Positions 1-64,000 of a stretch of 64,000 nt of DNA are shown piece by piece. The DNA lies in contig CBEVQY010000006.1 in the NCBI GenBank assembly GCA_965552135.1, positions 8,713-72,712 on the forward strand, in the 5' to 3' direction. The notes under the pieces are model-generated. The model saw only the letters and a program-made list of their open reading frames with translations, was not told the origin of the DNA and did no database searches. The DNA is from an uncultured bacterium. GTDB lineage: Bacteria; UBP14; UBA6098; B30-G16. Made by a program: the position numbers and the translations under genes. Every line of letters starts with the position of its first letter. Positions within the stretch are counted from its first letter, which is position 1.

Positions 1-90
1 CGTCGAACGCCCGCGCGATGACGTCGTCCCTATCGGAATCGAACTGTTCGAAGTCGAGGTGTGCGTGGCTGTCGCACAGAAGCGGCTTCG

Positions 91-981
91 TCATCGGAGT
101 CGACCTCCGCGCTTTACCACAACGACCCTCGGCGCGCCGGAGAGGTCGTCGATCACCCTCCAGCGCCAGCCCCTTCCCTCAAGCAGCGCCTCGACTCTGT
201 CGAGCACGTCGGGCGAGATCTCGAACGCGGCGATGACCGGCGATAGTCGCTCGATCTCGTCCACGAGCCTGCGGATGAGCAGGACGCCGTCGTCTCCGCC
301 GTCGATGGCTTCGCGCGGCTCCCAGCGAACCTCGGGCGGAAGTCGCCCAAACTGCGACCTCGGAACATACGGCGGATTGGACACGACGAGGTCGGCTTTC
401 CCAAAGGCTTTTGCCATATCGCACGCGACGGCAAAAAACCTATCTCCAACGCCGTTTTCGCGTGCGTTTTCGCGCGCCAGAGCCAGCGCGCAAGTGGACG
501 TATCGGTCCCTGCGATGCGCCAGCTTCCGCGGTTGCTCAGCAGGGCGACGGCTATTGCGCCGCAGCCCGTGCCCACATCGATGCCAAAGAGCGGCTCGTC
601 GCCAAGCTCATCTAAAACCACGTCGACCAAGACCTCCGTCTCCGGGCGCGGAACGAAGACCCCCTCCCCAAGCTTCAGCGTCAAGCCGTAGAACTCCCAC
701 TCTCCGAGCAGGTACGCCAAAGGCTTTCGGCTTCGGCATCGTCTTTCGACGACCTCGGCGATCCTCTGCGCAAGCTCCCTCGGGAGCGTGGTCTGGGAAT
801 CTGCGGCGCATTGTGCCTCAAGGGCGCCGAGCGAGAGGTTCAGGAAGTGGGCGAGGATCAAGAGCGCCTCCCTGCGCGGCTGCGGGATGCCGGATTCGCC
901 AAGCCTCCCTGCGATGACGTCGACCAGCTCCCTCAGACGCCCTGCGCGTGGAGTTAGCCTGCTTTGGGTTTCATTCGACAT
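91..981 (-). CDS. prmC: Release factor glutamine N5-methyltransferase (PrmC/HemK)
   Basis: NPPY catalytic motif (VVSNPPYVP) and GxGxG SAM-binding motif (IDVGTGCGAIAV). The long ORF 91..1065 was trimmed to an internal ATG (MSNETQ..., verified at 979-981), which gives an 11-bp overlap with ftsY. Confidence 0.8.
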   Translation of the reverse strand: MSNETQSRLTPRAGRLRELVDVIAGRLGESGIPQPRREALLILAHFLNLSLGALEAQCAADSQTTLPRELAQRIAEVVERRCRSRKPLAYLLGEWEFYGLTLKLGEGVFVPRPETEVLVDVVLDELGDEPLFGIDVGTGCGAIAVALLSNRGSWRIAGTDTSTCALALARENARENGVGDRFFAVACDMAKAFGKADLVVSNPPYVPRSQFGRLPPEVRWEPREAIDGGDDGVLLIRRLVDEIERLSPVIAAFEISPDVLDRVEALLEGRGWRWRVIDDLSGAPRVVVVKRGGRLR

Positions 982-1888
982 CGGCGTCGACGGGGGAGAT
1001 GAGGGCGCGAACGTATTCCTCGGGGACGAAGTCCTCGATGTCCTCGATGCCTTCGCCCGTGCCAACGGCGCGGATCGGCAGCCCCAGCTTCTTCTTTATC
1101 GCCACAGCGATCCCGCCGCGCGCAGTGCTGTCGAGCTTGGTGAGAATGATCCCTGTAAGCGATATCGCCTGGTGGAAGACCTCGGCTTGCGTCAGCCCGT
1201 TTTGCCCTGTTGTGGCGTCGATGACAAGCAGCGAGTCGTGCGGTGCACCGTCCGCGGCTTTTCCCGCAACGCGGACTATCTTCCGAAGCTCCTCCATGAG
1301 GTTCTTCTTCGTGTGGAGTCTTCCCGCCGTGTCCGCGATGACGACGTCGTATCCGCGTGCTTTTGCCTTCTGTATTGCGTCGAACACGACGGCGGCGGGG
1401 TCTGCGCCCGGCTGCCCCGAGACGATGTCTGCTCCGGCGCGCTCCGCCCACGCCGCAAGCTGCTCGCCAGCCGCGGCACGGAAAGTGTCGGCAGCCGCAA
1501 CCAAAACGCGACTACCCGAAGACCTAAACCTGTGCGCAAGCTTGCCTATGGTGGTCGTCTTGCCCGTGCCGTTTACGCCGACTATGAGCATCACGTGGGG
1601 CTTGCCGAAAAGCCTTAGCGGTGAAGGCTCCCCGAGAAGGTCCAGGAGATGCTCCTCCAAAAACTTTATGGCGTCTGCGCCGCTTAAGTCGCCCCGCTTG
1701 AGGCGCTCCCTGAGCTCATCGATTATCTCCGTCGTCGCCTCAACGCCAACGTCGGCGCTTATCAAGATCTCCTCCAGAAGCTCGGTGTCCTCCTCGGTGA
1801 GCTTTTTGCCCGCGGGGAGGATCGATCGCAGTGCGCCTAGGAACTTGTCGCGCGTCTTCTGCAGCGAGTTGAAAAGCTTTTGCAGCAT
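971..1888 (-). CDS. ftsY: Signal recognition particle receptor FtsY (short form, NG domain only)
   Basis: SRP GTPase motifs: GVNGTGKTTTIGKLA (G1), DTAGRL (G3), TKLD (G4), and FtsY-type N and G domains. 305 aa. Confidence 0.9.
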   Translation of the reverse strand: MLQKLFNSLQKTRDKFLGALRSILPAGKKLTEEDTELLEEILISADVGVEATTEIIDELRERLKRGDLSGADAIKFLEEHLLDLLGEPSPLRLFGKPHVMLIVGVNGTGKTTTIGKLAHRFRSSGSRVLVAAADTFRAAAGEQLAAWAERAGADIVSGQPGADPAAVVFDAIQKAKARGYDVVIADTAGRLHTKKNLMEELRKIVRVAGKAADGAPHDSLLVIDATTGQNGLTQAEVFHQAISLTGIILTKLDSTARGGIAVAIKKKLGLPIRAVGTGEGIEDIEDFVPEEYVRALISPVDADVE

Positions 1889-1905
1889 CGCTGCGCTCCT
1901 TTGGT

Positions 1906-2934
1906 CTAAAACGTGTGCCTGTAGACGAGTATAACGCCGCCTGTGCCGCCTGCGGAGCGCGCGCCAACGTACAGATATCCGCCCCGGGCGATAAGATCAT
2001 TGGCGTAAACCAAAGTGTCGGCGAAAAAGAGCTCAGGACCCTCAGGCGTTGGGGAGTACACCCGAAGCTCGTAGTCGGGTCCTGTCGTCGGGCGCAGGAG
2101 CATATAGGCGAAGTCGGCTTGCGTGCTTACCGACTTTGCGGAGAATCCAGGCACGTTTTCGGAGAGCACCTCCGTGCCGAGCTCGTCGGTGCTGTAGGCG
2201 ACTATTCGGGCGTTGTTCGTCCCCGGCTCGACCCCGCCGGCGACGTAGACGACCCCGCCTGCGGTCACGTCCACGTCGAGGTTCTGACCGCCGGTGTTGC
2301 AGTAGTCGAGAAGCTGCGGGGCTTCGGGAGTCGAGACGTCGAACATATATAGCCATCCGTCGCTTGATGCTGCGTAGAGATACCCCTCGCGCGCGAAGCA
2401 GCAGGAGAACTTCTGCCCAAGCGACGCCACGACCTGCGGCTCGGCGGGGTTGGAGAAGTCTATCACGTCGCCGTCTGCGGAGGCGCCGTAGCCAACGAAG
2501 ACGTGGCTCCCGGAGACACAGATTCCCAGGGGCGAGCTTGGGAGGGTGATCTCGCCCAGCGTCTGCGGGGATGTAGGCACGCTTACGTCGAAGGCGACGA
2601 CCTTTCTGTACGGGTTGTCGACGGCGACGTAAAGGACGCCATTGTCGGCAGCGATGGACAGTATCTGCGCGGAGAAGCTCTGCGGGCAGTCGGACGTGTA
2701 CTGCGGTCGCGCTGGATCGGACAGCGAGAACAGGGCTACGGAATAGCTCGCGGAGGCGACAAGCACATCGCCGCTTACGACCAGCCGCGCGGGGATCGAC
2801 TCGGTCACAACCGAATCCACGAAGGAGAAGGTCGTATCCACAGGCGACGGTCCGCCGCCATCCTCGCTGCAGCTGCTTAAAGCCAAAACGTCGAAGAGAA
2901 GCAAAAGCGCAAAAAGCCTAAGCCATTTTCCCAT
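1906..2934 (-). CDS. LVIVD-repeat beta-propeller lipoprotein (hypothetical)
   Basis: Signal peptide with lipobox (LALSSC). Repeated units of the form Y-hydrophobic stretch followed by FDVS.P..PQ. Function unknown. Confidence 0.5.
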   Translation of the reverse strand: MGKWLRLFALLLLFDVLALSSCSEDGGGPSPVDTTFSFVDSVVTESIPARLVVSGDVLVASASYSVALFSLSDPARPQYTSDCPQSFSAQILSIAADNGVLYVAVDNPYRKVVAFDVSVPTSPQTLGEITLPSSPLGICVSGSHVFVGYGASADGDVIDFSNPAEPQVVASLGQKFSCCFAREGYLYAASSDGWLYMFDVSTPEAPQLLDYCNTGGQNLDVDVTAGGVVYVAGGVEPGTNNARIVAYSTDELGTEVLSENVPGFSAKSVSTQADFAYMLLRPTTGPDYELRVYSPTPEGPELFFADTLVYANDLIARGGYLYVGARSAGGTGGVILVYRHTF

Positions 2935-2946
2935 CGTACTCTCCTT

Positions 2947-3735
2947 TCAAAGGTCCCGTTCGGGGTAGCGCTTGTTCTTGACGTCGTCAACGTATTCTCG
3001 CGCCGCCTTTATTATCTTTTCCTTGAGGTCGGCGTACTTCTTGACGAAGGGCGGCGTAAACCTGTCGAACAGCCCGAGGATGTCGTTTACGACGAGTATC
3101 TGCCCGTCGCAGTGTGGTCCAGAGCCTATGCCTATCGTCGGTATCTCCAGAGCCTCTGTGATCCTTTTTGCCGTTTTGGGGTAGACCTTTTCGAGCACTA
3201 CGGCGAAGGCACCCGCCTCCTCAAGTGCTGCCGCATCTTCCAAAAGCGCCGCTGCGCTTTCGTCGTCCTTGCCTTGGGTTGTGTAGCCGCCCATTTTGTG
3301 GATCGACTGGGGCAGCATCCCGATGTGTCCGAGGACGGGTATGCCCGAGTCGACGATAGCCTTTACCGTTGGGGCGAACTTCCACCCGCCCTCGAGCTTG
3401 ACGGCGCTTGCGCCCGCCTGAAGCAAAAGACCCGCGTTGTAAACCGCCTCCGAAAGACCGCACTGGTAGCTTAAGAAAGGCATATCAGCCACGACAAGCG
3501 CCCTCTCAACCGCTCTGGCAACGGCCTCGGTGTGGCGGAGCATCGTATCCATGTCGACGCGGAGGGTGGTCGTATCGCCGTAGACGACCATCCCGATGGA
3601 GTCGCCTATGAGTATGAGGTCGACCCCCGCCTGGTCGAGGAACGCCGCGGTGAAGTAGTCGTAAGCCGTCAGCGCGGCTATGGGCTCGCCCTTGCGCTTC
3701 ATCTCGGCAAGCGTCTTTACGGTCACCTTGCCCAC
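2947..3735 (-). CDS. panB: 3-methyl-2-oxobutanoate hydroxymethyltransferase (ketopantoate hydroxymethyltransferase)
   Basis: N-terminus LTAYDY...LIGDSIGMVVYG and DMPFLSY are strongly PanB-like. Length 262 aa. Confidence 0.9.
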   Translation of the reverse strand: MGKVTVKTLAEMKRKGEPIAALTAYDYFTAAFLDQAGVDLILIGDSIGMVVYGDTTTLRVDMDTMLRHTEAVARAVERALVVADMPFLSYQCGLSEAVYNAGLLLQAGASAVKLEGGWKFAPTVKAIVDSGIPVLGHIGMLPQSIHKMGGYTTQGKDDESAAALLEDAAALEEAGAFAVVLEKVYPKTAKRITEALEIPTIGIGSGPHCDGQILVVNDILGLFDRFTPPFVKKYADLKEKIIKAAREYVDDVKNKRYPERDL

Positions 3736-3738
3736 AGC

Positions 3739-4737
3739 TTATTCCCTCACGGCGTCGAGCAGGTGGTCTATGATCTCATCCGGCGTTACGCCCTCAGCTT
3801 CGGCGTTGAACGACGTTATGATCCTGTGCCTGAGCACAGGGTGCGCAATGGCTTTGACGTCCTCGATTGCCGGCGTGAGCCTTCCGTGGAGGACGGCGCG
3901 TGTTTTCGCGCCGAGTATCAGGAACTGGCTCGCCCTCGGACCCGCCCCCCAGCGGACGTAGCGCTTCACAAAGTCGATCTCGCTTCGCTGCGGACGGCTT
4001 GCACCAACAAGCCTTACCGCATACTCCACAAGCCTGTCCGAAACCGGAACGCGCCTTACGAGCTTCTGCAGCGCTATTATGTCCTCGCCGCTTAGCGTGG
4101 GTTCTATCTCAGCCTCGGTTGCGCCGGTCGTCCTCTTTACTATCTCTATCTCCTCGCTTTGGGATGGGTAGTCGATGTTGACGTTGAACATAAATCTGTC
4201 AAGCTGCGCCTCGGGGAGCGGATAGGTCCCCTCCTGTTCGATGGGGTTTTGCGTTGCGAGGACGAAGAAGGGCTCGGGAAGCTTATACGTTTTGTCGCCG
4301 GCTGTGACCTCATGCTCCTGCATTGCCTGCAGAAGCGCCGCCTGCGTTTTGGGCGGCGTGCGGTTGATCTCGTCGGCAAGGATGATGTTGCCGAATATCG
4401 GACCCTTAACGAACCTGAAGAACCGCTCGCCCGTGGCGCGATCCTCCTGGAGGATTTCCGTCCCGGTTATGTCCGAGGGCATGAGGTCGGGGGTGAACTG
4501 AATTCTGGAGAACTCGAGGTCGAGAGCTTCGGCGAGAGTGCTCACCATAAGCGTTTTGGCAAGCCCGGGAACCCCGATAAGCAGCACGTGCCCGCCCGAA
4601 AGAAGCGCTATGAGAAGCTCCTCTATAACTTGCTCCTGACCTATGATCCGCCGCGCTATCTGCTCCTTTATCCTCTCTGCGGCTTCGCCCAAAAGCTCCG
4701 CCGCCTGCGCGTCGTCGCTGAACGCAAGCCTCCTCAT
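3739..4737 (-). CDS. MoxR-family AAA+ ATPase
   Basis: Walker [12 protein letters not shown], Walker B ILADEINR, and a MoxR-like C-terminal helical domain. Start trimmed to the internal ATG (MRRLAFSD...). No adjacent VWA/DUF58 partner. Confidence 0.85.
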
Positions 4738-4820
4738 CGAATCCCTCCGGCTTAACCAAGCCAAAATAAACCCGCCACGTAGCTGTGTCAAACGATATGT
4801 GGTTATCCGGAAAGCTTTGC

Positions 4821-4849
4821 TTGTCACGCAGGGGGCAGAGGCATAAATT
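4821..4849 (+). promoter_or_regulatory. Putative promoter TTGTCA-N17-TAAATT upstream of ffh
   Basis: TTGTCA 4821-4826, 17-nt spacer, TAAATT 4844-4849. ffh ATG at 4878. Lies in the divergent moxR/ffh intergenic region. Confidence 0.3.
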
Positions 4850-4877
4850 GATATGAACGCAGGTTGGGGGCTTGGGT

Positions 4878-6197
4878 ATGTTCGAGCAGTTGACCGAAAG
4901 GCTTTCGGGCGCCTTTAGGTTCTTCACGAGCCGCGGCAAGCTTACCCCGCAGAACATCCGCGAGGGTTTGGCAGCTGTTCGCAGGGCGCTCCTTGAGGCG
5001 GACGTGAACTACAAGGTCGTCAGGGACTTCATTGCGCAGGTCGAGAGGGATGCGGTTGGCGAGCGCGTGCTCAAATCGATCGCGCCGGGGCAGCAGGTGA
5101 TAAAGATAGTTCACGACAGGCTCGTGGAGCTTTTGGGAGGACCTGCACCGCCGCGAATTCAGCTTCCAAAGGCGAACCCGACGATCATAATGCTTGTTGG
5201 TCTTCAGGGCAGCGGCAAGACCACACAGGCAGCCAAGCTTGCGTGCTGGCTTCGGGAGCGTGGCTGGAAGCCTGCTCTCGTCGCCCTCGATGTGTACAGA
5301 CCCGCCGCGGCGCAGCAGCTTGAGGTTTTGGGCAGACAGGCGGCGGTGCCAACGTTTCTGCCGCAGTTTATGGAGACCCCCCTCGCCACGGCGCAGCGCG
5401 CAGTGCAGGAAGCACAAAGGCAGGGCTTGGACCTGCTCATCCACGACACCGCGGGAAGGCTCCAGATAGACGACCAGATGATGCGCGAGCTCGAGATGCT
5501 TCAGCTTCAGCTTCGTCCGCACGCGGTCTTCCTCGTCGTCGACGCTATGACGGGTCAGACCGCCGTCGATGTGGGTCAGGAGTTTGCCCGGCGCGTTGGG
5601 ATCGACGGCTTCATCCTCACCAAGCTCGACGGCGACGCAAAAGGCGGCGCCGCGCTCTCGCTCAGAGCCGTCGTCGGAAAGCCCATCATCTTCGTGGGCG
5701 TGGGGGAGAAGCTCGACGCACTCGAGCCCTTCTACCCCGACAGAATGGCGAAAAGGATCCTCGGCATGGGCGATGTGGTCACCCTCGTCGAGAGGGCGCA
5801 GCGCGCGTTCGACCAGAAACAGGCGCAGAAGATGCGCAAAAAGCTTCTCTCCGCCGAGTTCACACTTGCGGATTTCCTCGAGCAGCTCAAACAGCTTCGC
5901 AAGATGGGTCCTCTGGACGAGCTTGTTAAGCTTATCCCGGGCGCGGGGAAGATGAAGCTTGAGTTCGACGAGAAGGAGCTTGTGCACATCGAGGCGATAA
6001 TAAACTCGATGACGCCCGAGGAACGCGAGCACCCCGAGATAATAGACGGCAGCCGCCGAAAGCGCATCGCACGCGGAAGCGGTACGTCGGTGCAGGAGGT
6101 CAACCGCCTCCTCAAGGAGTTCTTCGCGATGAAGCAGATGTTTAAAAAGCTCGGCAAGCGCAAAGGCGGCGTATTCGGGCTGCCGTTTGGGCTTTGA
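4878..6197 (+). CDS. ffh: Signal recognition particle protein Ffh
   Basis: N, G and M domains: [21 protein letters not shown], and a C-terminal M domain with a Met-rich segment. The track ORF begins at an alternative TTG; ATG at 4878 (MFEQL...). Confidence 0.92.
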
Positions 6198-6199
6198 AG

Positions 6200-7072
6200 A
6201 TGCGAACCTATATCGACTGCATACCTTGCTTCTTCGGTCAGGCGCTCAGGGCTGCGCGGATGGCTGGGATGGCGGAGGAGGATATCTGGTCCCTCCTGCT
6301 CGACGTTGCCGCGGCTGTCCGTGACTTTGCTCCAACCGACCCGCCGCCGAAGTTCGGAAAATTCGTCTACGGGCTTGTTCGAAGGCGAAGCGGCGTCGAT
6401 GATCCCTTCGCCGAGGCAAAGCGCAGACACACAAAGCTTGCCCTCGCCGCACTGGATTTCGTCTACGAATTCATCTCCCACTCCGACGACAAACTCGACT
6501 CCGCCCTTCTTGTCTCCGCGGCGGGGAATGTGCTTGATTTCGGCGCGCACAAAGGGGTCGTCGACCTTGAGGAGACCCTTGAGCGCGTGCTTTCGACGGA
6601 ACAAGCTCTCTGGCAGCTCGACGCCCTGCGTGAAAGGCTGCGCAAGGCGCAGAAGGTGCTCGTTGTTGGCGACAACGCCGGCGAAGCCGTCTTCGACAGG
6701 GTTCTGCTCGAGGTGCTTGGGGAGCTTTTCCCCGCGGCGAGCCTGTTTTACGCTGTCCGCGGCGGCGCGGTCATAAACGACGCCACTCGAAAAGACGCCG
6801 AAGCCGCAGGAATCGACAAGGTGGCCAAGCTTGTCGACACAGGGTCCGATGCGCCAGGGATCCTTATGGATGAGGTGAGCGAGGATTTCGCGCGTATCTT
6901 CCGCTGCGCCGACGTCGTGATCGCGAAGGGACAGGGCAACTACGAAACCCTCGACGGCATAGGCAGGGAGGTATTCTTCGTTATGACGGTGAAGTGCGAG
7001 GTTGTCTCGGGGCACGTCGGCGTGCCGAAGGGGGAGGTCGTGCTTTTTAGGGGAGGGCTTTCGGAGCAATGA
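6200..7072 (+). CDS. DUF89 / ARMT1-like damage-control phosphatase family protein
   Basis: Motifs DNAGE(A)VFD and KGQGNYE are typical of DUF89 metal-dependent phosphatases. The track ORF starts at an alternative TTG, so ATG at 6200 was used. 4-bp ATGA overlap with nfi. Confidence 0.65.
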   Translation: MRTYIDCIPCFFGQALRAARMAGMAEEDIWSLLLDVAAAVRDFAPTDPPPKFGKFVYGLVRRRSGVDDPFAEAKRRHTKLALAALDFVYEFISHSDDKLDSALLVSAAGNVLDFGAHKGVVDLEETLERVLSTEQALWQLDALRERLRKAQKVLVVGDNAGEAVFDRVLLEVLGELFPAASLFYAVRGGAVINDATRKDAEAAGIDKVAKLVDTGSDAPGILMDEVSEDFARIFRCADVVIAKGQGNYETLDGIGREVFFVMTVKCEVVSGHVGVPKGEVVLFRGGLSEQ

Positions 7073-7764
7073 GGATAAAGCGCATCCATAGTTGGGAGGG
7101 TCTCACCATCCCCGAGGCGAAGGCGCTGCAGGAGCGCCTCTCGGAGCAGGTGATAGTTGACGGCGACCCCGGCGACGTGAGGCTCATCGCCTCGGGCGAC
7201 CTCGCGTTCTCGAAAGAAGGAACGGCGTTCGCCGCGGTTGTGCTTATGACGTACCCTGAGATGCGCGTCGTCGAGGTCCATACCGGCAGGGAGCGGGTGA
7301 GGTTTCCGTACGTACCCGGGTATCTCAGCTTTCGCGAGGCGCCTTTGCTGCTTTCGCTCTTCGAGCGGCTCAGCAGAACGCCTGATCTCGTGATGATAGA
7401 CGGTCAGGGCATAGCCCATCCGCGAGGGCTTGGGCTTGCGGCGCATGTGGGGTTGTTCCTCGGGCTGCCCACCATAGGCGTCGCGAAGAGCAGGCTCGTT
7501 GGCGACTACGATGAGCCCGGTCCCCACAAGGGCGATTGGTCGTGGCTTGTTTTTGGGGGAAGGAAGGTCGGTGTTGTGGTTCGCACGAAGGACGGCGTGC
7601 GCCCCGTGTTCGTAAGCCCAGGGAACCTCATCGGCTTCGAGGCGTGCCTCAGGTGGACATTGGCGACGGCGACAAGGTTCCGTCTGCCGGAGCCAACCCG
7701 CGCCGCGCACAACGCCGTGACGCAATTCAAGGGCGAAGCGACCCGCGGAGAGCTCCTGTTCTAA
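7069..7764 (+). CDS. nfi: Endonuclease V (deoxyinosine 3' endonuclease)
   Basis: YVPGYLSFRE, MIDGQGIAHPRGLG and TIGVAKS motifs of the Nfi family. 231 aa. Confidence 0.85.
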   Translation: MRIKRIHSWEGLTIPEAKALQERLSEQVIVDGDPGDVRLIASGDLAFSKEGTAFAAVVLMTYPEMRVVEVHTGRERVRFPYVPGYLSFREAPLLLSLFERLSRTPDLVMIDGQGIAHPRGLGLAAHVGLFLGLPTIGVAKSRLVGDYDEPGPHKGDWSWLVFGGRKVGVVVRTKDGVRPVFVSPGNLIGFEACLRWTLATATRFRLPEPTRAAHNAVTQFKGEATRGELLF

Positions 7765-7772
7765 CACCTAAC

Positions 7773-8978
7773 CTAACGCCGCTGCGAGAAGTATTCCTCG
7801 ACCTTCTTGCGAAGCTCGTCTGGTATCGTCTTCTCGAACGGCAGTATCCTTGCGTTCGCAACAACCTCCACAAGCGCGCACACCGCATCCGCGACCTTAA
7901 GGAGCGCCTCCTGTGCCACCCCGCTGGCGGCATCGAGCGCGGAGTGACCGACGGGGTTCGTTCCCGCTTTTGCAAATGAGACCGACGGAACGCCGTAGCG
8001 CGCAAAGGGCATACCGTCGCTGGAGTATATGTCCTGCTCGACCTCGACGGGATATCCGCGTCCCAGCATCTCGCCCCGGACGAGCTGCGCAAGCTGGTCG
8101 TCTCCCAGCACGCGAGCCTTCGTTGGCGCAAAGGGGTCGCCGCCCACGTCAACGTTGACGACAAGAGCGATCCTTGCAAGCTCATCGATGTGCGCCCTCA
8201 CGTACGCCTTGCTCCCCAAAAGCCCCATCTCCTCTGCGCCGAAGAGCGCGAAACGTATCGTTCTTCGCGGCTTTGCGCTGGCGAGCCTCGATGCGACCTC
8301 AAGGACGGTGGCGACGCCTGCGGCGTTATCCTGTGCGCCCGGCGATGAGGGCACGCTGTCGTAGTGCGCGCAGACGAGAACGACCTCATCCGTCTCGCCC
8401 GCAACGTCGGCGATGATGTTCTCGGACGCCGCCCAAAAGCGCCTCTGCCGCGAGTGGACCGTCACGCGCCTAACCCCATTGTTGACCAAAGCTACTGCGT
8501 CGCTGTAGGGTACGGTGATGATAGGGATCCTTTCGCCGAAGTCTCTCGCTGTGCCCTGCGACAGCGTCAATGCCACATCTGCTTTCTGGTCGGGAACGGC
8601 GATGACGCAGGCTGCGGCGCCGGCGTCGCACAAAAACTCCACCCACTCGTAGCGCGGGAGGTGGCTGAGGAAGGCGATCCTGCCGCGAACGGCGTCTTTT
8701 TCGGCGAGCTTGGGCTTTGGCGCATCGACTATTGCTATCTCCGCGGTGACGTCGCCATCCGCCGAAAGTCCAACCGGCAGCGCAGGCACCTGACCCCCAT
8801 CCGGCAGCTCGAGAAACGCCTCGCCGACGTCGAAGGCTATAAACTCGAACCCCTCCCGCCTTGGGTGCAGACCCATCTCCGAAAGCCACAGGGCTACGAG
8901 TTCTGCCGCACGCCTTTCGGCGTCGCTGCCGGCAGGACGCGGAAAGGAAAGCTCCAAAACCCAGCCAAGCGCATCCAT
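7773..8978 (-). CDS. M28 family zinc peptidase / aminopeptidase
   Basis: VCAHYDSVPSSPGAQDNAAGVA metal-binding motif with PA-like insert. 401 aa. Confidence 0.75.
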   Translation of the reverse strand: MDALGWVLELSFPRPAGSDAERRAAELVALWLSEMGLHPRREGFEFIAFDVGEAFLELPDGGQVPALPVGLSADGDVTAEIAIVDAPKPKLAEKDAVRGRIAFLSHLPRYEWVEFLCDAGAAACVIAVPDQKADVALTLSQGTARDFGERIPIITVPYSDAVALVNNGVRRVTVHSRQRRFWAASENIIADVAGETDEVVLVCAHYDSVPSSPGAQDNAAGVATVLEVASRLASAKPRRTIRFALFGAEEMGLLGSKAYVRAHIDELARIALVVNVDVGGDPFAPTKARVLGDDQLAQLVRGEMLGRGYPVEVEQDIYSSDGMPFARYGVPSVSFAKAGTNPVGHSALDAASGVAQEALLKVADAVCALVEVVANARILPFEKTIPDELRKKVEEYFSQRR

Positions 8979-9059
8979 AACGACCCCCCGAAAAGCTCTG
9001 GACGATCGAAGCGAGTCGATTTAACTTTGATAATGTAGTGAACACGCGGGAGAGGTGCT

Positions 9060-9869
9060 ATGAGGTTTTTCGCCCTTTGTGTGGTTTTCGCTTGGGTTTT
9101 CGCCTCCGCCTTTGGTTTGGGCTGCGCTTTGGACGAGTTTTCGCTTTTGGGCGTTGGCGCCGGGGCGTCGACGGCCTGGGGCGCAGCTTCAGCCTTCGCT
9201 AATCCAGCCGGCGCTGCAGAGGGCGACATGCTCGAGCTGAGGGCTTTGTACCACAGCTTTTGGGGGATATCGCAGTACGGCGCTTACTCCATCGCCGCCT
9301 CGTTCCGGACGAAGTACGTCTCCCTGGGTGCTTTCGCTCACTTCTTCGGCAACGCAGAGCTCTACAGTGAGCTTGGCGCCGGGGTGGTTGCAGCCTCCGA
9401 CATCTGGAGAGGGCTTGCCCTGGGCATCCGCCTTAGGTTCGAGCAGGTAGGTTTCCCCGAGCCTTACGGCAAAGCCTCCACCGTGCTTGCAGACGCGGGC
9501 TTGCGGAAGGCTTTGGGCGAAAAAGCTGCTGTCGGGCTCTTCTGGAACAACGTCGCCGACTTGGGGAAGCTTGTTGACTGCGAGCTTGAGGAGGCTGTGA
9601 CGTTTGGGGTCTCGCTTCGTCCTGCGGAGTGGGCTTATCTTTTTGCGGATGTCCAGTTCCGCAAGGGCGGACCTGGCGAACTGTATCTTGGGCAGATCGT
9701 TCGCCTCTCCGACTGGCTCGCGCTCTCCGGCGGCGTCGGCGGCAGACCCACAAAGCTGTATCTCGGGCTTCGCCTCGCCTGGAGGGGCGCTGCACTCGCC
9801 TGGGAGGGAACGCTACACCCCGAACTCGGAACATCGTACGGCGGCGCGCTTTCGTGGAGCCGAAGGTGA
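9060..9869 (+). CDS. PorP/SprF-like small outer-membrane beta-barrel protein (T9SS-associated, putative)
   Basis: Signal peptide, N-terminal NPA motif (AFANPAG), about 270 aa, amphipathic beta-strand pattern. Lies directly upstream of a T9SS type A cargo gene. Confidence 0.4.
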   Translation: MRFFALCVVFAWVFASAFGLGCALDEFSLLGVGAGASTAWGAASAFANPAGAAEGDMLELRALYHSFWGISQYGAYSIAASFRTKYVSLGAFAHFFGNAELYSELGAGVVAASDIWRGLALGIRLRFEQVGFPEPYGKASTVLADAGLRKALGEKAAVGLFWNNVADLGKLVDCELEEAVTFGVSLRPAEWAYLFADVQFRKGGPGELYLGQIVRLSDWLALSGGVGGRPTKLYLGLRLAWRGAALAWEGTLHPELGTSYGGALSWSRR

Positions 9870-9975
9870 TGCCAAAAGCTCCGCGAACTATGTGCCTGTG
9901 GAATGGCAAAATGTTTTGCCCAAAGCTTTGGGTGAGCGTAATTTTGTCTCGAAAGCGCGAAGAAGGGGGTGAGGC

Positions 9976-11364
9976 ATGATTATCTGTCTTTTGTGTGCTT
10001 TTTTGGCTACGTCTGCGGCGTTTGGTGAGATAGGCTGGTGCGGAAACGTTTGGCCCTTAGATGGCTCCGAGCAGGTCGAGGGCGCTGACCTTGCGGTGTA
10101 CTTCCAGATCTGGAAGGACGGCGTGACCGACGCCGACCCATTCGCCAGGGGCGAGGGTCTTGCGGCGACGCTGTTCTACCGCCTAAGCGGCGAGACCTCG
10201 TGGAACGCCATCCCGATGCACTACAACGTCGACGTCGGCAACAACGATGAGTTTATGGCGACCATCCCCGGCTCGCTCCTTGTGGCTGGAACCGATGTGG
10301 AGGTGTACTGCGAGGGTCTCGACTCCACGGACATGACCACCTGCCAGGGCAACGACCAGAGCGGCAACCCCGCAACCGAGGACGACCCTCTCGTCTATCA
10401 CATCATATCGCCAACGTCGATCGATGTTACGGTGCACTTCTCCGTCAACATGAACGGCGTATCTGAACTGATCGAGCCCGTAAGCGTTGCCGGCACGTTT
10501 ACCGACTGGGGCACAAGCCCTGTGGAGCTCTCCGACCCCGACGAGGACGGCATATACGAAGGCGCTGTGGTCATACCTGCTGGTTCGTCGAGACATCAGG
10601 AGTACAAATACATCATGGGCACCGCCCCAAGCTACGTCTGGGAGGAGATAGGTAACCGGAGCTTCGAGGTCGACGACTCAAACCCTGATCAATACCTGCC
10701 CCTCGATTACTGGAACAACAGGAGCACGAAGCCCATTTGGGTGGTATTTCGCGTCGACATGTCCGCGGAGGAGGTGATTGACCCCTACATAGCCGGCAGT
10801 CAGCCGCCGCTTCACTGGGGCTGGGACGACGGCTGGACCGACGCCGACCGCATATACGACGACGGAACCCACATGGACGAGGTCGCCGGCGACGGTATTT
10901 ACACGACGATAATCGAGTTCCCCGCCGGAACGTACCGCGATATAGAGTATAAGTTCACCACAGACGGCACCGATAACGAGCCGTTGCCACCCTACACAAA
11001 CCACAGGTTCACCCTTACGGAGGATACCGATACGCTCTGGCTGCCCGTTGTGATCTTCGGCGTTCTGGAGGGCGTAGCGGTTGAGCGGCGCGTTCCCACA
11101 AAGCTTTTCGTGCGGAACTATCCCAATCCCTTCAACGCCTCTACGGTCATCGAGTTTGGTTTGACGGAGCCTCCTGCGCAACCCGCAAGGCTTTGCGTGT
11201 ACGACCTCGACGGCAAGCTCGTCGACGTCCTTGTGGACGGGATATCTGCCCCTGGCGTTTATCGCGTCGTTTGGGACGGCGGTGATGCCGCAGCGGGCGT
11301 GTATATATATCGCCTCGAGGGCGAGGGAATAAGTGTGGGTGGGAGGATGATCCTCGTGAAATGA
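9976..11364 (+). CDS. Secreted protein with CBM-like beta-sandwich modules and a T9SS type A C-terminal sorting domain
   Basis: Signal peptide. C-terminus YPNPFNASTVIEF...VYDLDGKLV...GVYRVVWDG...GVYIYRL matches the Por_Secre_tail pattern. Internal module DDGTHMDEVAGDGIYT...YKF resembles the C-terminal module of the GH57 gene at 19591. Confidence 0.6.
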   Translation: MIICLLCAFLATSAAFGEIGWCGNVWPLDGSEQVEGADLAVYFQIWKDGVTDADPFARGEGLAATLFYRLSGETSWNAIPMHYNVDVGNNDEFMATIPGSLLVAGTDVEVYCEGLDSTDMTTCQGNDQSGNPATEDDPLVYHIISPTSIDVTVHFSVNMNGVSELIEPVSVAGTFTDWGTSPVELSDPDEDGIYEGAVVIPAGSSRHQEYKYIMGTAPSYVWEEIGNRSFEVDDSNPDQYLPLDYWNNRSTKPIWVVFRVDMSAEEVIDPYIAGSQPPLHWGWDDGWTDADRIYDDGTHMDEVAGDGIYTTIIEFPAGTYRDIEYKFTTDGTDNEPLPPYTNHRFTLTEDTDTLWLPVVIFGVLEGVAVERRVPTKLFVRNYPNPFNASTVIEFGLTEPPAQPARLCVYDLDGKLVDVLVDGISAPGVYRVVWDGGDAAAGVYIYRLEGEGISVGGRMILVK

Positions 11365-14300
11365 GGGGAAGGGCGATAAAAAGCGTTTTTGTGCTTGCGG
11401 CTTTTGTGTACGCAGCGCCTTACAACACGCCCAGTGTGGACGGCACGATCAATATAGCGCCCGACGACTGGGATGCCGATGAGCTCCTCGTCGACGATCC
11501 TCTCGGCGATTCGTACTGGGGTTCGAACAACGACATCGACGATGTGTTCCTGACTTGGGATGCCCAATACCTTTACCTTGGCATCAGGTTCACCGTCTCC
11601 GACAACGGGATGGTGCTTTATGTTGAGTCGGGTCTTCCGGGGGGCGTCACCGACTTTAGCAGCGCGAGGGGCTACCGCGGCGCCTTCCCGCGGAACATAA
11701 GATTCCCGAGCGACTGCGGCATCGACCTTATGATCGGCAGCTGGAACGGCGAGGGACCTTACGTGTATCTTCTCGCCGACAGCTCGAGCACCGACGTGAC
11801 CTCGTCGTGCATCGTCGCAACGGGGGGAGGTTTTGAGCAGGAGGTAGCCGTTCCGTGGGAGCTTATTTATTCTTCGGCTTCGGGCGTTGTTCAGGCGGGG
11901 GCTGAGCTTAGGGTTGTGTGCGTTATAGTTGGCGGGGACGACTACGGCGGCTGCGACGCCGCCCCCGACAACAGCTCCATCGACGGCGGCGCAGGACCAC
12001 ACGATATAAACCAACTCGCCTCCGTTCTGGTCGATGCCGATGGCGACGGCATACCCGACTACGAAGGAGAGGCGCTTTCGGGGTACATCACCTTTGACGA
12101 TACGCTCTTTGCGGAGCCGCCCTACCCGCAGGCGCTCGTCGAGGTCTTCTCGGAGGCAAGCGGCGAGCTTGTGGCAAGCGCAAGGTCATCAAGCGAGGAC
12201 GGCTCATATTTTCTGGCCGGGCTTGTTGCGGGGCAGATCTACGACGTTGTCGCGAGCGCCAACGGCTTTGCACCCGACACGGCGGCGGGCTTCGTCGCCT
12301 CGGAGGGTGTAAACGAGCTTGACTTCGTTTTGGAGCCCTACGGCGGCTCGATCTACGGGGTCGTAAGCCCGTCCGATTTCCCCACGGTGGTTTACGCCCG
12401 CCAGGGGACGACTGTCGTCGGCTTCGGAGATACGACGGAGGCGGGCAGCGGGGAGTACGAAATCACACACCTTCCTCCGGGCTTCTTCGAGGTTGTTGCG
12501 CAGCCGCAATCGAGCGACTACCTGCCGCAGGTCGTGGAGAGCGTTTGGGTCGGTTTGGACTCTGCGACGCGAGTCGATATAGCGCTCGAGCGCGCCGGCG
12601 TTGTGCGCGAGGTCACCGACGCCACAGGCGACGACTACGGACCGGGATGGTACCAATACCCCACCGACAGGGTCTTCGTCGACGGTGCGTTCGACATAGA
12701 GTTCGTCAAGATCAGGGACCTTGGCGAAAGCTATCAGTTCGAAATCGGTGTGGGCGATATACCTGGTCCCTCCGTCGTCGACTGGAACCCCTACTACCCG
12801 CCGCTCAACCTGCAGAAGATCGATATATATATCGACTGTCACAGGGGCGGTTCACGCGTTGGGCTGCCAAACCGAAACGTCACCTTCGCCGCAACCGACG
12901 CATGGGATTTCGCAATATCCGCCGACGGCTGGTGGGTGGGCTTGCTCGCCTCGAACGGACAAGATATATTCTCCAACTACACCCAAAACACGTCGGACGT
13001 AACGGTCGACGCCGATACTGCGACGGACAGGATGTGGATAACCGTCTCCAAGGATGCGCTCGTCGACCATATGGGGCTTGCCGATACAAGCAAGTTCGAT
13101 CAGTGGGACTTTATCGTTCTTATGCTTGGGCACGATTTTTCGGGTGTTGAGGGCGTCAGGTGGGTGAATTCGGGCACGTCGAATCAGTGGGAGTTCAACA
13201 ACGGCGCCGACGGCGACGTCGACCCCAACGTGATCGACCTGGTCGTCATGCCCGGCCTGGACGCCAGCGGTCAACCCAAAGAGCCCGGTCGAAGCCAGGA
13301 GGAGATGCTCGACTACACGATACAAAGCCCCGTCGTGCTCGAAGCTGCAAGAAGCTACGACATCACTCCGCCCACGATTGAGTATGAGCCGCCCTCCGAG
13401 CTTTTATATCTTTCGGGAAGCGGGGGGGTATATATCGAGGTCTCCGTCGACGACGACGTGGCTGTTGCGGATGTGCGCCTTTATTGGCGAAATATTGGGG
13501 ACGCCGAATGGCATGCTGTCGATATGGGATACCGGGAAAGGGTCGATCGCTTTGTCGGCGATATACCCTTCGAGCAGCTTAAGCCCGATTCTTTCGAGAT
13601 GTTCTTCGAGGCGTTCGATTCGGCGGGCAACGTGGCGTATTTTCCGCAGGATTATCCCGACACCGCGACGCCCTGCGAGCCAACATATCCTCTTTCGACG
13701 TGTTCCCCTGATCCCACGCGTGTGCTGCCCGCAGTCGAGGAGATCGACTCCTTCGCCGAGCGTATCGCAATCAACACGTTCGTGGGCGAAAAGGATATAA
13801 AGTTCCCCGACGGAACGATCCTTGTGTTTGACCGAAGCGCGGTCTTTCCGGATGTCGATACTATTATAATAAGCTTTGCCGCCGGCGATGCTCCCGATGA
13901 GCTTGGCGCGCCTCAAGCCTTTCTGCCCGAGCTGACGCCGCTTGGGATATATCGCCGGCTTCGGGTCTCATCCGAAAAAGGGGACCAGGTTTTCGAGCAG
14001 AGGGCGACGATCTCCCTTCACTACTGCGATTGGAGCACCTCTTTGGGTGATGGCGAGCCTGTTCTTTGTGTTTGGCGGGCGGGTGTGCCGCGGTGGATAT
14101 CCCTTGGGGGCAGCAACGACGCACAATCTAACTCGATGGAAGCCATGTACGACGCAAACGGAACGGTTTTCCTCGGCGTTTTCTACGACTCAACCCTGAA
14201 GCCGCTTGATGAACCTATATCTAACATAATAATAACTCCTAACCCGTTCTCGCCCAACGGCGACGGTTTATACGATGAGACGAATATCACCTTTGACTTA

Positions 14301-14540
14301 GCCTACGACGGTCGTCTCGATGCCGATATATTCGATATGCACGGGCGCTTAATCAAAGTACTTGCGAGGAATCTGCAGGTTTCGGAGGGGAGAAATATCA
14401 ATTTAGTTTGGGATGGTCGCGGCGCTGACGGCAGGACTCAGCCGATGGGTATATATATGCTTTCGGTTCGTTTTACTTATATTTTCGAGGGAAATGAACG
14501 GATTGATAGGCGGAACGAAGCCATCGTGGTGGTGAGATGA
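11361..14540 (+). CDS. Large secreted protein with a glucodextranase-like domain and a T9SS type B C-terminal domain
   Basis: Signal peptide. DDYGPGWYQYPTDRVFVDGAFD resembles the start of a glucodextranase C-terminal-like domain. The extreme C-terminus PNPFSPNGDGLYDE...FDMHGRLIK is the type B (gliding-motility-type) CTD hallmark. The 3' approximately 350 bp are AT-richer. Confidence 0.65.
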   Translation: MRGRAIKSVFVLAAFVYAAPYNTPSVDGTINIAPDDWDADELLVDDPLGDSYWGSNNDIDDVFLTWDAQYLYLGIRFTVSDNGMVLYVESGLPGGVTDFSSARGYRGAFPRNIRFPSDCGIDLMIGSWNGEGPYVYLLADSSSTDVTSSCIVATGGGFEQEVAVPWELIYSSASGVVQAGAELRVVCVIVGGDDYGGCDAAPDNSSIDGGAGPHDINQLASVLVDADGDGIPDYEGEALSGYITFDDTLFAEPPYPQALVEVFSEASGELVASARSSSEDGSYFLAGLVAGQIYDVVASANGFAPDTAAGFVASEGVNELDFVLEPYGGSIYGVVSPSDFPTVVYARQGTTVVGFGDTTEAGSGEYEITHLPPGFFEVVAQPQSSDYLPQVVESVWVGLDSATRVDIALERAGVVREVTDATGDDYGPGWYQYPTDRVFVDGAFDIEFVKIRDLGESYQFEIGVGDIPGPSVVDWNPYYPPLNLQKIDIYIDCHRGGSRVGLPNRNVTFAATDAWDFAISADGWWVGLLASNGQDIFSNYTQNTSDVTVDADTATDRMWITVSKDALVDHMGLADTSKFDQWDFIVLMLGHDFSGVEGVRWVNSGTSNQWEFNNGADGDVDPNVIDLVVMPGLDASGQPKEPGRSQEEMLDYTIQSPVVLEAARSYDITPPTIEYEPPSELLYLSGSGGVYIEVSVDDDVAVADVRLYWRNIGDAEWHAVDMGYRERVDRFVGDIPFEQLKPDSFEMFFEAFDSAGNVAYFPQDYPDTATPCEPTYPLSTCSPDPTRVLPAVEEIDSFAERIAINTFVGEKDIKFPDGTILVFDRSAVFPDVDTIIISFAAGDAPDELGAPQAFLPELTPLGIYRRLRVSSEKGDQVFEQRATISLHYCDWSTSLGDGEPVLCVWRAGVPRWISLGGSNDAQSNSMEAMYDANGTVFLGVFYDSTLKPLDEPISNIIITPNPFSPNGDGLYDETNITFDLAYDGRLDADIFDMHGRLIKVLARNLQVSEGRNINLVWDGRGADGRTQPMGIYMLSVRFTYIFEGNERIDRRNEAIVVVR

Positions 14541-15400
14541 AGGGGCAGATATCGTTCAAATTGCTTTGCGTTCTGTTGTTTGTTGGCTCCGCTTTTGGCT
14601 CGGATCTGGATATTTACGTCAACGGTGGCACCCGCGCTGTGTCGGTGGGCAATGCGTATACGGCTTTGTGTGACGCCGCCGACGCAGTTTTCTGGAACCC
14701 GGCGCGCATGCACTCGGACAAACGGGTAAACTTTGCCGCAAACTACGCGAGGATGTACGGGGTAGGTGGATTATATAACTTTTCCTCTGCTTTTACGCTC
14801 AGTTTCTCGAAGTGGGCGTTGGGGGTAGGTTGGAACGGGAATATATTGAGCGATGTTTACGGTGAAAACGTTGTGCTTCTTGGAGTGTCGCGGTCGGTTT
14901 CGCGCTCCATTTCGCTTGGAGGAGCTGCTAAAGGCATATATATATCTGCCCCGGGTTATCTTAAATATTCTGACCCCAGCTTCAGACGCCGCTGCGTTGC
15001 GCTCACGCTAAGTCTGGCTTTGGATTGTAAGCCTCTGTATAATCTCGACTGCGCGCTTGTCCTCGATGACCTTCTGGAGCCCGAAGTCTCTCTGCTAACA
15101 TCGACTGCAGAAAAAGATAGACTCAGGCGCGAAATTAGATTGGGACTTGCGTATCACTTACAGCAATATTTAGTTCTCAGCGCCGACCTTGCCGGTGGAT
15201 TCGACATGGACGATTGGAGATTTAATATAGGTACGGAAGTCAGGTTTTTCGGGGCGCTGGCGCTCCGCAGCGGTTTTTCCAACGGTAGGTTAGGACTGGG
15301 AGTTGGACTTTTCGCGAAGAACTGGAAAGCCGACTTCGGCGTGTATTCACACCGAGTCCTTGGAAACAGATATCAGTTTTCAATAAAATTAAGACGTTGA
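14537..15400 (+). CDS. PorP/SprF-family T9SS outer-membrane protein (putative cognate partner of the type B cargo)
   Basis: Signal peptide, N-terminal ...AYTALCDAADAVFWNPA motif, 287 aa. 4-bp overlap with the upstream type B CTD gene, the arrangement seen for sprB/sprF-like pairs. Confidence 0.5.
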   Translation: MKGQISFKLLCVLLFVGSAFGSDLDIYVNGGTRAVSVGNAYTALCDAADAVFWNPARMHSDKRVNFAANYARMYGVGGLYNFSSAFTLSFSKWALGVGWNGNILSDVYGENVVLLGVSRSVSRSISLGGAAKGIYISAPGYLKYSDPSFRRRCVALTLSLALDCKPLYNLDCALVLDDLLEPEVSLLTSTAEKDRLRREIRLGLAYHLQQYLVLSADLAGGFDMDDWRFNIGTEVRFFGALALRSGFSNGRLGLGVGLFAKNWKADFGVYSHRVLGNRYQFSIKLRR

Positions 15401-15403
15401 GCT

Positions 15404-16849
15404 ATGACGCAGTTTTATAAATTAGTGGTGCTTCTGCTGCCTTTGATTTGCTACGGCGCTGTTCGGTTGGACGGTTATTTCGAGAACGTCAACCACTGCG
15501 ACTGGAATCTCCGCTGGTATATGAGTGAACCACATAACAACCTTGAGCTCCGTTTCACAGGGACGCCGGCTAAAAATATAGAGGCTTTTATTAAATTTCA
15601 CGCTGAATCCGACAAGTTTTTGAACAATAACCGCGCTTGTCGCTATACGATCTACGATATGCTTGAGATGCACGGTAAGTTTCGCTGGGACAGGGGGTTG
15701 GAGGTGGTTGTGTTCTCCCGCGAAAATCGCTTTTGGTTTCCGCAGGGGCTTATGGAGCTGGTTTCACAATGGGTGGTCAACGACGGCGGCAACGCGCAGG
15801 GCGTTCGGATAGACTTCTGGAACCTGTGGAAATTTTACGGGGTTATCATCCATAGCGATTATTCCCAGTCCTCTGGGGAGGACGCAAACATATTGCGCTG
15901 GAACCTGCCACTTTTTGATAATAAAGTGCGAATATCGTCAACGCTGGCGCGCAAGGATTGGGGAACCGAGAGCGGCAACTATAACGCCATTTACTCACTT
16001 GACGCGCACCTCTCCGTAGGCAGACTCTTGCCGTTCCTGCATCGCTTCGGGAACATAGCGCTGTGGACGGAGGTTGCAAGAAGTCACATTCCGGAGAATC
16101 CCCAGAGGAACCTGGCTTTTGCGGCGGAGGTAAGGAATATTCGCTGGGGTGGACTGGACGCGCAGTTCTCCTATCATAAGGTTCAGGAGAATTTTCGTTC
16201 ATATTTGTCGAGCGACTACGATTGGGGGCAGAAATATAATGAAGAAGGTTTTTCCGTCCAGGGAACCTATTTCTTTCCCATGAAGGCAGTGAACTTTACG
16301 TCGAAATATTCTTACTATGTATCCCCGGTCAATCGGGCATTCCCGGTATGTTCGACTAACCCAAAACGGCGTTATCAGGAGTGGTATAATGAGTTATATA
16401 TCGAGTTTATATACGATGTTAAATGTAAGATTTGGTATCGGTATTACCGTGGCTGGGACATGAATTATGACGCCTATAAAACCTACCCCTCTCTTTTTGG
16501 AGAGATATCCTTCGAGAACTATTTTGCAAAAGTTCGTTTGCAGGCAAAGTGGAAAGACATTGGCACTCCGTATGATTTGCAAGCTTTCGGCATTGAAATA
16601 AACGCTAATATCTCACGCAACTGGAAACTCTATATACGTTCGATGAATGTAAATGAAATTGCGGAGTCGAGACAAACTGTTTTCGCTCAGCTTCAATATC
16701 ACGGCTGGTCTAATACCGATTTCTTTATTGAGTTCGGTAATCCATATGATTCAGACAACGACTTAACTAACGATGACGATTTTGTCGATGTTTCTGCCAA
16801 TCACGGTATAAGCAAGCAACTGAAGACATATATTCGATTTTACTTCTAA
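15404..16849 (+). CDS. Putative outer-membrane beta-barrel protein (hypothetical)
   Basis: Signal peptide, abundant alternating aromatic residues, C-terminal ...YIRFYF (terminal Phe typical of outer-membrane beta-barrels). AT-rich codon usage, within the island. Confidence 0.45.
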   Translation: MTQFYKLVVLLLPLICYGAVRLDGYFENVNHCDWNLRWYMSEPHNNLELRFTGTPAKNIEAFIKFHAESDKFLNNNRACRYTIYDMLEMHGKFRWDRGLEVVVFSRENRFWFPQGLMELVSQWVVNDGGNAQGVRIDFWNLWKFYGVIIHSDYSQSSGEDANILRWNLPLFDNKVRISSTLARKDWGTESGNYNAIYSLDAHLSVGRLLPFLHRFGNIALWTEVARSHIPENPQRNLAFAAEVRNIRWGGLDAQFSYHKVQENFRSYLSSDYDWGQKYNEEGFSVQGTYFFPMKAVNFTSKYSYYVSPVNRAFPVCSTNPKRRYQEWYNELYIEFIYDVKCKIWYRYYRGWDMNYDAYKTYPSLFGEISFENYFAKVRLQAKWKDIGTPYDLQAFGIEINANISRNWKLYIRSMNVNEIAESRQTVFAQLQYHGWSNTDFFIEFGNPYDSDNDLTNDDDFVDVSANHGISKQLKTYIRFYF

Positions 16850-16856
16850 GGAGGCT

Positions 16857-19169
16857 TTGATGAGGCAAGATTTATATATCATATTAGTGTTCTTCATCTT
16901 CTTTTCAGCAAGCCATGCGAAATACATTGTCAAAGGCGACAGCGTTACCTTCGTTTATGCTGACTCCAGCGCGCGCGAGGTTTACGTAGCCGGAGATTTC
17001 AATAACTGGGATCCTCGCGACATTAGGCTGGAGCGTAGCGATGGCATCTTTACTATTACGATCTTCGTTTCCCCGGGGCGTCATGAGTATAAATTTATAG
17101 TCGATGGTATTTGGAAGGAGGATCCAGATAATCCCGAAACTGTTCCCGACCCGTATGGAGGCAAAAATTCCGTCTTGTGGGTCGGGCGTAGATCAAAGGA
17201 TATTGAACTGCAGTCCGTAAAGATTGGTGGTAAAGCTTTATTTACGTATTATAATCCAAGTGCACGGGAAGTATACCTTGCGGGCGAGTTCAATAATTGG
17301 AATCCCCGTCAGCTATTAATGGAGAATCACGACGGCACTTGGGAAATTAGGCTTGACTTGCCCCCGGGTGAATATGAATATAAATTTGTGGTTGACGGTG
17401 TTTGGACTGCTGATCCATTGAATCCGGTTACACGCGGTCCAATGGGAAATTCTGTCATAAAAATAAACCCCGACGGCACGGCGACATATCCTCGAGGTGC
17501 GCGCCTTTTGGCTAATTCCATTGCGTCGTCGCGGATTTTGTTCGGTGGTTTGTTTACGTCGCATCTTGTTACCTATCACGATCGTGATCTGCCGGGCGAT
17601 TATAACGGCGACGGGCGCCTAAAGCTGTATAAACCAGCGATCTTGGCGGCTGTAGATTTGAGGGTTCATATAAGTGAAGGAGTCTCTTTGACGACATCGT
17701 TTGATGTCAACGCTTTTGATGCCGAGAAGATTTACGAAGCGCACTTTCGGATCGACTCAATTGGCGCTTCATTTGAGTCGGATAATTTTAATTTACGACT
17801 TTTTTATAACATGGACGTGTTTTCCACCGACGATCCTTTGAGGGCTGTGGGTGGCATGAAGTATCCCGAACCGACTTTCGAGCCTTGCAGGTCGCTGGGG
17901 TTGGGATATGCAGGGCTTTATTTGCGGAAGCAGTGGGCTGAGGGTATCTTGCGAGGAACAGCTTTTGATATATTGTTCGCAAATCTATTCAAGGATTGGA
18001 GCTTCAGTCCGGACTCTTTTGATTTCATAAACATGCTTCGAAGACGTGCGGTGGGTTTTTGGCGCTCGGATATAATTAGCACCAGTGAACCTCGCGATTT
18101 TTCCGATTACGGCACCGATATGTTGATCGCGCGCATAACGCGCTCGTTGCAGTTTGGTAAGCTTGGTCTTACCGTGCGATTTGACAAGAATGGATGGTGG
18201 CTGCCTTTGTCAGAAATTACCTATGAAAACATTGATTCAATTTATGAAGCCTATGAGCTCCATTCCGATTGGCTGGAGCTTGGCTCGTATGAGTTAGGAA
18301 CGGGGGTTGATTTGTTAATCTCACCATTGAAAGGCTGGGATTTTTCGGGTGAGTATATGTTGTGGAGCTATCGTTCTTCTATCGATGCAGGCAATCGCGA
18401 GAACAGTGATCATACAGGGGATTCAACAATCAACATCACACTTGGCGCACAAACTGGTTATTTAGCGTCGGGGTGTGTGAATGTGAACATATATGAGCCA
18501 ATTACTATCGGTCTTACTTATTTGCTTGAACGCTATGATAGTATGGCGCGAGAAGATGTTTATATATATCCTATGTCTAACGATGGTTCTACTGGAAGGC
18601 CTACATTGGCGTACTTGCATATGCCCAACTATAATCGTTCGCGTATAGAAGGATCGCTGCGGGTGACCACAGCTGCTTTTAGCTCTGCCGTGCACATCGG
18701 TTGGGATAAGTCGACCGAATGGAATACGTTTTTTGCTGATTTGAATGGAAATTGCTCGCCTTTTCGAAGGATAAGAATTAAGAGCAAGGGTTTCTATGCC
18801 AGGGGTAATGCCAATGCGTACGATTTCTGTGACGCAGGCGGTGTTGTGAATGTACAATTTGAGATACTGCGTGATTGGGGATTGGAGTTTGATCTATTTG
18901 GTCGGTGGCTCAGAGTTCGGAGCGACACCAGCGAAAGCGTAACTGGTCTTGTTTTGGCGCCTTATTGCGCATTTTTATATGAGCCAGTTCCTCATACACG
19001 GCTTGAGATTTCATATGGGGTAAGACCCTATAATGTGATAGGTCAATATGTCGGCAGAACGGAATGGGTATACAACACAATGCGGCAGAATTCGCTGAGT
19101 TTTATTACTGCACTGCAACGTCTCGAGGCTTATCGATGTGTTAACTTGTACGCAAGCGTGAGGTTTTGA
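16857..19169 (+). CDS. Secreted protein with tandem CBM48 / AMPK-beta-type glycogen-binding domains fused to a putative outer-membrane beta-barrel
   Basis: Signal peptide. Two repeats of (F/Y)..AREVY(V/L)AG(D/E)FNNW(D/N)PR...(E/H)Y(K/E)YKF(I/V)VDG(I/V)W..DP.NP match the AMPK-beta glycogen-binding domain. The C-terminal approximately 550 aa are beta-rich and end in ...LYASVRF. Confidence 0.6.
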   Translation: MMRQDLYIILVFFIFFSASHAKYIVKGDSVTFVYADSSAREVYVAGDFNNWDPRDIRLERSDGIFTITIFVSPGRHEYKFIVDGIWKEDPDNPETVPDPYGGKNSVLWVGRRSKDIELQSVKIGGKALFTYYNPSAREVYLAGEFNNWNPRQLLMENHDGTWEIRLDLPPGEYEYKFVVDGVWTADPLNPVTRGPMGNSVIKINPDGTATYPRGARLLANSIASSRILFGGLFTSHLVTYHDRDLPGDYNGDGRLKLYKPAILAAVDLRVHISEGVSLTTSFDVNAFDAEKIYEAHFRIDSIGASFESDNFNLRLFYNMDVFSTDDPLRAVGGMKYPEPTFEPCRSLGLGYAGLYLRKQWAEGILRGTAFDILFANLFKDWSFSPDSFDFINMLRRRAVGFWRSDIISTSEPRDFSDYGTDMLIARITRSLQFGKLGLTVRFDKNGWWLPLSEITYENIDSIYEAYELHSDWLELGSYELGTGVDLLISPLKGWDFSGEYMLWSYRSSIDAGNRENSDHTGDSTINITLGAQTGYLASGCVNVNIYEPITIGLTYLLERYDSMAREDVYIYPMSNDGSTGRPTLAYLHMPNYNRSRIEGSLRVTTAAFSSAVHIGWDKSTEWNTFFADLNGNCSPFRRIRIKSKGFYARGNANAYDFCDAGGVVNVQFEILRDWGLEFDLFGRWLRVRSDTSESVTGLVLAPYCAFLYEPVPHTRLEISYGVRPYNVIGQYVGRTEWVYNTMRQNSLSFITALQRLEAYRCVNLYASVRF

Positions 19170-19171
19170 AA

Positions 19172-19573
19172 ATGGCGGAAAGAACTATGCAACTTATGGT
19201 TTGCATTTGGATTTTGTTTGTCATTTCATGTATCGGTTGTGCACATCTTATAAAAAATAGATTACCCCCACCGCATAAGGTTGATGGCGGGATACTTTTT
19301 CAATATGAAAACAAAGCCGCCCATTCCGTCAACCTTGCGGGAAACTTCAACGGCTGGTGCGGCACAAAGGAGTACGGTAGATTTGATCCGTCGATAGGTG
19401 TAATGCACGATGATGATGGGGATGGAATATGGGAAATTATTGTTCCATTGCCGCCCGGACGGTATCAATATAAATTCGTCATCGATAACGGAGCTAGTTG
19501 GGTCCTTGATCCCAATAATCCATTGACTGACTATGAAGATGGTATTGAAAACTCTCTCTTAATTGTGGAATAA
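19172..19573 (+). CDS. Small CBM48 (glycogen-binding domain) lipoprotein
   Basis: Lipobox (FVISC), then a single domain: VNLAGNFNGW...GIWEIIVPLPPGRYQYKFVIDNG.WVLDPNNP. About 134 aa. Confidence 0.6.
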   Translation: MAERTMQLMVCIWILFVISCIGCAHLIKNRLPPPHKVDGGILFQYENKAAHSVNLAGNFNGWCGTKEYGRFDPSIGVMHDDDGDGIWEIIVPLPPGRYQYKFVIDNGASWVLDPNNPLTDYEDGIENSLLIVE

Positions 19574-19590
19574 TAACATGAGGAGTCATT

Positions 19591-22167
19591 ATGATGGTAT
19601 GGAGGGATGCAAGGATGTTGTTTTGGGCGTCGTTATTGTACGTGTCTCTTCTCGTTGCGCAGCCTGTGAAACATGGTGATAATGTTCTATTTCGCTTTTG
19701 GGCTCCACAGGCTAGGATTGTTTACCTTGCTGGCGAGTTCAACAGCTGGAACCCTCGCGCGCTGCCAATGCAGAGAGACTCATCAGGTATGTGGATAGTT
19801 GAGTTGCAGCTTGAGCCCGGCGTTTATCAATATAAGTTTGTAATAGATGGAATCGATTGGCGCGAGGATCCAAATAATCCCTATAAAGTCGATGACAACT
19901 TCGGAGGTTACAATTCCGTTTTGACGATAACTGCTGATGGTGATGTTGTACTGGGAGAACTTCCATATACGGGTCCTTTGTCCGACGAATATGTGGTTAA
20001 TGGGAAGTTGTATTTAAATATAATTTGGCACCAGCATCAGCCGTTGTATCTCGATCCAGAAGATGATAAATTAATAGGTCCTTGGGTTCGTGCACACGCT
20101 ACAAAGGATTATTACGATATGGCGGCAATGCTCGAGAAATTTCCCAACGTTCACTGTACGATCAATTTAACTTCAGTTCTGTTATTCCAATTGCAGGAAT
20201 ATTATGTAAAGCGCCTAGGAGAGTGCGTTGACTTAAGTGCGAATAGAGTTGATACTGCAAAATACTGGGCGAAATGGGGTGGGCGCGTAGATCCCTGGAT
20301 CGACCTTGCGTTGAAACCTACCGAGCTTTTTACTGCGGAGGACGATGCGTACCTTTATAAAAATGCGTGGAATGCTTTTGGAATTTCGGATGTTATGATT
20401 GAACGATTTCCTGAATATAAAGCGCTGAAAGAGAAGGGCGGGAATTATAGTATTGACGAAAAGCGTCAGATCAAGTTCTGGCACTATCTTGCTTGGTTCG
20501 ATCCCGATTTTCTGCGAGGACCCGTGAAGCTCGCCACCGGTTATGTTTGCGATCTATCGGACTTAGTCGAAGAGCGAGACGGCAAATTTTATCTCCGCCA
20601 TCCGGTAACTGAAGATGATTGTAATAGAATCATTGCCGAAGTTTATAAAGTATGTGCCGCGATTATCCCGATTCATAAGAAACTAATGTACGATCCAGAC
20701 ACACATCAGGGTCAGATCGAAATTATAACAACACCGTATTATCACCCTATTCTTCCTTTAATATGTTCAACGGATATAGCTCGCGTTTGTCAACCTGGCG
20801 CGCCGCTGCCCAAGCTTTTCTCATACCCTGAAGATGCGCAAGCGCAGGTCGCTAAAGCTGTTGCATATTATAAGTCTATTTTCGGAAAGGCACCGTATGG
20901 AATGTGGCCGGCTGAAGGAGCTGTTGCAGAAAACATTTTGTCCGTGTTGGCTTTGAATAATATATTATGGATGGCAACTGGCGACGGCGTTCTTTACCGT
21001 TCTCTTCCTGGAGCTCCTTTCTACTTTCCCTATCGGGTTGACACCGACACTATCCCAGGCTTTTCGGAAAATGCCCTTGCCATTGTTTTTAGGAATACTG
21101 AGCTGTCAGACAAAATAGGGTTTAGGTATCAGCGAAAAACGGGTGAGCAAGCTGCGGATGACTTTATTCGTTCTATTATAAAATACGCTTCCCCGGACGA
21201 GGACAGGTTGCTGACGGTGATTCTCGACGGCGAGAACGCATGGGAGTGGTATCGACTTGACAATGATGGTAAACAGTTTCTTCACGCGTTATATCGTAAA
21301 TTGTCGAAGCTGACTGAGGAAGGGAAGGTTATAACGGTGACACCTATCGAGTATATAATGGGTAATCCAGCCCGAGGCGTTCCCCCTCATCCCGTAACTG
21401 CGATGCCAGAGATAGAGCCTCTTTGGCCTGGTTCGTGGATCAACGCCAACTTCGATACTTGGATCGGTGAAGACGAAGAGAATCGCGCCTGGGAGTACTT
21501 GCTTCAAACTCGGCAGGACTTGGGCACGTCTGGGATTGCGCCACCGGATCCCGCTGAAAGTTGTCCAGATGCTGGTTCGCCGGCCTACTGCAGATATATG
21601 GCGTGGGAGGAAATGTATGCGGCCGAGGGAAGCGACTGGTTCTGGTGGTATGGGCAGGACCAAGGAGCCCCCGGCGGGGACAAGCCGTTTGAACGTATAT
21701 TCTTGACTCATCTTAAAAGCGTGTATAGTTTTATGAAGGAGTGCGGTTGGAAAGGGGAGATGCCGCAGTTTGAGCCGATCCTTACCGGCCTCGCCGGTGG
21801 AGGCGGTGTTATGGCAGAGTCCAGCAAAATGGTAAAAGTTATATTTACCTGTGATGCGCGTGCGATAAATGTACCCGATGCTATATATATAGCGGGTGAA
21901 TATCCCGAGCTTGGTTCTTGGGTACCTAATAAAGTACGCATGTATGACGACGGCACTCACGGTGACGAAGTTGCAGGCGATGGGATATGGACCATAACCT
22001 TCGAGTTCCCTGTTGGCACATCCGTTCAGTATAAATATACTAACTCCGGCAAAATCGGTGTTTGGAGCCCGAGCGAGGAGTTTCCGGCGATAAATCGGAA
22101 AATATATGTTCGTGACGAAGGAAATGGCACGATGATCGTTCGAGATATTTTTGGGAAAATGGACTAA
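19591..22167 (+). CDS. Glycoside hydrolase family 57 alpha-glucan-active enzyme with N-terminal CBM48 and C-terminal CBM-like module, secreted
   Basis: Signal peptide. N-terminal CBM48 (YLAGEFNSWNP...GVYQYKFVIDGIDWREDPNNP). GH57 conserved regions IIWHQHQPLY, GQIEIITTPYYHPILPL, WPAEGAV, VILDGENAWEW, AEGSDWFWWYG. C-terminal module DDGTHGDEVAGDGIWT...YKY. Confidence 0.75.
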   Translation: MMVWRDARMLFWASLLYVSLLVAQPVKHGDNVLFRFWAPQARIVYLAGEFNSWNPRALPMQRDSSGMWIVELQLEPGVYQYKFVIDGIDWREDPNNPYKVDDNFGGYNSVLTITADGDVVLGELPYTGPLSDEYVVNGKLYLNIIWHQHQPLYLDPEDDKLIGPWVRAHATKDYYDMAAMLEKFPNVHCTINLTSVLLFQLQEYYVKRLGECVDLSANRVDTAKYWAKWGGRVDPWIDLALKPTELFTAEDDAYLYKNAWNAFGISDVMIERFPEYKALKEKGGNYSIDEKRQIKFWHYLAWFDPDFLRGPVKLATGYVCDLSDLVEERDGKFYLRHPVTEDDCNRIIAEVYKVCAAIIPIHKKLMYDPDTHQGQIEIITTPYYHPILPLICSTDIARVCQPGAPLPKLFSYPEDAQAQVAKAVAYYKSIFGKAPYGMWPAEGAVAENILSVLALNNILWMATGDGVLYRSLPGAPFYFPYRVDTDTIPGFSENALAIVFRNTELSDKIGFRYQRKTGEQAADDFIRSIIKYASPDEDRLLTVILDGENAWEWYRLDNDGKQFLHALYRKLSKLTEEGKVITVTPIEYIMGNPARGVPPHPVTAMPEIEPLWPGSWINANFDTWIGEDEENRAWEYLLQTRQDLGTSGIAPPDPAESCPDAGSPAYCRYMAWEEMYAAEGSDWFWWYGQDQGAPGGDKPFERIFLTHLKSVYSFMKECGWKGEMPQFEPILTGLAGGGGVMAESSKMVKVIFTCDARAINVPDAIYIAGEYPELGSWVPNKVRMYDDGTHGDEVAGDGIWTITFEFPVGTSVQYKYTNSGKIGVWSPSEEFPAINRKIYVRDEGNGTMIVRDIFGKMD

Positions 22168-22186
22168 CTAACCTAAGGAGGTAACA

Positions 22187-23422
22187 ATGCGTATTATAAG
22201 AATACTCCTACTTCTGACGGCAGCTTTGGCGATTTTGACGTCCTGCGGCAGGAAACAGAATAGGGTCACGACCATAACGATTTGGCACCAGATGCAAGTC
22301 GAAGGGCGCAGTGTACTTAGGAAATTATGCGATGAGTATCAAAAACTACATCCAAATGTTAAAATTGAACTTTTGTATAAAGAAACGGAGGAGCTGCGTT
22401 CAGCGTTCCAAACTGCTGCTCTGGCTGGCTCGGGACCTGAACTTGTGTATGGTCCTGCTGATCAAATTGGACCTTTTGCTAAAATGAAGATTATATTGCC
22501 TCTTGACACACTGTTCTCATCGGATACATTAAAGCATTTTGATCCTAAGTCATTAACCTACTTTGAGGGTCATCTGTATCAAATAGGTGATAGAGTCGGC
22601 AACCATTTAGCGCTAGTTTACAATAAAGGGCTTGTTTCTACCCCTCCTCAAACATCGGAAGAGCTTATTAAAATAGGTGGGCAATTAACCAAAGACATCG
22701 ACGGCGATGGACGGATAGACCAATATGCTCTTGTCTGGAATTACACTGAACCTTATTTCTTTGTTCCGTTCATAGGGGGTTTTGGAGGCTGGATTATGGA
22801 CGAAAATGCCCGTCCAACTCTGAATACACCAGCTGTCGTAAACGCATTTAAGTTTATCGTGGCGCTTCGCGACAGCTACAAGATTATTCCGAAGGAATGT
22901 GATTATGATATGGCTGATGCTCTTTTCAAGGAAGGGCGAGCTGCCATGATTATAAACGGTCCTTGGTCGTGGGGTGGATATATTAAAGCGGGGATCGATA
23001 TTGGTATTGCTCGCATTCCTAAAATGTCTGAGACTGGACTATGGCCAACACCTATGTTCTCGCCTAAAGGGTATTCAATAAACGAAAATATTTCTGCGAG
23101 CAAACTGAAGCAAGTCGTTGAGTTACTGTATTATCTCACCTCACCGCGTTCTGAGCTTGAGTTTACTAAGGTGCTCGGGACGATACCATCGAGGCTGGAG
23201 GCACAAAAGGATACGGTTGTTGTGAATAATCCGATTATAAAAGCCTCCAAGGAGCAGCTTGAGGTTTGTAAGCCTATGCCTGTTGTGCCGGAGCTGCGCG
23301 CGATCTGGGACGCGATGAGACCGGCTTATCAAGCGGTCTTAGCGGGTACGATGACCCCTGAGGATGCAGCCAAAGCTATGCAAAAAGAAGCCATTAAAAA
23401 AATAAAGGAGATGTATGAATAA
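22187..23422 (+). CDS. ABC transporter substrate-binding lipoprotein, maltose/maltodextrin-type (MalE-like)
   Basis: Lipobox LTSC and family 1 solute-binding-protein features (ITIWHQMQ..., GPWSWGGY). 411 aa. Confidence 0.8.
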   Translation: MRIIRILLLLTAALAILTSCGRKQNRVTTITIWHQMQVEGRSVLRKLCDEYQKLHPNVKIELLYKETEELRSAFQTAALAGSGPELVYGPADQIGPFAKMKIILPLDTLFSSDTLKHFDPKSLTYFEGHLYQIGDRVGNHLALVYNKGLVSTPPQTSEELIKIGGQLTKDIDGDGRIDQYALVWNYTEPYFFVPFIGGFGGWIMDENARPTLNTPAVVNAFKFIVALRDSYKIIPKECDYDMADALFKEGRAAMIINGPWSWGGYIKAGIDIGIARIPKMSETGLWPTPMFSPKGYSINENISASKLKQVVELLYYLTSPRSELEFTKVLGTIPSRLEAQKDTVVVNNPIIKASKEQLEVCKPMPVVPELRAIWDAMRPAYQAVLAGTMTPEDAAKAMQKEAIKKIKEMYE

Positions 23423-24317
23423 AATGAAGGGAAGTTTACACAAGAGCGAAGCATTTTTTAAGTATATATTCCTCACTCCAGCGCTTTTGGTTATTTTTGC
23501 CGTAGTCGTTTATCCGTTCGTATATAATATCGTGTTATCACTATCTAACATGAGCATGACCCACTTCCGCGACTGGAGGCTCGTCGGTTTTGCTCAATAT
23601 AAAAAGGTTTTTACGGAACCAATATTTTACTCTGTCTTCCTGAAAACGGTGATTTGGACGGTTGTCAACGTATTTTTCCATGTCGTCATAGGCGTTTTTT
23701 TGGCTGTTTTGCTCAACCGCAATCTTCCTGGGAAAAGCGTGTACAGAACGTTGCTTATCATTCCCTGGGCTGTTCCGCAGTATATTACTGCTCTGACCTG
23801 GCGCGGAATGTTTAACTATGAGTACGGCGCTGTCAACCTCTTCCTGTCCAAATTCCTGCATCTACCTATGATCCAATGGCTCAAACATCCGTTTTATGCT
23901 TTTGTCGCATGTATAATAACGAACGTTTGGCTTGGTTTTCCGTTTATGATGGTTATCGCCTACGGTGGGCTTCAAGCAATACCGCGCGAGCTCTACGACG
24001 CCGCTGAGGTCGATGGCGCAACTGCTTGGCAGAAGTTCTGGAAAATAACTGTGCCTTACCTTAAACCTGTTATGACGCCTGCCATTATCTTGGGCATCAT
24101 ATGGACGTTCAACAACCTGAACGTGGTCTGGCTTGTGTCGAACGGCGGAGAACCTTCAGATAAAACGCATATTCTCGTCTCATATGTATATAAAGCGGCT
24201 TTTAACCTGTATCGTTACGGCTACGCTGCGGCGTTGTCGATGGTTATATTCCTAATTCTGCTTATATTCGCTGTGCTTTTCATAAAGCAGACTAAGGCGA
24301 CGGAAAGCATATATTGA
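23415..24317 (+). CDS. Carbohydrate ABC transporter permease (MalF-like)
   Basis: Six-TM permease with EAA-type loop (GATAWQKFWKITVPYLKP). 8-bp overlap with the upstream binding-protein gene. Confidence 0.8.
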   Translation: MNKMKGSLHKSEAFFKYIFLTPALLVIFAVVVYPFVYNIVLSLSNMSMTHFRDWRLVGFAQYKKVFTEPIFYSVFLKTVIWTVVNVFFHVVIGVFLAVLLNRNLPGKSVYRTLLIIPWAVPQYITALTWRGMFNYEYGAVNLFLSKFLHLPMIQWLKHPFYAFVACIITNVWLGFPFMMVIAYGGLQAIPRELYDAAEVDGATAWQKFWKITVPYLKPVMTPAIILGIIWTFNNLNVVWLVSNGGEPSDKTHILVSYVYKAAFNLYRYGYAAALSMVIFLILLIFAVLFIKQTKATESIY

Positions 24318-25162
24318 GAGGTTCGGCCATGAAGAGGCGACGACGAATAGTAGATGCCCTTATTTATGTATTTCTAACCTGCTTTACGGCTGCAACCCTT
24401 TATCCCGTTGTGCGGGTTGTGTCGATATCGCTTCGACCTGGCGACAGACTTCTGTCCACATCGCTGCGGATAATACCCAAGGACGCGACCTTAGAGGCAT
24501 ATAGACGCCTTTTCACCGAAACACCCTTCTTGCGCTGGATGTTAAACTCCCTCATCGTCTCAGCTGCCGTAACTTTAACCGGTGTTGTGCTTGCTGCGAC
24601 CGCTGGTTATATTTTCTCTAAGCACGATTTTATTGGAAAAAAACTCAGCCTAACGGCAATTCTGACGACGCAGATGTTCCCCGCTACTATGTTGCTTCTG
24701 CCCATGTATATTATGTTGTCTAAGCTTGGGCTGATCAACAGTTACTTAGGATTGATTATAGTTTACACTGCCACAGCTCTGCCGTTTTGCATATGGCAGA
24801 TGAAGGGTTATTACGATACCATCCCAAACTCGCTCTACGAGGCTGCCATAATCGATGGGTGTTCCCACTTCCAGGCGTTTTATAAGGTTATTCTGCCCCT
24901 TGCTGCTCCAGCGCTCGTTATAACGGCTTTGTTCTCGTTTATGTCTGCGTGGTCGGAATATATTGTTGCTGCGCAGATACTACAGCAGCCCGATATGTTT
25001 ACTCTCCCCCTCGGGTTGAAGCAGTTTCAGTCCAACATGACGACGCAGTGGGGGCTTTATGCCGCTGGCGCCGTCGTTGTGTCGATTCCCGTCGTCGTGC
25101 TTTTTATAATCTTGAGCCGATGGCTCATAAGCGGCTTGACGCTTGGCAGCGTTAAGGAATAA
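24314..25162 (+). CDS. Carbohydrate ABC transporter permease (MalG-like)
   Basis: Permease with EAA motif ([25 protein letters not shown]). 4-bp overlap with the upstream permease. Confidence 0.8.
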
Positions 25163-25182
25163 AAAGCACAGCGAGGTGCAGT

Positions 25183-26238
25183 ATGGCGGAGGTCGTTCTG
25201 AAAAAGGTAAATAAAATATATCCCGGCGGCGTGCATGCCATAAAGGACGTTTCGCTCGAGGTAGAGGACGGTGAGTTTCTCGTTCTCGTCGGTCCTTCCG
25301 GGTGTGGAAAGTCGACGCTTCTTAGGCTCATCGCCGGTCTTGAGGAGGCTACGTCGGGCGAGATCATAATAGGCGGCAGGGTTGTAAACGACGTTGCGCC
25401 GAAGGACAGGGATATATCGATGGTCTTTCAGAACTACGCCCTCTACCCGCACATGACGGTCTACGAGAACATGGCGTTCGGACTTAAGATACGCAAGTTC
25501 CCGAAGGATGAGATCGACAGGCGTGTGAGGGAGGCGGCGGAGATGCTGGGTCTGACGGACCTTCTGGATCGCAAGCCCAAGGCTCTCTCCGGCGGGCAGA
25601 GGCAGCGTGTTGCGCTCGGCAGAGCCATCGTGCGAAAGCCCAAGGTGTTCTTGTTCGACGAGCCTTTGTCAAATCTCGACGCAAAGCTTAGGGTGCACAT
25701 GAGGACCGAGATAAGCAAGCTCCACCAGAGGCTTGGGACCACGATGATATACGTAACCCACGACCAGGTCGAGGCGATGACGATGGGCGACAGGATCGCC
25801 GTCCTCAAGGATGGCGTCATCCAGCAGCACGACACGCCGATGAAGCTTTACAACGATCCCGTGAACATGTTCGTTGCGGGTTTCATAGGCTCCCCCGCAA
25901 TGAACTTCATCGATGGGTCGGTTTCGGGCGAGGTCATAACGCTTGGTGAGGTCTTATTGCCGAAGCCCAGGCAGGTTGAGCCGCCCGGTGGGGAGCTTGT
26001 GGTCGGGATAAGACCGGAGCACTTCGTCGTCGATCCGGAGGCTCCGCATCTTTCCGCCGTCGTCGAGGTTGTGGAGCCTATGGGGAACGAGACCTTCATC
26101 TACTTCCAGCTCGGCGGGAGGCAGGTTGTGGCTCGCATACCCGCAAGCTACGCCGTCCGCGTGGGCGATAAAGTCCCCATCCGCATCGACACAGAGAGGA
26201 TAAAGTTCTTCGACCCCAAAACGGGTCTTAGGCTTTAG
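25183..26238 (+). CDS. Sugar ABC transporter ATP-binding protein (MalK/UgpC-like)
   Basis: Walker [11 protein letters not shown]-loop, [14 protein letters not shown] signature, Walker [11 protein letters not shown], and a C-terminal TOBE-like regulatory domain. GC-rich codon usage again. Confidence 0.9.
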
Positions 26239-27107
26239 CCTTTGGGTCCGTCTCCGAAGAGTTCTGGGCGTTGTCGTCGCAGAGCCTTGTAGCCTTCGGT
26301 GAAGTAGTGTTTCGCCGCCTGTTTGTCTCCGGCAAACTCCATAACCTGCCCCATGGCGTACCAGTGGGCGGGTGTATCGGGGTCGATGTCTATGGCGCGC
26401 CCGACGAAGTCTGCGGCACGCTCGTAGTCTCCATCGGCGGCGATAAGCAGCCCCAGCGCTGCCCAGGCGGGGGCGAAGCTCGAGTCGAGCGCCAGCGCCG
26501 CGCTGAACTCGTCCTTCGCGGCGTCGTAATCGCCAACGGCGTTGTGGCAAAGACCGAGGTTGAAGTGCACAAAGGGCACATCAAGCCCCATCGTTTGGGC
26601 GACGTCTATGGCGCGCCGGAACGACTCCTGTGCGCGCTCATACTGCTCAAGCTGGTAGTAGAGCGTCCCGAGGTCGTTCCACACGTCCCAAGAGCCCTCC
26701 GGGTTGTCGAGGGCGTAGGTCGTAAGGAGCTCCAGAGCCTGCTCGAGCTTTCCCTCCTCCATGAGTATCGCCGCCTCGACCCTCGGGATTCGTTCGTCCG
26801 ATGCGTCGAGTTCGCGCGCCGTCGCCAGAAACTCCTGCGCCTCGCGCGGACGATGAAGTTTGGCGAGCGCAAGGGCAATGAGGAGGTGTATCCTGCCTAT
26901 CTCGGGGCGCATCTCGGCTGCGCGAAGCAAAAGATCAAGCGCTTTCTCGTAGTCGGCGCAGTGCATCCTGAGCGTAGCAAGCCCGAGCACAACGTCACAG
27001 TTTGAGGGGTCCTTTGCGTGCAAAACCTCCAGAAGTAGCTCCGCGTCGGAGAAAAGCCCCTTCGCCAAAAGGGAGAACGCCCGCGATATTTCCTCCTCGA
27101 CCGCCAT
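26235..27107 (-). CDS. Tetratricopeptide repeat protein
   Basis: Multiple TPR units (e.g. ...[30 protein letters not shown]...). Start trimmed to the internal ATG (MAVEEE...). Convergent 4-bp overlap with the ABC ATPase stop. Confidence 0.55.
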
Positions 27108-27156
27108 CTTTGTATAAAGATGTCGCGTGTTGTTGCGCTGTTCAAGGCTTTTTTGT

Positions 27157-27843
27157 TCAGGGTCTTTGGGGCGGGCGGTCGCCCACAAGGATCCCGTCCG
27201 AAAGCTCGAGCACCCTGAAGCCAAACCGCTCCACCAGATCAACGTCGTGGGTCGCCATAAGGACCGCCGTCCCCTGGCGGTTTATGTCCAGAAGGAGCTC
27301 CATTATCTCCTCCGTGGCGTGCGGGTCGAGGTTGCCCGTGGGCTCATCCGCAAGGAGCAGCAGGGGTGAGTGCACAAGCGCCCTCGCTATTGCCACGCGC
27401 TGACGCTCGCCGCCCGAAAGCTCCTGGGGGTATGAGCGCGCCTTGTGCAAAAGCCCAACGCGCGAAAGAAGCTCCCGGGATCTTTCCTTCACAAGCTTCG
27501 GCGGATATCCGCACACGCGCAGCGCAAACTCCACGTTGCCCAGCGCTGTCATATCGTCCAAAAGCCTGAAGTCCTGAAAGACTACGCCAAGCTTGCGCCT
27601 TAAAAACGGGATCTCGTCTTTTGAGATGTCGTTCAAACACTTTCCGGCAAACTCTATCCGTCCGGTGTCGGGGCGCTCCTGCACAAGAACAAGCTTTATT
27701 AATGTCGATTTCCCCGCCCCGGAGGGACCAACCAAAAACGCAAACTCGCCCTCCTCGAGGACGAACGACACCTCTGAGAGCGCAACCCACCTGTCGTCGT
27801 ATATCTTCCCGACCTTTTCGAACACAAGGAGCGGCATACGCAA
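27157..27843 (-). CDS. FtsE/LolD-family ABC ATP-binding protein
   Basis: GPSGAGKST, LSGGERQRVAIARAL, LLLADEPTGNLD. 228 aa with no TM domain. No adjacent FtsX-like permease. Confidence 0.7.
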   Translation of the reverse strand: MRMPLLVFEKVGKIYDDRWVALSEVSFVLEEGEFAFLVGPSGAGKSTLIKLVLVQERPDTGRIEFAGKCLNDISKDEIPFLRRKLGVVFQDFRLLDDMTALGNVEFALRVCGYPPKLVKERSRELLSRVGLLHKARSYPQELSGGERQRVAIARALVHSPLLLLADEPTGNLDPHATEEIMELLLDINRQGTAVLMATHDVDLVERFGFRVLELSDGILVGDRPPQRP

Positions 27844-27850
27844 CCTCGTT

Positions 27851-29848
27851 TTACTTTATGTACAAAAGCTTCGTCGTCTTTCTTTCCCCTCCGAGGCTTA
27901 GGGCCGCGATGTAGATTCCCTGGGGCAGCTTGTGCGGTGGACTCCACGTGATCGTGCTTGTGCGGCTCTTGCGCTTAGCGGGCGCCTCGGCGCGGTAGAC
28001 AAGCCTTCCGGTGTGGTCGTATATGCTCAGGCAAGCCCCGGACGGCACGTTGAAACTGCACGATGTCTTGAAGGGGTTTGGGGACGCGGTCAGGGTGACT
28101 TTGGGGGCATCTTTCCGTCCGATTCCCGCGTTTGGCGCAAGATAGACGGTGCTTGTAAGCGGCACGCTGTCGCGCGCTCCGTAGGCGCTGAAGATGTACC
28201 AAAGCCTGATCACATAACTACCCGGCTCAAGCCCCAAGGTTGGGAAGCAACACAGCGTGTCGTTGTGGACGGGGTGCTCGATCGTCCCCGTGAGGGGGGT
28301 GAAGTGGCTTGTGTCGCCTTCGGGCGCGTACTCGATGCGGTAGCCTTCGTATTCAAAGGGGGAGAGGTCGGTTCGCACGTCTCTTGCCGTGCCGGTTATG
28401 TAGATCGAGTCGTCCACGCGGGTTGGAGCAGGCAGGTTCAGACTTGCCTCGAAGACCGCAGCAGAGTCGTAAACCAGGATCGGGTCGGGAACGACCGAGT
28501 TGTACAAAAGGGCGAGCGCTCTGTCGCAGGCTATGAGGTTGCCCCAAACGAAGTTCGTGTAGAAAAGGAGCGACACAGACCTCCCTCCAAGCAGCGCCTC
28601 GGAGAAGAGGGTTGACTGAAGCACGGTCATCACGGACGACCCGTTTGCGCCGATGTGACCTCCTGTGCCGTCGCAGGTGGCGTTAAGTATGGTTGCGCTG
28701 CTTGTGCTGTCTGCCAGACATTCGCCGAATATGCAGCTTTGGAGGACTATATCGGCGTTTTCGAAGGCGTAGAAGTTCCAGGTTCGCACCGATGAGTTGA
28801 CGAGGTGCAGCGACCGCGCCGGCAGTGGGGCGAAAAAGTCGTCGTAGTAGGCTCCGTTGACTATGCCGCGTATCGTGTCGCCCGAGGCGCTGAGGAATAT
28901 GTTGCCGCACCCGAATATGTCGGCGTCGTGCGCCTCCACCTCGGCTCCGTCCTCGACCATAAGCGCCCACAGCGGGTCGTTGAGGCTGTCGAGGCGCACA
29001 ACGTAGCCTATGCCCCCGCAGAGCGTGTCGGGAAAGACGAACGATTCCACAAATCCAGCTTCGCCGAATGGGTTGTGCAGTTCGCAGCGTGAGCCGTCCG
29101 CGAAGCCAAGCCAAATGAGGATGGAGTCGCTTTTTTTCGCCACAAGGCTGCAGGAGTCGCACAAAAGGACGAACTCTCCCGCCCTGTCGGCGCATCGGAC
29201 GTCCACTGAGGCGTTGTCGAACATTCCGAACGTGATGAACGCGCCGTCCATCTCGACGGTGTCCATCGAAAACTGCGCCCTCGCCGCCACAGCCGCCGTG
29301 ATCGGAAAGTTCGAGCTGTTGAGAACGCAGCCTCTGAAGGCAATGCAGGCACTGTCGACGGCAAGAAGCGTCCGCTGGTATATGTGCTCCTGGAATATGG
29401 TGACTTCGGCTTCTTCGAAGCTTGCGGTGGAGTTTCCCGTTGCGCACAGGTCGCCCAAAAGCCCGAAGTTGCAGCGGCGAACTATAAGCTGGGCGTTGGC
29501 CGTAAGGTATATGTCGCCCGTTATCGTCGTGTCGTGCTCGATGACGAGGACCGTGTCGGGGTTTATCTCCCCGAGGACGAGCCCATCTTCGTGTGTATGG
29601 ACGAGCTCTTTCGCCTTCTTTCCGCGGTAACCGAACCTTGCGAGGAGCGAGCCGCAGCCCGTGCTGGGATCGTCGGCTCTGGTTTGAACCTCAGCCGCAC
29701 TTGCCCGGGGATTTTCGCGCACAAACGGAACGCCACCCGGAAGCGGTAGAAGCTGCCCCCACGCAAAGCTGAAGGCAAGCGCGAAAAGCAAAGCCGTCGG
29801 GAAAACCCTTTTCCACGTTGCGTTTACCTTTCCCATTTCCTCTTCCAT
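27851..29848 (-). CDS. Secreted hypothetical protein with a T9SS type A C-terminal sorting domain
   Basis: Signal peptide. C-terminus ASPNPFKTSCSF...LSIYDHTGRLVYR...GIYIAAL...LLYIK. Confidence 0.55.
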   Translation of the reverse strand: MEEEMGKVNATWKRVFPTALLFALAFSFAWGQLLPLPGGVPFVRENPRASAAEVQTRADDPSTGCGSLLARFGYRGKKAKELVHTHEDGLVLGEINPDTVLVIEHDTTITGDIYLTANAQLIVRRCNFGLLGDLCATGNSTASFEEAEVTIFQEHIYQRTLLAVDSACIAFRGCVLNSSNFPITAAVAARAQFSMDTVEMDGAFITFGMFDNASVDVRCADRAGEFVLLCDSCSLVAKKSDSILIWLGFADGSRCELHNPFGEAGFVESFVFPDTLCGGIGYVVRLDSLNDPLWALMVEDGAEVEAHDADIFGCGNIFLSASGDTIRGIVNGAYYDDFFAPLPARSLHLVNSSVRTWNFYAFENADIVLQSCIFGECLADSTSSATILNATCDGTGGHIGANGSSVMTVLQSTLFSEALLGGRSVSLLFYTNFVWGNLIACDRALALLYNSVVPDPILVYDSAAVFEASLNLPAPTRVDDSIYITGTARDVRTDLSPFEYEGYRIEYAPEGDTSHFTPLTGTIEHPVHNDTLCCFPTLGLEPGSYVIRLWYIFSAYGARDSVPLTSTVYLAPNAGIGRKDAPKVTLTASPNPFKTSCSFNVPSGACLSIYDHTGRLVYRAEAPAKRKSRTSTITWSPPHKLPQGIYIAALSLGGERKTTKLLYIK

Positions 29849-32436
29849 TCGGCGAGTATCTGCAGGGCTTGAAGCGGCGTAATGTTGTCGAGGTCCATTT
29901 CCTTGAGGGCGATGACGAGCGGATGGTACTCCGGGTCGAAGAGGGATATCTGATACCCGGCGTAGCGCTCGACCTTCCCCTTTCTGCCGCCAAGCTTGCG
30001 CACCTTTCGGAGCGGCGTTTCGCCCGATTCGAGCGTGTCGAGGATCTCCTGAGCCCGCACGATGACCTCATCGGGCACGCCGGCAAGCTTTGCGACCTGG
30101 ATGCCGTAAGAGTCGTCGCAGCCGCCGGGGACTATCTTGTGCAGGAAAACTATGTTCCCGTCTCTCTCCCGGACAGCCACCTGGAAGTTCCTCACGCGGC
30201 GCAGGTAGCTGGCAAGCTCTGTGAGCTCGTGGTAGTGCGTGGCGAAGATCGTCTTCGCCCTGTGTCCCCGGGCGTCGTGGAGGTACTCCGCGACTGCCCA
30301 CGCGATGGAGAGCCCGTCGTATGTGCTTGTGCCCCTTCCGATCTCGTCGAGGAGGACGAGGGAGCGGTCGGTGGCGTTGCGCAGGATGTTCGCCGTCTCG
30401 AGCATCTCCACAAGGAAGGTCGACTGACCCCGCGCGATGTAGTCGGTTGCGCCAACGCGGGTGAATATCCGGTCCACCGGCGTTATGCGGGCATACTCCG
30501 CGGGAACGAACGACCCGATCTGCGCCATAAGCACTATAAGCCCGTTTTGTCGCAGGTAGGTCGATTTGCCTGCCATGTTGGGTCCTGTGAGGATTATGAT
30601 CTGCTGTTCGTTGTCGAGTTTGAGGTCGTTTGGGACGAAGGCTGGGCGCCCCATGATGTCCTCGAGCACGGGATGCCTCCCGCCGCGGATCTCTATGACG
30701 CCGTCGTCGGATATCTCCGGGCGGACGTAGCGCTTTTTTATCGCCACATGCGCGAAGTTCGCAAGCACGTCGAGCTCCGCCGCTGCCGAAGCAACGTCGG
30801 CAAGCTTGCCCGCCAAAACCGAAAGCTCCGCCACAAGGCTGAGGAAGTACTCCCGCTCGATGTACTTTATCCTTTCGTCGGCGGCAAGGAGTTTGGTCTC
30901 AAGCTCCTTGAGCTGCGGCGTTATGTAGCGCTCCGCGTTCACAAGCGTTTGCTTGCGGACAAAGTCGGGCGGAACCCTCTTGACCTGAGCCTTCGTAACC
31001 TCGATGTAGTACCCGAAGACCTTGTTGTAGCCTATCCTGAGCTTCTCGATCCCCGTGCGCCTCCGCAGGCTCTGTTCGATCTCCCTTAGGACCTCCTGGG
31101 AGTTCTCCTTAAGCCTTCGGAGCTCGTCGAGCTCTGGTATCACGCCGGGCTTTATTATGCCGCCTTCGTTTATCTGCGCCGGCGGGTCTGGGACGATGGT
31201 TTGCTCGATGCGTTCCCTCACTTCTGGCATCGGGTCGAGTCTTGCGCGAAGCTCCGAGAGGAGCGGCGAGGTGAAGACCTCAAGCTTCCTTATCTCCTCC
31301 ACGGCTTTCAGCGCCTGTGCGCAGTGGACGAGGTCCTTCGGCGAGGCTTTGTGCCCCCCGATTTTGCCGGCGATGCGTTCGAAATCGCCCATTTGGGCGA
31401 GGAGCTCCCGCAGCCTCGTCAGGTTCGCGCCGCTTTTTATGAGCGCCTCTACCGCCTCGAGGCGCTGCCGGATCTTTATGGGATCGACCAGCGGGAGGAG
31501 GATCCACCTGCGCAGGGTGCGCTTGCCCATGGGCGTCACGGTCTCGTCGAGGGACCACAAAAGCGTTCCGCGTTTGCCGCCGTCGGCGATGGACGCGACA
31601 AGCTCGAGGTTTCGAACGGTCGCCTCATCGAGCTCCATGACGTCTCCTCGCCTTTCGCGCGAAAGCCCGCGGATGTGGCAGAGCCTGCCTTTCTTAAGCT
31701 GGCGCAGGTACTCGATGATCGCCCCCGCAGCACCTATCTCCTCGTCCGTGAAGCTTCCGAAGCCCTCAAGCGTTGTTACGCCGAAGTGTTCGACAAGCGC
31801 CTTTCGGGCGCGCTCCGCGCCAAAGCTCCACGGGTCAAAAAGGGAGACGCGGACGTCTGGAAAGCGCCCCTTAAGCTTTTTCAAAAGCCCCTCGGGGATG
31901 TCGTCGGGAACGAGGATCTCCTTGGGCTCGAGTTTAACGAGTTCGTCCCAAAGGCTTTGCGCCGTGCATGTCAGCGTGAAGAACTCGCCGGCGAGTATAT
32001 CTATTGCTGCCAGCGCAAAACCCTCCTTTGTGGGCGAGAGCGCCACCAGGAACTGGTTTCTGTCGCTTTCGGCTCCCGCCTCCACAGTTATCGTGCCGGG
32101 TGTCATCACCTCGACCACGTCGCGCTTGACGAGCCCCTTGGCGAGCTTAGGGTCCTCGAGCTGCTCGCAGATGGCAACCTTGAAGCCCGCGCGCAAAAGC
32201 TTGGCAAGATACCTTTCCGCGGAGTGATACGGCACGCCGGCAAGGGGCGTCCGCTTGCCCTGACCGTGATCCCGCGACGTTAGCGCTATGCCCAAAACCT
32301 CCGAGGCTATCTTGGCGTCCTCGTCGAACATCTCGTAAAAATCGCCCATCCGGAAGAAGAGTATCGCGTCGGGGTAGCGGGCTTTGATGGCGTAGTATTG
32401 CTCCATAAGCGTCGTTTTTTTGCCCTTGCCTTTCAT
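29824..32436 (-). CDS. mutS: DNA mismatch repair protein MutS
   Basis: N-terminal mismatch-binding motif (TPMMQQY-like LMEQYYAIK...GDFYEMF), Walker A GPNMAGKST, 870 aa. Confidence 0.92.
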   Translation of the reverse strand: MKGKGKKTTLMEQYYAIKARYPDAILFFRMGDFYEMFDEDAKIASEVLGIALTSRDHGQGKRTPLAGVPYHSAERYLAKLLRAGFKVAICEQLEDPKLAKGLVKRDVVEVMTPGTITVEAGAESDRNQFLVALSPTKEGFALAAIDILAGEFFTLTCTAQSLWDELVKLEPKEILVPDDIPEGLLKKLKGRFPDVRVSLFDPWSFGAERARKALVEHFGVTTLEGFGSFTDEEIGAAGAIIEYLRQLKKGRLCHIRGLSRERRGDVMELDEATVRNLELVASIADGGKRGTLLWSLDETVTPMGKRTLRRWILLPLVDPIKIRQRLEAVEALIKSGANLTRLRELLAQMGDFERIAGKIGGHKASPKDLVHCAQALKAVEEIRKLEVFTSPLLSELRARLDPMPEVRERIEQTIVPDPPAQINEGGIIKPGVIPELDELRRLKENSQEVLREIEQSLRRRTGIEKLRIGYNKVFGYYIEVTKAQVKRVPPDFVRKQTLVNAERYITPQLKELETKLLAADERIKYIEREYFLSLVAELSVLAGKLADVASAAAELDVLANFAHVAIKKRYVRPEISDDGVIEIRGGRHPVLEDIMGRPAFVPNDLKLDNEQQIIILTGPNMAGKSTYLRQNGLIVLMAQIGSFVPAEYARITPVDRIFTRVGATDYIARGQSTFLVEMLETANILRNATDRSLVLLDEIGRGTSTYDGLSIAWAVAEYLHDARGHRAKTIFATHYHELTELASYLRRVRNFQVAVRERDGNIVFLHKIVPGGCDDSYGIQVAKLAGVPDEVIVRAQEILDTLESGETPLRKVRKLGGRKGKVERYAGYQISLFDPEYHPLVIALKEMDLDNITPLQALQILAEWKRKWER

Positions 32437-32562
32437 AACGAAGTCAAGTTAAGCACGATCCCGTTGTGGCGCAACCGATAAGGGGCTCGGGCGCCCCAAA
32501 AAGGACTTGATTAGTTCCGAGGGCGGCGGTTATTTTTGTGGAAAGGCAAGGAGGTGCCGGGT

Positions 32563-34836
32563 ATGGTCAGGCGGTGTTTTTGGATTTGTCTATCGTTGGC
32601 TTTTGGTCTTTGTTTTGGCGCAAGCGGCGGTCCGGATGAGTTCGGGTACCGCTGGGTCGACTCCGATGAGCCCGGAGGACCCGCCTTCGAGTGGATCGAG
32701 ATAAGCTCCACGGGCGAGGTTCTGTCGCTCCACTGCGACGACTGCACCGACGAAATAACCCTGTCTGCGCCGTTCGAGTTCTATGGCGACGAATACACCC
32801 ACGCGAAGGTTTCGTCCAACGGATACATAAGCTTTGACCTTTCGATGACGTGGTATCCGATAACCGTGGGTCCGTTTCCTGATCCGTTCTCGCCCAACCT
32901 CGTCATTGCGCCCTACAATATGGACCTGAACCCGAGCTTAAGCCCGGGCGACATCTACTTCCAAGATTTCGGCGACAAGGCGGTGATAGAGTGGAAGGAG
33001 ATAAGGGAGTATGGGAGCTCGGCGACGGGGACGTCCACTTTCGAGGTCATTCTGCACTACGGCAGGAGGGAGATCATCTTTCAGTACCTCGAGACGCGCG
33101 TAGCCACCCACACCGCATACGTTGGGATAGAGGACGCCTCGGGCTCGGTCGGTCTCAACGTCTGGAGCTGGAGCAGCGATCCACCCGACAGCTACGCGAT
33201 CCGTTTGCGCGCAACGCCTGTGGCAACTCCGCCCTACGGCTGCAACTTCGAAATCGGGTGCGATGACTTTTCGTTCCCCGGAACGACCGGCTGGGAGTGG
33301 GGGATATTGCCCACAAGCTCGCCCGCCTTCCCGCCGTCGACGGGCGTGAAGTGCGTTGCCACCGTCCTTGCGGGCGACTACTCGAACAACGCCGACTGGG
33401 TGTTCGAAACGCCACACATCGACGCAACCACAATAACCTGGCCCATCGTGGACTTTTGGCACTACTACGACTGCGAGGAGGGTCACGACGGGGGCGTTGT
33501 GGAGGTTTCCACCGACGACGGCGCAAGCTGGGTTATAGTTGAGCCCGAGGACGGTTACCCGACGACGATGACCACAGGTCCTCTCGCCGGCATGAACGCG
33601 TTTTCGGGCTCAAGCGGCGGATGGCATAAGGTCTCCTTCGACCTCTCGGACTACGCGGGGCAGGAGTTTGTGATGCGGTTCCACTTCATCTCCGACGATG
33701 CAAACACAGGCCCCGGGTGGTACATAGACGACTTCGGCTATCATCAGGCCTACGGCTTCCTCCACGGCTACGTCGACCTTGGCTACTTCGAGCCCGATTC
33801 CGGCGCGCTCGTGGAGATCGTCGATCTGGGGCGGTCGACCCTCACCGACACAAGTGGCTACTTCGTCTTCGACTCCGTCGACGTCGGTGAGCACTATCTG
33901 CGCATCTCAAGACCCCACTTCGTAACGCGCGACTCCATATACTTCTCCATGGCGAGGTTCGACACGGTGTATTTGGAGGTTCTGCTTGCGCCCGAGCTTT
34001 ACTCCGAGGATTTCGAGGAGGGCAACGGCGATATGGCTGCTGATCCCGTCGACGGCTGGCAGTGGGGCAGACCCGACTCACTCTTCGAAACCGGTCCGGC
34101 GGTGGCTCACTCGGGAACGCTTTGTTGGGGGACCAACCTCGCGGGGAACTACTCCAACAACGCCGACTGGAAGCTTGTCGTTCAGGTTCCGCTTTATGAG
34201 GTTCGCTGGCCGCTACTCAGCTTCTACACGTGGTATAAATTCAACGGCGAGTGGGCGGGCATGCTTTACGACGGCGGCAACGTGAAGGTTTCCGTCGACA
34301 GCGGCGCGACCTGGCAGATAGTCTACCCTGTTGAGGGTTACGATGGCATCGTCGGCGCCCACAACGACTACCTCGGCAGCGAGCCCGCCTTTGGCGGAAT
34401 GGAGAACGGCAACTACTGGCACGAGGTTCACTTCCCGCTTTACGATTTTGCGGGGTCACCTGTGATCTGGGTGATGTTCGAGCTTGGCAGCGACGGCGCA
34501 GGCACCGCGGCGGGATGGTACATCGACGATGTGCGCCTCGCCGAGGATTCGACCTACGCGGGCGTTTTCGAAGGGACGGCGGTTCCCGCCAAGCCTTTGC
34601 TTGCGGTGGCGCCCAATCCGTTCAACGCAGCGTGTCGAATAAGCTACGTAGCGCGCGGCGGCGTCATCTCGATCCTTGATCTTACGGGGCGGTGTGTGGC
34701 TCGCTTCGAGCTGTCTGGGAAGTCAGGCAGGGGCTACGTCGTGTGGGATGCGGCGGGTTGCCCCAGCGGCGTATACACGGTTAAGCTTTCGGCGCAGGGC
34801 GCAGAGACGGCAAAGCGGGTCATCCTCGTTAGATGA
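32563..34836 (+). CDS. Secreted protein with two jelly-roll (MAM / choice-of-anchor-like) domains and a T9SS type A CTD
   Basis: Signal peptide. Two copies of ...VS.D.GA(S/T)W..V.P.(D/E)GY...W....F.L.D(Y/F)AG...GWYIDD. C-terminus APNPFNAACRISY...ILDLTGRCV...GVYTVKL. Confidence 0.55.
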   Translation: MVRRCFWICLSLAFGLCFGASGGPDEFGYRWVDSDEPGGPAFEWIEISSTGEVLSLHCDDCTDEITLSAPFEFYGDEYTHAKVSSNGYISFDLSMTWYPITVGPFPDPFSPNLVIAPYNMDLNPSLSPGDIYFQDFGDKAVIEWKEIREYGSSATGTSTFEVILHYGRREIIFQYLETRVATHTAYVGIEDASGSVGLNVWSWSSDPPDSYAIRLRATPVATPPYGCNFEIGCDDFSFPGTTGWEWGILPTSSPAFPPSTGVKCVATVLAGDYSNNADWVFETPHIDATTITWPIVDFWHYYDCEEGHDGGVVEVSTDDGASWVIVEPEDGYPTTMTTGPLAGMNAFSGSSGGWHKVSFDLSDYAGQEFVMRFHFISDDANTGPGWYIDDFGYHQAYGFLHGYVDLGYFEPDSGALVEIVDLGRSTLTDTSGYFVFDSVDVGEHYLRISRPHFVTRDSIYFSMARFDTVYLEVLLAPELYSEDFEEGNGDMAADPVDGWQWGRPDSLFETGPAVAHSGTLCWGTNLAGNYSNNADWKLVVQVPLYEVRWPLLSFYTWYKFNGEWAGMLYDGGNVKVSVDSGATWQIVYPVEGYDGIVGAHNDYLGSEPAFGGMENGNYWHEVHFPLYDFAGSPVIWVMFELGSDGAGTAAGWYIDDVRLAEDSTYAGVFEGTAVPAKPLLAVAPNPFNAACRISYVARGGVISILDLTGRCVARFELSGKSGRGYVVWDAAGCPSGVYTVKLSAQGAETAKRVILVR

Positions 34837-34905
34837 ACGCTCAGGAAGGCTTGTGCGTTTGAGGGGTTAGGAGTGCATTCGCTCGGTGTGGCGCAGGTAA
34901 GGTGT

Positions 34906-35265
34906 TTAGGTCAGATCCTTGAGGCTGTCCAGTAGGGCTTTGAGGGTTTTCCTGACCACATGCCTTTTGTCGGAGGGGAGGGATCTGTAAGCTGCCAAAA
35001 GTTTTGAGATTTCCTCCTCCTTCTGCCAGTCGGCTCTTCCGTGTTGGGGTATCTCTTCGAAGACCTCGGCCAGGTGCACGCCGAGGGCTTTAGTTATTGC
35101 GAAGAGGACCCCGAGTGAGGGGTTTGTTGCGCCTCGCTCGATGTCGCTTATGTGGCTTGCGTTTACTCCCGCCTCGAGTGCGAGGTCGAGTTGGCTTATC
35201 CCCCTCGCCTTGCGCAGCGAACGAATCCGCTCACCGACTATTCGGAGAAATTCTGATTTTTCCAT
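34906..35265 (-). CDS. XRE-family helix-turn-helix transcriptional regulator
   Basis: HTH_XRE motif LRKARGISQLDLALEAGVNASHISDIERG. Start trimmed to MEKSEF... (ATG verified at 35263-35265). Confidence 0.7.
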   Translation of the reverse strand: MEKSEFLRIVGERIRSLRKARGISQLDLALEAGVNASHISDIERGATNPSLGVLFAITKALGVHLAEVFEEIPQHGRADWQKEEEISKLLAAYRSLPSDKRHVVRKTLKALLDSLKDLT

Positions 35266-35288
35266 GGTCAGTTTGTATCTTAGCGAAA

Positions 35289-35352
35289 TTTGTCTTTGTG
35301 AAAATCGACTAAAGACAAAATTTTTCTTGACAATATCGACTGTAGACAAAAT
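35289..35352. promoter_or_regulatory. Putative operator: inverted repeat TTTGTCTTT-N13-AAAGACAAA plus two direct repeats ATCGACTnnAGACAAAAT spaced 31 bp apart
   Basis: Read directly from the sequence: inverted repeat at 35289-35319; direct repeats at 35304-35321 and 35335-35352. They overlap the -35/spacer of the predicted promoter for the 35396 gene, in the divergent region beside the XRE gene. Confidence 0.45.
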
Positions 35353-35355
35353 ATT
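35327..35355 (+). promoter_or_regulatory. Putative sigma70-type promoter TTGACA-N17-AATATT for the 35396 gene
   Basis: TTGACA at 35327-35332, 17-nt spacer, AATATT at 35350-35355. ATG lies 40 nt downstream, preceded by the RBS GAGGAGGTG. Confidence 0.4.
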
Positions 35356-35395
35356 TGAAACGAGTGATCGTTTGATCGTTTCGAGGAGGTGAAGC

Positions 35396-37027
35396 ATGAG
35401 GCACGTACGCGTTTGGGTGGTCTTTCTTCTCTGTGGGTGCGTTTTTGGGCAGGTGCCGCGGACTCTGTCATTTCAAGGGAAGTTGGTGGGGGTGTCCTCA
35501 CCGGTAGATATGTATTTTTACATCTACGACACAGAGACCGGTGGCACGCCATTGTGGACAGAGTATCATCCGGATGTGGTTTTGAGCGGCGATGGGTTGT
35601 TTAATGTAATTCTCGGCGAGACGAACCCGATAGATCTTGATTTTTCTGCTCAATATTGGCTTGAAGTCAGGGTTGACATGACTGTTCTTCCGAACCGTTT
35701 CAAGCTTACCGCTGGCGCTTACTCCATTCACGCAATTCTTTCTGACACGGCAAAATATACCGTTTATGCTGATACTGCCGTGTATGCTTTATCCTGTGCT
35801 GATGGCGGAAGCGCACAGGATACATTTGTCGCATACTGGGATAGCCTAAGGAATGTTCCGGCCGGTTTCGCGGATGGAACTGACGACATTGGCAACGACG
35901 TTCTCGATGATCTTTCGGATAATTCGATAAACGACCTCTCCGATGTAAACACAAGCGGTGTTAGCATAGGTCAGGTCTTGAAGTGGGATGGAACAAACTG
36001 GATACCGGCGAACGATAGTGTAGGCAGTGGGGGAAGTAGCATAAGCATTTCCCAAGGAACTGGGATTTCTTGTTCGCCAAACCCTATAACCTCAACTGGT
36101 GTGGTTTCCTTTGATCAGAGTTGGGGGGATTCTCGGTATGTAAATGAAGGGCAGTCCGCCGGCGGTGATTTGACGGGAAGTTATCCTAACCCGACAGTAT
36201 CCAAGATTCAAGGTAGGCCGGTTTCAAGTAATGCACCGTCGGTTGGTCAGGTTCTTAAATGGGATGGTTCACAATGGGCTCCCGGGACGGATGAAACAGG
36301 AGGTAGTGGCAATTGGTATTTGTCAGGCGATAAGCTTCGCCCTAACAGTTCGAGTTGGAGAGTTGTCGTTGGAAACGATTTTGACTTTGGGGAAATAATG
36401 CTTATGACCCGAAATGAAAATAGTGGAGGAGCGGCAATAGGGGGTTATGCATACGGCAGTTCTGTTGTAGGTGTTTTTGGGTATTGCGATAATGAATTTG
36501 CGGGGGTTCAAGGCAATGCAGGTGGGGGCAATTACGGCGTTTATGGATTTAACGGTGATTATGGTGTGTATGCTTCAGGTGATATGGGGTGTTCTGGCAG
36601 TAAATCAGCTGTTGTTAGAATTGGTGACGATGCTTATGAATTTTACACGGTGGAGTCGCCCGAGATATGGTTTGAAGATTTTGGTGAGGCAAAGCTTGAA
36701 AATGGTAGGGCTCATATTGAATTAGAGGAACTTTTCTTGCAGGCTTGCACAATTGATGAGGATCATCCTATGCAAGTTTTTATAACGCCCTATAGTCCTC
36801 TAGGGGAGTATTACATTGTAAGGCAAGCAACGGGTTTTGATGTAATACAAGTGGCTGGAGGAGAAAAAGATGCATCTTTCGGCTATCGCGTAATTGCAAA
36901 AAGAAAAGGCTATGAGAATATTCGAAATAGACGGGTGACGGAGACAGTGAAAGCTGATCCTGTTTTATATCCAGAACTTAGAAATGGTATGCCTAAATGG
37001 ATGAATCCCAGGTTTTCGGGGAGGTGA
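35396..37027 (+). CDS. Secreted tail-fibre-like repeat protein (hypothetical)
   Basis: Signal peptide. N-terminal motif LSFQGKL...YFYIYDTETGGTPLWTE...GLFNVILGE, repeated (S/A)(I/V)GQVLKWDG..W.P motifs, a Gly/Tyr-rich segment and a conserved C-terminal domain. AT-richer codon usage. Confidence 0.55.
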   Translation: MRHVRVWVVFLLCGCVFGQVPRTLSFQGKLVGVSSPVDMYFYIYDTETGGTPLWTEYHPDVVLSGDGLFNVILGETNPIDLDFSAQYWLEVRVDMTVLPNRFKLTAGAYSIHAILSDTAKYTVYADTAVYALSCADGGSAQDTFVAYWDSLRNVPAGFADGTDDIGNDVLDDLSDNSINDLSDVNTSGVSIGQVLKWDGTNWIPANDSVGSGGSSISISQGTGISCSPNPITSTGVVSFDQSWGDSRYVNEGQSAGGDLTGSYPNPTVSKIQGRPVSSNAPSVGQVLKWDGSQWAPGTDETGGSGNWYLSGDKLRPNSSSWRVVVGNDFDFGEIMLMTRNENSGGAAIGGYAYGSSVVGVFGYCDNEFAGVQGNAGGGNYGVYGFNGDYGVYASGDMGCSGSKSAVVRIGDDAYEFYTVESPEIWFEDFGEAKLENGRAHIELEELFLQACTIDEDHPMQVFITPYSPLGEYYIVRQATGFDVIQVAGGEKDASFGYRVIAKRKGYENIRNRRVTETVKADPVLYPELRNGMPKWMNPRFSGR

Positions 37028-37029
37028 AG

Positions 37030-37530
37030 ATGAATCTCACGGTGATGATAGGAATCTTGCTGTTGATTATTTCCGCTGGGGCTCAATCTCTCCCCTGGTG
37101 GGTTTTCGACAACGGTGGCGGGATGCAAATTCTCGGCAGCGATGATACAGCCTATGTCTCTATTGGGCAGACTGCTATCGGTGAGAAAAGCACCGAAACA
37201 CTTTACCTCGGCGCAGGTTATCTTTACATCGAAGCTGCGTCTATGCGGGCAAAAGAAAATTCTGTCAGCCCTCAGTTACCGTTCATCCGTATAACCCCTA
37301 ATCCGTTTAACACGTCGTGCTTAATTGTAGTGGGGTCCGGCACCAACCGCACCGTGCAGGTCGAAGTGTACGATGTGCTTGGCAAAAGTGTTGCATCCTG
37401 GCAGCTATTTCCTCGTGCCGGAGTCCATACGATAAAATGGAATCCTAGTAACCTGCCCTCCGGAATCTACGTGGTTAAGATAAGCACTGATAACGGGTCG
37501 GTCACAAAAACGGCTGCTCTTGTAAGATAA
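37030..37530 (+). CDS. Mini secreted protein consisting of a signal peptide, a short domain and a T9SS type A CTD
   Basis: Start chosen at the ATG (37030) immediately after the upstream stop, with the RBS GAGGTGAAG. C-terminus ITPNPFNTSCLIVV...VEVYDVLGKSV...GIYVVKIS...AALVR. Confidence 0.5.
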   Translation: MNLTVMIGILLLIISAGAQSLPWWVFDNGGGMQILGSDDTAYVSIGQTAIGEKSTETLYLGAGYLYIEAASMRAKENSVSPQLPFIRITPNPFNTSCLIVVGSGTNRTVQVEVYDVLGKSVASWQLFPRAGVHTIKWNPSNLPSGIYVVKISTDNGSVTKTAALVR

Positions 37531-37579
37531 CGAAAGCTTGAATGCCTGGGCTCCTGCGTAAGCTTGCTTTTAGTGCGTT

Positions 37580-39136
37580 TTACCTCACACACAAGACCCT
37601 CGTCGTTGCGGCAAAGGGGTCTGCCCTGAGTATGTAGAGACCTGACCGCAGCGTGCTCAGTTCGACTTCGACGCTAGTTGCGCCGGCGGGAACGGAGATC
37701 CTTGTCACGAGCTCTCCCTTGCTGTTGAACACTGAAAGTGCCCGCGCTCCGGGAGGAAGTTTAACCACACATCCCGAGTTGAACGGGTTTGGCGATGCCG
37801 AAAGCATCGTTTTGGGCTTATGTGTGCGCGTCTCGGCGACGGCCCAGATGCTGTCTGTGGGGGCGATTATAAGGGGTTCCGGCGTGAGCACCACGCTATC
37901 GCAGGAGACAATGGATGTGTCGCCAAGCCCGTTTTCTGTGAGGAGCCAGCCCGCCGCGTGCGGGCAGAAGTCCACCGTTGTTTCGCCCGTCCAGCGCCAC
38001 GCAACGAAAACGGTATCGCGCGGCACCATAGCCTCGTCGCGCCTCACGAACCTAAAGCACACGCATCCCGCGCCGATGTCCACGTTCGAGTCGAACTCCG
38101 TTCCCCAGAGGAAGCGGCGCAGGGTGGGGTAGGTGTACGGATATGGTCCTCCCGGGGTGAAGTTGAAGGATGATGCCGATGGGTTTGCGCTGCGCCAGGC
38201 GTAGTACTCTTGTGCTACATCAGCTGCCGAGGCGAAGCGGGCTATGGTATCGCCGAAGGGGGTGGTGTGTCCGACGAAGTTTTCCGAGAGCCACTGCAGG
38301 ATTTCGGTGTGGTCGTCGTGGCGGTATTGTATGGCTCTTGGGTGCGCAAGCCAGCTTATCACCCACACCTTCTGCGGCGTGCCGTGGCGTATCTGCGCAA
38401 GCCACTCGATGTAAAGCATAAGGAAGCGTCTCTTCCAGAACGGTGGATCCGTCGGGCACCACGGATGCGCCTCGGGCAAAAGCGGGATCTGGACGTAGGG
38501 TTGCGATAGGTTCTCGCGGAGGAGGTCGTCGAGGTCGAGGGGGTCGAGGCGAACCTGCCACGGGTTCCAGGGGTAGTGGTAAAGAACCGACTCCGCCTCT
38601 ATCTCCTGATTGAGCTCCATTATGGCTATCTGGTAGAAGCCGAATGAGTCCATAATCTCCGGCAGGAACTCGCGGAAGAACGGGGCGATGGTTCTGTTGT
38701 TTTCGGCACCAATGGCCGAGTCGACGCAGACCTTATTCATTTGTATGACCTGCCAGACGGTCTCGGGGTCGGCGGTGTAGATGTACTCCACCGGCGCAAA
38801 AAGCCTCCAGTCGTGGCGGGCGTAGCGCCAGTAGTTGGGGTGCACGTGTGTGCCTATGTCTCCGCCGAGGGCGAGGATGCTCACAAGCTCGCCCTGGTCG
38901 GATGAGTCGACGACGTATTCCATAAACTCGCCCGTGCTCTGCACCGAAAGCGGAGCGCCGTAAGAGGCGGCAACGTCCCTGAGCCAGCAAAGCTCCCTTA
39001 TGCGCGTTGTGTAAGAGACTGTGTCCCCAAGCTCCGTCTCGAACGGCTCGATGTGGACGTTGACTATGACGTTTATAGGCGGCTGATGCGCAAGGACAGC
39101 CCCAAAAAGCGACGCCAAAAGCGCTGCAACAACCAT
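37580..39136 (-). CDS. Secreted hypothetical protein with a T9SS type A CTD
   Basis: Signal peptide. C-terminus ASPNPFNSGCVVKL...LSVFNSKGELV...GLYILRA...VLCVR. Central region of unknown function. Confidence 0.55.
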   Translation of the reverse strand: MVVAALLASLFGAVLAHQPPINVIVNVHIEPFETELGDTVSYTTRIRELCWLRDVAASYGAPLSVQSTGEFMEYVVDSSDQGELVSILALGGDIGTHVHPNYWRYARHDWRLFAPVEYIYTADPETVWQVIQMNKVCVDSAIGAENNRTIAPFFREFLPEIMDSFGFYQIAIMELNQEIEAESVLYHYPWNPWQVRLDPLDLDDLLRENLSQPYVQIPLLPEAHPWCPTDPPFWKRRFLMLYIEWLAQIRHGTPQKVWVISWLAHPRAIQYRHDDHTEILQWLSENFVGHTTPFGDTIARFASAADVAQEYYAWRSANPSASSFNFTPGGPYPYTYPTLRRFLWGTEFDSNVDIGAGCVCFRFVRRDEAMVPRDTVFVAWRWTGETTVDFCPHAAGWLLTENGLGDTSIVSCDSVVLTPEPLIIAPTDSIWAVAETRTHKPKTMLSASPNPFNSGCVVKLPPGARALSVFNSKGELVTRISVPAGATSVEVELSTLRSGLYILRADPFAATTRVLCVR

Positions 39137-39156
39137 CGCACGCCTCCTTGCAAAGA

Positions 39157-41367
39157 CTAAAGCCCCCTTCTTCGCTTTCGCTGGCGGTTGATCTGGTCTA
39201 TGTTGGCGGGTGGGACGGAATCCTGCGTGCCGCGGCGGAGGAGTTTTGGCGAAGAAGCCTCTTCGCCACTGTGCGAAAGCGGGCAGTACTGCGTGGGGAC
39301 GGGGTTTTTGCGCAGGAAGACCTCGTGCAGGACCTGCGGGCAGCGCTGCGTTGCGAGCAAGCCCGACTGCGCGCAGATATCGAGGAAGACGACCTCGTCG
39401 TAGGGTACCTCGAAGCTGTCGGCTTTTGTGGGTCCGAGGGGGTATGCGGCGAGCATAAGCTTAGTCCACACGGGCAGGGCGGCGCGCGAGCCGGTCATAC
39501 CCTCGCCTATGGGGGTCAGGTCGTCGAAGCCAACGCGAACGCCCGCCGTGATCTTCTTGGTGAAGCCAATAAACCACGCGTCGGTGTAGTCGTTTGTCGT
39601 GCCGGTTTTTCCGCCGCATGGGTGCAGGAAGCCGAACTTGCGCGCCGCATAGCCCGTACCGTGATCGACAACGCTTTGGAGCATCGACGTCATAACGTAC
39701 GCCGTCCCCTTCGAGAGGACCTCGACCTTTTTCGTCTTACCCTCGTATATGACCGTTCCGTCGCGGTCGACGATGCGGTCGATGTAGACGGGTGTGACGC
39801 GGACGCCTTGGTTCGGGAAGACGGAGTAGGCGACGACCATATCCCAAAGCCTCACCCCGCTTGATCCCATCGCGATGGAGAGCACAGGGTCAAGCGGCGT
39901 CGTTATGCCCATCCTGCGGGCGTACTTTATCACGTTTGCGGGTCCGACGGCTTCGCAAAGCCTTATCGACGCAAGGTTCCGGGATTTCGCAAGCGCCTCG
40001 CGCAGCGTTATCTTGCCGAGGTACTTGTGGTCGTAGTTGTGTGGTCGCCAGATCCTGCCGTCCGCCATGTCCCAAACGCCGGGGGTGTCCTCGATAATGT
40101 CTGAGGGCTGCCAGCCGTTGTCGATGGCGGCTGTGTAGACGAAAGGCTTAAACGCAGACCCCGGCTGCCTGACAGCCTGCGTGACGCGGTTGAACTGGCT
40201 CTGCTGAAAGTCCTTGCCGCCCACCATAACCAAAATCCTGCCCGTCTCGTTTTCGATGGCGAAGACCGCGCCGTTTATCTCTTTCCAAACCCTGACCGAG
40301 TCGTGCGATGTGCTGTCCCAGACGACCTTGGTGTAGATGGGGTCGTCTTTGTGGTGGGTTACCTCGATTCGTCGCTGAAGCATGCGCAGGCGTCCGCGGA
40401 GCGTGTCCTCGGCAACCTTCTGGAGGGCGTAGTTGAGTGTTGTGTAGATGGTCACGCCCTGGGTGTAGAGCCAGTCGTCGCCGTATTCGTCGGCGAGCCT
40501 TTGGCGCACGAAGTCGACGAAGTAGGGTGCCTTCCAGCCGATGCCCCGTCGCCGCGGCTTGAAGCGCAGCGGGATGCTCTGCAGCGAGTCGAGGTTTTCG
40601 GCGCACACAACGCAGGTGTCGGAGAGAAAATCGGTCTCCGACATGAGCCTGAGCACAAGGTTTCTGCGCATAAGCGCCCTTTTGGGGTTTCGGATGTACG
40701 CCGCCGGCGCACGGAGTATCCCGACCAAAAACGCCGCCTCCTCCGGTCCAAGCTCCGACGCGTCTTTGCCGAAAAACGCCTGCGAGGCAGCCTCAACGCC
40801 GTAGCCCCGACCCATGTAGTTCTGATTTATGTAGAGCTCCAGTATCTCGTTTTTGGAGTACTTTTTCTCCAGCCGAATTGCTGTGAGCGCTTCCTTTATC
40901 TTCCTGGTCAGGACCTTTTCGCGGCTCAGGAAGAGGTTTCGTGCAAGCTGCTGCGTTATCGTGCTTCCGCCCTGAACTATTCGCCCCGCGCGGATGTTGG
41001 CAACCATCGCGCCGAGGATGCGCCAGGGGTCTATGCCCCAGTGGCTGTAGAAGCGCCTGTCTTCGGTGGCGATGAGCGCCTTTATGAAGCACGGCGAGAC
41101 CTCGTCGAGGGAGACCCATATCCGCTTTTCGCCGGCGAACTCGGCGAGGAGCACGCCGTCGGCGGAGTACATCTGGCTCACAAGCGGCGGGCGGTACTCC
41201 TCGAGCACCTCAGGATCGGGAAGCTGCGGCAGGTAGAGCAGATACACGACGAACAGTATCACGCCGGGACCGATGAGCCCGCACAAAAAGCCCAAAAGCG
41301 CGAAGGTGCCGGCGTAAAGCCAGCTGAAGGGTCTGCGAACCGCAACAACTATCGATGTCCTGTTCAT
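39157..41367 (-). CDS. mrcA: Penicillin-binding protein 1A (bifunctional glycosyltransferase/transpeptidase)
   Basis: GT51 motifs EDRRFYSHWG, GGSTITQQLARNL, RKIKE; transpeptidase SxxK (GSAFKP), SxN, KTGT. Confidence 0.88.
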   Translation of the reverse strand: MNRTSIVVAVRRPFSWLYAGTFALLGFLCGLIGPGVILFVVYLLYLPQLPDPEVLEEYRPPLVSQMYSADGVLLAEFAGEKRIWVSLDEVSPCFIKALIATEDRRFYSHWGIDPWRILGAMVANIRAGRIVQGGSTITQQLARNLFLSREKVLTRKIKEALTAIRLEKKYSKNEILELYINQNYMGRGYGVEAASQAFFGKDASELGPEEAAFLVGILRAPAAYIRNPKRALMRRNLVLRLMSETDFLSDTCVVCAENLDSLQSIPLRFKPRRRGIGWKAPYFVDFVRQRLADEYGDDWLYTQGVTIYTTLNYALQKVAEDTLRGRLRMLQRRIEVTHHKDDPIYTKVVWDSTSHDSVRVWKEINGAVFAIENETGRILVMVGGKDFQQSQFNRVTQAVRQPGSAFKPFVYTAAIDNGWQPSDIIEDTPGVWDMADGRIWRPHNYDHKYLGKITLREALAKSRNLASIRLCEAVGPANVIKYARRMGITTPLDPVLSIAMGSSGVRLWDMVVAYSVFPNQGVRVTPVYIDRIVDRDGTVIYEGKTKKVEVLSKGTAYVMTSMLQSVVDHGTGYAARKFGFLHPCGGKTGTTNDYTDAWFIGFTKKITAGVRVGFDDLTPIGEGMTGSRAALPVWTKLMLAAYPLGPTKADSFEVPYDEVVFLDICAQSGLLATQRCPQVLHEVFLRKNPVPTQYCPLSHSGEEASSPKLLRRGTQDSVPPANIDQINRQRKRRRGL

Positions 41368-41415
41368 ACTACGAAGATACGCTCGTCCTCGGCTTTTTTC
41401 AACAAGCTTAGCGGT

Positions 41416-43974
41416 TCACTCGCTCAGCCGACCGATGAGGCTTTCTATTTGCTTGTCTATGTTGAGGTTGATGCCCTCCGTCCAGAGGAGGGGTTTTGCG
41501 TCCACAAGGAGCAGTATCGACGGGAGCCTCTTGAACTTAACGACCGACTTAAGCCTTTCCTCCGTCCCGAAGAAGATTCTGCCCTTAAGCCCGTTTTGCC
41601 GGCAGAACCTCTTTGCCTCCCCGGCGCTTTCGGTCTCGACGAAGATGAGCTTCCTCACGCCCTCGACCTTTGCGAGCCTTTTGGCTGTGGATATTGAGCT
41701 TTCGTGCTTCGTTTCGAAGAACGCGACGACGACCTTTCCTTCCCGCCAGTCGACCTCGCGCAGCCTGCGGCGTGAGATGTCCCTGAGGTTTTCTGTGTTG
41801 AGCCCTCTAAACTTTCTCACAACCAGGTCGCCGGGCTCAACGGCTTCGACAGGTGGAAGCCCTGTTGGCACAACGACGCCCTCGGTCGGCACCGCAAACG
41901 GCGTGATCCTTACGAATGCGTCCCCCTTCGCGTTCCGCCAGCCGGTTACGAAGGCGTAGCTCCCCTCAGGAACGTCCTTGAACACGACGACCGAGTCGCG
42001 CGCCTCCTTGGGCGGGGTTATGTCGACCATCCTGCCCTCGGGCGAGAGCTTCACCAAAGCGAAGTCGTCGTAGTAATCGAGCTGCGTGCGCGGGAACCCG
42101 CCGTCGGAGAAGAGGACATCCACCGAGCTTGTTCTCCTTCGCTCTTCCTTTTTCTGCGAGAGGGCGACGCGCCTCCACTCTTTGCCGTCGAAGTACTCAG
42201 CTGCCTCGTAGTCCCATGCGATTCGCGCCGGCACGCCGTGGAGTCTCATCGCTGCGACGAAGACGCCAAGCCTCTCAAGTCGGCTACCCGTGCGGGCTCT
42301 TAGAACCTGCGCAGGGTTCATAACGCCGCCGAAGTAGCTTTTGTCCGAAAGGGTATCGAGCTTGAGGACGACCTTTTCGAGCACCTTTTGCGCAAGCTCA
42401 TCGGGTTTGCCCGAAAAGCGCCTCACCTTGCGCCAAACCGTGCTCTGCCAGAAGCCGAAGTTCTCCCAGAGGATTCTCGGGTTTGCGACGTAATTCCAGA
42501 AGAGGGAGTCGGGCACGTCGAGCTTTGCCGACCTCTCCCGCATCTCGCGGATGTTCGACCAGAGGACCTCCCAGCCCGCCGAGTCGGGGACGAGCAGGTC
42601 CTTGTCCGACATAGCCTCCCAGAGGTCGAGTATGTCTTTGTGGTCGTTGGGGTGCGCCCTCCAGAAGGACAAGAGGCTTTCACGATTTCCTCTGGCGCGG
42701 TTGATGCAGGTAAGGAAGCGCGCGGCGAGGGATGAGTCGTCGATGCAGCTTAACACCTCCTTCGGCACCGCCTCGAGCCTCTCCTGCACGAGGTCGTGGC
42801 GAAGGTACGCGGTCTTGGGGGGCTTGTAGGTCGTGTCCCTTTCGACCTCGATCCTTTCGCGGACGCGAAGCCAAAACGCCGTGTCGGGAAGCTCCCTTCG
42901 CGAAAGCACAAGCGTCACATTCTCAACGCCGTCGCCAACGGTGAAGGGTACTATCTGGAAATCCCACGCCGAGTCCTTTCCTGCCGACACGAAAAGGTCC
43001 GCCTTCCCAACGACGAAGTGAGCCTTGCCCGCGGAGTCGGTGTAGTGGTGCGCCACGGGTCGCAGCGATGAGAAGTTGAAGACCGAGATCCACACGTCCG
43101 CGCTTTCGGCGGGCTCGCCCGCGCTGTCGAAAACCGTTACGAAAAGACCCGTGGTGTCGGTGTAGTTCGCCGTTAGGTTGAGTATCGTGAATCCATCGTT
43201 CGCGAAGTAGACGGGCTCGCTTGGGTCTTCGACCTTCCCCCACGCGATCCCTTTTATCACAGCTGCCCGCTTCGATGCCTTGTCGAACCAGGCATTGTCG
43301 AGCGGTGTCATTTCGGCGCCGCCGAGGAAGTGCCAGCCGTCGCCGGTCCAAACCTCAACCCACGCGTGGTTCGAGTTCGTGAAGGGCCAGTAGGGGGTGT
43401 ATACGTCTCTGGCGGGTATCCCCACTGCTCGGCACGCCTTTATAAAAAGCATCGCCATCTCCTCGCACCTGCCGATGCCGCGGCGCAGCGTCTGCTCAGC
43501 TGTCTGGTCCCAGCGGGAAGTCGGCTCGTACTTCATCTGCTCATACGCCCACTCGTTCAGCCTGTAGACCGCGCAGCGCAGGTCGGAACAGTCCTTTACG
43601 CGCTCCCATACCTCGCGCCAGTGGTTCTTCCGAAAATACTCCAAAGGCTCCTGCGAGACCCTGTAGGGCAGCACGTAGTGCATAAAGAGGTTTTCGGGAA
43701 CCTCCTTTGTCCACGGCGCCAAAGCGAGGGCTGAGTCAAGGGCGGTAAGCTCCGCCAAAAGGGAGTCGGCGTTCAGCGAGACGAGGTCTGTGGTAGGCAT
43801 CGATCTTAGCAAGAACTTGACCCACTTGCGCTTCCTGCCTTTAGCCTTCCTCAAAAGCTTTGCCACCTGTGGGTTGCGCTTTTTCGCCTGCGCCAGCGTA
43901 AGTGCCCGCCAGTCGGCAGATGCCACAGCGCACAGCAGAGCCAGAAGCACAACGATCACCCGTCTTTGTGCCAT
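41416..43974 (-). CDS. Transglutaminase-like domain protein with a C-terminal thioredoxin-like region, secreted
   Basis: Signal peptide (MAQRRVIVVLLALLCAVASA). GIGRCEEMAMLF...NSNHAWVEVW..DGWHFLGG transglutaminase core Cys-His-Asp. Start trimmed to an internal ATG. Confidence 0.65.
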   Translation of the reverse strand: MAQRRVIVVLLALLCAVASADWRALTLAQAKKRNPQVAKLLRKAKGRKRKWVKFLLRSMPTTDLVSLNADSLLAELTALDSALALAPWTKEVPENLFMHYVLPYRVSQEPLEYFRKNHWREVWERVKDCSDLRCAVYRLNEWAYEQMKYEPTSRWDQTAEQTLRRGIGRCEEMAMLFIKACRAVGIPARDVYTPYWPFTNSNHAWVEVWTGDGWHFLGGAEMTPLDNAWFDKASKRAAVIKGIAWGKVEDPSEPVYFANDGFTILNLTANYTDTTGLFVTVFDSAGEPAESADVWISVFNFSSLRPVAHHYTDSAGKAHFVVGKADLFVSAGKDSAWDFQIVPFTVGDGVENVTLVLSRRELPDTAFWLRVRERIEVERDTTYKPPKTAYLRHDLVQERLEAVPKEVLSCIDDSSLAARFLTCINRARGNRESLLSFWRAHPNDHKDILDLWEAMSDKDLLVPDSAGWEVLWSNIREMRERSAKLDVPDSLFWNYVANPRILWENFGFWQSTVWRKVRRFSGKPDELAQKVLEKVVLKLDTLSDKSYFGGVMNPAQVLRARTGSRLERLGVFVAAMRLHGVPARIAWDYEAAEYFDGKEWRRVALSQKKEERRRTSSVDVLFSDGGFPRTQLDYYDDFALVKLSPEGRMVDITPPKEARDSVVVFKDVPEGSYAFVTGWRNAKGDAFVRITPFAVPTEGVVVPTGLPPVEAVEPGDLVVRKFRGLNTENLRDISRRRLREVDWREGKVVVAFFETKHESSISTAKRLAKVEGVRKLIFVETESAGEAKRFCRQNGLKGRIFFGTEERLKSVVKFKRLPSILLLVDAKPLLWTEGINLNIDKQIESLIGRLSE

Positions 43975-44080
43975 GTCGAATCCTCCCAAGCAAGCCCTTG
44001 TCTTGGCGATTTTAACCACAAAAGCGCTTGTGCGAAAGCTCTTTTTCTAAGCTTGCCCTTCGAAACTCCGCCGATTTGAG

Positions 44081-44109
44081 TTGACTTGCTGGTGTGGGCG
44101 TTTCATATT
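44081..44109 (+). promoter_or_regulatory. Putative promoter TTGACT-N17-CATATT upstream of the SPFH gene
   Basis: TTGACT 44081-44086, 17-nt spacer, CATATT 44104-44109. ATG at 44141 with the RBS GGTAGGAGGGAG. Confidence 0.35.
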
Positions 44110-44140
44110 GTTCGAAACCGCCAAGGTAGGAGGGAGCTTT

Positions 44141-44908
44141 ATGGGGATCGCTATTCTCATCGTCGTCGGCGTCATAATCCTTTTTAGCGCGATAAGGGTT
44201 TTGAGGGAGTATGAGCGCGGGGTTGTTTTCAGGCTGGGGCGGCTCGTCGGCGCCAAGGGACCCGGGCTTATAATCCTCATCCCCATCATCGACAAGATGG
44301 TGAAGGTGAGCCTCAGGACCTACGTCCTCGACGTCCCGCCGCAGGATATCATAACGCGCGACAACGTCTCGGTTCAGGTAAACGCGGTGGTGTACTTTCG
44401 CGTCATAGAGCCGACGAAGGCTGTGGTAGAGGTGGAAAACTACCTCTACGCCACAAGCCAGCTTGCCCAAACCACCCTTCGCTCCGTTTTGGGCGAGGTC
44501 GAGCTCGACGACCTCTTAAGCTCCCGCGAGGCTATAAACAAAAAGCTCCAGGAGATCATAGACCGCGAGACTGATCCCTGGGGCATAAAGGTTTCGATGG
44601 TTGAGATAAAGCACGTTGATCTTCCGGAGGAGATGCGCCGTGCGATGGCGGCTCAGGCTGAGGCTGAGCGCGAGAGGCGGGCGAAGGTTATATCGGCGCA
44701 GGGCGAGTATCAGGCGGCGGAGAAGCTGCGGGAGGCGGCAAAGATTATGAGCGAGTTCCCGGCGGCGCTGCAGCTGCGATATCTGCAGACTCTAAACGTC
44801 ATTGCCGCGGAAAACAACTCCACCATAGTCTTCCCGCTGCCTCTGGATATACTCAAGGCTTTCGTCGAGGGCTACATCCGAAGCTCACAGACGGCGCCAG
44901 GGGAGTAA
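44141..44908 (+). CDS. SPFH/band-7 (stomatin/slipin-like) membrane protein
   Basis: N-terminal TM helix then SPFH domain ([19 protein letters not shown]..., [15 protein letters not shown]). The track ORF starts at an alternative TTG; ATG at 44141. Confidence 0.8.
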
Positions 44909-44988
44909 GGATTTGCGGTTGACAGAACGGAAAATTTATTTAGACTTTTAGGTCGTTCGGAACGCAAGAAGGAGGTAAGGGCGAAAAA

Positions 44989-45594
44989 GTGCACAGACGA
45001 AATGCGCCTCGCCGCGACTGGGGGAACCGCCCCAGGGTGAACGAGATGATAAGGGTAAGGCAGGTAAGGCTCATAGGTCCCGACGGGAGGCAGCTTGGGA
45101 TAGTTCCCACAGAGGAAGCCCTGAGGCGCGCATACGAGCTCGACCTCGACCTGGTCGAAATCGCTCCAAAGGAAAATCCCCCGGTCTGCAAGATAATGGA
45201 CTACGGCAAGTACCTCTACGAGCTCAAGAAGAAGGAGAAGGAGGCGAAGAAACACCAGGCAGTAACGCAGCTTAAGGAGATACGCCTCACCGCCAGGATC
45301 GGCGAGCACGACTATCAGGTCAAGCTGCGGCGGATAAGGGAGTTTTTGGAGCAGGGACATAGGGTTAGGGTCTCCCTGCGCTTCAGGGGTAGGGAGATAA
45401 CCCACAAAGAGCTTGGTGAGCGCATAATGCAGCGCATCGTGGATGAGACCGGCGACCTTGGGAAGGTCGAGTTCGGTCCGAAGTTCGAGGGAAGGTTTAT
45501 GGTGATGCAGCTTGTTCCGACTGGGGGCAGGAAGAAGACGAGCAAAGCCTCGAAGCTCGAAGCCGCCGCCGTCGAGGAGAAGAAGGGGGGTTGA
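44989..45594 (+). CDS. infC: Translation initiation factor IF-3
   Basis: IRVRQVRLIGPDGRQLGIV...LVEIAP...PVCKIMDYGK and C-domain. Begins with GTG (44989) eight nt after the strong RBS GAAGGAGGTAAGG, consistent with the non-AUG starts typical of infC. Confidence 0.85.
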   Translation: MHRRNAPRRDWGNRPRVNEMIRVRQVRLIGPDGRQLGIVPTEEALRRAYELDLDLVEIAPKENPPVCKIMDYGKYLYELKKKEKEAKKHQAVTQLKEIRLTARIGEHDYQVKLRRIREFLEQGHRVRVSLRFRGREITHKELGERIMQRIVDETGDLGKVEFGPKFEGRFMVMQLVPTGGRKKTSKASKLEAAAVEEKKGG

Positions 45595-45597
45595 CAT

Positions 45598-45795
45598 ATG
45601 CCCAAGCTCAAGACCAAAAGGGGCGTTCGCAGGCGGTTTAAGATAACCGCCACGGGCAAGGTCATGGCCTATCGTGCGGGCAAGATCCACCTCAAGCGCA
45701 AGAAGAGCTCGGTACGCAAGAGGCGGCTCAGGCAGAAGCAGGTTTTGTGCACAAGCGACGCCCGCAAGGCGAAGAAGATGCTTCCTTACGGTTGA
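45598..45795 (+). CDS. rpmI: 50S ribosomal protein L35
   Basis: [22 protein letters not shown]..., 65 aa. Confidence 0.9.
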
Positions 45796-45859
45796 AGTTC
45801 TTCGGGCACCGCAAGAGGGTGCTTTGCACCCCGCCCGGGGATTTTTAGGGAGGTGAGCT

Positions 45860-46216
45860 ATGCGCAACATTCCGAAGGTTCCGGCGCACCGCAGGAGGCG
45901 CAAGTACGTCAAGGCTGCGAAGGGGTACTTCGGCGGCAGACACAGGCTCTATCGCACCGCCCGCGAGGTTGTCGAGCGCGCGTGGCAGTTCCAGTACATC
46001 CACCGCAAACTGCGCAAACGCGACTTCCGCAGGCTTTGGATCGTGCGCATAAACGCCGCCGCAAGGCTCAACGGAACGACCTACTCCAAGCTCATGGGCG
46101 CGCTTAAGCAAAAGAACATCCGCATCGACCGCAAGATGCTCGCCATGCTTGCGGTGGAGGACCCCAAGGCGTTCTCGCGGGTGGTTCAGGTTGCGATGGG
46201 GACTGAGGCATCTTAA
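45860..46216 (+). CDS. rplT: 50S ribosomal protein L20
   Basis: ...[39 protein letters not shown]..., 118 aa. Confidence 0.9.
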
Positions 46217-46225
46217 CCCCGCGCT

Positions 46226-47242
46226 ATGGACCTCGCCGAGATCAAAAGCCGCCTTACCGAGATTCTCCGTGAGGCGGAGGAAAGGCGCAAGCTCGCTGCC
46301 GAGGAGGAGCTCCCCAAGCTTAAGGCTAAGTTTTTGGGGAGGAAGGGTGAGCTTTCCTCGCTGATGAGGCTTTTGGGCACGCTTCCGCCGCAGCAGCGCC
46401 CCGAGGCGGGAAGACTCGCCAACGAGGTTAAGCGGAAGCTTGAGGCTCTCTTCGCCGACGTCGGCGTCAGACCAAAGCCAAAAGCCCCCTCCTTCGATCC
46501 AACGCTCCCCGGCAGAAAGCCCGTGGTGGGCGGGCTGCACCCCATAAGGATGGTTTTGCGCGAGATTGTCGACATCTTCTACGGGATGGGTTTCTCCGTC
46601 GTGGGCGGTCCGGAGATCGAGACGGAGTACTACAACTTCGATGCCCTAAACACGCCCGAGGACCATCCCGCAAGGGACATACAGGATACCTTTTACCTTC
46701 CCCGGCGCGGCTGGCTTTTGCGGACGCAGACGTCGCCTGTGCAGATAAGGGTGATGGAGAGCCGCAAGCCGCCCATAAGGATCATAGCGCCCGGCAGGTG
46801 CTTCCGCAGGGATGCCATCGACGCAACCCACTACTACACCTTCCATCAGGTCGAGGGGCTTTACGTCGACAGGGACGTTACCTTTGCCGACCTTAAGGGC
46901 GTTTTGACCGCGTTTGCCAAAAGGCTTTTGGGCGAAAGCGCGCAGGTGCGCTTCAGACCCCACTTCTTCCCCTTCACCGAGCCATCGGTGGAGTACGACT
47001 TTTCGTGTCCCGTCTGCGGGGGCGCGGGCTGCAGACTGTGCAAAAACACCGGCTGGATCGAGATCTCGGGCGCGGGAATGGTGGCACCGGAGGTCTTCAG
47101 AGCCGTCGGATACGACCCCGAGGAAGTTCAGGGCTACGCCTTCGGCATGGGCGTGGAGAGGATCGCTATGGTCAAGTTCGGGATAGACGACATAAGGCTT
47201 TTTTACGAAAACGACCTCGCCTTCCTTGAGCAGTTTCGATAG
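46226..47242 (+). CDS. pheS: Phenylalanine--tRNA ligase alpha subunit
   Basis: Class II aaRS motifs (FRPHFFPFTEPS, GAGMVAPEVF, GMGVERIAM). pheT does not follow. Confidence 0.92.
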   Translation: MDLAEIKSRLTEILREAEERRKLAAEEELPKLKAKFLGRKGELSSLMRLLGTLPPQQRPEAGRLANEVKRKLEALFADVGVRPKPKAPSFDPTLPGRKPVVGGLHPIRMVLREIVDIFYGMGFSVVGGPEIETEYYNFDALNTPEDHPARDIQDTFYLPRRGWLLRTQTSPVQIRVMESRKPPIRIIAPGRCFRRDAIDATHYYTFHQVEGLYVDRDVTFADLKGVLTAFAKRLLGESAQVRFRPHFFPFTEPSVEYDFSCPVCGGAGCRLCKNTGWIEISGAGMVAPEVFRAVGYDPEEVQGYAFGMGVERIAMVKFGIDDIRLFYENDLAFLEQFR

Positions 47243-47260
47243 TCTGCTTTTGCGACGTTC

Positions 47261-49498
47261 TCAGCGCACGAGGGCAAGCTTTTTGTGCACGACCTTGCCG
47301 TCTGTGGTGTGGACCACCGCGATGTAGACCCCCGAGGTGATGCCCTCCTCGGGCTGCCAGATCCATCTCCCTACGCACTCCTGAGGGACGTTGACCAGCC
47401 TGCCCAGAACATCGCATATCTCGACGGTGGAACCTCGGGGCGCAGCGATAACGCACGACGAGTTGAACGGATTCGGGTATACGGAGATTTCCATTGCCTT
47501 CGGCTTGTTTTGGCTGTGTTCAGCGATTATTGACGAGCCGTATTCGTCTGCGCCGATGTCCCAGCCGGCGCCTTGGGGTCGATCGCCGCCTTCGAAATCG
47601 TAACCCGGTGCGTATATAACTGTGCCCCAGATTGGGACATAAATGGATTCCGCCCCCGCATCTATGCAGGGGGAGGTTTCGGAGAGGTGGAAAAGTGAAT
47701 CAGCAAAAAGCGGGTCGGCGTTTATGTTCCCGGGACCCCAGATGATTTCGGATCCAGTCTCGATATAGCATTCGCTGGAATCTATGTCCGTGTATGCAAC
47801 GAAGAGAGTGCAGGGATAGGGTGTGCCACCGGATTCATCGTATCTTACATAAACCTCATTTCCCGAACTGGCGGTATTTTGCCATAGGATGGTGTTGAAG
47901 ATTATTAGCTTAGAGTCTTCCCAGCAGTAAATCCCGCCGCCCTTGTTGCCTGCCGAGTTTCCGCATATTGTGTTGTTCATTATTGTTGGGTTGGACTCCT
48001 CCCAGCAGGAAATCCCGCCGCCATGGAGGTCTGCCGAGTTTCCGCATATTGTGTTATTCGCTATCGTCGCATTGCCGCAGGAAATCCCGCCGCCGTAATT
48101 TGCCGTGTTTCCGCTTATTGTGTTATTCGCTATCGTCGCGCTGTCGCAGTAAATCCCGCCGCCGGTCCAATCTGCTAAGTTTCCGTTTATTATATTGCTC
48201 ACTATTGTGGGGTTGTCCTCATCACGCCGGCAGTAAATCCCGCCGCCGTATTCTGCCGAGTTTCCGCTTATTGTGTTGTTCTCTATTGTCGGGCTGGAAT
48301 TATTATAGCAGTAAATTCCGCCGCCTTTGCTTGCCGAGTTTTCGCTTATTGTGTTGCCTGTTATTGTCGGGCTGGAGCTCCAGCAGTGAATCCCGCCGCC
48401 ATATTCTGCCGTGTTTTCATTTATTGTGTTATCTTCTATTGTTGGGGTGGAGCAGTAACAGTAAATCCCGCCGCCGTAGTTTTCTGCTGTGTTTCTGCTT
48501 ATTGTGTTGCTTTCTATCGTCGGATTGGACTCATCGCGGCAGTAAATTCCGCCGCCATGGAGGCCTGCCGAGTTTACGCTCATCGTGTTGCCTGTTATCG
48601 TCGGGCTGGAATTATTGCAGGAAATCCCGCCGCCACGGAATGCCGAGTTTCCGCTTATTATGTTGTTCGCTATTATTGGGTTGGATTCATAATAGCAGTA
48701 AATCCCGCCTCCGAGACTGTCCGCCCAGTTCCCGCTTATTGTGTTGTTTTCTACTGTCGGGCTGGAGTGGTCGCAGTAAATCCCGCCGCCATGGAGGCCT
48801 GCCGAGTTTACGCTCATCATGTTGCCTGTTATCGTCGGGCTGGAATTGTCGCAGGAAATCCCGCCGCCGTAATCTGCCGTGTTTCCGCTTATCATGTTGT
48901 TTGCTATTGTCGGGTTGGAAGAATATAAGCAGCCAATCCCACCGCCGTGGTCTGCTGAGTTTTTGCTTATTGTGTTGTTTTCTATCATCGGGCTGGAGTA
49001 TTCACAGTAAATCCCACCGCCGCAGTTATCAGGATGATCGCCAAACGCATTCCCATATTCAATTCTGCAGTACATCAGCGTGCAGCCCTCCGCCGCGTGA
49101 TAAAACCTTATGCCGTGATGACCGCCAGTGGAATCCGTCAAAACTGTATCCTGAGCCGTGAAGACTATGCTATCGGTCGGGGTGCCTATAGCCTTCAGCA
49201 CAGCATTACTGTCCACGCAGAACTTGTAGTGGCCGGTGAAGATTATCGAGCATCCAGGCTCTATCACGAGCATGCTGTCGGTGGGGATGTGGATTTCGCA
49301 ATCTACGTAGTACGGTGAGCACTCTACTGTCCACACGCCAAAAACGTCGCCACAGACGTGGGTGCCGTCTGTGGCAGTTGTTGAGGTCGTTTTGCGCGCT
49401 TTGGCATCGGCATCGGCGGTGCGCTCAAAAGAACCCGAAAAAGACTGGGGAAAACAGAAAGAGAAAATGACGGAGAAAACCAGAATCACTCTCCTCAT
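47261..49498 (-). CDS. Secreted right-handed parallel beta-helix repeat protein with T9SS type A CTD (paralog A)
   Basis: Start trimmed to MRRVILVFSVIFSFCF (ATG verified at 49496-49498). More than 15 tandem approximately 22-aa units NNTISGNSA..GGGIYC. C-terminus VYPNPFNSSCVIAAP...ICDVLGRLV...GVYIAVV...KLALVR. Confidence 0.7.
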   Translation of the reverse strand: MRRVILVFSVIFSFCFPQSFSGSFERTADADAKARKTTSTTATDGTHVCGDVFGVWTVECSPYYVDCEIHIPTDSMLVIEPGCSIIFTGHYKFCVDSNAVLKAIGTPTDSIVFTAQDTVLTDSTGGHHGIRFYHAAEGCTLMYCRIEYGNAFGDHPDNCGGGIYCEYSSPMIENNTISKNSADHGGGIGCLYSSNPTIANNMISGNTADYGGGISCDNSSPTITGNMMSVNSAGLHGGGIYCDHSSPTVENNTISGNWADSLGGGIYCYYESNPIIANNIISGNSAFRGGGISCNNSSPTITGNTMSVNSAGLHGGGIYCRDESNPTIESNTISRNTAENYGGGIYCYCSTPTIEDNTINENTAEYGGGIHCWSSSPTITGNTISENSASKGGGIYCYNNSSPTIENNTISGNSAEYGGGIYCRRDEDNPTIVSNIINGNLADWTGGGIYCDSATIANNTISGNTANYGGGISCGNATIANNTICGNSADLHGGGISCWEESNPTIMNNTICGNSAGNKGGGIYCWEDSKLIIFNTILWQNTASSGNEVYVRYDESGGTPYPCTLFVAYTDIDSSECYIETGSEIIWGPGNINADPLFADSLFHLSETSPCIDAGAESIYVPIWGTVIYAPGYDFEGGDRPQGAGWDIGADEYGSSIIAEHSQNKPKAMEISVYPNPFNSSCVIAAPRGSTVEICDVLGRLVNVPQECVGRWIWQPEEGITSGVYIAVVHTTDGKVVHKKLALVR
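47441..47800. repeat. Near-identical approximately 360-bp block shared with 49783-50142 (C-proximal coding region of the two beta-helix paralogs)
   Basis: Identical nucleotide strings read in both copies (e.g. gcgcagcgataacgcacgacgagttgaacggattcgggtatacggagatttccattgcc). Boundaries approximate. Confidence 0.7.
48890..49498. repeat. Near-identical approximately 600-bp block shared with 50830-51444 (5' coding region of the two beta-helix paralogs)
   Basis: Identical strings (e.g. ttgctattgtcgggttggaagaatataagcagccaatcccaccgccgtggtctgctgagt) and N-terminal approximately 200 aa identical except for a few substitutions. Boundaries approximate. Confidence 0.7.
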
Positions 49499-49581
49499 AA
49501 CTCCCTCCTTTGGTAAGCTCTTTGTAAAAATTAGCCGAGGTTCGAAGATGCGCAAGAGGGAAGTGATCTTTTGTGGGGATG

Positions 49582-51444
49582 TCATTTCAGATAGACGATT
49601 CGTTTTGCGCAGATGGCCGTAGTTGCTCGCTGCGGCGTTGTCGCGCAAACGAGATATATCCCCGCCGGAATGGATTTGTCGGGCTGCCAGATGTATCGCC
49701 TCATCCCGCGGTCTTTCGCGCTGGAGGGGAATTTTTTCACCACCTTTCCCAGCAGGTTGCAGATTTCTATGGTTGCTTCTGCAGGCGCAGCGATAACGCA
49801 CGACGAGTTGAACGGATTCGGGTATACGGAGATTTCCATTGCCTTCGGCTTGTTTTGGCTGTGTTCAGCGATTATTGACGAGCCGTATTCGTCTGCGCCG
49901 ATGTCCCAGCCGGCGCCTTGGGGTCGATCGCCGCCTTCGAAATCGTAACCCGGTGCGTATATAACTGTGCCCCAGATTGGGACATAAATGGATTCCGCCC
50001 CCGCATCTATGCAGGGGGAGGTTTCGGAGAGGTGGAAAAGTGAATCAGCAAAAAGCGGGTCGGCGTTTATGTTCCCGGGACCCCAGATGATTTCGGATCC
50101 GGTCTCGATATAGCATTCGCTGGAGTCTATGTCCGTGTATGCCACAAAGAGGATGCAGGGACGATCTCCAGAGTGTCTAACAAAAATCTCACTTCCTAAG
50201 CTGGCAGTATTTTGCCATAGGATGGAATTGAAGACCGTTAGGTTAGATTCGCGGCAATAGATGCCACCGCCACCATCTGCCGAGTTTTCGCTTATTGTGT
50301 TGTTCACTAACACCGGGCTAGAATACCATTCACAGCAAATTCCGCCGCCAATCCACGCCGAATTTCTGTTTATCGCATTGTTGATTACTGTTGGATTGGA
50401 GGCTAAGCAATAAATTCCACTACCGCCGATTGCCGAGTTTCTGCTTATTATGTTGCTTATTATCGTGGGGTTGGAGTTATGGCGGCAGAAAATTCCGCCC
50501 CCGTTAACCGCTGAGTTTTCAGTTATTATATTATTTGATATTATCGGCCTGGAATTATCACACCAAACTCCGCCGCCGCGCTGTGCTGAATTTCTACTTA
50601 TTGTGTTGTTTGCTAGCGTTGGGTTGGAGATCAAACAACAAATCCCGCCACAATCATCCGCCGCTGTGTTTTCGTCGATTTGGTTGTTTGTTATTGTTAG
50701 ATTGGAGTACCATTCGCAGTAAATTGCTCCCCCGCGGTGATTCGCTGAGTTTCTAAATATGGTGTTGTTCACTACTTCCGGGCTGGAACGGTTGCAGTAG
50801 ATTCCGCCGCCGCTGGATCTTGCTAAATCTCCACTTATCGTGTTGTTTGCTATTGTCGGGTTGGAAGAATATAAGCAGCCAATCCCACCGCCGTGGTCTG
50901 CTGAGTTTTTGCTTATTGTGTTGTTTTCTATCATCGGGCTGGAGTATTCACAGTAAATCCCACCGCCGCAGTTATCAGGATGATCGCCAAACGCATTCCC
51001 ATATTCAATTCTGCAGTACATCAGCGTGCAGCCCTCCGCCGCGTGATAAAACCTTATGCCGTGATGACCGCCAGTGGAATCCGTCAAAACTGTATCCTGA
51101 GCCGTGAAGACTATGCTATCGGTCGGGGTGCCTATAGCCTTCAGCACAGCGTTGCTGTCCACGCAGAACTTGTAGTGTCCGGTAAAGATTATCGAGCAGC
51201 CCGGCTCTATCAGGAGCATGCTGTCTGTGGGGATGTGGATTTCGCAGTCCACGTAGTAGGGTGAGCACTCTGCTGTCCATATGCCGGAAACGTTGCCGCA
51301 GACGTGGGTGCCGTCTGTGGCGGTTGTTGGGGTCGTTTTGCGCGCTTTGGCGCCGGCATCGGCGGTGCGCTCAAAAGAACTCGAAAAAGACCGGGGAAAA
51401 CAGAAAGAGAAAATGACGGAGAAAACCAGAATCACTCTCCTCAT
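49582..51444 (-). CDS. Secreted right-handed parallel beta-helix repeat protein with T9SS type A CTD (paralog B)
   Basis: Start MRRVILVFSVIFSFCF (ATG verified at 51442-51444). The N-terminal approximately 200 aa and an approximately 125-aa C-proximal block are near-identical to paralog A. Repeat core and the last approximately 65 aa differ. Confidence 0.7.
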   Translation of the reverse strand: MRRVILVFSVIFSFCFPRSFSSSFERTADAGAKARKTTPTTATDGTHVCGNVSGIWTAECSPYYVDCEIHIPTDSMLLIEPGCSIIFTGHYKFCVDSNAVLKAIGTPTDSIVFTAQDTVLTDSTGGHHGIRFYHAAEGCTLMYCRIEYGNAFGDHPDNCGGGIYCEYSSPMIENNTISKNSADHGGGIGCLYSSNPTIANNTISGDLARSSGGGIYCNRSSPEVVNNTIFRNSANHRGGAIYCEWYSNLTITNNQIDENTAADDCGGICCLISNPTLANNTISRNSAQRGGGVWCDNSRPIISNNIITENSAVNGGGIFCRHNSNPTIISNIISRNSAIGGSGIYCLASNPTVINNAINRNSAWIGGGICCEWYSSPVLVNNTISENSADGGGGIYCRESNLTVFNSILWQNTASLGSEIFVRHSGDRPCILFVAYTDIDSSECYIETGSEIIWGPGNINADPLFADSLFHLSETSPCIDAGAESIYVPIWGTVIYAPGYDFEGGDRPQGAGWDIGADEYGSSIIAEHSQNKPKAMEISVYPNPFNSSCVIAAPAEATIEICNLLGKVVKKFPSSAKDRGMRRYIWQPDKSIPAGIYLVCATTPQRATTAICAKRIVYLK

Positions 51445-52053
51445 AACTTCCTCTTTCAGATGAGCCCTCGACAGAAAAATCAAATGAGAAGCCCAAAGCG
51501 GTGCAAGAGCGAAAAGCAAGCGCGTTGCATTTGGTCCTTCGCGATGTGAGGGGAGCGTTGTTTTATATTTGCGCTTCAAGTCGAGCGGGCTGCGGTGCAC
51601 GAAGAGATCTTTTGGCGTCTTAGCGGCATCCGCGTGCCGTGCTGGCGTCGAGTTTGCTTTCGCTTCGGTTAGGCGCTTTCGCGGCGTTCGCCCGCTTTCC
51701 CTTGACGCAGCTTTAGGGGAAGGTTATGTTCGTTTTGCTTCGGCACAGACGGCTATGCAGCGGTGAACTTGTGATCCGCGGCGCCGCACTCGAGCGGGGA
51801 ATCGGGATCAGGAAGGCGAGGGTCGCCCTCTTCGCCTCGGGGACACAGGGGTCTACAGCGCGGGCTGCGGATGCTCGCAGGGGGAGGGCGATTTCTGCAG
51901 TTCGGCGTCGCGAATGCGTCCCTGGCGCTGAAACCGCCTGAGGGCGTCTCGTTTACCACAGGGCGTCGTGCTCGGACATCAAAGGCGCAGAGGGGGGACG
52001 CGGTTGTTTTGCCTTCTAAGCGCCTTCGAGTTCTAAAAAGGAGGCAGGTTGGT

Positions 52054-52596
52054 ATGGACGTGATCTGGTCGAGGCTGCCACACCTGGAGCAGATCTCCGA
52101 CGATAGGCTCAGGTCCGGCGTTAAGGCGTGCTTCGAGGCGGCGATAGAGCGGGGCGGATGGACGGAGGAGGAGGCTTTACGGATACCGTTCACACTCCTT
52201 ATCCCCAACTGCCCCGTCTCGCTTGTCGATCACACGGCTGCGGTGACGGAGATAGCCCTAAGAAGCGCCGAGTCCGTCGCGAAGATGTATCCGCGCTTCT
52301 CATACGACAGGGATGCGCTTATCGCCGGTGCGATACTGCACGACGTTGGCAAGTTCCTCGAATACACGCGCACCGACGAGGGCTTCGTCAAAAGCGACTT
52401 CGGCAAGCTTCTGCGCCACCCGTTCAGCGGGGCGGCGCTTGCCTATGAGTTCGGGCTACCGCCGAAGGTCGTTCACATAATCGCCGTCCACGCGAAGGAG
52501 GGCGACTCGGGCTACAGGTGCCCCGAAGCCGTCATCGTAAACAAAGCCGATTTCATAACATTCGAGAGCCTTAAGGCTGCGCTCGGTATAAAGTGA
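52054..52596 (+). CDS. HD-domain phosphohydrolase
   Basis: HD motif ...AGAILHDVGKFLEY... The track ORF is N-terminally over-extended; ATG at 52054 is preceded by the RBS AAAAGGAGG. Confidence 0.65.
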   Translation: MDVIWSRLPHLEQISDDRLRSGVKACFEAAIERGGWTEEEALRIPFTLLIPNCPVSLVDHTAAVTEIALRSAESVAKMYPRFSYDRDALIAGAILHDVGKFLEYTRTDEGFVKSDFGKLLRHPFSGAALAYEFGLPPKVVHIIAVHAKEGDSGYRCPEAVIVNKADFITFESLKAALGIK

Positions 52597-52608
52597 TATC
52601 TTAACTAA

Positions 52609-53049
52609 ATGAGCTATCATATTGAGCGACAAGTTGTTATTACAAACAGCTCCGACGAAACCGAGGCTGAGGGTGAGCGCCTTGGGAGGACGCTTTCTCC
52701 GGGGGATGTGGTGCTCCTCTTCGGGGAACTTGGCGCGGGGAAGACGACATTCGCTAAGGGCGTCTGTCGCGCACTCGGGGTGAAGTGGGCTCGAAGCCCT
52801 TCGTTTGTCATCGTGAACGTCTACTGCGGAGATGTGCCCGTATACCACATAGACCTCTACAGAACCAAGGAGCTTGACCAGGTCACCGCAGCCGAGATAG
52901 CCGAGCACATCTGGGACAGCGATGCCGTAAAGATTGTGGAGTGGGCGGAGAGACTTCCGGAGGAGATCGTTCCGCAGAGTTTCGTCGCTGTGAGGTTCGA
53001 AAGGGTTGGGGAGCAGGTGCGGCGAATAACGATCGAAAGGGCGAAATGA
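52609..53049 (+). CDS. tsaE: tRNA threonylcarbamoyladenosine biosynthesis protein TsaE
   Basis: Walker A LFGELGAGKTTFAKG, YjeE family, 146 aa. Confidence 0.85.
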   Translation: MSYHIERQVVITNSSDETEAEGERLGRTLSPGDVVLLFGELGAGKTTFAKGVCRALGVKWARSPSFVIVNVYCGDVPVYHIDLYRTKELDQVTAAEIAEHIWDSDAVKIVEWAERLPEEIVPQSFVAVRFERVGEQVRRITIERAK

Positions 53050-54566
53050 CCCGCATAGTCGTAAACGTTCAGCTCCACGAAAGGCGCGTGGCAATTCTTG
53101 AGGGTGGCAAGCTCGTGGAGCTTTTGATAGAGCGCTCCGATCAGCGCAGAACGGTGGGGAATATATATAAGGGCGTCGTCGAGGATATCGTTCCGGGTCT
53201 TCAGGCAGCCTTCGTGAACATCGGCCTGCCCAAAAAGGCTTTCCTGCACATATCCGATATATCCCGCTTTGATCCCTTCGCCGACGCCGAGACCGACGAC
53301 GAACAGGACTTTCAGCAGCCCCACGTTGAGCAGGGGCACGAGCAGATCCAAAACGTCCTTCGGCGCGGGCAGGAGATACTGGTTCAGATAATCCGCGAGG
53401 GCATAGGCACGAAGGGTCCCCGCTGCACGACGCAGCTTGCGCTTGCTGGGCGTTACGTTGTCCTTATCCCCGGGGCTCGGCACGTTGGCGTCTCGCGCAA
53501 GATAAGGGACCGCTCCGAGCGCGCAAGACTCAGGAGCATCGTCAAAGCCCTTCTCCCCGAGGGTTTCGGCGCCATCGTGAGAACGCTTGCCAGGGGCAGA
53601 AGCGCCGAGGTGCTTCAGCAGGACTTCATCCAGCTCAAGAAGGCGTGGGATAAAGTTGTTCAGCGTGCGAAGTCTTTGCCGCCGGGCTCCCTCGTCTTCC
53701 GCGACGCGGGGATGATACCCGCCCTCATAAGGGACCAGATGTCGCCCGACGTGCACGAGCTTGTGGTCGACTCCGAACAGGAATACCGCCGCATAGTCGA
53801 CTACACCCGCTCGGTCGCACCCGAACTTGCCGAACGCATAAAGCTCTACAGGGGGCAAAAACCCATCTTCGACGCCTTCGGCATCGAGAAGCAGATAGAC
53901 GAGATGACCGAGCGCGTCGTTCGCCTGCCCAGCGGCGGCGAGATCGTCATAGACCAGACCGAAGCGCTCACCGCAATCGACGTAAACACGGGGAGATTCA
54001 CGGGCGGCGGAAGCTACGAGGACACGGTGTTTAAGGTGAACCTCGAGGCTGCCGAGGAGGCTGCGCGGCAGATCAGACTGCGTGACATAGGCGGACTCAT
54101 CGTCGTCGACTTCATCGATATGAAGGACGCCAGCCGCATCTCGCGTGTGGAGCAAACGTTCAGGGATGCGCTCCGCAACGACCGCGCCACAACGTGGGTC
54201 CTGCCGATGAACCAGTTCTCCGTTATCATGATGACCCGAAAGCGCGTGCAGCAGTCGGTGATGTCGCAGATAACGGAGCGCTGCCCCACATGCGGCGGCG
54301 TGGGAAGAGTGTACTCACCGGGGACTGTGGTCGCCAGAATCGAACGCTGGCTCATTCGAAACCCAAGCCACAAAGGGAAAAGGCTTGTGCTTTTGGTTCA
54401 TCCCGCCGTGGCTGAGGAGCTCCTCTTCGACAACGCGGAAAGACTTAAGGACTTCGAGAGGACCTACGGGGTAAAACTCGACGTCTTTGCCGATGTGGCT
54501 TTGTCGCCGAATTCGTTCTGCATCTTCGACGCCAAAACGGGCGAAAGGCTTCCCACTATGCCCTGA
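53046..54566 (+). CDS. rng: Ribonuclease G/E family endoribonuclease
   Basis: S1 domain (GNIYKGVVEDIVPGLQAAFVNIG), DNase-I-like catalytic core (IDVNTGRFTGG, LIVVDFIDM), Zn-link CPTCGG. ATG at 53046 overlaps the tsaE stop (ATGA). Confidence 0.85.
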   Translation: MTRIVVNVQLHERRVAILEGGKLVELLIERSDQRRTVGNIYKGVVEDIVPGLQAAFVNIGLPKKAFLHISDISRFDPFADAETDDEQDFQQPHVEQGHEQIQNVLRRGQEILVQIIREGIGTKGPRCTTQLALAGRYVVLIPGARHVGVSRKIRDRSERARLRSIVKALLPEGFGAIVRTLARGRSAEVLQQDFIQLKKAWDKVVQRAKSLPPGSLVFRDAGMIPALIRDQMSPDVHELVVDSEQEYRRIVDYTRSVAPELAERIKLYRGQKPIFDAFGIEKQIDEMTERVVRLPSGGEIVIDQTEALTAIDVNTGRFTGGGSYEDTVFKVNLEAAEEAARQIRLRDIGGLIVVDFIDMKDASRISRVEQTFRDALRNDRATTWVLPMNQFSVIMMTRKRVQQSVMSQITERCPTCGGVGRVYSPGTVVARIERWLIRNPSHKGKRLVLLVHPAVAEELLFDNAERLKDFERTYGVKLDVFADVALSPNSFCIFDAKTGERLPTMP

Positions 54567-54670
54567 GCCGAAGCGTTGGCTCCTTTGGCTTTTGGTTCTG
54601 CGCGCCAAAAAGTGTTTGCGTCGGTCCGCCTCAGGCTTATCTTTAGCAAAACGGAGCAAACCATGAGGAG

Positions 54671-55186
54671 GTGACTATGAGGAAGCGCTCGTCGGCACTG
54701 CTTGTGGGCTTGCTTGTGGCTCTTGCGATTTTTATGTGGGGTTGTCCGAAGAAGACTCCGCCTCCGCCGCTGCCGCCCCCCGCTGAGGAAAAGCCCGTGG
54801 AGAAGCCAAAGGTCGAAGAGCCAGTCGTAAAGCCGAAGCCGAAACCAACGCTCAACCTTAAGCCGATATACTTCGACTTCGACAAATACGACATAAAGCC
54901 CGAGATGGAAGCGGTTCTCACCGATAACGCGAAGCAGCTTTTGGATAACCCTACGGTTCGTGTCAGGCTTGAGGGCAACTGCGACGAGCGCGGCACGAAC
55001 GCCTATAACCTCGCTTTGGGCGAGAAGCGCGCCAACGCGGTCAAGGACTTCCTGGTAAAATACGGCATATCTCCCGACAGGATCGAGACGGTAAGCTACG
55101 GCGAGGAGCGCCCCGTCTGCAGGGAGCACAACGAGAACTGCTGGTGGCGCAACAGGCGCGTCGACTTCGTGATAATCTCGCAATAG
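54671..55186 (+). CDS. pal: Peptidoglycan-associated lipoprotein (OmpA-family)
   Basis: Lipobox MWGC, Pro-rich linker, OmpA-like domain (IYFDFDKYDI...NLALGEKRANAVKDFLV...RVDFVI). Confidence 0.8.
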   Translation: MTMRKRSSALLVGLLVALAIFMWGCPKKTPPPPLPPPAEEKPVEKPKVEEPVVKPKPKPTLNLKPIYFDFDKYDIKPEMEAVLTDNAKQLLDNPTVRVRLEGNCDERGTNAYNLALGEKRANAVKDFLVKYGISPDRIETVSYGEERPVCREHNENCWWRNRRVDFVIISQ

Positions 55187-55214
55187 CCCGGGCTTTTGGG
55201 CTTCGACCTGCGCT

Positions 55215-55991
55215 ATGTCGGTGCGGCAAGGCGATATAGTTCGGCTTGGTGTGGCTGCGGCATTCGTCCTTGCGTGTGTCGGTTGCGCCACAAGGAGCGA
55301 GATAAAGCGCTTCCAGCAACAGCTCGACTACCTCACGCAGTCCAACGCCTCGCAGGAGCGGCGACTTGCCGAAATCGACTCCCTCTTGCGCGCACAACAG
55401 TACATGCTGCGCCAAATAAGCGCAACCCAACAGTACAACATGGAGCAGCTGCAGAGGGAGATGCAGATCGTGGAGAACATCCTGCGCGAAAGCGGCTTTA
55501 GGGTTTCGGAGCTCACGGAGCAGATAAAGAGGATCCAGAGCGAGATGGCGTCGGCATCGACGCCGCAGGCTGAGGATACGTCCGATACGGCTTCATCTGT
55601 CCCCGCTTCGACGGTGAACCCAAAGCAGCTCTACGAGACGGCAAGTCTCGACTTCAACAGGGGCAAGTTCGAGCTTGCGCGGATGGAGTTTGCGCAGTTT
55701 ATAGAACTTTTCCCAAAAAGCGCCCTCGCCGACGACGCCCAATACTACCTTGCCGAGTGCCTGAACCAGCTGGGCAAGTACGAGCAGGCAAAGCGCGAGT
55801 ACCTCAAGGTCAGGTCGAACTATCCGGAAAGTGATCTCGTTCCCGCTGCGCTCTACAACGCGGGCAACGTTTGCCTGAAGCTCGACGATATAGACTGCGC
55901 AAAAAGGCTTTTTGAGGAGGTCGTAAGAAGCTATCCGAAGTCCGAGGAAGCCGCATTGGCGAAGGAGAAGCTTGCAAGGCTGGGGCGATGA
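55215..55991 (+). CDS. Tol-Pal system protein YbgF/CpoB-like (coiled-coil plus TPR)
   Basis: N-terminal coiled-coil (QQLDYLTQSN...QLQREMQ) and C-terminal TPR repeats (YYLAECLNQLGKYEQAKREY...). Immediately downstream of pal. Confidence 0.65.
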   Translation: MSVRQGDIVRLGVAAAFVLACVGCATRSEIKRFQQQLDYLTQSNASQERRLAEIDSLLRAQQYMLRQISATQQYNMEQLQREMQIVENILRESGFRVSELTEQIKRIQSEMASASTPQAEDTSDTASSVPASTVNPKQLYETASLDFNRGKFELARMEFAQFIELFPKSALADDAQYYLAECLNQLGKYEQAKREYLKVRSNYPESDLVPAALYNAGNVCLKLDDIDCAKRLFEEVVRSYPKSEEAALAKEKLARLGR

Positions 55992-56959
55992 GGAGAAGGG
56001 CGGCGGTGATAAGGCTTTCGTCTTTAGGTGACGTTGTTTTGGCGACCGCGGCGGTCGAAGCCCTCGCACAAAACGGCTTCGAGACGGTGTTCGTCACAAA
56101 AAGCGAGTATGCCCCGCTGTTTTCTGAGGACCCGCGCATAAGCGAGGTTGTCGTCTTCGACGGAGTGCTCTCGACGGCGCGCAGGGTGCGTCGCCTAAAA
56201 CCCGACTACGTCATCGACCTGCACGGAACAGCGAGGACCTTTGTCATATCCGCGCTCGTTGGTCGGAGGGTGCTTAGGGTGCGCAAGAGGTCGATAAGAA
56301 GGCGCGCGCTCGTCCATCTTGGGATCGGAGATAGAACCCCGCGCTCCGTGGTCGACGACATCATCGCTGTGCTTAAGCGATTGCCCGCAGCTTTCAGCGG
56401 CAACCTCGTGCCAAAGCTCTTCCCAACCAAGGCGGGGGTCTCCAAGGCGAAGAAGCTTTTGGGGGATCTTCCAAGACCGATAGCGCTTTTGCACCCCGGC
56501 GCGAAGCATCCGCTTAAGAACTGGGGGCGTGAGCGCTTCGTCGCACTCGCCTCCCTCCTGCGCGAAAGGGGCATAAGCGTTGCGATGATCAGCGACGGCA
56601 AAGCCGCGGACGAAAGCTTTCGATGCACGGGTGAGCTTACGCTCGAGGAGCTTGTTGGCGTTATCTCGTTTGTCGATGTTTTCGTTGGCAACGACAGCGG
56701 TCCGAGCCACATCGCCGCCGCCCTGGATGTGCCATCGGTGACTATATTCGGTCCCACGCACCCGGCACTTGGTTTTGTGCCCCGCGGCAGGTTCGCGGAG
56801 TACATCTTCGCTGATGCGCCGTGCTCGCCCTGCACCCTCCACGGCGAGGGGAAGTGCCGTACGGGCGATATGAGGTGCTTCGAGGCTATAACCCCGAAGA
56901 TCGTCTGCGAGAGGGTTTTGGGCATAATTGAGCGCACACTGCAGAGGGTTTCGGCATGA
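55988..56959 (+). CDS. Glycosyltransferase family 9 (LPS heptosyltransferase-like)
   Basis: IRLSSLGDVVLATAAVEAL N-terminus and C-terminal GNDSGPSHIAAAL motif. 4-bp overlap with the upstream gene. Confidence 0.8.
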   Translation: MRRRAAVIRLSSLGDVVLATAAVEALAQNGFETVFVTKSEYAPLFSEDPRISEVVVFDGVLSTARRVRRLKPDYVIDLHGTARTFVISALVGRRVLRVRKRSIRRRALVHLGIGDRTPRSVVDDIIAVLKRLPAAFSGNLVPKLFPTKAGVSKAKKLLGDLPRPIALLHPGAKHPLKNWGRERFVALASLLRERGISVAMISDGKAADESFRCTGELTLEELVGVISFVDVFVGNDSGPSHIAAALDVPSVTIFGPTHPALGFVPRGRFAEYIFADAPCSPCTLHGEGKCRTGDMRCFEAITPKIVCERVLGIIERTLQRVSA

Positions 56960-57438
56960 AGGGGGGTTCAAAAAGGCTTTGCGAGATCTGCGGCGTTCGC
57001 GAGGCTGAGTTCGCTGTGGTTCAGCGCATTGGCGGCAAGAGCAAAAGGATATGGGTTTGCTCCAAGTGCGCCCTTTCAGTTGGCGTAAAGGAGCAGCTTG
57101 GCGACGAAAGACCGCAGGTTGTGGTCCGCCAGGACCTCGACTATCCCTGCCCCGTCTGCGGGTGGACGCTTAAGGACCTGCTCGATACGAGCATGCTCGG
57201 CTGCCCGCACTGCTACGATGCCTTCGCCCAAGAGGTGAAAACCATAATCGAGCACATCCACAGGGTTCGCCTTTGGGAGGACGACGAGTCGATTTCGCTT
57301 CAGCGCAGGCTTTCGGTTTTGGAGTGGCAGCTTAAGCGCGCGGTTGAGGAGGAGCGCTTTGAGGACGCCGCCAGCCTCCGCGACATGATAAAGAAGCTTC
57401 GCGCGCAGCTCAAAGGCGGGGGTGATGCTGGGTCGTGA
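56956..57438 (+). CDS. mcsA: Protein-arginine kinase activator McsA-like (four CxxC zinc fingers plus UVR domain)
   Basis: CEIC, CSKC, CPVC, CPHC motifs followed by a UVR motif (EERFEDAASLRDMIKKLRAQL). 4-bp overlap with the GT9 gene. Confidence 0.7.
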   Translation: MKGGSKRLCEICGVREAEFAVVQRIGGKSKRIWVCSKCALSVGVKEQLGDERPQVVVRQDLDYPCPVCGWTLKDLLDTSMLGCPHCYDAFAQEVKTIIEHIHRVRLWEDDESISLQRRLSVLEWQLKRAVEEERFEDAASLRDMIKKLRAQLKGGGDAGS

Positions 57439-58483
57439 CGGACAGGTGCTTCGACCGCCCGGCTGGGTCGGTGCGCTCTCCGAGTGGAGCGACGTCGTCT
57501 TGGGCGTTGAGGTCTCCGCCTTCAGGAACCTGAGCGGTCGACCCTTCGGCAACCACCTTACGCCCGACGACCGCGACGAGATCGCCGAGACGATGCTCGA
57601 AGCCGCGGGCTACGACGTATCGGAGGCAACACGCCTGGGGAGCCTCTCTGTGGTGCAGCGGCGCTGCCTCGTGGAAAGACTAACTCTGCCGTCGTATCTT
57701 ACGAAGGGCTACGACGGCGCAGCTGTCATGGTGGACGAGGACGAGAGGTTCGTCGTCGTCGCGGGAGGGCTTGACCACCTGTTCGTGCGGGCAACGGCAG
57801 GACCGCTGGCGTTCGATGAGTCGTACGCTGGCGTGACCAGGTTCGTGGGGCTTGTCGACCGGCAGTTTAGTTGGGCTCGACACGAAAGCTACGGATATCT
57901 CTCCCCAAACCCCGCCGCGTGCGGCGCTGGTGTTATGGCCTCCGCTATGTGTCACGTTCCGGCTTTGTTCATAACGCGCAAGGTGGGTGATCTTGAGCTT
58001 TTGCTCGAGCCGTTCGGTGCGGGCATGCAGAGCCTTTGGCGCGAGGAGGTCGTTGCCACAAGCGCGTTTGTGAGGATTTACTCCCGCGCCCTTGTGGGCA
58101 AGCGCCCTGACGACGTCATAAAGAGTGTGGAGCGGGCGGCAAGGGCTGTAGTCAGCATGGAGCGCGACGCGCGGAACGAGCTTGCCGAAAAAAGCGAGCT
58201 CGCCCTGAAGGACAAGATTCACCGCGCGTTCGGCGTCGCGACGAACGCTGTGGTCATCGAGCTTTGGGAGATGTTTTCCCTCCTCTCCGTCCTGCGGCTT
58301 GGAGCGGCGATGGAGCTTTTGGATATCCCCCTCCACAGGATCGACGAGCTTTTGTTCGTGGCGCAGCCGGCGCACATAATGAGCGCCCACGGCGAGGCGT
58401 TAGATCCCTCCGAGGTCGCCCAGCTTCGCGCAAAAATCCTCCGCGAGGGACTTGAGGAGTCGCAGGAGGGCTTTGAGGTTTAG
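57425..58483 (+). CDS. mcsB: Protein arginine kinase McsB-like (ATP:guanido phosphotransferase domain)
   Basis: Phosphagen-kinase-like core (YLSPNPAACGAGVMASAMCHVPAL aligns to the McsB CP.N(V/L)GTG.RAS motif region). Overlaps mcsA by 14 bp. Confidence 0.7.
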   Translation: MLGRDGQVLRPPGWVGALSEWSDVVLGVEVSAFRNLSGRPFGNHLTPDDRDEIAETMLEAAGYDVSEATRLGSLSVVQRRCLVERLTLPSYLTKGYDGAAVMVDEDERFVVVAGGLDHLFVRATAGPLAFDESYAGVTRFVGLVDRQFSWARHESYGYLSPNPAACGAGVMASAMCHVPALFITRKVGDLELLLEPFGAGMQSLWREEVVATSAFVRIYSRALVGKRPDDVIKSVERAARAVVSMERDARNELAEKSELALKDKIHRAFGVATNAVVIELWEMFSLLSVLRLGAAMELLDIPLHRIDELLFVAQPAHIMSAHGEALDPSEVAQLRAKILREGLEESQEGFEV

Positions 58484-58663
58484 CCGTTGCGGGTGCATCT
58501 GGTTGGTCGACGGGCGGCGTTGGCGCGGGCTTTTGGGTTCACTGCGATGCGCGCGAGCACGATCACCCGTTGCATCGATGCGGATGCAGCGCCGCACGCC
58601 CTCCCTGCTTCGGGGCGCCGCCTCGGAGTTGGCGGGCTCGGGCAGACGCGAGGAACGGAGCGG

Positions 58664-59146
58664 TCATCCGTCGCCCTGAGCCGCAAGAAGTGCCACTGCA
58701 AGGCACGCGATAGCCTCGCCCGCGCCTGTGGCGCCTATGCCCTCGTTCGTCTTCGCCTTCACGGACACAGCCTCGGCCCCAACGCCCATGGCGTCCGCTA
58801 AAGCCATCCGCATGGCTTCGACGTAGGGCGCGAGTCTTGGCTTCTCCGCGACGACCGTGGCGTCCACGTTTACCACGCGAAAGCCCTTTTGGTGGATCAC
58901 GCTGGTGGCGGCGCGCAAAAGCTCAAGCGAGTTCGCATCTTTGTATCTTTCGTCTGTGTCGGGGAAGAGGGTTCCTATATCGCCGCATGCTGCCGCGCCC
59001 AGGAGGGCGTCGATCACGGCGTGTGCGAGTGCATCGCCGTCGGAGTGACCCAAAAGACCCTTCTCGAACGGTATCTCCACGCCCCCCAGAACGAGCCTCC
59101 TTCCCCGGACGAGCCTGTGGATGTCGTACCCTATTCCGATCCGCAT
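58664..59146 (-). CDS. ispF: 2-C-methyl-D-erythritol 2,4-cyclodiphosphate synthase
   Basis: MRIGIGYDIHRL...GHSDGDALAHAVIDALLGAA motifs. Start trimmed to MRIG (ATG verified). Confidence 0.9.
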   Translation of the reverse strand: MRIGIGYDIHRLVRGRRLVLGGVEIPFEKGLLGHSDGDALAHAVIDALLGAAACGDIGTLFPDTDERYKDANSLELLRAATSVIHQKGFRVVNVDATVVAEKPRLAPYVEAMRMALADAMGVGAEAVSVKAKTNEGIGATGAGEAIACLAVALLAAQGDG

Positions 59147-59153
59147 GGTGCGC

Positions 59154-61154
59154 TCAGCGTGCAAGCTTTGCGAGCATCGGCGCGATGACCAAAGAGACGA
59201 CGGACATAAGCTTTATGAGTATGTTCATCGACGGTCCGGCGGTGTCCTTGAATGGGTCGCCGACGGTATCGCCGACCACGGCGGCTTTGTGCGCCTCCGA
59301 GCCCTTTCCGCCAAGGTTTCCCGCCTCGATGTATTTTTTGGCGTTGTCCCATGCGCCGCCGCCGTTCGCCATAAAGAGCGCTATCATAACGCCCGAGAGG
59401 GTTGCTCCCGCAAGAAGCCCGCCCAAAGCCTCCGGACCGAGGAGGAACCCAACCAGGATGGGCGCAAGGACGGCTATAAGCCCCGGGAGGATCATTTCCC
59501 CCAGCGCGCCCTTGGTGGCGATGTCGACGCAGCGCTCAACGTCGGGCTCCGCCTCGCCCGCAAGAAGCCCCTTGATCTCCCTGAACTGGCGGCGGATCTC
59601 GACCACCATCTTGTCGGCGGTTCTGCCCACGGCGCGCATCGCAAGCGAGGCGATAAGGTAGGGCACAAACCCGCCCACAAGAAGCCCTATTACCACAACG
59701 GGCTTTGTGAGGCTTATGGTTGCAAGTCCAGCGGCTTTGGAGAACGCGGAGAAGAGCGCCAGCGCCGTAAGCGCCGCCGAGCCTATGGCAAAGCCCTTCC
59801 CTATGGCTGCCGTCGTGTTCCCGAGGGCGTCGAGGCGGTCGGTTATCCTGCGCACGTCGTCGCCAAGACCCGACATCTCCGTTATGCCGCCGGCGTTGTC
59901 GGCAACGGGACCGTAAGCGTCGACGCTCATCGTTATCCCAACCGTGGCAAGCATACCCACGGCGGCTATGCCTATGCCGTACATTTCAGCGAGGTGGTAC
60001 GACAGCCACATCCCAAGCGCGATGGTAATAACGGGGGCGGCAACGCTCTCAAGACCTATGGCAAGCCCCATGATGATGTTCGTTGCCGTGCCCGACTGCG
60101 ACGCCTCGGCTATCTTCCTTATGGGCGACGATGAGGTGTAGTACTCCGCCAAAAGCCCGATGGCAACGCCCACCAGATTGCCCACGATTATCACCCAGAA
60201 GACGTTGGTCGATACCCCCATAAGCTTTGTTGCCACGAACGTTCCGACGAAAAGCAGGACGCTTGCGGTGTACGTTGCGGAGTTGAGCGCTGCCGCAAGC
60301 CCTATCCGCTCGAAAAGCCTCATCGAGAGTATCCCAACGAGGGACGACACAAGCCCGATCGCGGCGACGACCAGCGGGAACGCCATATAGCTTCCGACCT
60401 TATCGCCGTAGGTTGCCGCCGACGCGGCCGCGATGGAGACCGTTGCAACCATCGCGCCTATGTAGCTTTCGAACAGGTCAGCTCCCATGCCGGCTACGTC
60501 GCCCACGTTGTCGCCCACGTTGTCGGCGATGACGCCGGGGTTTCTGGGGTCGTCTTCGGGGATGCCAGCCTCGACTTTTCCAACGAGGTCGGCGCCGACG
60601 TCGGCGCTTTTGGTGTTTTTTACGCCGCCCACGCGGGGGAAGAGCGCGATGGAGCTTGCGCCCATGGCAAATACGGAGAGAACCCTTGCCGAGGCGGTGT
60701 TGCCGAAGAAGTAGAAGAACACCCCGAGCCCCACAAGCCCGAGGGATGCCACAGCCAGTCCCATCACCGCGCCTCCGAGGAACGCGACGCGCAGCGCAAG
60801 TGGCTGACCACCCGTTTTTGCCGCCCAGCTTGTGCGCACGTTCGCGGTCGTCGCCGCAACCATCCCCAAAAACCCCGCAAGAACGGAGCACGTCGCACCC
60901 GAAAGGAAGGCTATCGCCGTCTGCCAGCGGTACTGGTCGAGCCCAAAGAGAAGAAGCAGAAACACCACGGCGACGAAGATCGAAAGCACCGAATACTCAC
61001 GGCGGAGGAAAGCCATAGCACCCCTGCGGATGAGGTCCGAGATCGCCCGCATCTTGTCCGTTCCCGTTGGGCGAGAGCGGACGTAAAGGTAGATGACCAA
61101 AGCCACGACGATCCCCACAACGCCAACAAGCGGGATCAAGAGCAGCTTGCTCAT
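59154..61154 (-). CDS. hppA: Membrane-bound proton/sodium-translocating pyrophosphatase
   Basis: Multi-TM. Motifs [18 protein letters not shown], acidic motifs ([12 protein letters not shown]). Start trimmed to MSKLLLIP. Confidence 0.9.
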
Positions 61155-61286
61155 TCCCACGACCTCCCTGAGCAGGCTGTGCGTTTGCGCCCAAATAACG
61201 GAGGGTTTTGGCACAAGTCAAGGACTTTCGCCCCGGTGCGAAAACAGCTTGACACAGCGGCTTTTGTCGTTAAGATAAAGAAACTG

Positions 61287-61360
61287 CGGGGCGTGGCGCA
61301 GTCTGGAAGCGCACCTGGTTTGGGTCCAGGGGGTCGGAGGTTCAAATCCTCTCGCCCCGA
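61287..61360 (+). tRNA. tRNA-Pro (anticodon UGG)
   Basis: Hand-folded cloverleaf: acceptor CGGGGCG/CGCCCCG (C1:G72, typical of bacterial tRNA-Pro), D-arm GCGC-AGTCTGGAA-GCGC, anticodon stem CCTGG/CCAGG with loop TTTGGGT, T-arm GGAGG-TTCAAAT-CCTCT. 74 nt. CCA not encoded. Confidence 0.8.
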
Positions 61361-61384
61361 GGAAAGTTCTTCGGGAGGGAAGAG

Positions 61385-61591
61385 ATGTCGAGGGTTTGTG
61401 AGATCTGCGGCAAGCGCCCGGGCGTTGGCAACAGAGTGAGCCACTCCGCCCACAAGACCAAGCGGCGCTTTCTGCCAAATCTGCAGAAGGTCCGCGCCCT
61501 CCTGCCGAACGGCAAGGTCAAAAAAATACTTGTGTGCACCCGCTGCATAAAGGCGGGCAAGGTCCAAAAGGTGGTGCGGATAAAGGAATAG
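61385..61591 (+). CDS. rpmB: 50S ribosomal protein L28
   Basis: [28 protein letters not shown], 68 aa. Confidence 0.9.
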
Positions 61592-61704
61592 CACATGACG
61601 TTGAAACTCAACATGTTGCGCGGCTCTGCTTTGGTGGACTGTATCTTCATGCGCCCTGCCTTCACGCAAAACTTGTTGAAACACAATGTGTTATAAATTA
61701 AACC

Positions 61705-61733
61705 TTGACAATTAGCTTTGAGGGGTTCATATT
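61705..61733 (+). promoter_or_regulatory. Putative promoter TTGACA-N17-CATATT upstream of the 61785 gene
   Basis: TTGACA 61705-61710, 17-nt spacer, CATATT 61728-61733. RBS AAGGAGGTAGG before the ATG at 61785. Confidence 0.35.
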
Positions 61734-61784
61734 GATAAATGGAAGTTCAGGATGTTCCCCATAAACCTCACAAGGAGGTAGGAA

Positions 61785-62312
61785 ATGAGGGTTGGTAGGG
61801 TTGTTGCTTTGTTTTTGGCGGTGGGGGCGGTGCTCTTCGTTTCGGGTTGCGCCTGCAGGACCGTCTGCGAGCAGGAGGAGAGGTACGCTGATCTTATGGT
61901 CTGCATCAAAGTCAGCCAGCCCCTAAGCTACCTCTACGATGGGTGCGGCATCCTCGAGGTTTGGGGTCCCGAAGGAACTTACATGACCAAAGAGATCCCG
62001 ATGTATATGGGGACGCAGGTTGTTATCTTCCGCGAGGTTCCTGTTGGGCGCTATGTTTTGACGCTTACCTATGCGGGCATGGTCGTTACCAAGTGTGCGG
62101 TTTTGTGCGGCAGTGGCGAGGCTCAGTGGCGTGCTCAGTGCATGCAGGGGCTCAAGGAAATGCTCAAAGGAAAGCGCAAAGGCGGTGGCTGGAGACCGCT
62201 TGTGGAGGAGGAGTTCTGTTCCTCGCCCTCTCCCGCCGTGGGCTTTCAGGAGAACTGTCAGGGTGTCGTTTGCTTCAACATCCCCGAGGACGTTCTCAGG
62301 GTTGACCCGTAG
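61785..62312 (+). CDS. Hypothetical lipoprotein (Cys-rich)
   Basis: Signal peptide plus lipobox (FVSGCAC), 175 aa, no recognisable family. Confidence 0.4.
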   Translation: MRVGRVVALFLAVGAVLFVSGCACRTVCEQEERYADLMVCIKVSQPLSYLYDGCGILEVWGPEGTYMTKEIPMYMGTQVVIFREVPVGRYVLTLTYAGMVVTKCAVLCGSGEAQWRAQCMQGLKEMLKGKRKGGGWRPLVEEEFCSSPSPAVGFQENCQGVVCFNIPEDVLRVDP

Positions 62313-62392
62313 GCTCTGGAACTTCCCTATGGCGCTGCCTTAGGACAATAAGGCGGCGCCCCACCCTTTCCCCTCCAGCGGCGGAGGTCTAC

Positions 62393-63682
62393 ATGTTTCT
62401 GCCCGTGCACGCCCTTGCGGTGCTTGCTTTTCTTGCTCAGTGTGCACACTGCCCTGGCGTTGCGAAGGATAATCCGACGGCGCAGCACGAAGAGCAAAGG
62501 CTCCCGTACCAGTTCGTCATATCCCGTTCGTCCGACGACTTCACCCCCGCGGTTTCGGGTGCGACTTTCGCCATCGCGAGCCTTGCCCAGGACGAGCTTG
62601 ACATCGAGCTTGTCTTTCGCGTGGGGCGCAGGTTCACCTACTCGAAGCTCACGGAGGATGCCGCCCTCGATTTCCGTCCGGTTTGGTCGCCCGACGGGCA
62701 GGCGGTTGTGTTCGATTCTAACCGCAACCGCAGCGTTGCGCTTTGGGAGCTTGCCCTCTCCGAAAGCGAGCCAAAGCCCCTTGTCTACAGCGACGAGCAC
62801 AGCTTCTTCGGCGCATCCTTTTCGCCGGACGGCAGGGAGCTTGCCTACACGCAGGCGCCGCCGCTTGGAGCAGATTGGTGGACGAACTACCTGATCCCGC
62901 CGCGGGGCATAGGCGAAGGCGACCTCCTCGTCGTCGTAAGGGATCTTTCGAGCCAGAAGGAGCGCGTTCTGGCGCGCGGGATGCTACCGGCTTGGTCGCC
63001 GGACGGACGCCTCATTGCCTACTCGACCTTCGACGGGACGAGCTGGAACATCGCTGTAGTCGACGTTCGTTCGCGCAGCGTTCGCCGCCTGACGTCGCAG
63101 CGCGCATGGGACGACTTCTACCCGGCCTGGTCGCCCGATGGGAGGTGGATCGCGTTCTGCCGTCAGGACAGGTCGAGCAGGCGGAGCGACATATGGGCGA
63201 TCTCGTTGGATGGCGCCAAGCTCGTCCAGCTCACGAACACCCCCGACCGCGACGAGGGCGGTCCGTGCTGGACGAAGGACGGAATATACATCCACGCCGA
63301 CTCCGGCGAAAACACACCGTACGATATCGCCCTGATTCCCAACGAGCTTTTGCCCCTCGCCGCCGTCGCGGCGGAGAGCGCTCAAGCTGAGGAGCGCCCC
63401 AAGCTCGAGAGGGTGACGATACAGGTCCTAAATTCGACCCGAATACCAAAGCTTGCCGCGCGCACAGCGAAGCTTTTGGAGAAACACGGGTTTAAGGTTT
63501 CGGACGTGGGCAACTCTAAGCACGAAAGGAACCTTCGGCACGGCAAGATATACTACCGCCCCGGGCTGCGCGACGTGGCAGAACGGATCGCAAAGATCAT
63601 ACCGGGAACGCAGTACCTCCGCCAGAGTACCGCCTTCCGATACGATATCGTCGTGGTTTTAGGGAGGGACACGCGCTATTAG
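62393..63682 (+). CDS. TolB-like PD40 beta-propeller repeat protein with C-terminal LytR_C-like domain
   Basis: Repeated WSPDG(Q/R)..(V/I)(A/V)F PD40 units. C-terminal approximately 90 aa (VTIQVLNSTRIPKLAARTAKLLEKHGFKV...) resembles a LytR_C domain. Signal peptide. Confidence 0.55.
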   Translation: MFLPVHALAVLAFLAQCAHCPGVAKDNPTAQHEEQRLPYQFVISRSSDDFTPAVSGATFAIASLAQDELDIELVFRVGRRFTYSKLTEDAALDFRPVWSPDGQAVVFDSNRNRSVALWELALSESEPKPLVYSDEHSFFGASFSPDGRELAYTQAPPLGADWWTNYLIPPRGIGEGDLLVVVRDLSSQKERVLARGMLPAWSPDGRLIAYSTFDGTSWNIAVVDVRSRSVRRLTSQRAWDDFYPAWSPDGRWIAFCRQDRSSRRSDIWAISLDGAKLVQLTNTPDRDEGGPCWTKDGIYIHADSGENTPYDIALIPNELLPLAAVAAESAQAEERPKLERVTIQVLNSTRIPKLAARTAKLLEKHGFKVSDVGNSKHERNLRHGKIYYRPGLRDVAERIAKIIPGTQYLRQSTAFRYDIVVVLGRDTRY

Positions 63683-64000
63683 GGCTCTTTGCAGCACCAA
63701 ACCTTCTGCTTGTGGTTGCAGAGGGCGTCGAGGCTGTCTTGGATGCCGTACAGCGTGCCCGACGTTGAGTCAAATCTTATCCTCAACCGGGCTATAAAGC
63801 CGTCGCAAAAGCCGCACGTCCAGTCTTCGCAGTCGTCGACGTCGTTGTCCACCCAACCCCACTCGGACACGAAAAAGTTATCCCATACAGTCGTATCGAC
63901 GCATCCATATAGGAACGCGATGGCAAGCTCCCTGTGCGAGCACATATGGTATCCTTCGGGGCAGCATGTTGATGGGTTGTCGTCGCAGTTATGGTCGCCG
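63679..64000 (-). CDS. Cys-rich hypothetical protein, 5' end beyond the window (partial)
   Basis: The reading frame stays open upstream of the annotated ATG to the window edge. Many Cys/Asp/Trp residues. No family recognised. Confidence 0.25.
   Translation of the reverse strand, partial: GDHNCDDNPSTCCPEGYHMCSHRELAIAFLYGCVDTTVWDNFFVSEWGWVDNDVDDCEDWTCGFCDGFIARLRIRFDSTSGTLYGIQDSLDALCNHKQKVWCCKEP

Follow-up and report, generated by a model that had tools for sequence, protein, structure and literature searches.

A recurrent pairing of a phage-tail-fibre-like secreted protein with a small T9SS-sorted partner suggests anchoring or export of the fibre in trans

How might a large secreted protein that resembles a phage tail fibre be attached to a bacterial surface if it carries no sorting domain, and why is the gene that follows it, which encodes little else, equipped with one? 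This question was raised by a short region (Table 1) in a 64-kb window (the whole stretch of DNA that was analysed), in which a fibre-like gene and a small partner gene lie next to a divergent XRE regulator gene. The GC content of this module was approximately 0.47, versus approximately 0.60 in the flanks, and GC3 was 0.41, 0.53 and 0.63 for the fibre, partner and XRE genes, respectively, versus 0.74-0.79 for the flanking genes. The low-GC character that had been described for the module was thus reproduced by the GC3 profile (0.41-0.53 for the fibre and partner genes), and a composition foreign to the surrounding window is supported. No tRNA gene was found near the module (the sole tRNA in the window is at 61287), and no direct repeats flanked it as insertion scars. 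T9SS cargo genes lay on its flanks, together with a 736-aa ORF that we take, from its translation alone, to be a class A penicillin-binding protein; no other phage genes were present there, and no defence genes were found next to the module (PADLOC matched the HTH protein only). At least eight ORFs bearing a T9SS C-terminal domain (CTD) were counted in the window, so that the host appears to be a heavy user of the T9SS. The sequence features listed in a sequence-only reading of the region were all recovered at their positions.

Table 1. Features of the fibre-partner region (window coordinates; aa, residues of the respective protein)
Feature	Position	Strand	Remarks
XRE ORF	34906-35397	(-)	Full open frame
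XRE regulator gene, likely extent	34906-35265	(-)	119 aa, from internal ATG
Divergent control region	35266-35395	.	35% GC; predicted operator role
Inverted-repeat arms AAATTTGTCTTT/AAAGACAAAATT	35286-35297 and 35311-35322
18-bp direct repeats	35304-35321 and 35335-35352
AGACAAA half-sites	35289-35295, 35313-35319, 35344-35350	(-), (+), (+)
Promoter-like site	TTGACA 35327-35332; AATATT 35350-35355		17-nt spacer; 10/12 matches
Tandem TGATCGTT x2	35365-35380
Fibre RBS GAGGTGAAG	35386-35394
Fibre-like gene	35396-37027	(+)	543 aa, predicted secreted, without C-terminal sorting domain
Fibre signal peptide	aa 1-18		Predicted
Fibre N-terminal beta-sandwich, putative docking domain	aa ~20-114 (35453-35737)		Conserved
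Two GQVLKWDG..W.P hairpin units of fibre	aa ~176-302
Fibre G/Y-rich segment	aa ~325-400
Fibre C-terminal beta-sandwich	aa ~400-520		With ESPEIWFEDFG...YRVIAKRKGYE
Partner gene	37030-37530	(+)	166 aa, ~50-aa N-domain plus type A T9SS CTD
Partner signal peptide	aa 1-18
Partner domain	aa 19-70 (37084-37239)		Undescribed, ~50 aa
Partner linker			Between partner domain and CTD
Partner type A T9SS CTD	aa ~85-166 (37282-37527)

The 543-aa protein displayed everything that had been read from its sequence, namely a signal peptide, an N-terminal motif (SFQGKL...YDTETGGTPLW), two GQVLKWDG..W.P units and a G/Y-rich stretch. AF2 modelling gave pLDDT values above 90 in the N- and C-terminal domains and below 50 in the shaft, the latter in a monomer prediction. 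The proposed likeness to phage tail fibres was upheld by PHROG matches at around 1e-10 (phrog_9729, tail fiber, 5.1e-10; phrog_6616, tail protein, 3.4e-10), by 17 BFVD Foldseek matches at E<=1e-3 with phage tail and minor tail proteins on top, and by Peptidase_S74 ends on some homologs, including some of the paired fibres described below. Foldseek against the PDB returned only weak matches, generic and Ig-like, and none at E<=0.001 (the Pam1 tailspike was matched at E=0.013); by sequence, solved-structure relatives were found for neither the fibre nor the partner domain, the best E-value for the fibre N-domain being a non-significant 0.33. Homologs of the fibre were numerous (406 at E<=0.001 among 8000 candidates scored), and those with names came mostly from candidate phyla, candidate division WOR-3 among them. 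The family, which had been described as widespread in FCB bacteria, is not confined to these. The fibre itself gave no Pfam or NCBIfam match to a CTD of type A or B, and a local CTD HMM detected none in 120 of its homologs, which extends to the family the earlier remark that the large protein has no CTD of its own. Among paired loci the C-terminal regions of the fibres varied while the N-domain stayed constant.

The start codon of the partner gene is situated 2 nt past the fibre stop codon, and its RBS (37021-37029) overlaps that stop codon. As had been noticed, the fibre and partner genes have this RBS in common; GAGGTGAAG belongs to a 16-nt repeat, TTTCGRGGAGGTGAAG, found at 35379-35394 and again at 37014-37029. 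The 166-aa product has the predicted organisation of a signal peptide, a short domain (about 50 aa) and a type A CTD, the last scoring 49.8 bits against TIGR04183 (type A; cutoff 23) and 43.2 bits against PF18962 (Por_Secre_tail, E=4.8e-11; cutoff 27). The Sec signal peptide (MNLTVMIGILLLIISAGA/QS...), as read from the sequence, combines a hydrophobic core with an AxA-like cleavage site. In the AF2 model a helix spanned aa 3-15 and a beta-sandwich aa 85-164 (the CTD, confidently predicted), and the N-domain had pLDDT below 50, a low value that may only reflect an alignment of five sequences. This N-domain follows the pattern W.V.D.GGG...SIGQ.AIG...LGAGY and had no match in Pfam, NCBIfam, PHROG or the PDB; for the partner as a whole, no PHROG family matched at E<=0.1 and no Pfam match was obtained outside the CTD.

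The partner domain was found directly beside a gene for the fibre N-domain at no fewer than 13 distinct loci, including the window. Presence of the N-domain confirmed the pairs in the window, L001, L002, L004, L008, L015, L016, L019, L020/21, L023, L025 and L026, and in L010 and L027, where the fibre N-terminus was lost at the contig end, the neighbour was called by its fibre-type C-terminal region. With a separate partner gene at these 13 or more loci, the small ORF is conserved in other genomes, and the two-partner arrangement raised earlier is, as a description, sound: the pair is kept and the fibre homologs checked (0/120) have no CTD. When searches were started from the partner, a fibre gene adjoined it in every informative locus; started from the fibre N-domain, they found the partner in every informative locus except L024 (a 3.26-Mb contig named candidate division WOR-3), in which a fibre homolog had no partner within 7 kb. 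The partner gene may lie downstream of the fibre gene or, as in L025 and L023, upstream of it; in L002, L010 and L027 the gene calls of the two overlap by 4 nt, and arrays of three to five fibre genes with the same N-domain were accompanied by one partner gene in L019 and L023. Paired loci were of very different composition and had housekeeping neighbours. Partner-domain identity co-varied with fibre N-domain identity over 12 pairs (Mantel r=0.81, p~2e-4), a correlation that adjacent genes would also show if they were simply inherited together. Among 1.84 billion cluster representatives, only 9 were found to carry the partner domain in an exhaustive search with a two-sequence profile, and a word-indexed homolog search with the partner, which is very insensitive, produced 2 and then 7 matches; the size of the partner family is therefore underestimated. 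A scan of genome contigs added only L011 (on the same contig as L002) and two weak Levybacteria matches.

The tails of the partners differed by lineage. Most loci encoded a T9SS CTD, and elsewhere the domain was followed by a transmembrane segment (TM) plus RRRR or by a YLPLVxR-like ending, [YF]LP[LIC][IVT]x[KR], which also terminates unrelated secreted proteins in the same contigs; the partners of L023 and L010 had no recognisable sorting tail. The recurrence of the pair in many unrelated bacteria suggests a role for the small protein in anchoring the fibre, or in exporting it, in trans. Our favoured explanation, to which we give somewhat better than even weight, is that the window contains a horizontally acquired operon encoding a surface fibre built of phage-tail-fibre modules and a small partner that supplies its sorting or anchoring signal in trans. 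Both proteins would leave via Sec, each with a cleavable signal peptide. The fibre would combine the conserved beta-sandwich at its N-terminus with a shaft and a tip that vary, and it lacks a C-terminal sorting domain; the partner consists of its domain of about 50 aa fused to the type A T9SS CTD. The partner domain would bind the conserved N-terminal domain of the fibre, and the CTD would route either the fibre-partner complex or just the partner through the T9SS, the fibre in the latter case docking on it later. Type A CTD cargo is fixed at the surface after removal of the CTD, and the partner would likewise end up on the outer surface; since it would be fixed there, the fibre would be attached through its N-terminal end, and its variable C-terminal domain would face outward as a putative binding tip. 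The T9SS is a system that transports folded proteins (PMC9251779). No precedent for a CTD-less passenger carried through the T9SS was found in the literature, nor anything relevant on the T9SS with tail fibres, piggyback export, DUF5907 or choice-of-anchor domains. A wider generalisation, which we hold only tentatively, is that such sorting in trans operates across phyla: an adaptor of about 50 aa would dock on the N-domain of domesticated phage-fibre adhesins and lend them a tail suited to the host (T9SS CTD, TM/Arg-rich or YLPLVxR-type), one adaptor thereby serving interchangeable tips.

The XRE gene was, as had been reported, divergent from the fibre gene, on the opposite strand, and its product matched HTH_3 (PF01381) at aa 14-67 (E=4.5e-17, 62.3 bits, cutoff 23) and, over its full length, a CapH-like protein (PADLOC CapH, E=1.9e-14, residues 9-113), with a C-terminal helical extension. 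Because both matches begin at an internal ATG, the shorter of the two extents in Table 1 is likely to be the gene. The regulator is encoded alone, with a convergent CTD gene on one side and the fibre operon on the other. The inverted and direct repeats that had been placed over a promoter-like site are present: the 16-nt core of the direct repeats, CGACTRWAGACAAAAT, occurs twice (35306-35321 and 35337-35352, versus a chance expectation of 0.02) and is absent elsewhere in the 64 kb, its second direct-repeat copy sits within the promoter-like spacer, and three of the eight AGACAAA heptamers of the window fall within 62 bp of the control region. The operator-like repeats are thus statistically unexpected and overlap the promoter-like site. 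From this arrangement it is plausible that the XRE protein represses the operon via the repeats, a CapH-like repressor probably binding the three AGACAAA half-sites, which bracket the -35 element and lie in the spacer. No XRE homolog was detected beside any other fibre locus (phmmer, E<=1), so that the gene is a local addition and, not being conserved with the pair, has a circumstantial link to it. The idea of a three-gene module therefore did not survive the comparison, in which only the fibre and partner recur.

Several other explanations of the pair were weighed. The tight coupling of a small gene to a preceding tail-fibre-like gene, as in stf-tfa and gp37-gp38, and the lack of a confident fold for the partner domain on its own would suit an assembly chaperone or tip adhesin, with the partner aiding trimerisation or capping the distal end instead of anchoring. 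We regard this as unlikely, since the partner tracks the N-terminal domain of the fibre and not the tip, the C-terminal regions of paired fibres being unrelated, and one partner serves arrays of fibres with differing tips. The partner also lacks any PHROG match, a surface-sorting CTD would be needless for a periplasmic chaperone, the tails differ by lineage as anchors do, and some paired fibres bring their own S74 intramolecular chaperone. Still less probable, in our estimation, is that two independent surface proteins merely share an operon, the partner being an ordinary mini T9SS cargo and the fibre surfacing by other means or staying in the periplasm. The interaction of the two is a prediction, the L024 fibre has no partner nearby, and partner presence was checked in part of the fibre homologs only, all of which leaves room for independence; against it stand adjacency at 13 or more loci of very different composition and in either gene order, the persistence of pairs in which the partner has no T9SS CTD, and the position beside a fibre gene of every informative one of the 9 cluster representatives.

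A module that is a fragment of a prophage or tailocin, with a fibre made for a phage-like particle and not for the cell surface, would agree with the PHROG tail families, the BFVD fold matches, the adjoining XRE repressor and the foreign composition. Such an origin is nevertheless improbable, given flanks occupied by T9SS cargo genes and the 736-aa ORF with no other phage genes, and given that the N-domain and partner were found in none of the 15 IMG/VR loci in which the central repeats occur. Each of the two proteins also has a Sec signal peptide, a feature that is not known from virion fibres. The sequence-only reading had itself offered a split-gene remnant, in which a fibre once endowed with its own CTD lost it to a frameshift or stop. 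The 2-nt distance between the genes and the missing CTD of the fibre fit such an origin, but we give it hardly any credence and have rejected it: no fused homolog was seen (fused CTD in 0/120), the partner, a gene of its own at every locus and even upstream of the fibre in L025 and L023, comes with a separate signal peptide and RBS, and CTD-less versions of it exist.

The new finding is that the small partner gene is not there by accident and is not the relic of a split gene. At present a protein is recognised as a T9SS substrate by a C-terminal domain of its own; if sorting in trans is true, predictions of surface proteomes that are based on the CTD would miss passengers such as CTD-less fibres, and this would be the first CTD-less passenger exported or anchored in T9SS users by piggy-backing on a mini-cargo. 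The pair offers a simple and testable model of in-trans sorting through a system that moves folded proteins. The modular design of N-terminus and tip suggests exchangeable adhesin specificities. The analysis also defines two domains not described before, one at the N-terminus of the fibre and one in the partner, as markers of phage-tail-fibre descendants that are cellular and not viral, in candidate phyla that have been little studied.

Compared with known systems, the fibre resembles phage tail fibres and minor tail proteins in its DUF5907-like central GQVLKWDG..W.P repeats and in its modular build, the N-terminus being conserved and the tip variable, and some homologs end, like endosialidase-type fibres, in Peptidase_S74, an intramolecular chaperone. 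It differs in being encoded by a cellular gene and in carrying a signal peptide, and neither here (judged by the flanks) nor at the paired loci (with their housekeeping neighbours) does it lie in a structural gene module of a phage or tailocin; the phage contigs searched share the central repeats only. The genes for Tfa and gp38 lie just downstream of tail-fibre genes, and the small gene directly following the fibre gene recalls stf/tfa and gp37/gp38, but the partner resembles neither Tfa nor gp38, goes with the N-terminus of the fibre and bears a surface-sorting tail. Nor does the pair correspond to two-partner secretion (type Vb, TpsA/TpsB), neither protein giving a Pfam match to an Omp85-type TpsB, POTRA or TPS domain. 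CapH and CapP are regulators of CBASS and other immune operons (bioRxiv 10.1101/2022.04.27.489752). Like CapH-type repressors and the control proteins of restriction-modification systems, the XRE protein is a small HTH protein with a C-terminal extension of the oligomerisation type, divergent from the operon that it probably controls and with repeats in the shared promoter; it differs from CapH/CapP in having no adjacent CapP-like metallopeptidase and a surface-fibre operon as its candidate target. Type A CTD cargo (TIGR04183/PF18962) is matched by the partner in its Sec signal peptide, in a CTD above curated cut-offs and in its position among several other CTD genes. Such cargo includes the gingipains and other surface-anchored proteins of Bacteroidota, whereas the passenger of the partner is only about 50 aa long, with no catalytic or known binding domain, and a CTD is missing from the large neighbour, apparently the real surface effector; to our knowledge, sorting in trans has not been described for the T9SS. 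Choice-of-anchor domains are NCBIfam families with alternative C-terminal sorting signals, and the partner domain behaves similarly in being joined, according to lineage, to a T9SS CTD, a TM plus Arg-rich segment or a YLPLVxR-like tail. It differs from them in matching no NCBIfam model and in forming a stand-alone mini-protein tied to a fibre gene instead of a domain of a large protein.

The fibre and partner genes of the module, encoding a 543-aa tail-fibre-like secreted protein and a 166-aa protein with a type A C-terminal sorting domain (CTD) of the T9SS (type IX secretion system), respectively, recurred as a pair when the module was sought in other genomes, as the sequence-only reading had proposed (for example, at L001, L008, L015, L016 and L025-L027; L and P numbers denote loci carrying homologs and homologous proteins). 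At L001 a partner gene comes after P0002, the fibre homolog closest to the window's own, and P0122 lies directly after a fibre gene with the same N-terminal beta-sandwich (N-domain) and a different C-terminus. The same layout was found for P0123 (L004-L007), P0125 (L008) and P0126 (L010), the last with a fibre neighbour having an S74-type end. Scanning metagenomes with the fibre N-domain yielded L015, L016, L018, L019, L020/21, L022 (truncated) and L023; the partner gene is immediately downstream of the fibre in L015, L016 and L020/21. Three of these loci carry tandem arrays, in which the fibres have near-identical N-domains and different tips, several ending in an S74-like chaperone region and a coiled coil. 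A single partner gene accompanies the array in L019 (after three fibre genes) and in L023 (ahead of a run of four, with a fifth N-domain ORF further upstream); none is visible in L018, where the contig ends within the third fibre gene. For P0034 (L025) the partner is directly upstream of the fibre, and for P0032 (L024, a contig of 3.26 Mb that bears the name candidate division WOR-3) no partner was found within 7 kb.

Coordinates of the module, of fibre arrays and tailed ORFs at other loci, and of neighbouring features
Sequence	Feature	Position	Strand	Basis
Window	XRE gene, ORF	34906-35397	-	ORF map and sequence
Window	Fibre gene, 543 aa	35396-37027	+	ORF map and sequence
Window	Partner gene, 166 aa	37030-37530	+	ORF map and sequence
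Window	Perfect 8-nt tandem TGATCGTT x2, 5' UTR of fibre gene	35365-35380		
Window	Module-flanking gene with CTD (InhA-like MAM domain)	32536-34836		
Window	Module-flanking gene with CTD	37580-39136		
Window	Second, larger low-GC island (0.44-0.51 vs ~0.60)	14000-25200		
Window	Third lower-GC patch (0.47-0.55)	47261-51600		
L019	Tandem fibre array (arrays hold 3-5 genes)	5944-11935		
L018	Tandem fibre array	5794-12298		
L023	Tandem fibre array	3337-12332		
L026	ORF ending in [YF]LP[LIC][IVT]x[KR]	1797-3290	-	
L026	ORF with the same tail	1148-1423	+	
L026	ORF with the same tail	4975-5250	-	
L027	ORF with the same tail	1013-1279	+	
L009	HicA/HicB toxin-antitoxin pair directly downstream of partner gene (short contig)	667-1117		
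L015	Paired fibre (338 aa), apparently with collagen-like Gly-X-Y stretch	5941-6954		
L015	Antisense frame reading as GP-rich repeats	6516-6806		

Partners without a T9SS CTD were also paired with fibres. In L026 one fibre is accompanied by the 91-aa partner P0133; after a second fibre comes an ORF, also of 91 aa, whose resemblance to the partner is loose and which gave no hit to the partner HMM. L027 has a fibre next to the 90-aa partner P0132, and the C-terminal domain of this fibre (ESP.NWFEDFG...YRIVAKRLGYE) is the same domain as in the window's fibre. Across 12 pairs, partner-domain identity was correlated with fibre N-domain identity (Mantel r = 0.81, p ~ 2e-4), and fibre C-terminal parts were often unrelated between paired loci. 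Judged from these loci, the conserved unit is the fibre N-domain plus the small partner, with a putatively exchangeable shaft and tip.

Among 8000 candidates scored, 406 were fibre homologs (E <= 0.001), candidate division WOR-3 accounting for most of those with a named source and Zixibacteria, KSB1, Saprospiraceae/Bacteroidetes and Chloroflexi for some others. The fibre had no significant match in Pfam or NCBIfam; in PHROGs, a tail-fibre family matched its GQVLKWDG..W.P units and a tail-protein family its C-terminal domain (each ~1e-10), and DUF5907 and Peptidase_S74 domains occur in some homologs. AF2 modelled the N-terminal (aa ~21-105) and C-terminal (aa ~400-520) beta-sandwiches with pLDDT >90 and the hairpin units confidently, the low confidence of the shaft being expected from a monomer model. 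No sequence-related solved structure was found, and Foldseek gave only weak matches in the PDB (best, cyanophage Pam1 tailspike, E = 0.013) and 17 in BFVD at E <= 1e-3, the top ones being phage tail, minor-tail and tail-fibre-like proteins. Since similarity in IMG/VR phage contigs was limited to residues ~173-305 (the central repeats), the fibre is interpreted as a cellular protein with a predicted signal peptide, built partly from tail-fibre modules.

In the partner, a predicted signal peptide leads into a ~50-aa domain, which a linker joins to the CTD (TIGR04183, 49.8 bits; PF18962, 43.2 bits). The N-terminal domain had no match in Pfam, NCBIfam, PHROG or PDB; a word-indexed search with the partner returned a single homolog (P0122), and nine came from searching 1.84 billion representatives exhaustively with a profile, with the common domain W.V.D.GGG..S..Y..SIGQ.AIG....Y.LGAGY. 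Their tails are a T9SS CTD (P0122, P0123, P0125, P0127), a hydrophobic helix with RRRR (P0129, P0137) or a short [YF]LP[LIC][IVT]x[KR] (P0130, P0131, P0133, P0135). Because unrelated secreted proteins in the L026 and L027 contigs end in the same short tail as the small fibre partners, this YLPLVxR-type ending suggests a C-terminal sorting signal of that lineage. The partner tail appears to follow the sorting system of the host, and the fibre never to carry a sorting signal. In the AF2 model the partner domain alone had pLDDT <50 and the adjoining CTD was well modelled, which fits a domain that would fold on its binding partner, although the low confidence may only reflect an alignment of five sequences.

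These observations bear on what the pair could be. No T9SS CTD was detected in any of the 120 best fibre homologs (local CTD HMM and PNPF motif), and the view that the small gene is a remnant of a split gene is refuted. Two independent proteins sharing an operon would fit poorly with an adjacency kept across very different lineages. The evidence speaks against a chaperone or tip protein of the Tfa/gp38 type: the partner tracks the fibre N-domain, serves arrays with several tips, ends in surface-sorting tails and matched no PHROG family. The module is unlikely to be a fragment of a prophage or tailocin in view of the predicted signal peptides, the lack of neighbouring phage genes and the 15 phage loci, which contain neither the fibre N-domain nor the partner.

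The most economical mechanism is sorting in trans, in which the partner domain would bind the fibre N-domain and the CTD would provide T9SS recognition and surface attachment. The fibre would be either captured at the surface or carried as a folded complex, the latter being possible because T9SS moves folded proteins (PMC9251779). With at least eight ORFs carrying type-A-like CTDs in 64 kb, the host plainly appears to rely on T9SS.

All features described from the sequence alone (genes, repeats, promoter-like site, shared RBS and AT-richness) were present. The XRE gene most likely spans 34906-35265 (119 aa), since both its HTH_3 match (E = 4.5e-17) and its full-length CapH-like match begin at an internal ATG at 35265. 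Of the eight AGACAAA heptamers in the window, three lie in the 130-nt XRE-fibre intergenic region (35% GC), which also contains an inverted repeat, AAATTTGTCTTT/AAAGACAAAATT, and two 18-bp direct repeats, the 16-nt core of which occurs twice there and nowhere else in the 64 kb (chance expectation, 0.02). Direct-repeat copy 2 lies in the spacer of a promoter-like TTGACA-17-AATATT ahead of the fibre gene, and a near-identical 16-nt translation-initiation region, TTTCGRGGAGGTGAAG, precedes both fibre (35379-35394) and partner (37014-37029). From this geometry, the XRE protein probably represses the fibre-partner operon, through three candidate half-sites bracketing the -35 hexamer and in the spacer. 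It resembles the repressor of the CapH/CapP pair but lacks CapP, and no XRE homolog was found at any other fibre or partner locus.

The GC3 profile suggested earlier gave 0.41, 0.53 and 0.63 for fibre, partner and XRE genes, respectively, against 0.74-0.79 in flanking genes, and module GC was ~0.47 against ~0.60 around it. In close relatives, on contigs of 41-50% GC, module GC equals the contig background, which together with the low GC3 indicates a presumptive acquisition from a lower-GC donor. As the best DNA match was only 78% over 366 nt (L001), such a transfer would not be recent from a sampled donor; neither a tRNA nor flanking direct repeats were found near the module. Elsewhere in the window, the larger low-GC island, with genes for a GH57 enzyme, CBM48/CBM20 proteins and a sugar transporter of the ABC type (SBP_bac_8 and two permeases), has the look of an alpha-glucan/starch utilisation cluster gained by horizontal transfer, and the third patch encodes two beta-helix/PMP-repeat proteins with T9SS CTDs.

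Gln occupies +1 after the predicted signal-peptidase site in the fibre (..FG|QVP, 35450), the partner (..GA|QSL, 37084) and nearly all of their orthologs, but not in either of the host's CTD proteins that flank the module. The pattern is reminiscent of the Bacteroidetes Q-rule, which is not valid across the entire FCB group (PMC5837995); it could point to the donor lineage or be no more than a property of the fibre and partner domains. No literature was found on the fibre-partner pair, the partner domain or in-trans T9SS sorting; the two domains are undescribed, and the in-trans mechanism is testable and potentially general. The known kinds to which the pair is related are T9SS cargo and phage-fibre-like adhesins.

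Follow-up and report, generated by a model that had tools for sequence, protein, structure and literature searches.

Shared ends and divergent cores of two adjacent T9SS β-helix genes in an uncultured bacterium, a probable product of segmental gene conversion

The window analyzed here, a 64,000-nucleotide (64-kb) stretch of a metagenome contig from an uncultured bacterium, carries two complete genes, A and B, arranged head-to-tail in tandem and co-oriented on the minus strand (Table 1). Both products begin with MRRVILVF, and each start codon is preceded by a Shine-Dalgarno-like sequence of its own; in the spacer between the genes, AAGGAGG lies 6 nt upstream of the gene A ATG. No terminator-like site was found in this spacer, and homology between the regions upstream of A and B starts just 12 nt before the ATG. 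Gene A encodes, in order, a signal peptide, an N-terminal cap domain, 15 Pmp-like β-helix rungs, a choice-of-anchor-Q region, and a T9SS type A C-terminal sorting domain (CTD). Gene B has the same architecture but 10 rungs, and the gene A product is longer by 125 residues. The rungs of both follow the consensus GGGIxC..xxSxPTIxxNxIxxNxAxx, which displays the Pmp-like GGxI and xxN motifs.

The domain assignments were made by profile matching. The scores of A and B were 142.8 and 93.6 bits for Pfam Beta_helix (PF13229; cutoff 25.9), 74.3 and 33.7 bits for TIGR03804 (cutoff 19.45), 75.2 and 37.9 bits for Pfam Chlam_PMP (PF02415; cutoff 20.6), and 60.1 and 27.6 bits for TIGR01376 (cutoff 15), and NCBIfam choice_anch_Q (NF041518) scored 29.5 for A (cutoff 25). 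The T9SS sorting domain TIGR04183 was above its cutoff of 23 bits in both proteins (28.5 and 26.3 bits), and the Pfam T9SS CTD profile PF18962 scored 23.5 and 23.6, under its gathering score of 27. A Sec signal peptide, MRRVILVFSVIFSFCFP, with a positively charged n-region followed by a hydrophobic helix, was predicted by direct reading of the sequence; in the AlphaFold2 model, this region consists of a helix (residues 2–15) and a disordered linker. According to the model of the gene B product (mean pLDDT 88.4), three-stranded rungs form a continuous β-helix from residue 46 to about residue 500, followed by a linker (520–534) and a β-sandwich CTD (539–618) with strands at 539–541, 549–554, 558–562, 568–572, 581–586, 595–605, and 608–618 (pLDDT ~80–95). 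In Foldseek searches, the CTD gave partial matches to Ig-like or β-sandwich folds. The nearest solved folds were generic β-helices (Rhombotarget A, 9cdv, and the AlgE4 A-module), and neither a catalytic signature nor a close solved homolog was found for the two proteins. Together, sequence and model show that each gene encodes a predicted Sec-exported, T9SS-sorted right-handed β-helix protein; the TIGR04183 and PF13229 matches and the AlphaFold2 model bear out the sequence-only reading of the pair as tandem β-helix T9SS cargo paralogs. A role as surface antigens or adhesins is plausible for such predicted proteins. T9SS CTDs like those of A and B occur in at least five further ORFs of the window, which argues indirectly that the organism may have a working T9SS. 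No core T9SS component (PorK/L/M/N, SprA, or PorU/V) was found among the scanned ORFs, which were a subset of those in the window.

Table 1. Features of the A/B locus, in window coordinates.
Feature	Coordinates	Strand	Description
Gene A	47261–49498	−	745 aa, complete; ORF and start call
CTD tail of A	47261–47438	−	58 aa and stop; closest to P0003 (39%)
3′ shared block, A	47439–47797	−	359 bp; exact 317 bp (47439–47755) and 42 bp with 2 mismatches
Divergent core of A	47798–48894	−	Rungs 3–15 and helix C-cap; units 69–84 bp, 68–83% mutually identical
Exact 310-bp tract, A copy	48895–49204	−	CDS nt 295–604, aa 99–201: end of N-terminal cap and rungs 1–2
Older homologous 5′ segment, A	49205–49510	−	RBS, signal peptide, 23-aa low-complexity insert, start of cap
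Spacer between B stop and A start	49499–49581	−	83 bp, unique sequence
Gene B	49582–51444	−	620 aa, complete; ORF and start call
CTD tail of B	49582–49783	−	66 aa and stop; closest to P0005 and P0006 (48–49%)
3′ shared block, B	49784–50142	−	Exact part 49784–50100
Divergent core of B	50143–50840	−	Rungs 3–10 and helix C-cap; units 54–72% mutually identical
Exact 310-bp tract, B copy	50841–51150	−	Identical to A 48895–49204
Older homologous 5′ segment, B	51151–51456	−	24 mismatches versus A 49205–49510

The two genes share a block at either end. The 5′ block (A 48895–49510; B 50841–51456) spans 616 bp with 24 mismatches, all of which lie inside the first 294 nt of the coding sequence. The extent of the identical or nearly identical block of approximately 600 bp reported at the 5′ end was therefore about right, but only half of it (310 bp) is exact and the rest is ~92% identical (~8% diverged). 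The C-proximal block, put at approximately 360 bp in the same reading, was found essentially as described, with 2 mismatches in 359 bp and 317 bp exact; it encodes the choice-of-anchor-Q region, the linker, and the first CTD strand, ending in ...NSSCVIAAP. The exact 5′ tract ends within the homologous region and not at a repeat edge, and both reading frames are unbroken across all tract boundaries. The N-cap and the C-block are 95–99% identical between A and B and only 54–86% identical to those of other homologs, and the 64-kb window contains no further copy of either shared block. The first 294 nt gave a pS of 0.216 and a pN of 0.042 (pN/pS 0.19), and the 24 substitutions were mostly T>C and G>A transitions. 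From this pS, about 15 silent differences would be expected in each exact tract, whereas none was observed; with probabilities of ~4e-7 and 1e-7 for zero synonymous differences, the two exact tracts are far beyond chance.

Between these blocks, the cores of A and B show ~65–80% nucleotide identity where they can be aligned. They differ in sequence and in the number of repeat units (15 versus 10 rungs), as had been claimed, but the units measure 69–84 bp (23–28 aa; TRF periods 69 and 78) and not approximately 66 bp. In a rung-by-rung matrix, positional correspondence was confined to A1 and B1, which are the same, A2 and B2 (86%), and A15 and B10 (78%), and the rungs of A were more alike mutually than those of B. 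The sole exception to a unit identity of 54–83% was the pair A3/A6, 96% identical and 234 bp apart. The longest exact intragenic repeat in A was 36 nt, and none of ≥15 nt was found in gene B. Such low unit identity and such short exact repeats make high-frequency slippage unlikely, which speaks against the suggestion that the cores are substrates for slipped-strand variation. At the other side of the 3′ block, the CTD tails (the last 58 residues of A and 66 of B) are only 27% identical, confirming that approximately the final 60 aa differ, and each has closer protein matches in other organisms than in its counterpart. A family-wide protein alignment showed conserved ends and a variable rung number.

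In at least eight unrelated metagenome contigs, the family again forms tandem arrays, and these show the same mosaic pattern. Contig L100 has an exact tract of 2951 bp between flanks of 80–92% identity, L102 has one of 2158 bp, and the tandem copies in L097 are ~90% identical; L092 and L099 match by up to 100% at the N-terminal end, ~72% in the core, and 85–98% at the C-terminal end. The relatives also contain young whole-unit tandem duplicates with 97–99% identity.

We consider it likely that the A/B locus is a mosaic generated by segmental gene conversion between older tandem paralogs, that is, by ordinary concerted evolution and not by programmed variation. The sharp alternation of exact tracts with ~8%-diverged and saturated sequence calls for recombination or gene conversion instead of uniform divergence, and the dissimilar tails, each closer to proteins of other organisms, point to a mosaic of older paralogs. 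The proposal of recent duplication or ongoing gene conversion thus survives in its second half, on the strength of the exact tracts and the pS contrast, but not in its first, given the 27% identity of the tails; we infer that A and B are not a fresh duplication; both CTD tails, and the majority of the rungs, seem to predate the split from the homologs of other organisms. The comparison draws on one assembly of one uncultured genome and on two sequences without an orthologous outgroup locus.

RecA-type interlocus gene conversion probably transferred short stretches from one gene to the other, leaving at least two layers of different age: the older would be represented by the 5′ 294 nt, diverged by ~8% apparently under purifying selection, and a very recent one by the exact 310-bp and 317-bp tracts with zero differences. 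The conversion donor could also have been a third paralog, located outside the window and so far unseen. Conversion tracts would halt at the core and the CTD tail, where homology ends, so that the N-cap and the C-terminal stalk with the first CTD strand would evolve in concert, while divergence would affect helix length (10 versus 15 rungs), the turn residues exposed to solvent, and the remainder of the CTD. The core of A was probably further rebuilt through internal unit duplication. As a consequence, the cell would display two surface proteins with like ends and unlike shafts. Now and then, unequal crossing-over between the 310- or 317-bp direct repeats could delete or amplify sequence or create an A/B hybrid, and diversification would occur on an evolutionary timescale with no programmed switch.

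Since the exact tracts exceed usual short-read k-mer sizes, the assignment of each core to its gene and the strict 100% identity depend on contig assembly and polishing. Repeat collapse, mis-threading of the repeat graph, or polishing with multi-mapped reads might have produced the identity, and perhaps also the way in which cores and ends are combined, in two genes that both exist. The source is an 80,312-bp metagenome contig of an uncultured organism, and the tracts are similar in size to each other and near short-read insert sizes; the even longer exact tandem tracts in related metagenome contigs are of a kind that short-read assemblers rarely resolve. In addition, the gene A protein is absent from a protein database that contains gene B (as the identical entry P0001) and pheS of the source contig. 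Such an artifact is nevertheless unlikely. The junction between the genes is unique, comprising the private tail of B, the spacer, and the 5′ 294 nt of A with its 24 private differences, and stacked alleles alone cannot produce a tandem. The intact frames across every tract boundary also argue against it, as does the end of the 5′ tract inside a homologous region, which resembles a heteroduplex end, and the contrast with the neighboring pS of 0.22 stands even if polishing erased a few differences. More generally, exact repeats of 300 bp to 3 kb in tandem surface-protein arrays mark a class of loci at which metagenome assemblies and protein catalogues are unreliable.

We also looked for the devices of known variation systems. 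Genes A and B both have a start codon, an RBS, a signal peptide, and a CTD, and no silent or truncated donor and no more copies were present in the 64-kb window, nor was another near-identical paralog found in the protein database. Neither gene is therefore a silent donor, contrary to the idea of a variation cassette, and cassette-type antigenic variation of the pilE/pilS, vlsE, or tprK type was rejected, as both genes are full-length and no silent, promoterless, or truncated donor was seen in the window. A contingency (SSR phase-variable) locus was rejected because positions 47000–52000 contain no homopolymer of ≥7 and no SSR of ≥5 units. No inverted repeats of ≥40 nt were found in 46000–53000, and upstream of B there are only weak inverted arms (10–19 nt, 79–90% complementary); with no convincing invertible promoter near A/B and no recombinase or invertase among the scanned ORFs (a subset of the window), phase variation by an invertible promoter was rejected. 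A diversity-generating retroelement target was likewise rejected, since these same ORFs include no reverse transcriptase and the substitutions are not adenine-specific.

These results bear on the possibility that the exact tracts are recombination handles for swapping cores or changing repeat number, leading to antigenic or adhesive heterogeneity in the population. Conserved handles do bracket variable cores in two adjoining surface-protein genes, the layout recurs in relatives, the near-identical A3/A6 units lie close together, and there are precedents for conversion-driven variation of surface proteins (PMC5266723). We regard programmed or high-frequency variation as very unlikely, however, because both copies are complete, the window holds just two of them, and the units are too dissimilar and their exact matches too short, in addition to the missing devices listed above. 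It is just as doubtful that the tracts are kept as handles for exchanging shafts or rung numbers among tandem members, possibly unseen ones. If they were, a T9SS-bearing uncultured lineage would possess population-level surface variation through β-helix length and turn residues, and identical ends with a divergent core in unrelated contigs (L092/L099, L100, and L102) would be the signature of an exchange system. A recent tandem duplication of the whole gene, after which core and tail diverged very fast without gene conversion, is highly improbable: young duplicates do occur in relatives and repeat regions can turn over fast, but the non-repetitive tails have diverged as well, and the uneven silent-site divergence within one gene pair (pS 0.22 in the non-repetitive 5′ 294 nt, none in the adjoining 310 nt) excludes a single duplication date.

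We conclude that the locus reflects real but ordinary concerted evolution of duplicated surface-protein genes, without a new mechanism. As such, it offers a clean, quantifiable case, from outside the cultured Bacteroidota, of T9SS cargo genes evolving in concert by segments: the ends related to secretion and scaffold are homogenized, while the exposed shaft diverges along with the CTD tail. The babA/babB and sabA/sabB genes of Helicobacter pylori, which are full-length expressed copies, have homogenized 5′ and 3′ ends and divergent middles, arising from RecA-dependent conversion tracts of a few hundred bp; these loci are dispersed, with phase-variable dinucleotide repeats in some of them. Genes A and B resemble them in their homogenized ends and divergent middles but are adjacent and lack SSRs. 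With chlamydial Pmp proteins, A and B share a β-helical fold with GGxI and xxN motifs, membership in a multigene family, tandem clusters, and a variable repeat number. Unlike Pmp proteins, which use type V secretion, they end in a T9SS CTD and match no autotransporter β-barrel domain, and membership in the Pmp autotransporter family was rejected on this ground. They are like right-handed parallel β-helix and choice-of-anchor Q proteins in their profile matches above curated cutoffs and their predicted β-helix. In Porphyromonas gingivalis, hagA, rgpA, and kgp have identical repeats in common, undergo gene conversion, and have complicated genome assembly (PMC5266723). A and B are like these genes in having a predicted Sec signal peptide and a C-terminal T9SS sorting domain, and in that nucleotide-identical blocks common to several cargo genes of one genome are put down to recombination or gene conversion. 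In contrast to the P. gingivalis genes, A and B are adjacent, have no protease domain, and belong to an uncultured host, and the modules they have in common are a β-helix N-cap and C-stalk and not hemagglutinin/adhesin domains.

The interval 47261–51444 contained two complete genes, A and B, co-oriented on the minus strand. Both encoded proteins began at the N terminus with MRRVILVFSVIFSFCFP, and each gene was preceded by its own Shine–Dalgarno-like sequence. The B–A spacer consisted of 83 bp of unique sequence, and similarity between the upstream regions of the two genes began only 12 nt before the ATG. The stop codon of B overlapped, in an ATGA sequence, an in-frame upstream ATG of the A open reading frame (ORF) that would add 29 residues ahead of the signal peptide. 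We preferred the MRRVIL start of A because a strong AAGGAGG is present there and the upstream ATG has no counterpart in B.

As proposed in the sequence-only reading, A and B were tandem paralogs with near-identical end blocks and different cores. The 5′ shared block (616 bp) contained 24 mismatches, every one within the first 294 nt of the coding sequence, and these were followed by an exact tract of 310 bp. The 3′ shared block (359 bp) had 2 mismatches and included an exact tract of 317 bp, which ended within the C-terminal domain (CTD) directly after ...NSSCVIAAP. Of the blocks described as identical or nearly so, the two tracts were strictly identical and the 5′ 294 nt were not. No further copy of either block was found in the 64-kb window. 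The cores were unequal in length and ~65–80% identical where alignable, and identity fell to 27% over the terminal 58 (A) and 66 (B) residues of the CTD, in agreement with the reported difference in the final ~60 residues. The repeat period was 69–84 bp, not the ~66 bp originally estimated. Positional correspondence between the rungs of A and B was limited to rungs 1, 2, and the last. The rungs of A were 68–83% identical to one another (A3 and A6, 96%), and those of B 54–72%; this greater similarity in A suggests that its shaft was also rebuilt by internal duplication.

Over the 5′ 294 nt of the coding sequence, A and B differed with a pS of 0.216 and a pN of 0.042, indicating purifying selection on both copies. 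At this pS, ~15 synonymous differences would be expected in each exact tract; none was observed (P ~4e-7 and 1e-7). The CTD tail of B was 48–49% identical to those of the homologs P0005 and P0006 and that of A 39% identical to that of another homolog, P0003, so that both tails resembled proteins from other organisms more closely than they resembled each other. Conversely, the N-terminal cap and C-block were 95–99% identical between A and B and only 54–86% identical to those of these homologs. The silent-site contrast and the divergence of the CTD tails argue against selective constraint or a single duplication as the cause of the exact tracts; of the recent duplication or gene conversion originally suggested, conversion was supported. 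Together, the exact tracts, the 5′ divergence, and the tail divergence indicate that the locus is mosaic, with segments of three or more different ages. Judged from the sequence, the simplest account is that older paralogs have been repeatedly patched by interlocus gene conversion, whose tracts would halt on reaching the core or the tail, where homology ends. In addition, unequal crossing-over could occasionally take place, as a low-frequency process, between the direct repeats of 310 and 317 bp. The locus thus resembles other paralogous surface-protein families evolving through segmental gene conversion. T9SS cargo has been described as extremely numerous in one account of the FCB superphylum (PMC11205867), and the nearest documented parallel among such cargo is provided by rgpA, kgp, and hagA of Porphyromonas gingivalis, which have identical blocks in common (PMC5266723).

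The source is a single 80,312-bp contig from an uncultured organism, and exact repeats of >300 bp are typical error sites for assemblers and polishers. The two-gene structure was considered real because the tandem junction is unique and all reading frames are intact. The 100% identity of the tracts and the pairing of cores with ends depend on the assembly and are provisional, needing read-level confirmation. No form of gene A was present in a collection of 5.8 billion proteins, which did include two other products of this contig, those of pheS (P0121) and gene B (P0001); the absence of A may reflect gene-calling, pseudogene flagging, or the assembly version.

We found no marks of a variation device at the A/B locus, and the variation cassette envisaged earlier was not borne out. 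Silent cassettes were absent, as both genes are complete. Neither a homopolymer of ≥7 nor a simple sequence repeat (SSR) occurred at the locus, convincing inverted repeats were not detected there, and the A/B substitution spectrum was not adenine-specific. The longest exact intragenic repeat was 36 nt in A, with none of ≥15 nt in B, arguing against the periodic cores being good slippage substrates. No recombinase, integrase, or reverse transcriptase was found among the surrounding ORFs scanned, a subset of those in the window, which were housekeeping genes or other T9SS cargo. The silent-cassette, DGR, SSR phase-variation, and invertible-promoter models were each checked and, on these features and the ORFs scanned, rejected.

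Both proteins matched Pfam Beta_helix (PF13229; A, 142.8 bits; B, 93.6 bits; cutoff, 25.9), Chlam_PMP repeats (75.2 and 37.9 bits; cutoff, 20.6), NCBIfam choice-of-anchor Q (29.5 and 29.9 bits; cutoff, 25), and the T9SS type A sorting domain (TIGR04183; 28.5 and 26.3 bits; cutoff, 23). Unlike Pmp autotransporters, A and B lacked a beta-barrel and thus do not belong to that class. For B, AlphaFold2 modeling (mean pLDDT, 88.4) gave, from N to C terminus, a signal helix, a disordered linker (residues 16–43), a predicted three-stranded beta-helix running without interruption from residue 46 to ~500, a second linker, and a C-terminal beta-sandwich. The rungs, 15 in A and 10 in B, followed the consensus GGGIxC..xxSxPTIxxNxIxxNxAxx, with invariant scaffold positions and variable turn positions. 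In both proteins, the signal peptide was separated from the beta-helix cap by a low-complexity insert of ~23 residues (SFERTADA.AKARKTT.TTATDG) that was predicted to be disordered (pLDDT <50) and was missing from all 10 of the other homologs aligned. A PDB sequence search gave no match, hence no solved homolog by sequence, and a fold search returned only generic matches of low TM-score, to Ig-like folds and to beta-helices (e.g., Rhombotarget A and the AlgE4 A-module), making function transfer to A or B impossible.

Exact look-ups of A, B, P0001, and pheS in a contig index gave no match. With pheS as an anchor and one genome per species, the best match was 74% identical (L001, "MAG: bacterium"), and none of 80 pheS loci had a gene A homolog within 10 kb, indicating a lack of conserved synteny around pheS. 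When metagenomes were scanned with the N-terminal domain, the relatives recovered were ≤77% identical, and no contig of the same species was found. The family was widespread in uncultured bacteria; its proteins had conserved ends and differed in the number of rungs. Tandem arrays occurred in at least eight metagenome contigs, and the same mosaic pattern was seen in L100, L102, L097, and L092/L099. L100 contained an exact 2951-bp tract with flanks 80–92% identical, and in L102 two copies shared an exact tract of 2158 bp. The L097–L100 overlap was 99.98% identical, so that this locus, from a related organism, is an array of at least three copies: two with the exact tract and the next ~90% identical, as are the copies within L097 to each other. 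L092 and L099, from one metagenome with non-syntenic flanks, reached 100% identity toward the N terminus, fell to ~72% across the core, and were 85–98% identical toward the C terminus. This recurrence suggests that end homogenization with divergent shafts is a habit of the family, not a peculiarity of the window.

pheS was convergent to gene A, 18 bp from its end. Scans for sigma-70 promoters and terminators gave background levels only, and a tRNA was the sole Rfam match. PADLOC had no match for A or B; its weak match of the HD-domain gene to Cas3-HD (E 1.6e-4, 19.9 bits) was rejected as probably generic HD-domain similarity. A 397-aa ORF antisense to the repeat core of A had a periodic, low-complexity translation rich in Cys, Arg, Ser, and Leu, and a shorter analogue was antisense to B. 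We rejected the 397-aa ORF as a gene and regard it as most likely arising from the periodicity of the repeat sequence and its codons. Elsewhere in the window, a terminal sorting domain of T9SS type A was present in at least five more ORFs, among them those for an InhA/MAM-like protein, a choice-of-anchor-X protein, and a small 177-aa protein, making the region unusually rich in T9SS cargo among housekeeping genes. A glycogen/starch-related cluster was also present.

Positions of genes and other features at and around the A/B locus, and of a related array
Feature	Position	Strand	Remark
Gene A	47261-49498	-	745 aa
Gene B	49582-51444	-	620 aa
Exact 310-bp tract	A 48895-49204; B 50841-51150		
Exact 317-bp tract	A 47439-47755; B 49784-50100		
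Low-complexity insert	A 49360-49435; B 51306-51381		aa 21-45 of A and B
ATGA overlap	49582-49586		
Antisense ORF	47968-49161	+	
HD-domain protein gene	51871-52596	+	divergent from gene B, upstream of B
T9SS-cargo ORF	9976-11364	+	
T9SS-cargo ORF	27851-29848	-	
T9SS-cargo ORF	32536-34836	+	
T9SS-cargo ORF	36997-37530	+	
T9SS-cargo ORF	37580-39136	-	
Glycogen/starch-related cluster	16857-26238		
Protein with CBM48-like segment	16857-19169		in cluster
GH57 enzyme with CBM48 and CBM20 modules	19591-22167		in cluster
Sugar ABC transporter	22187-26238		in cluster
tRNA	61287-61360		
Family array	L100 1650-9407; L097 1-6340		overlapping contigs Ga0207996_1003051, Ga0208648_1003800
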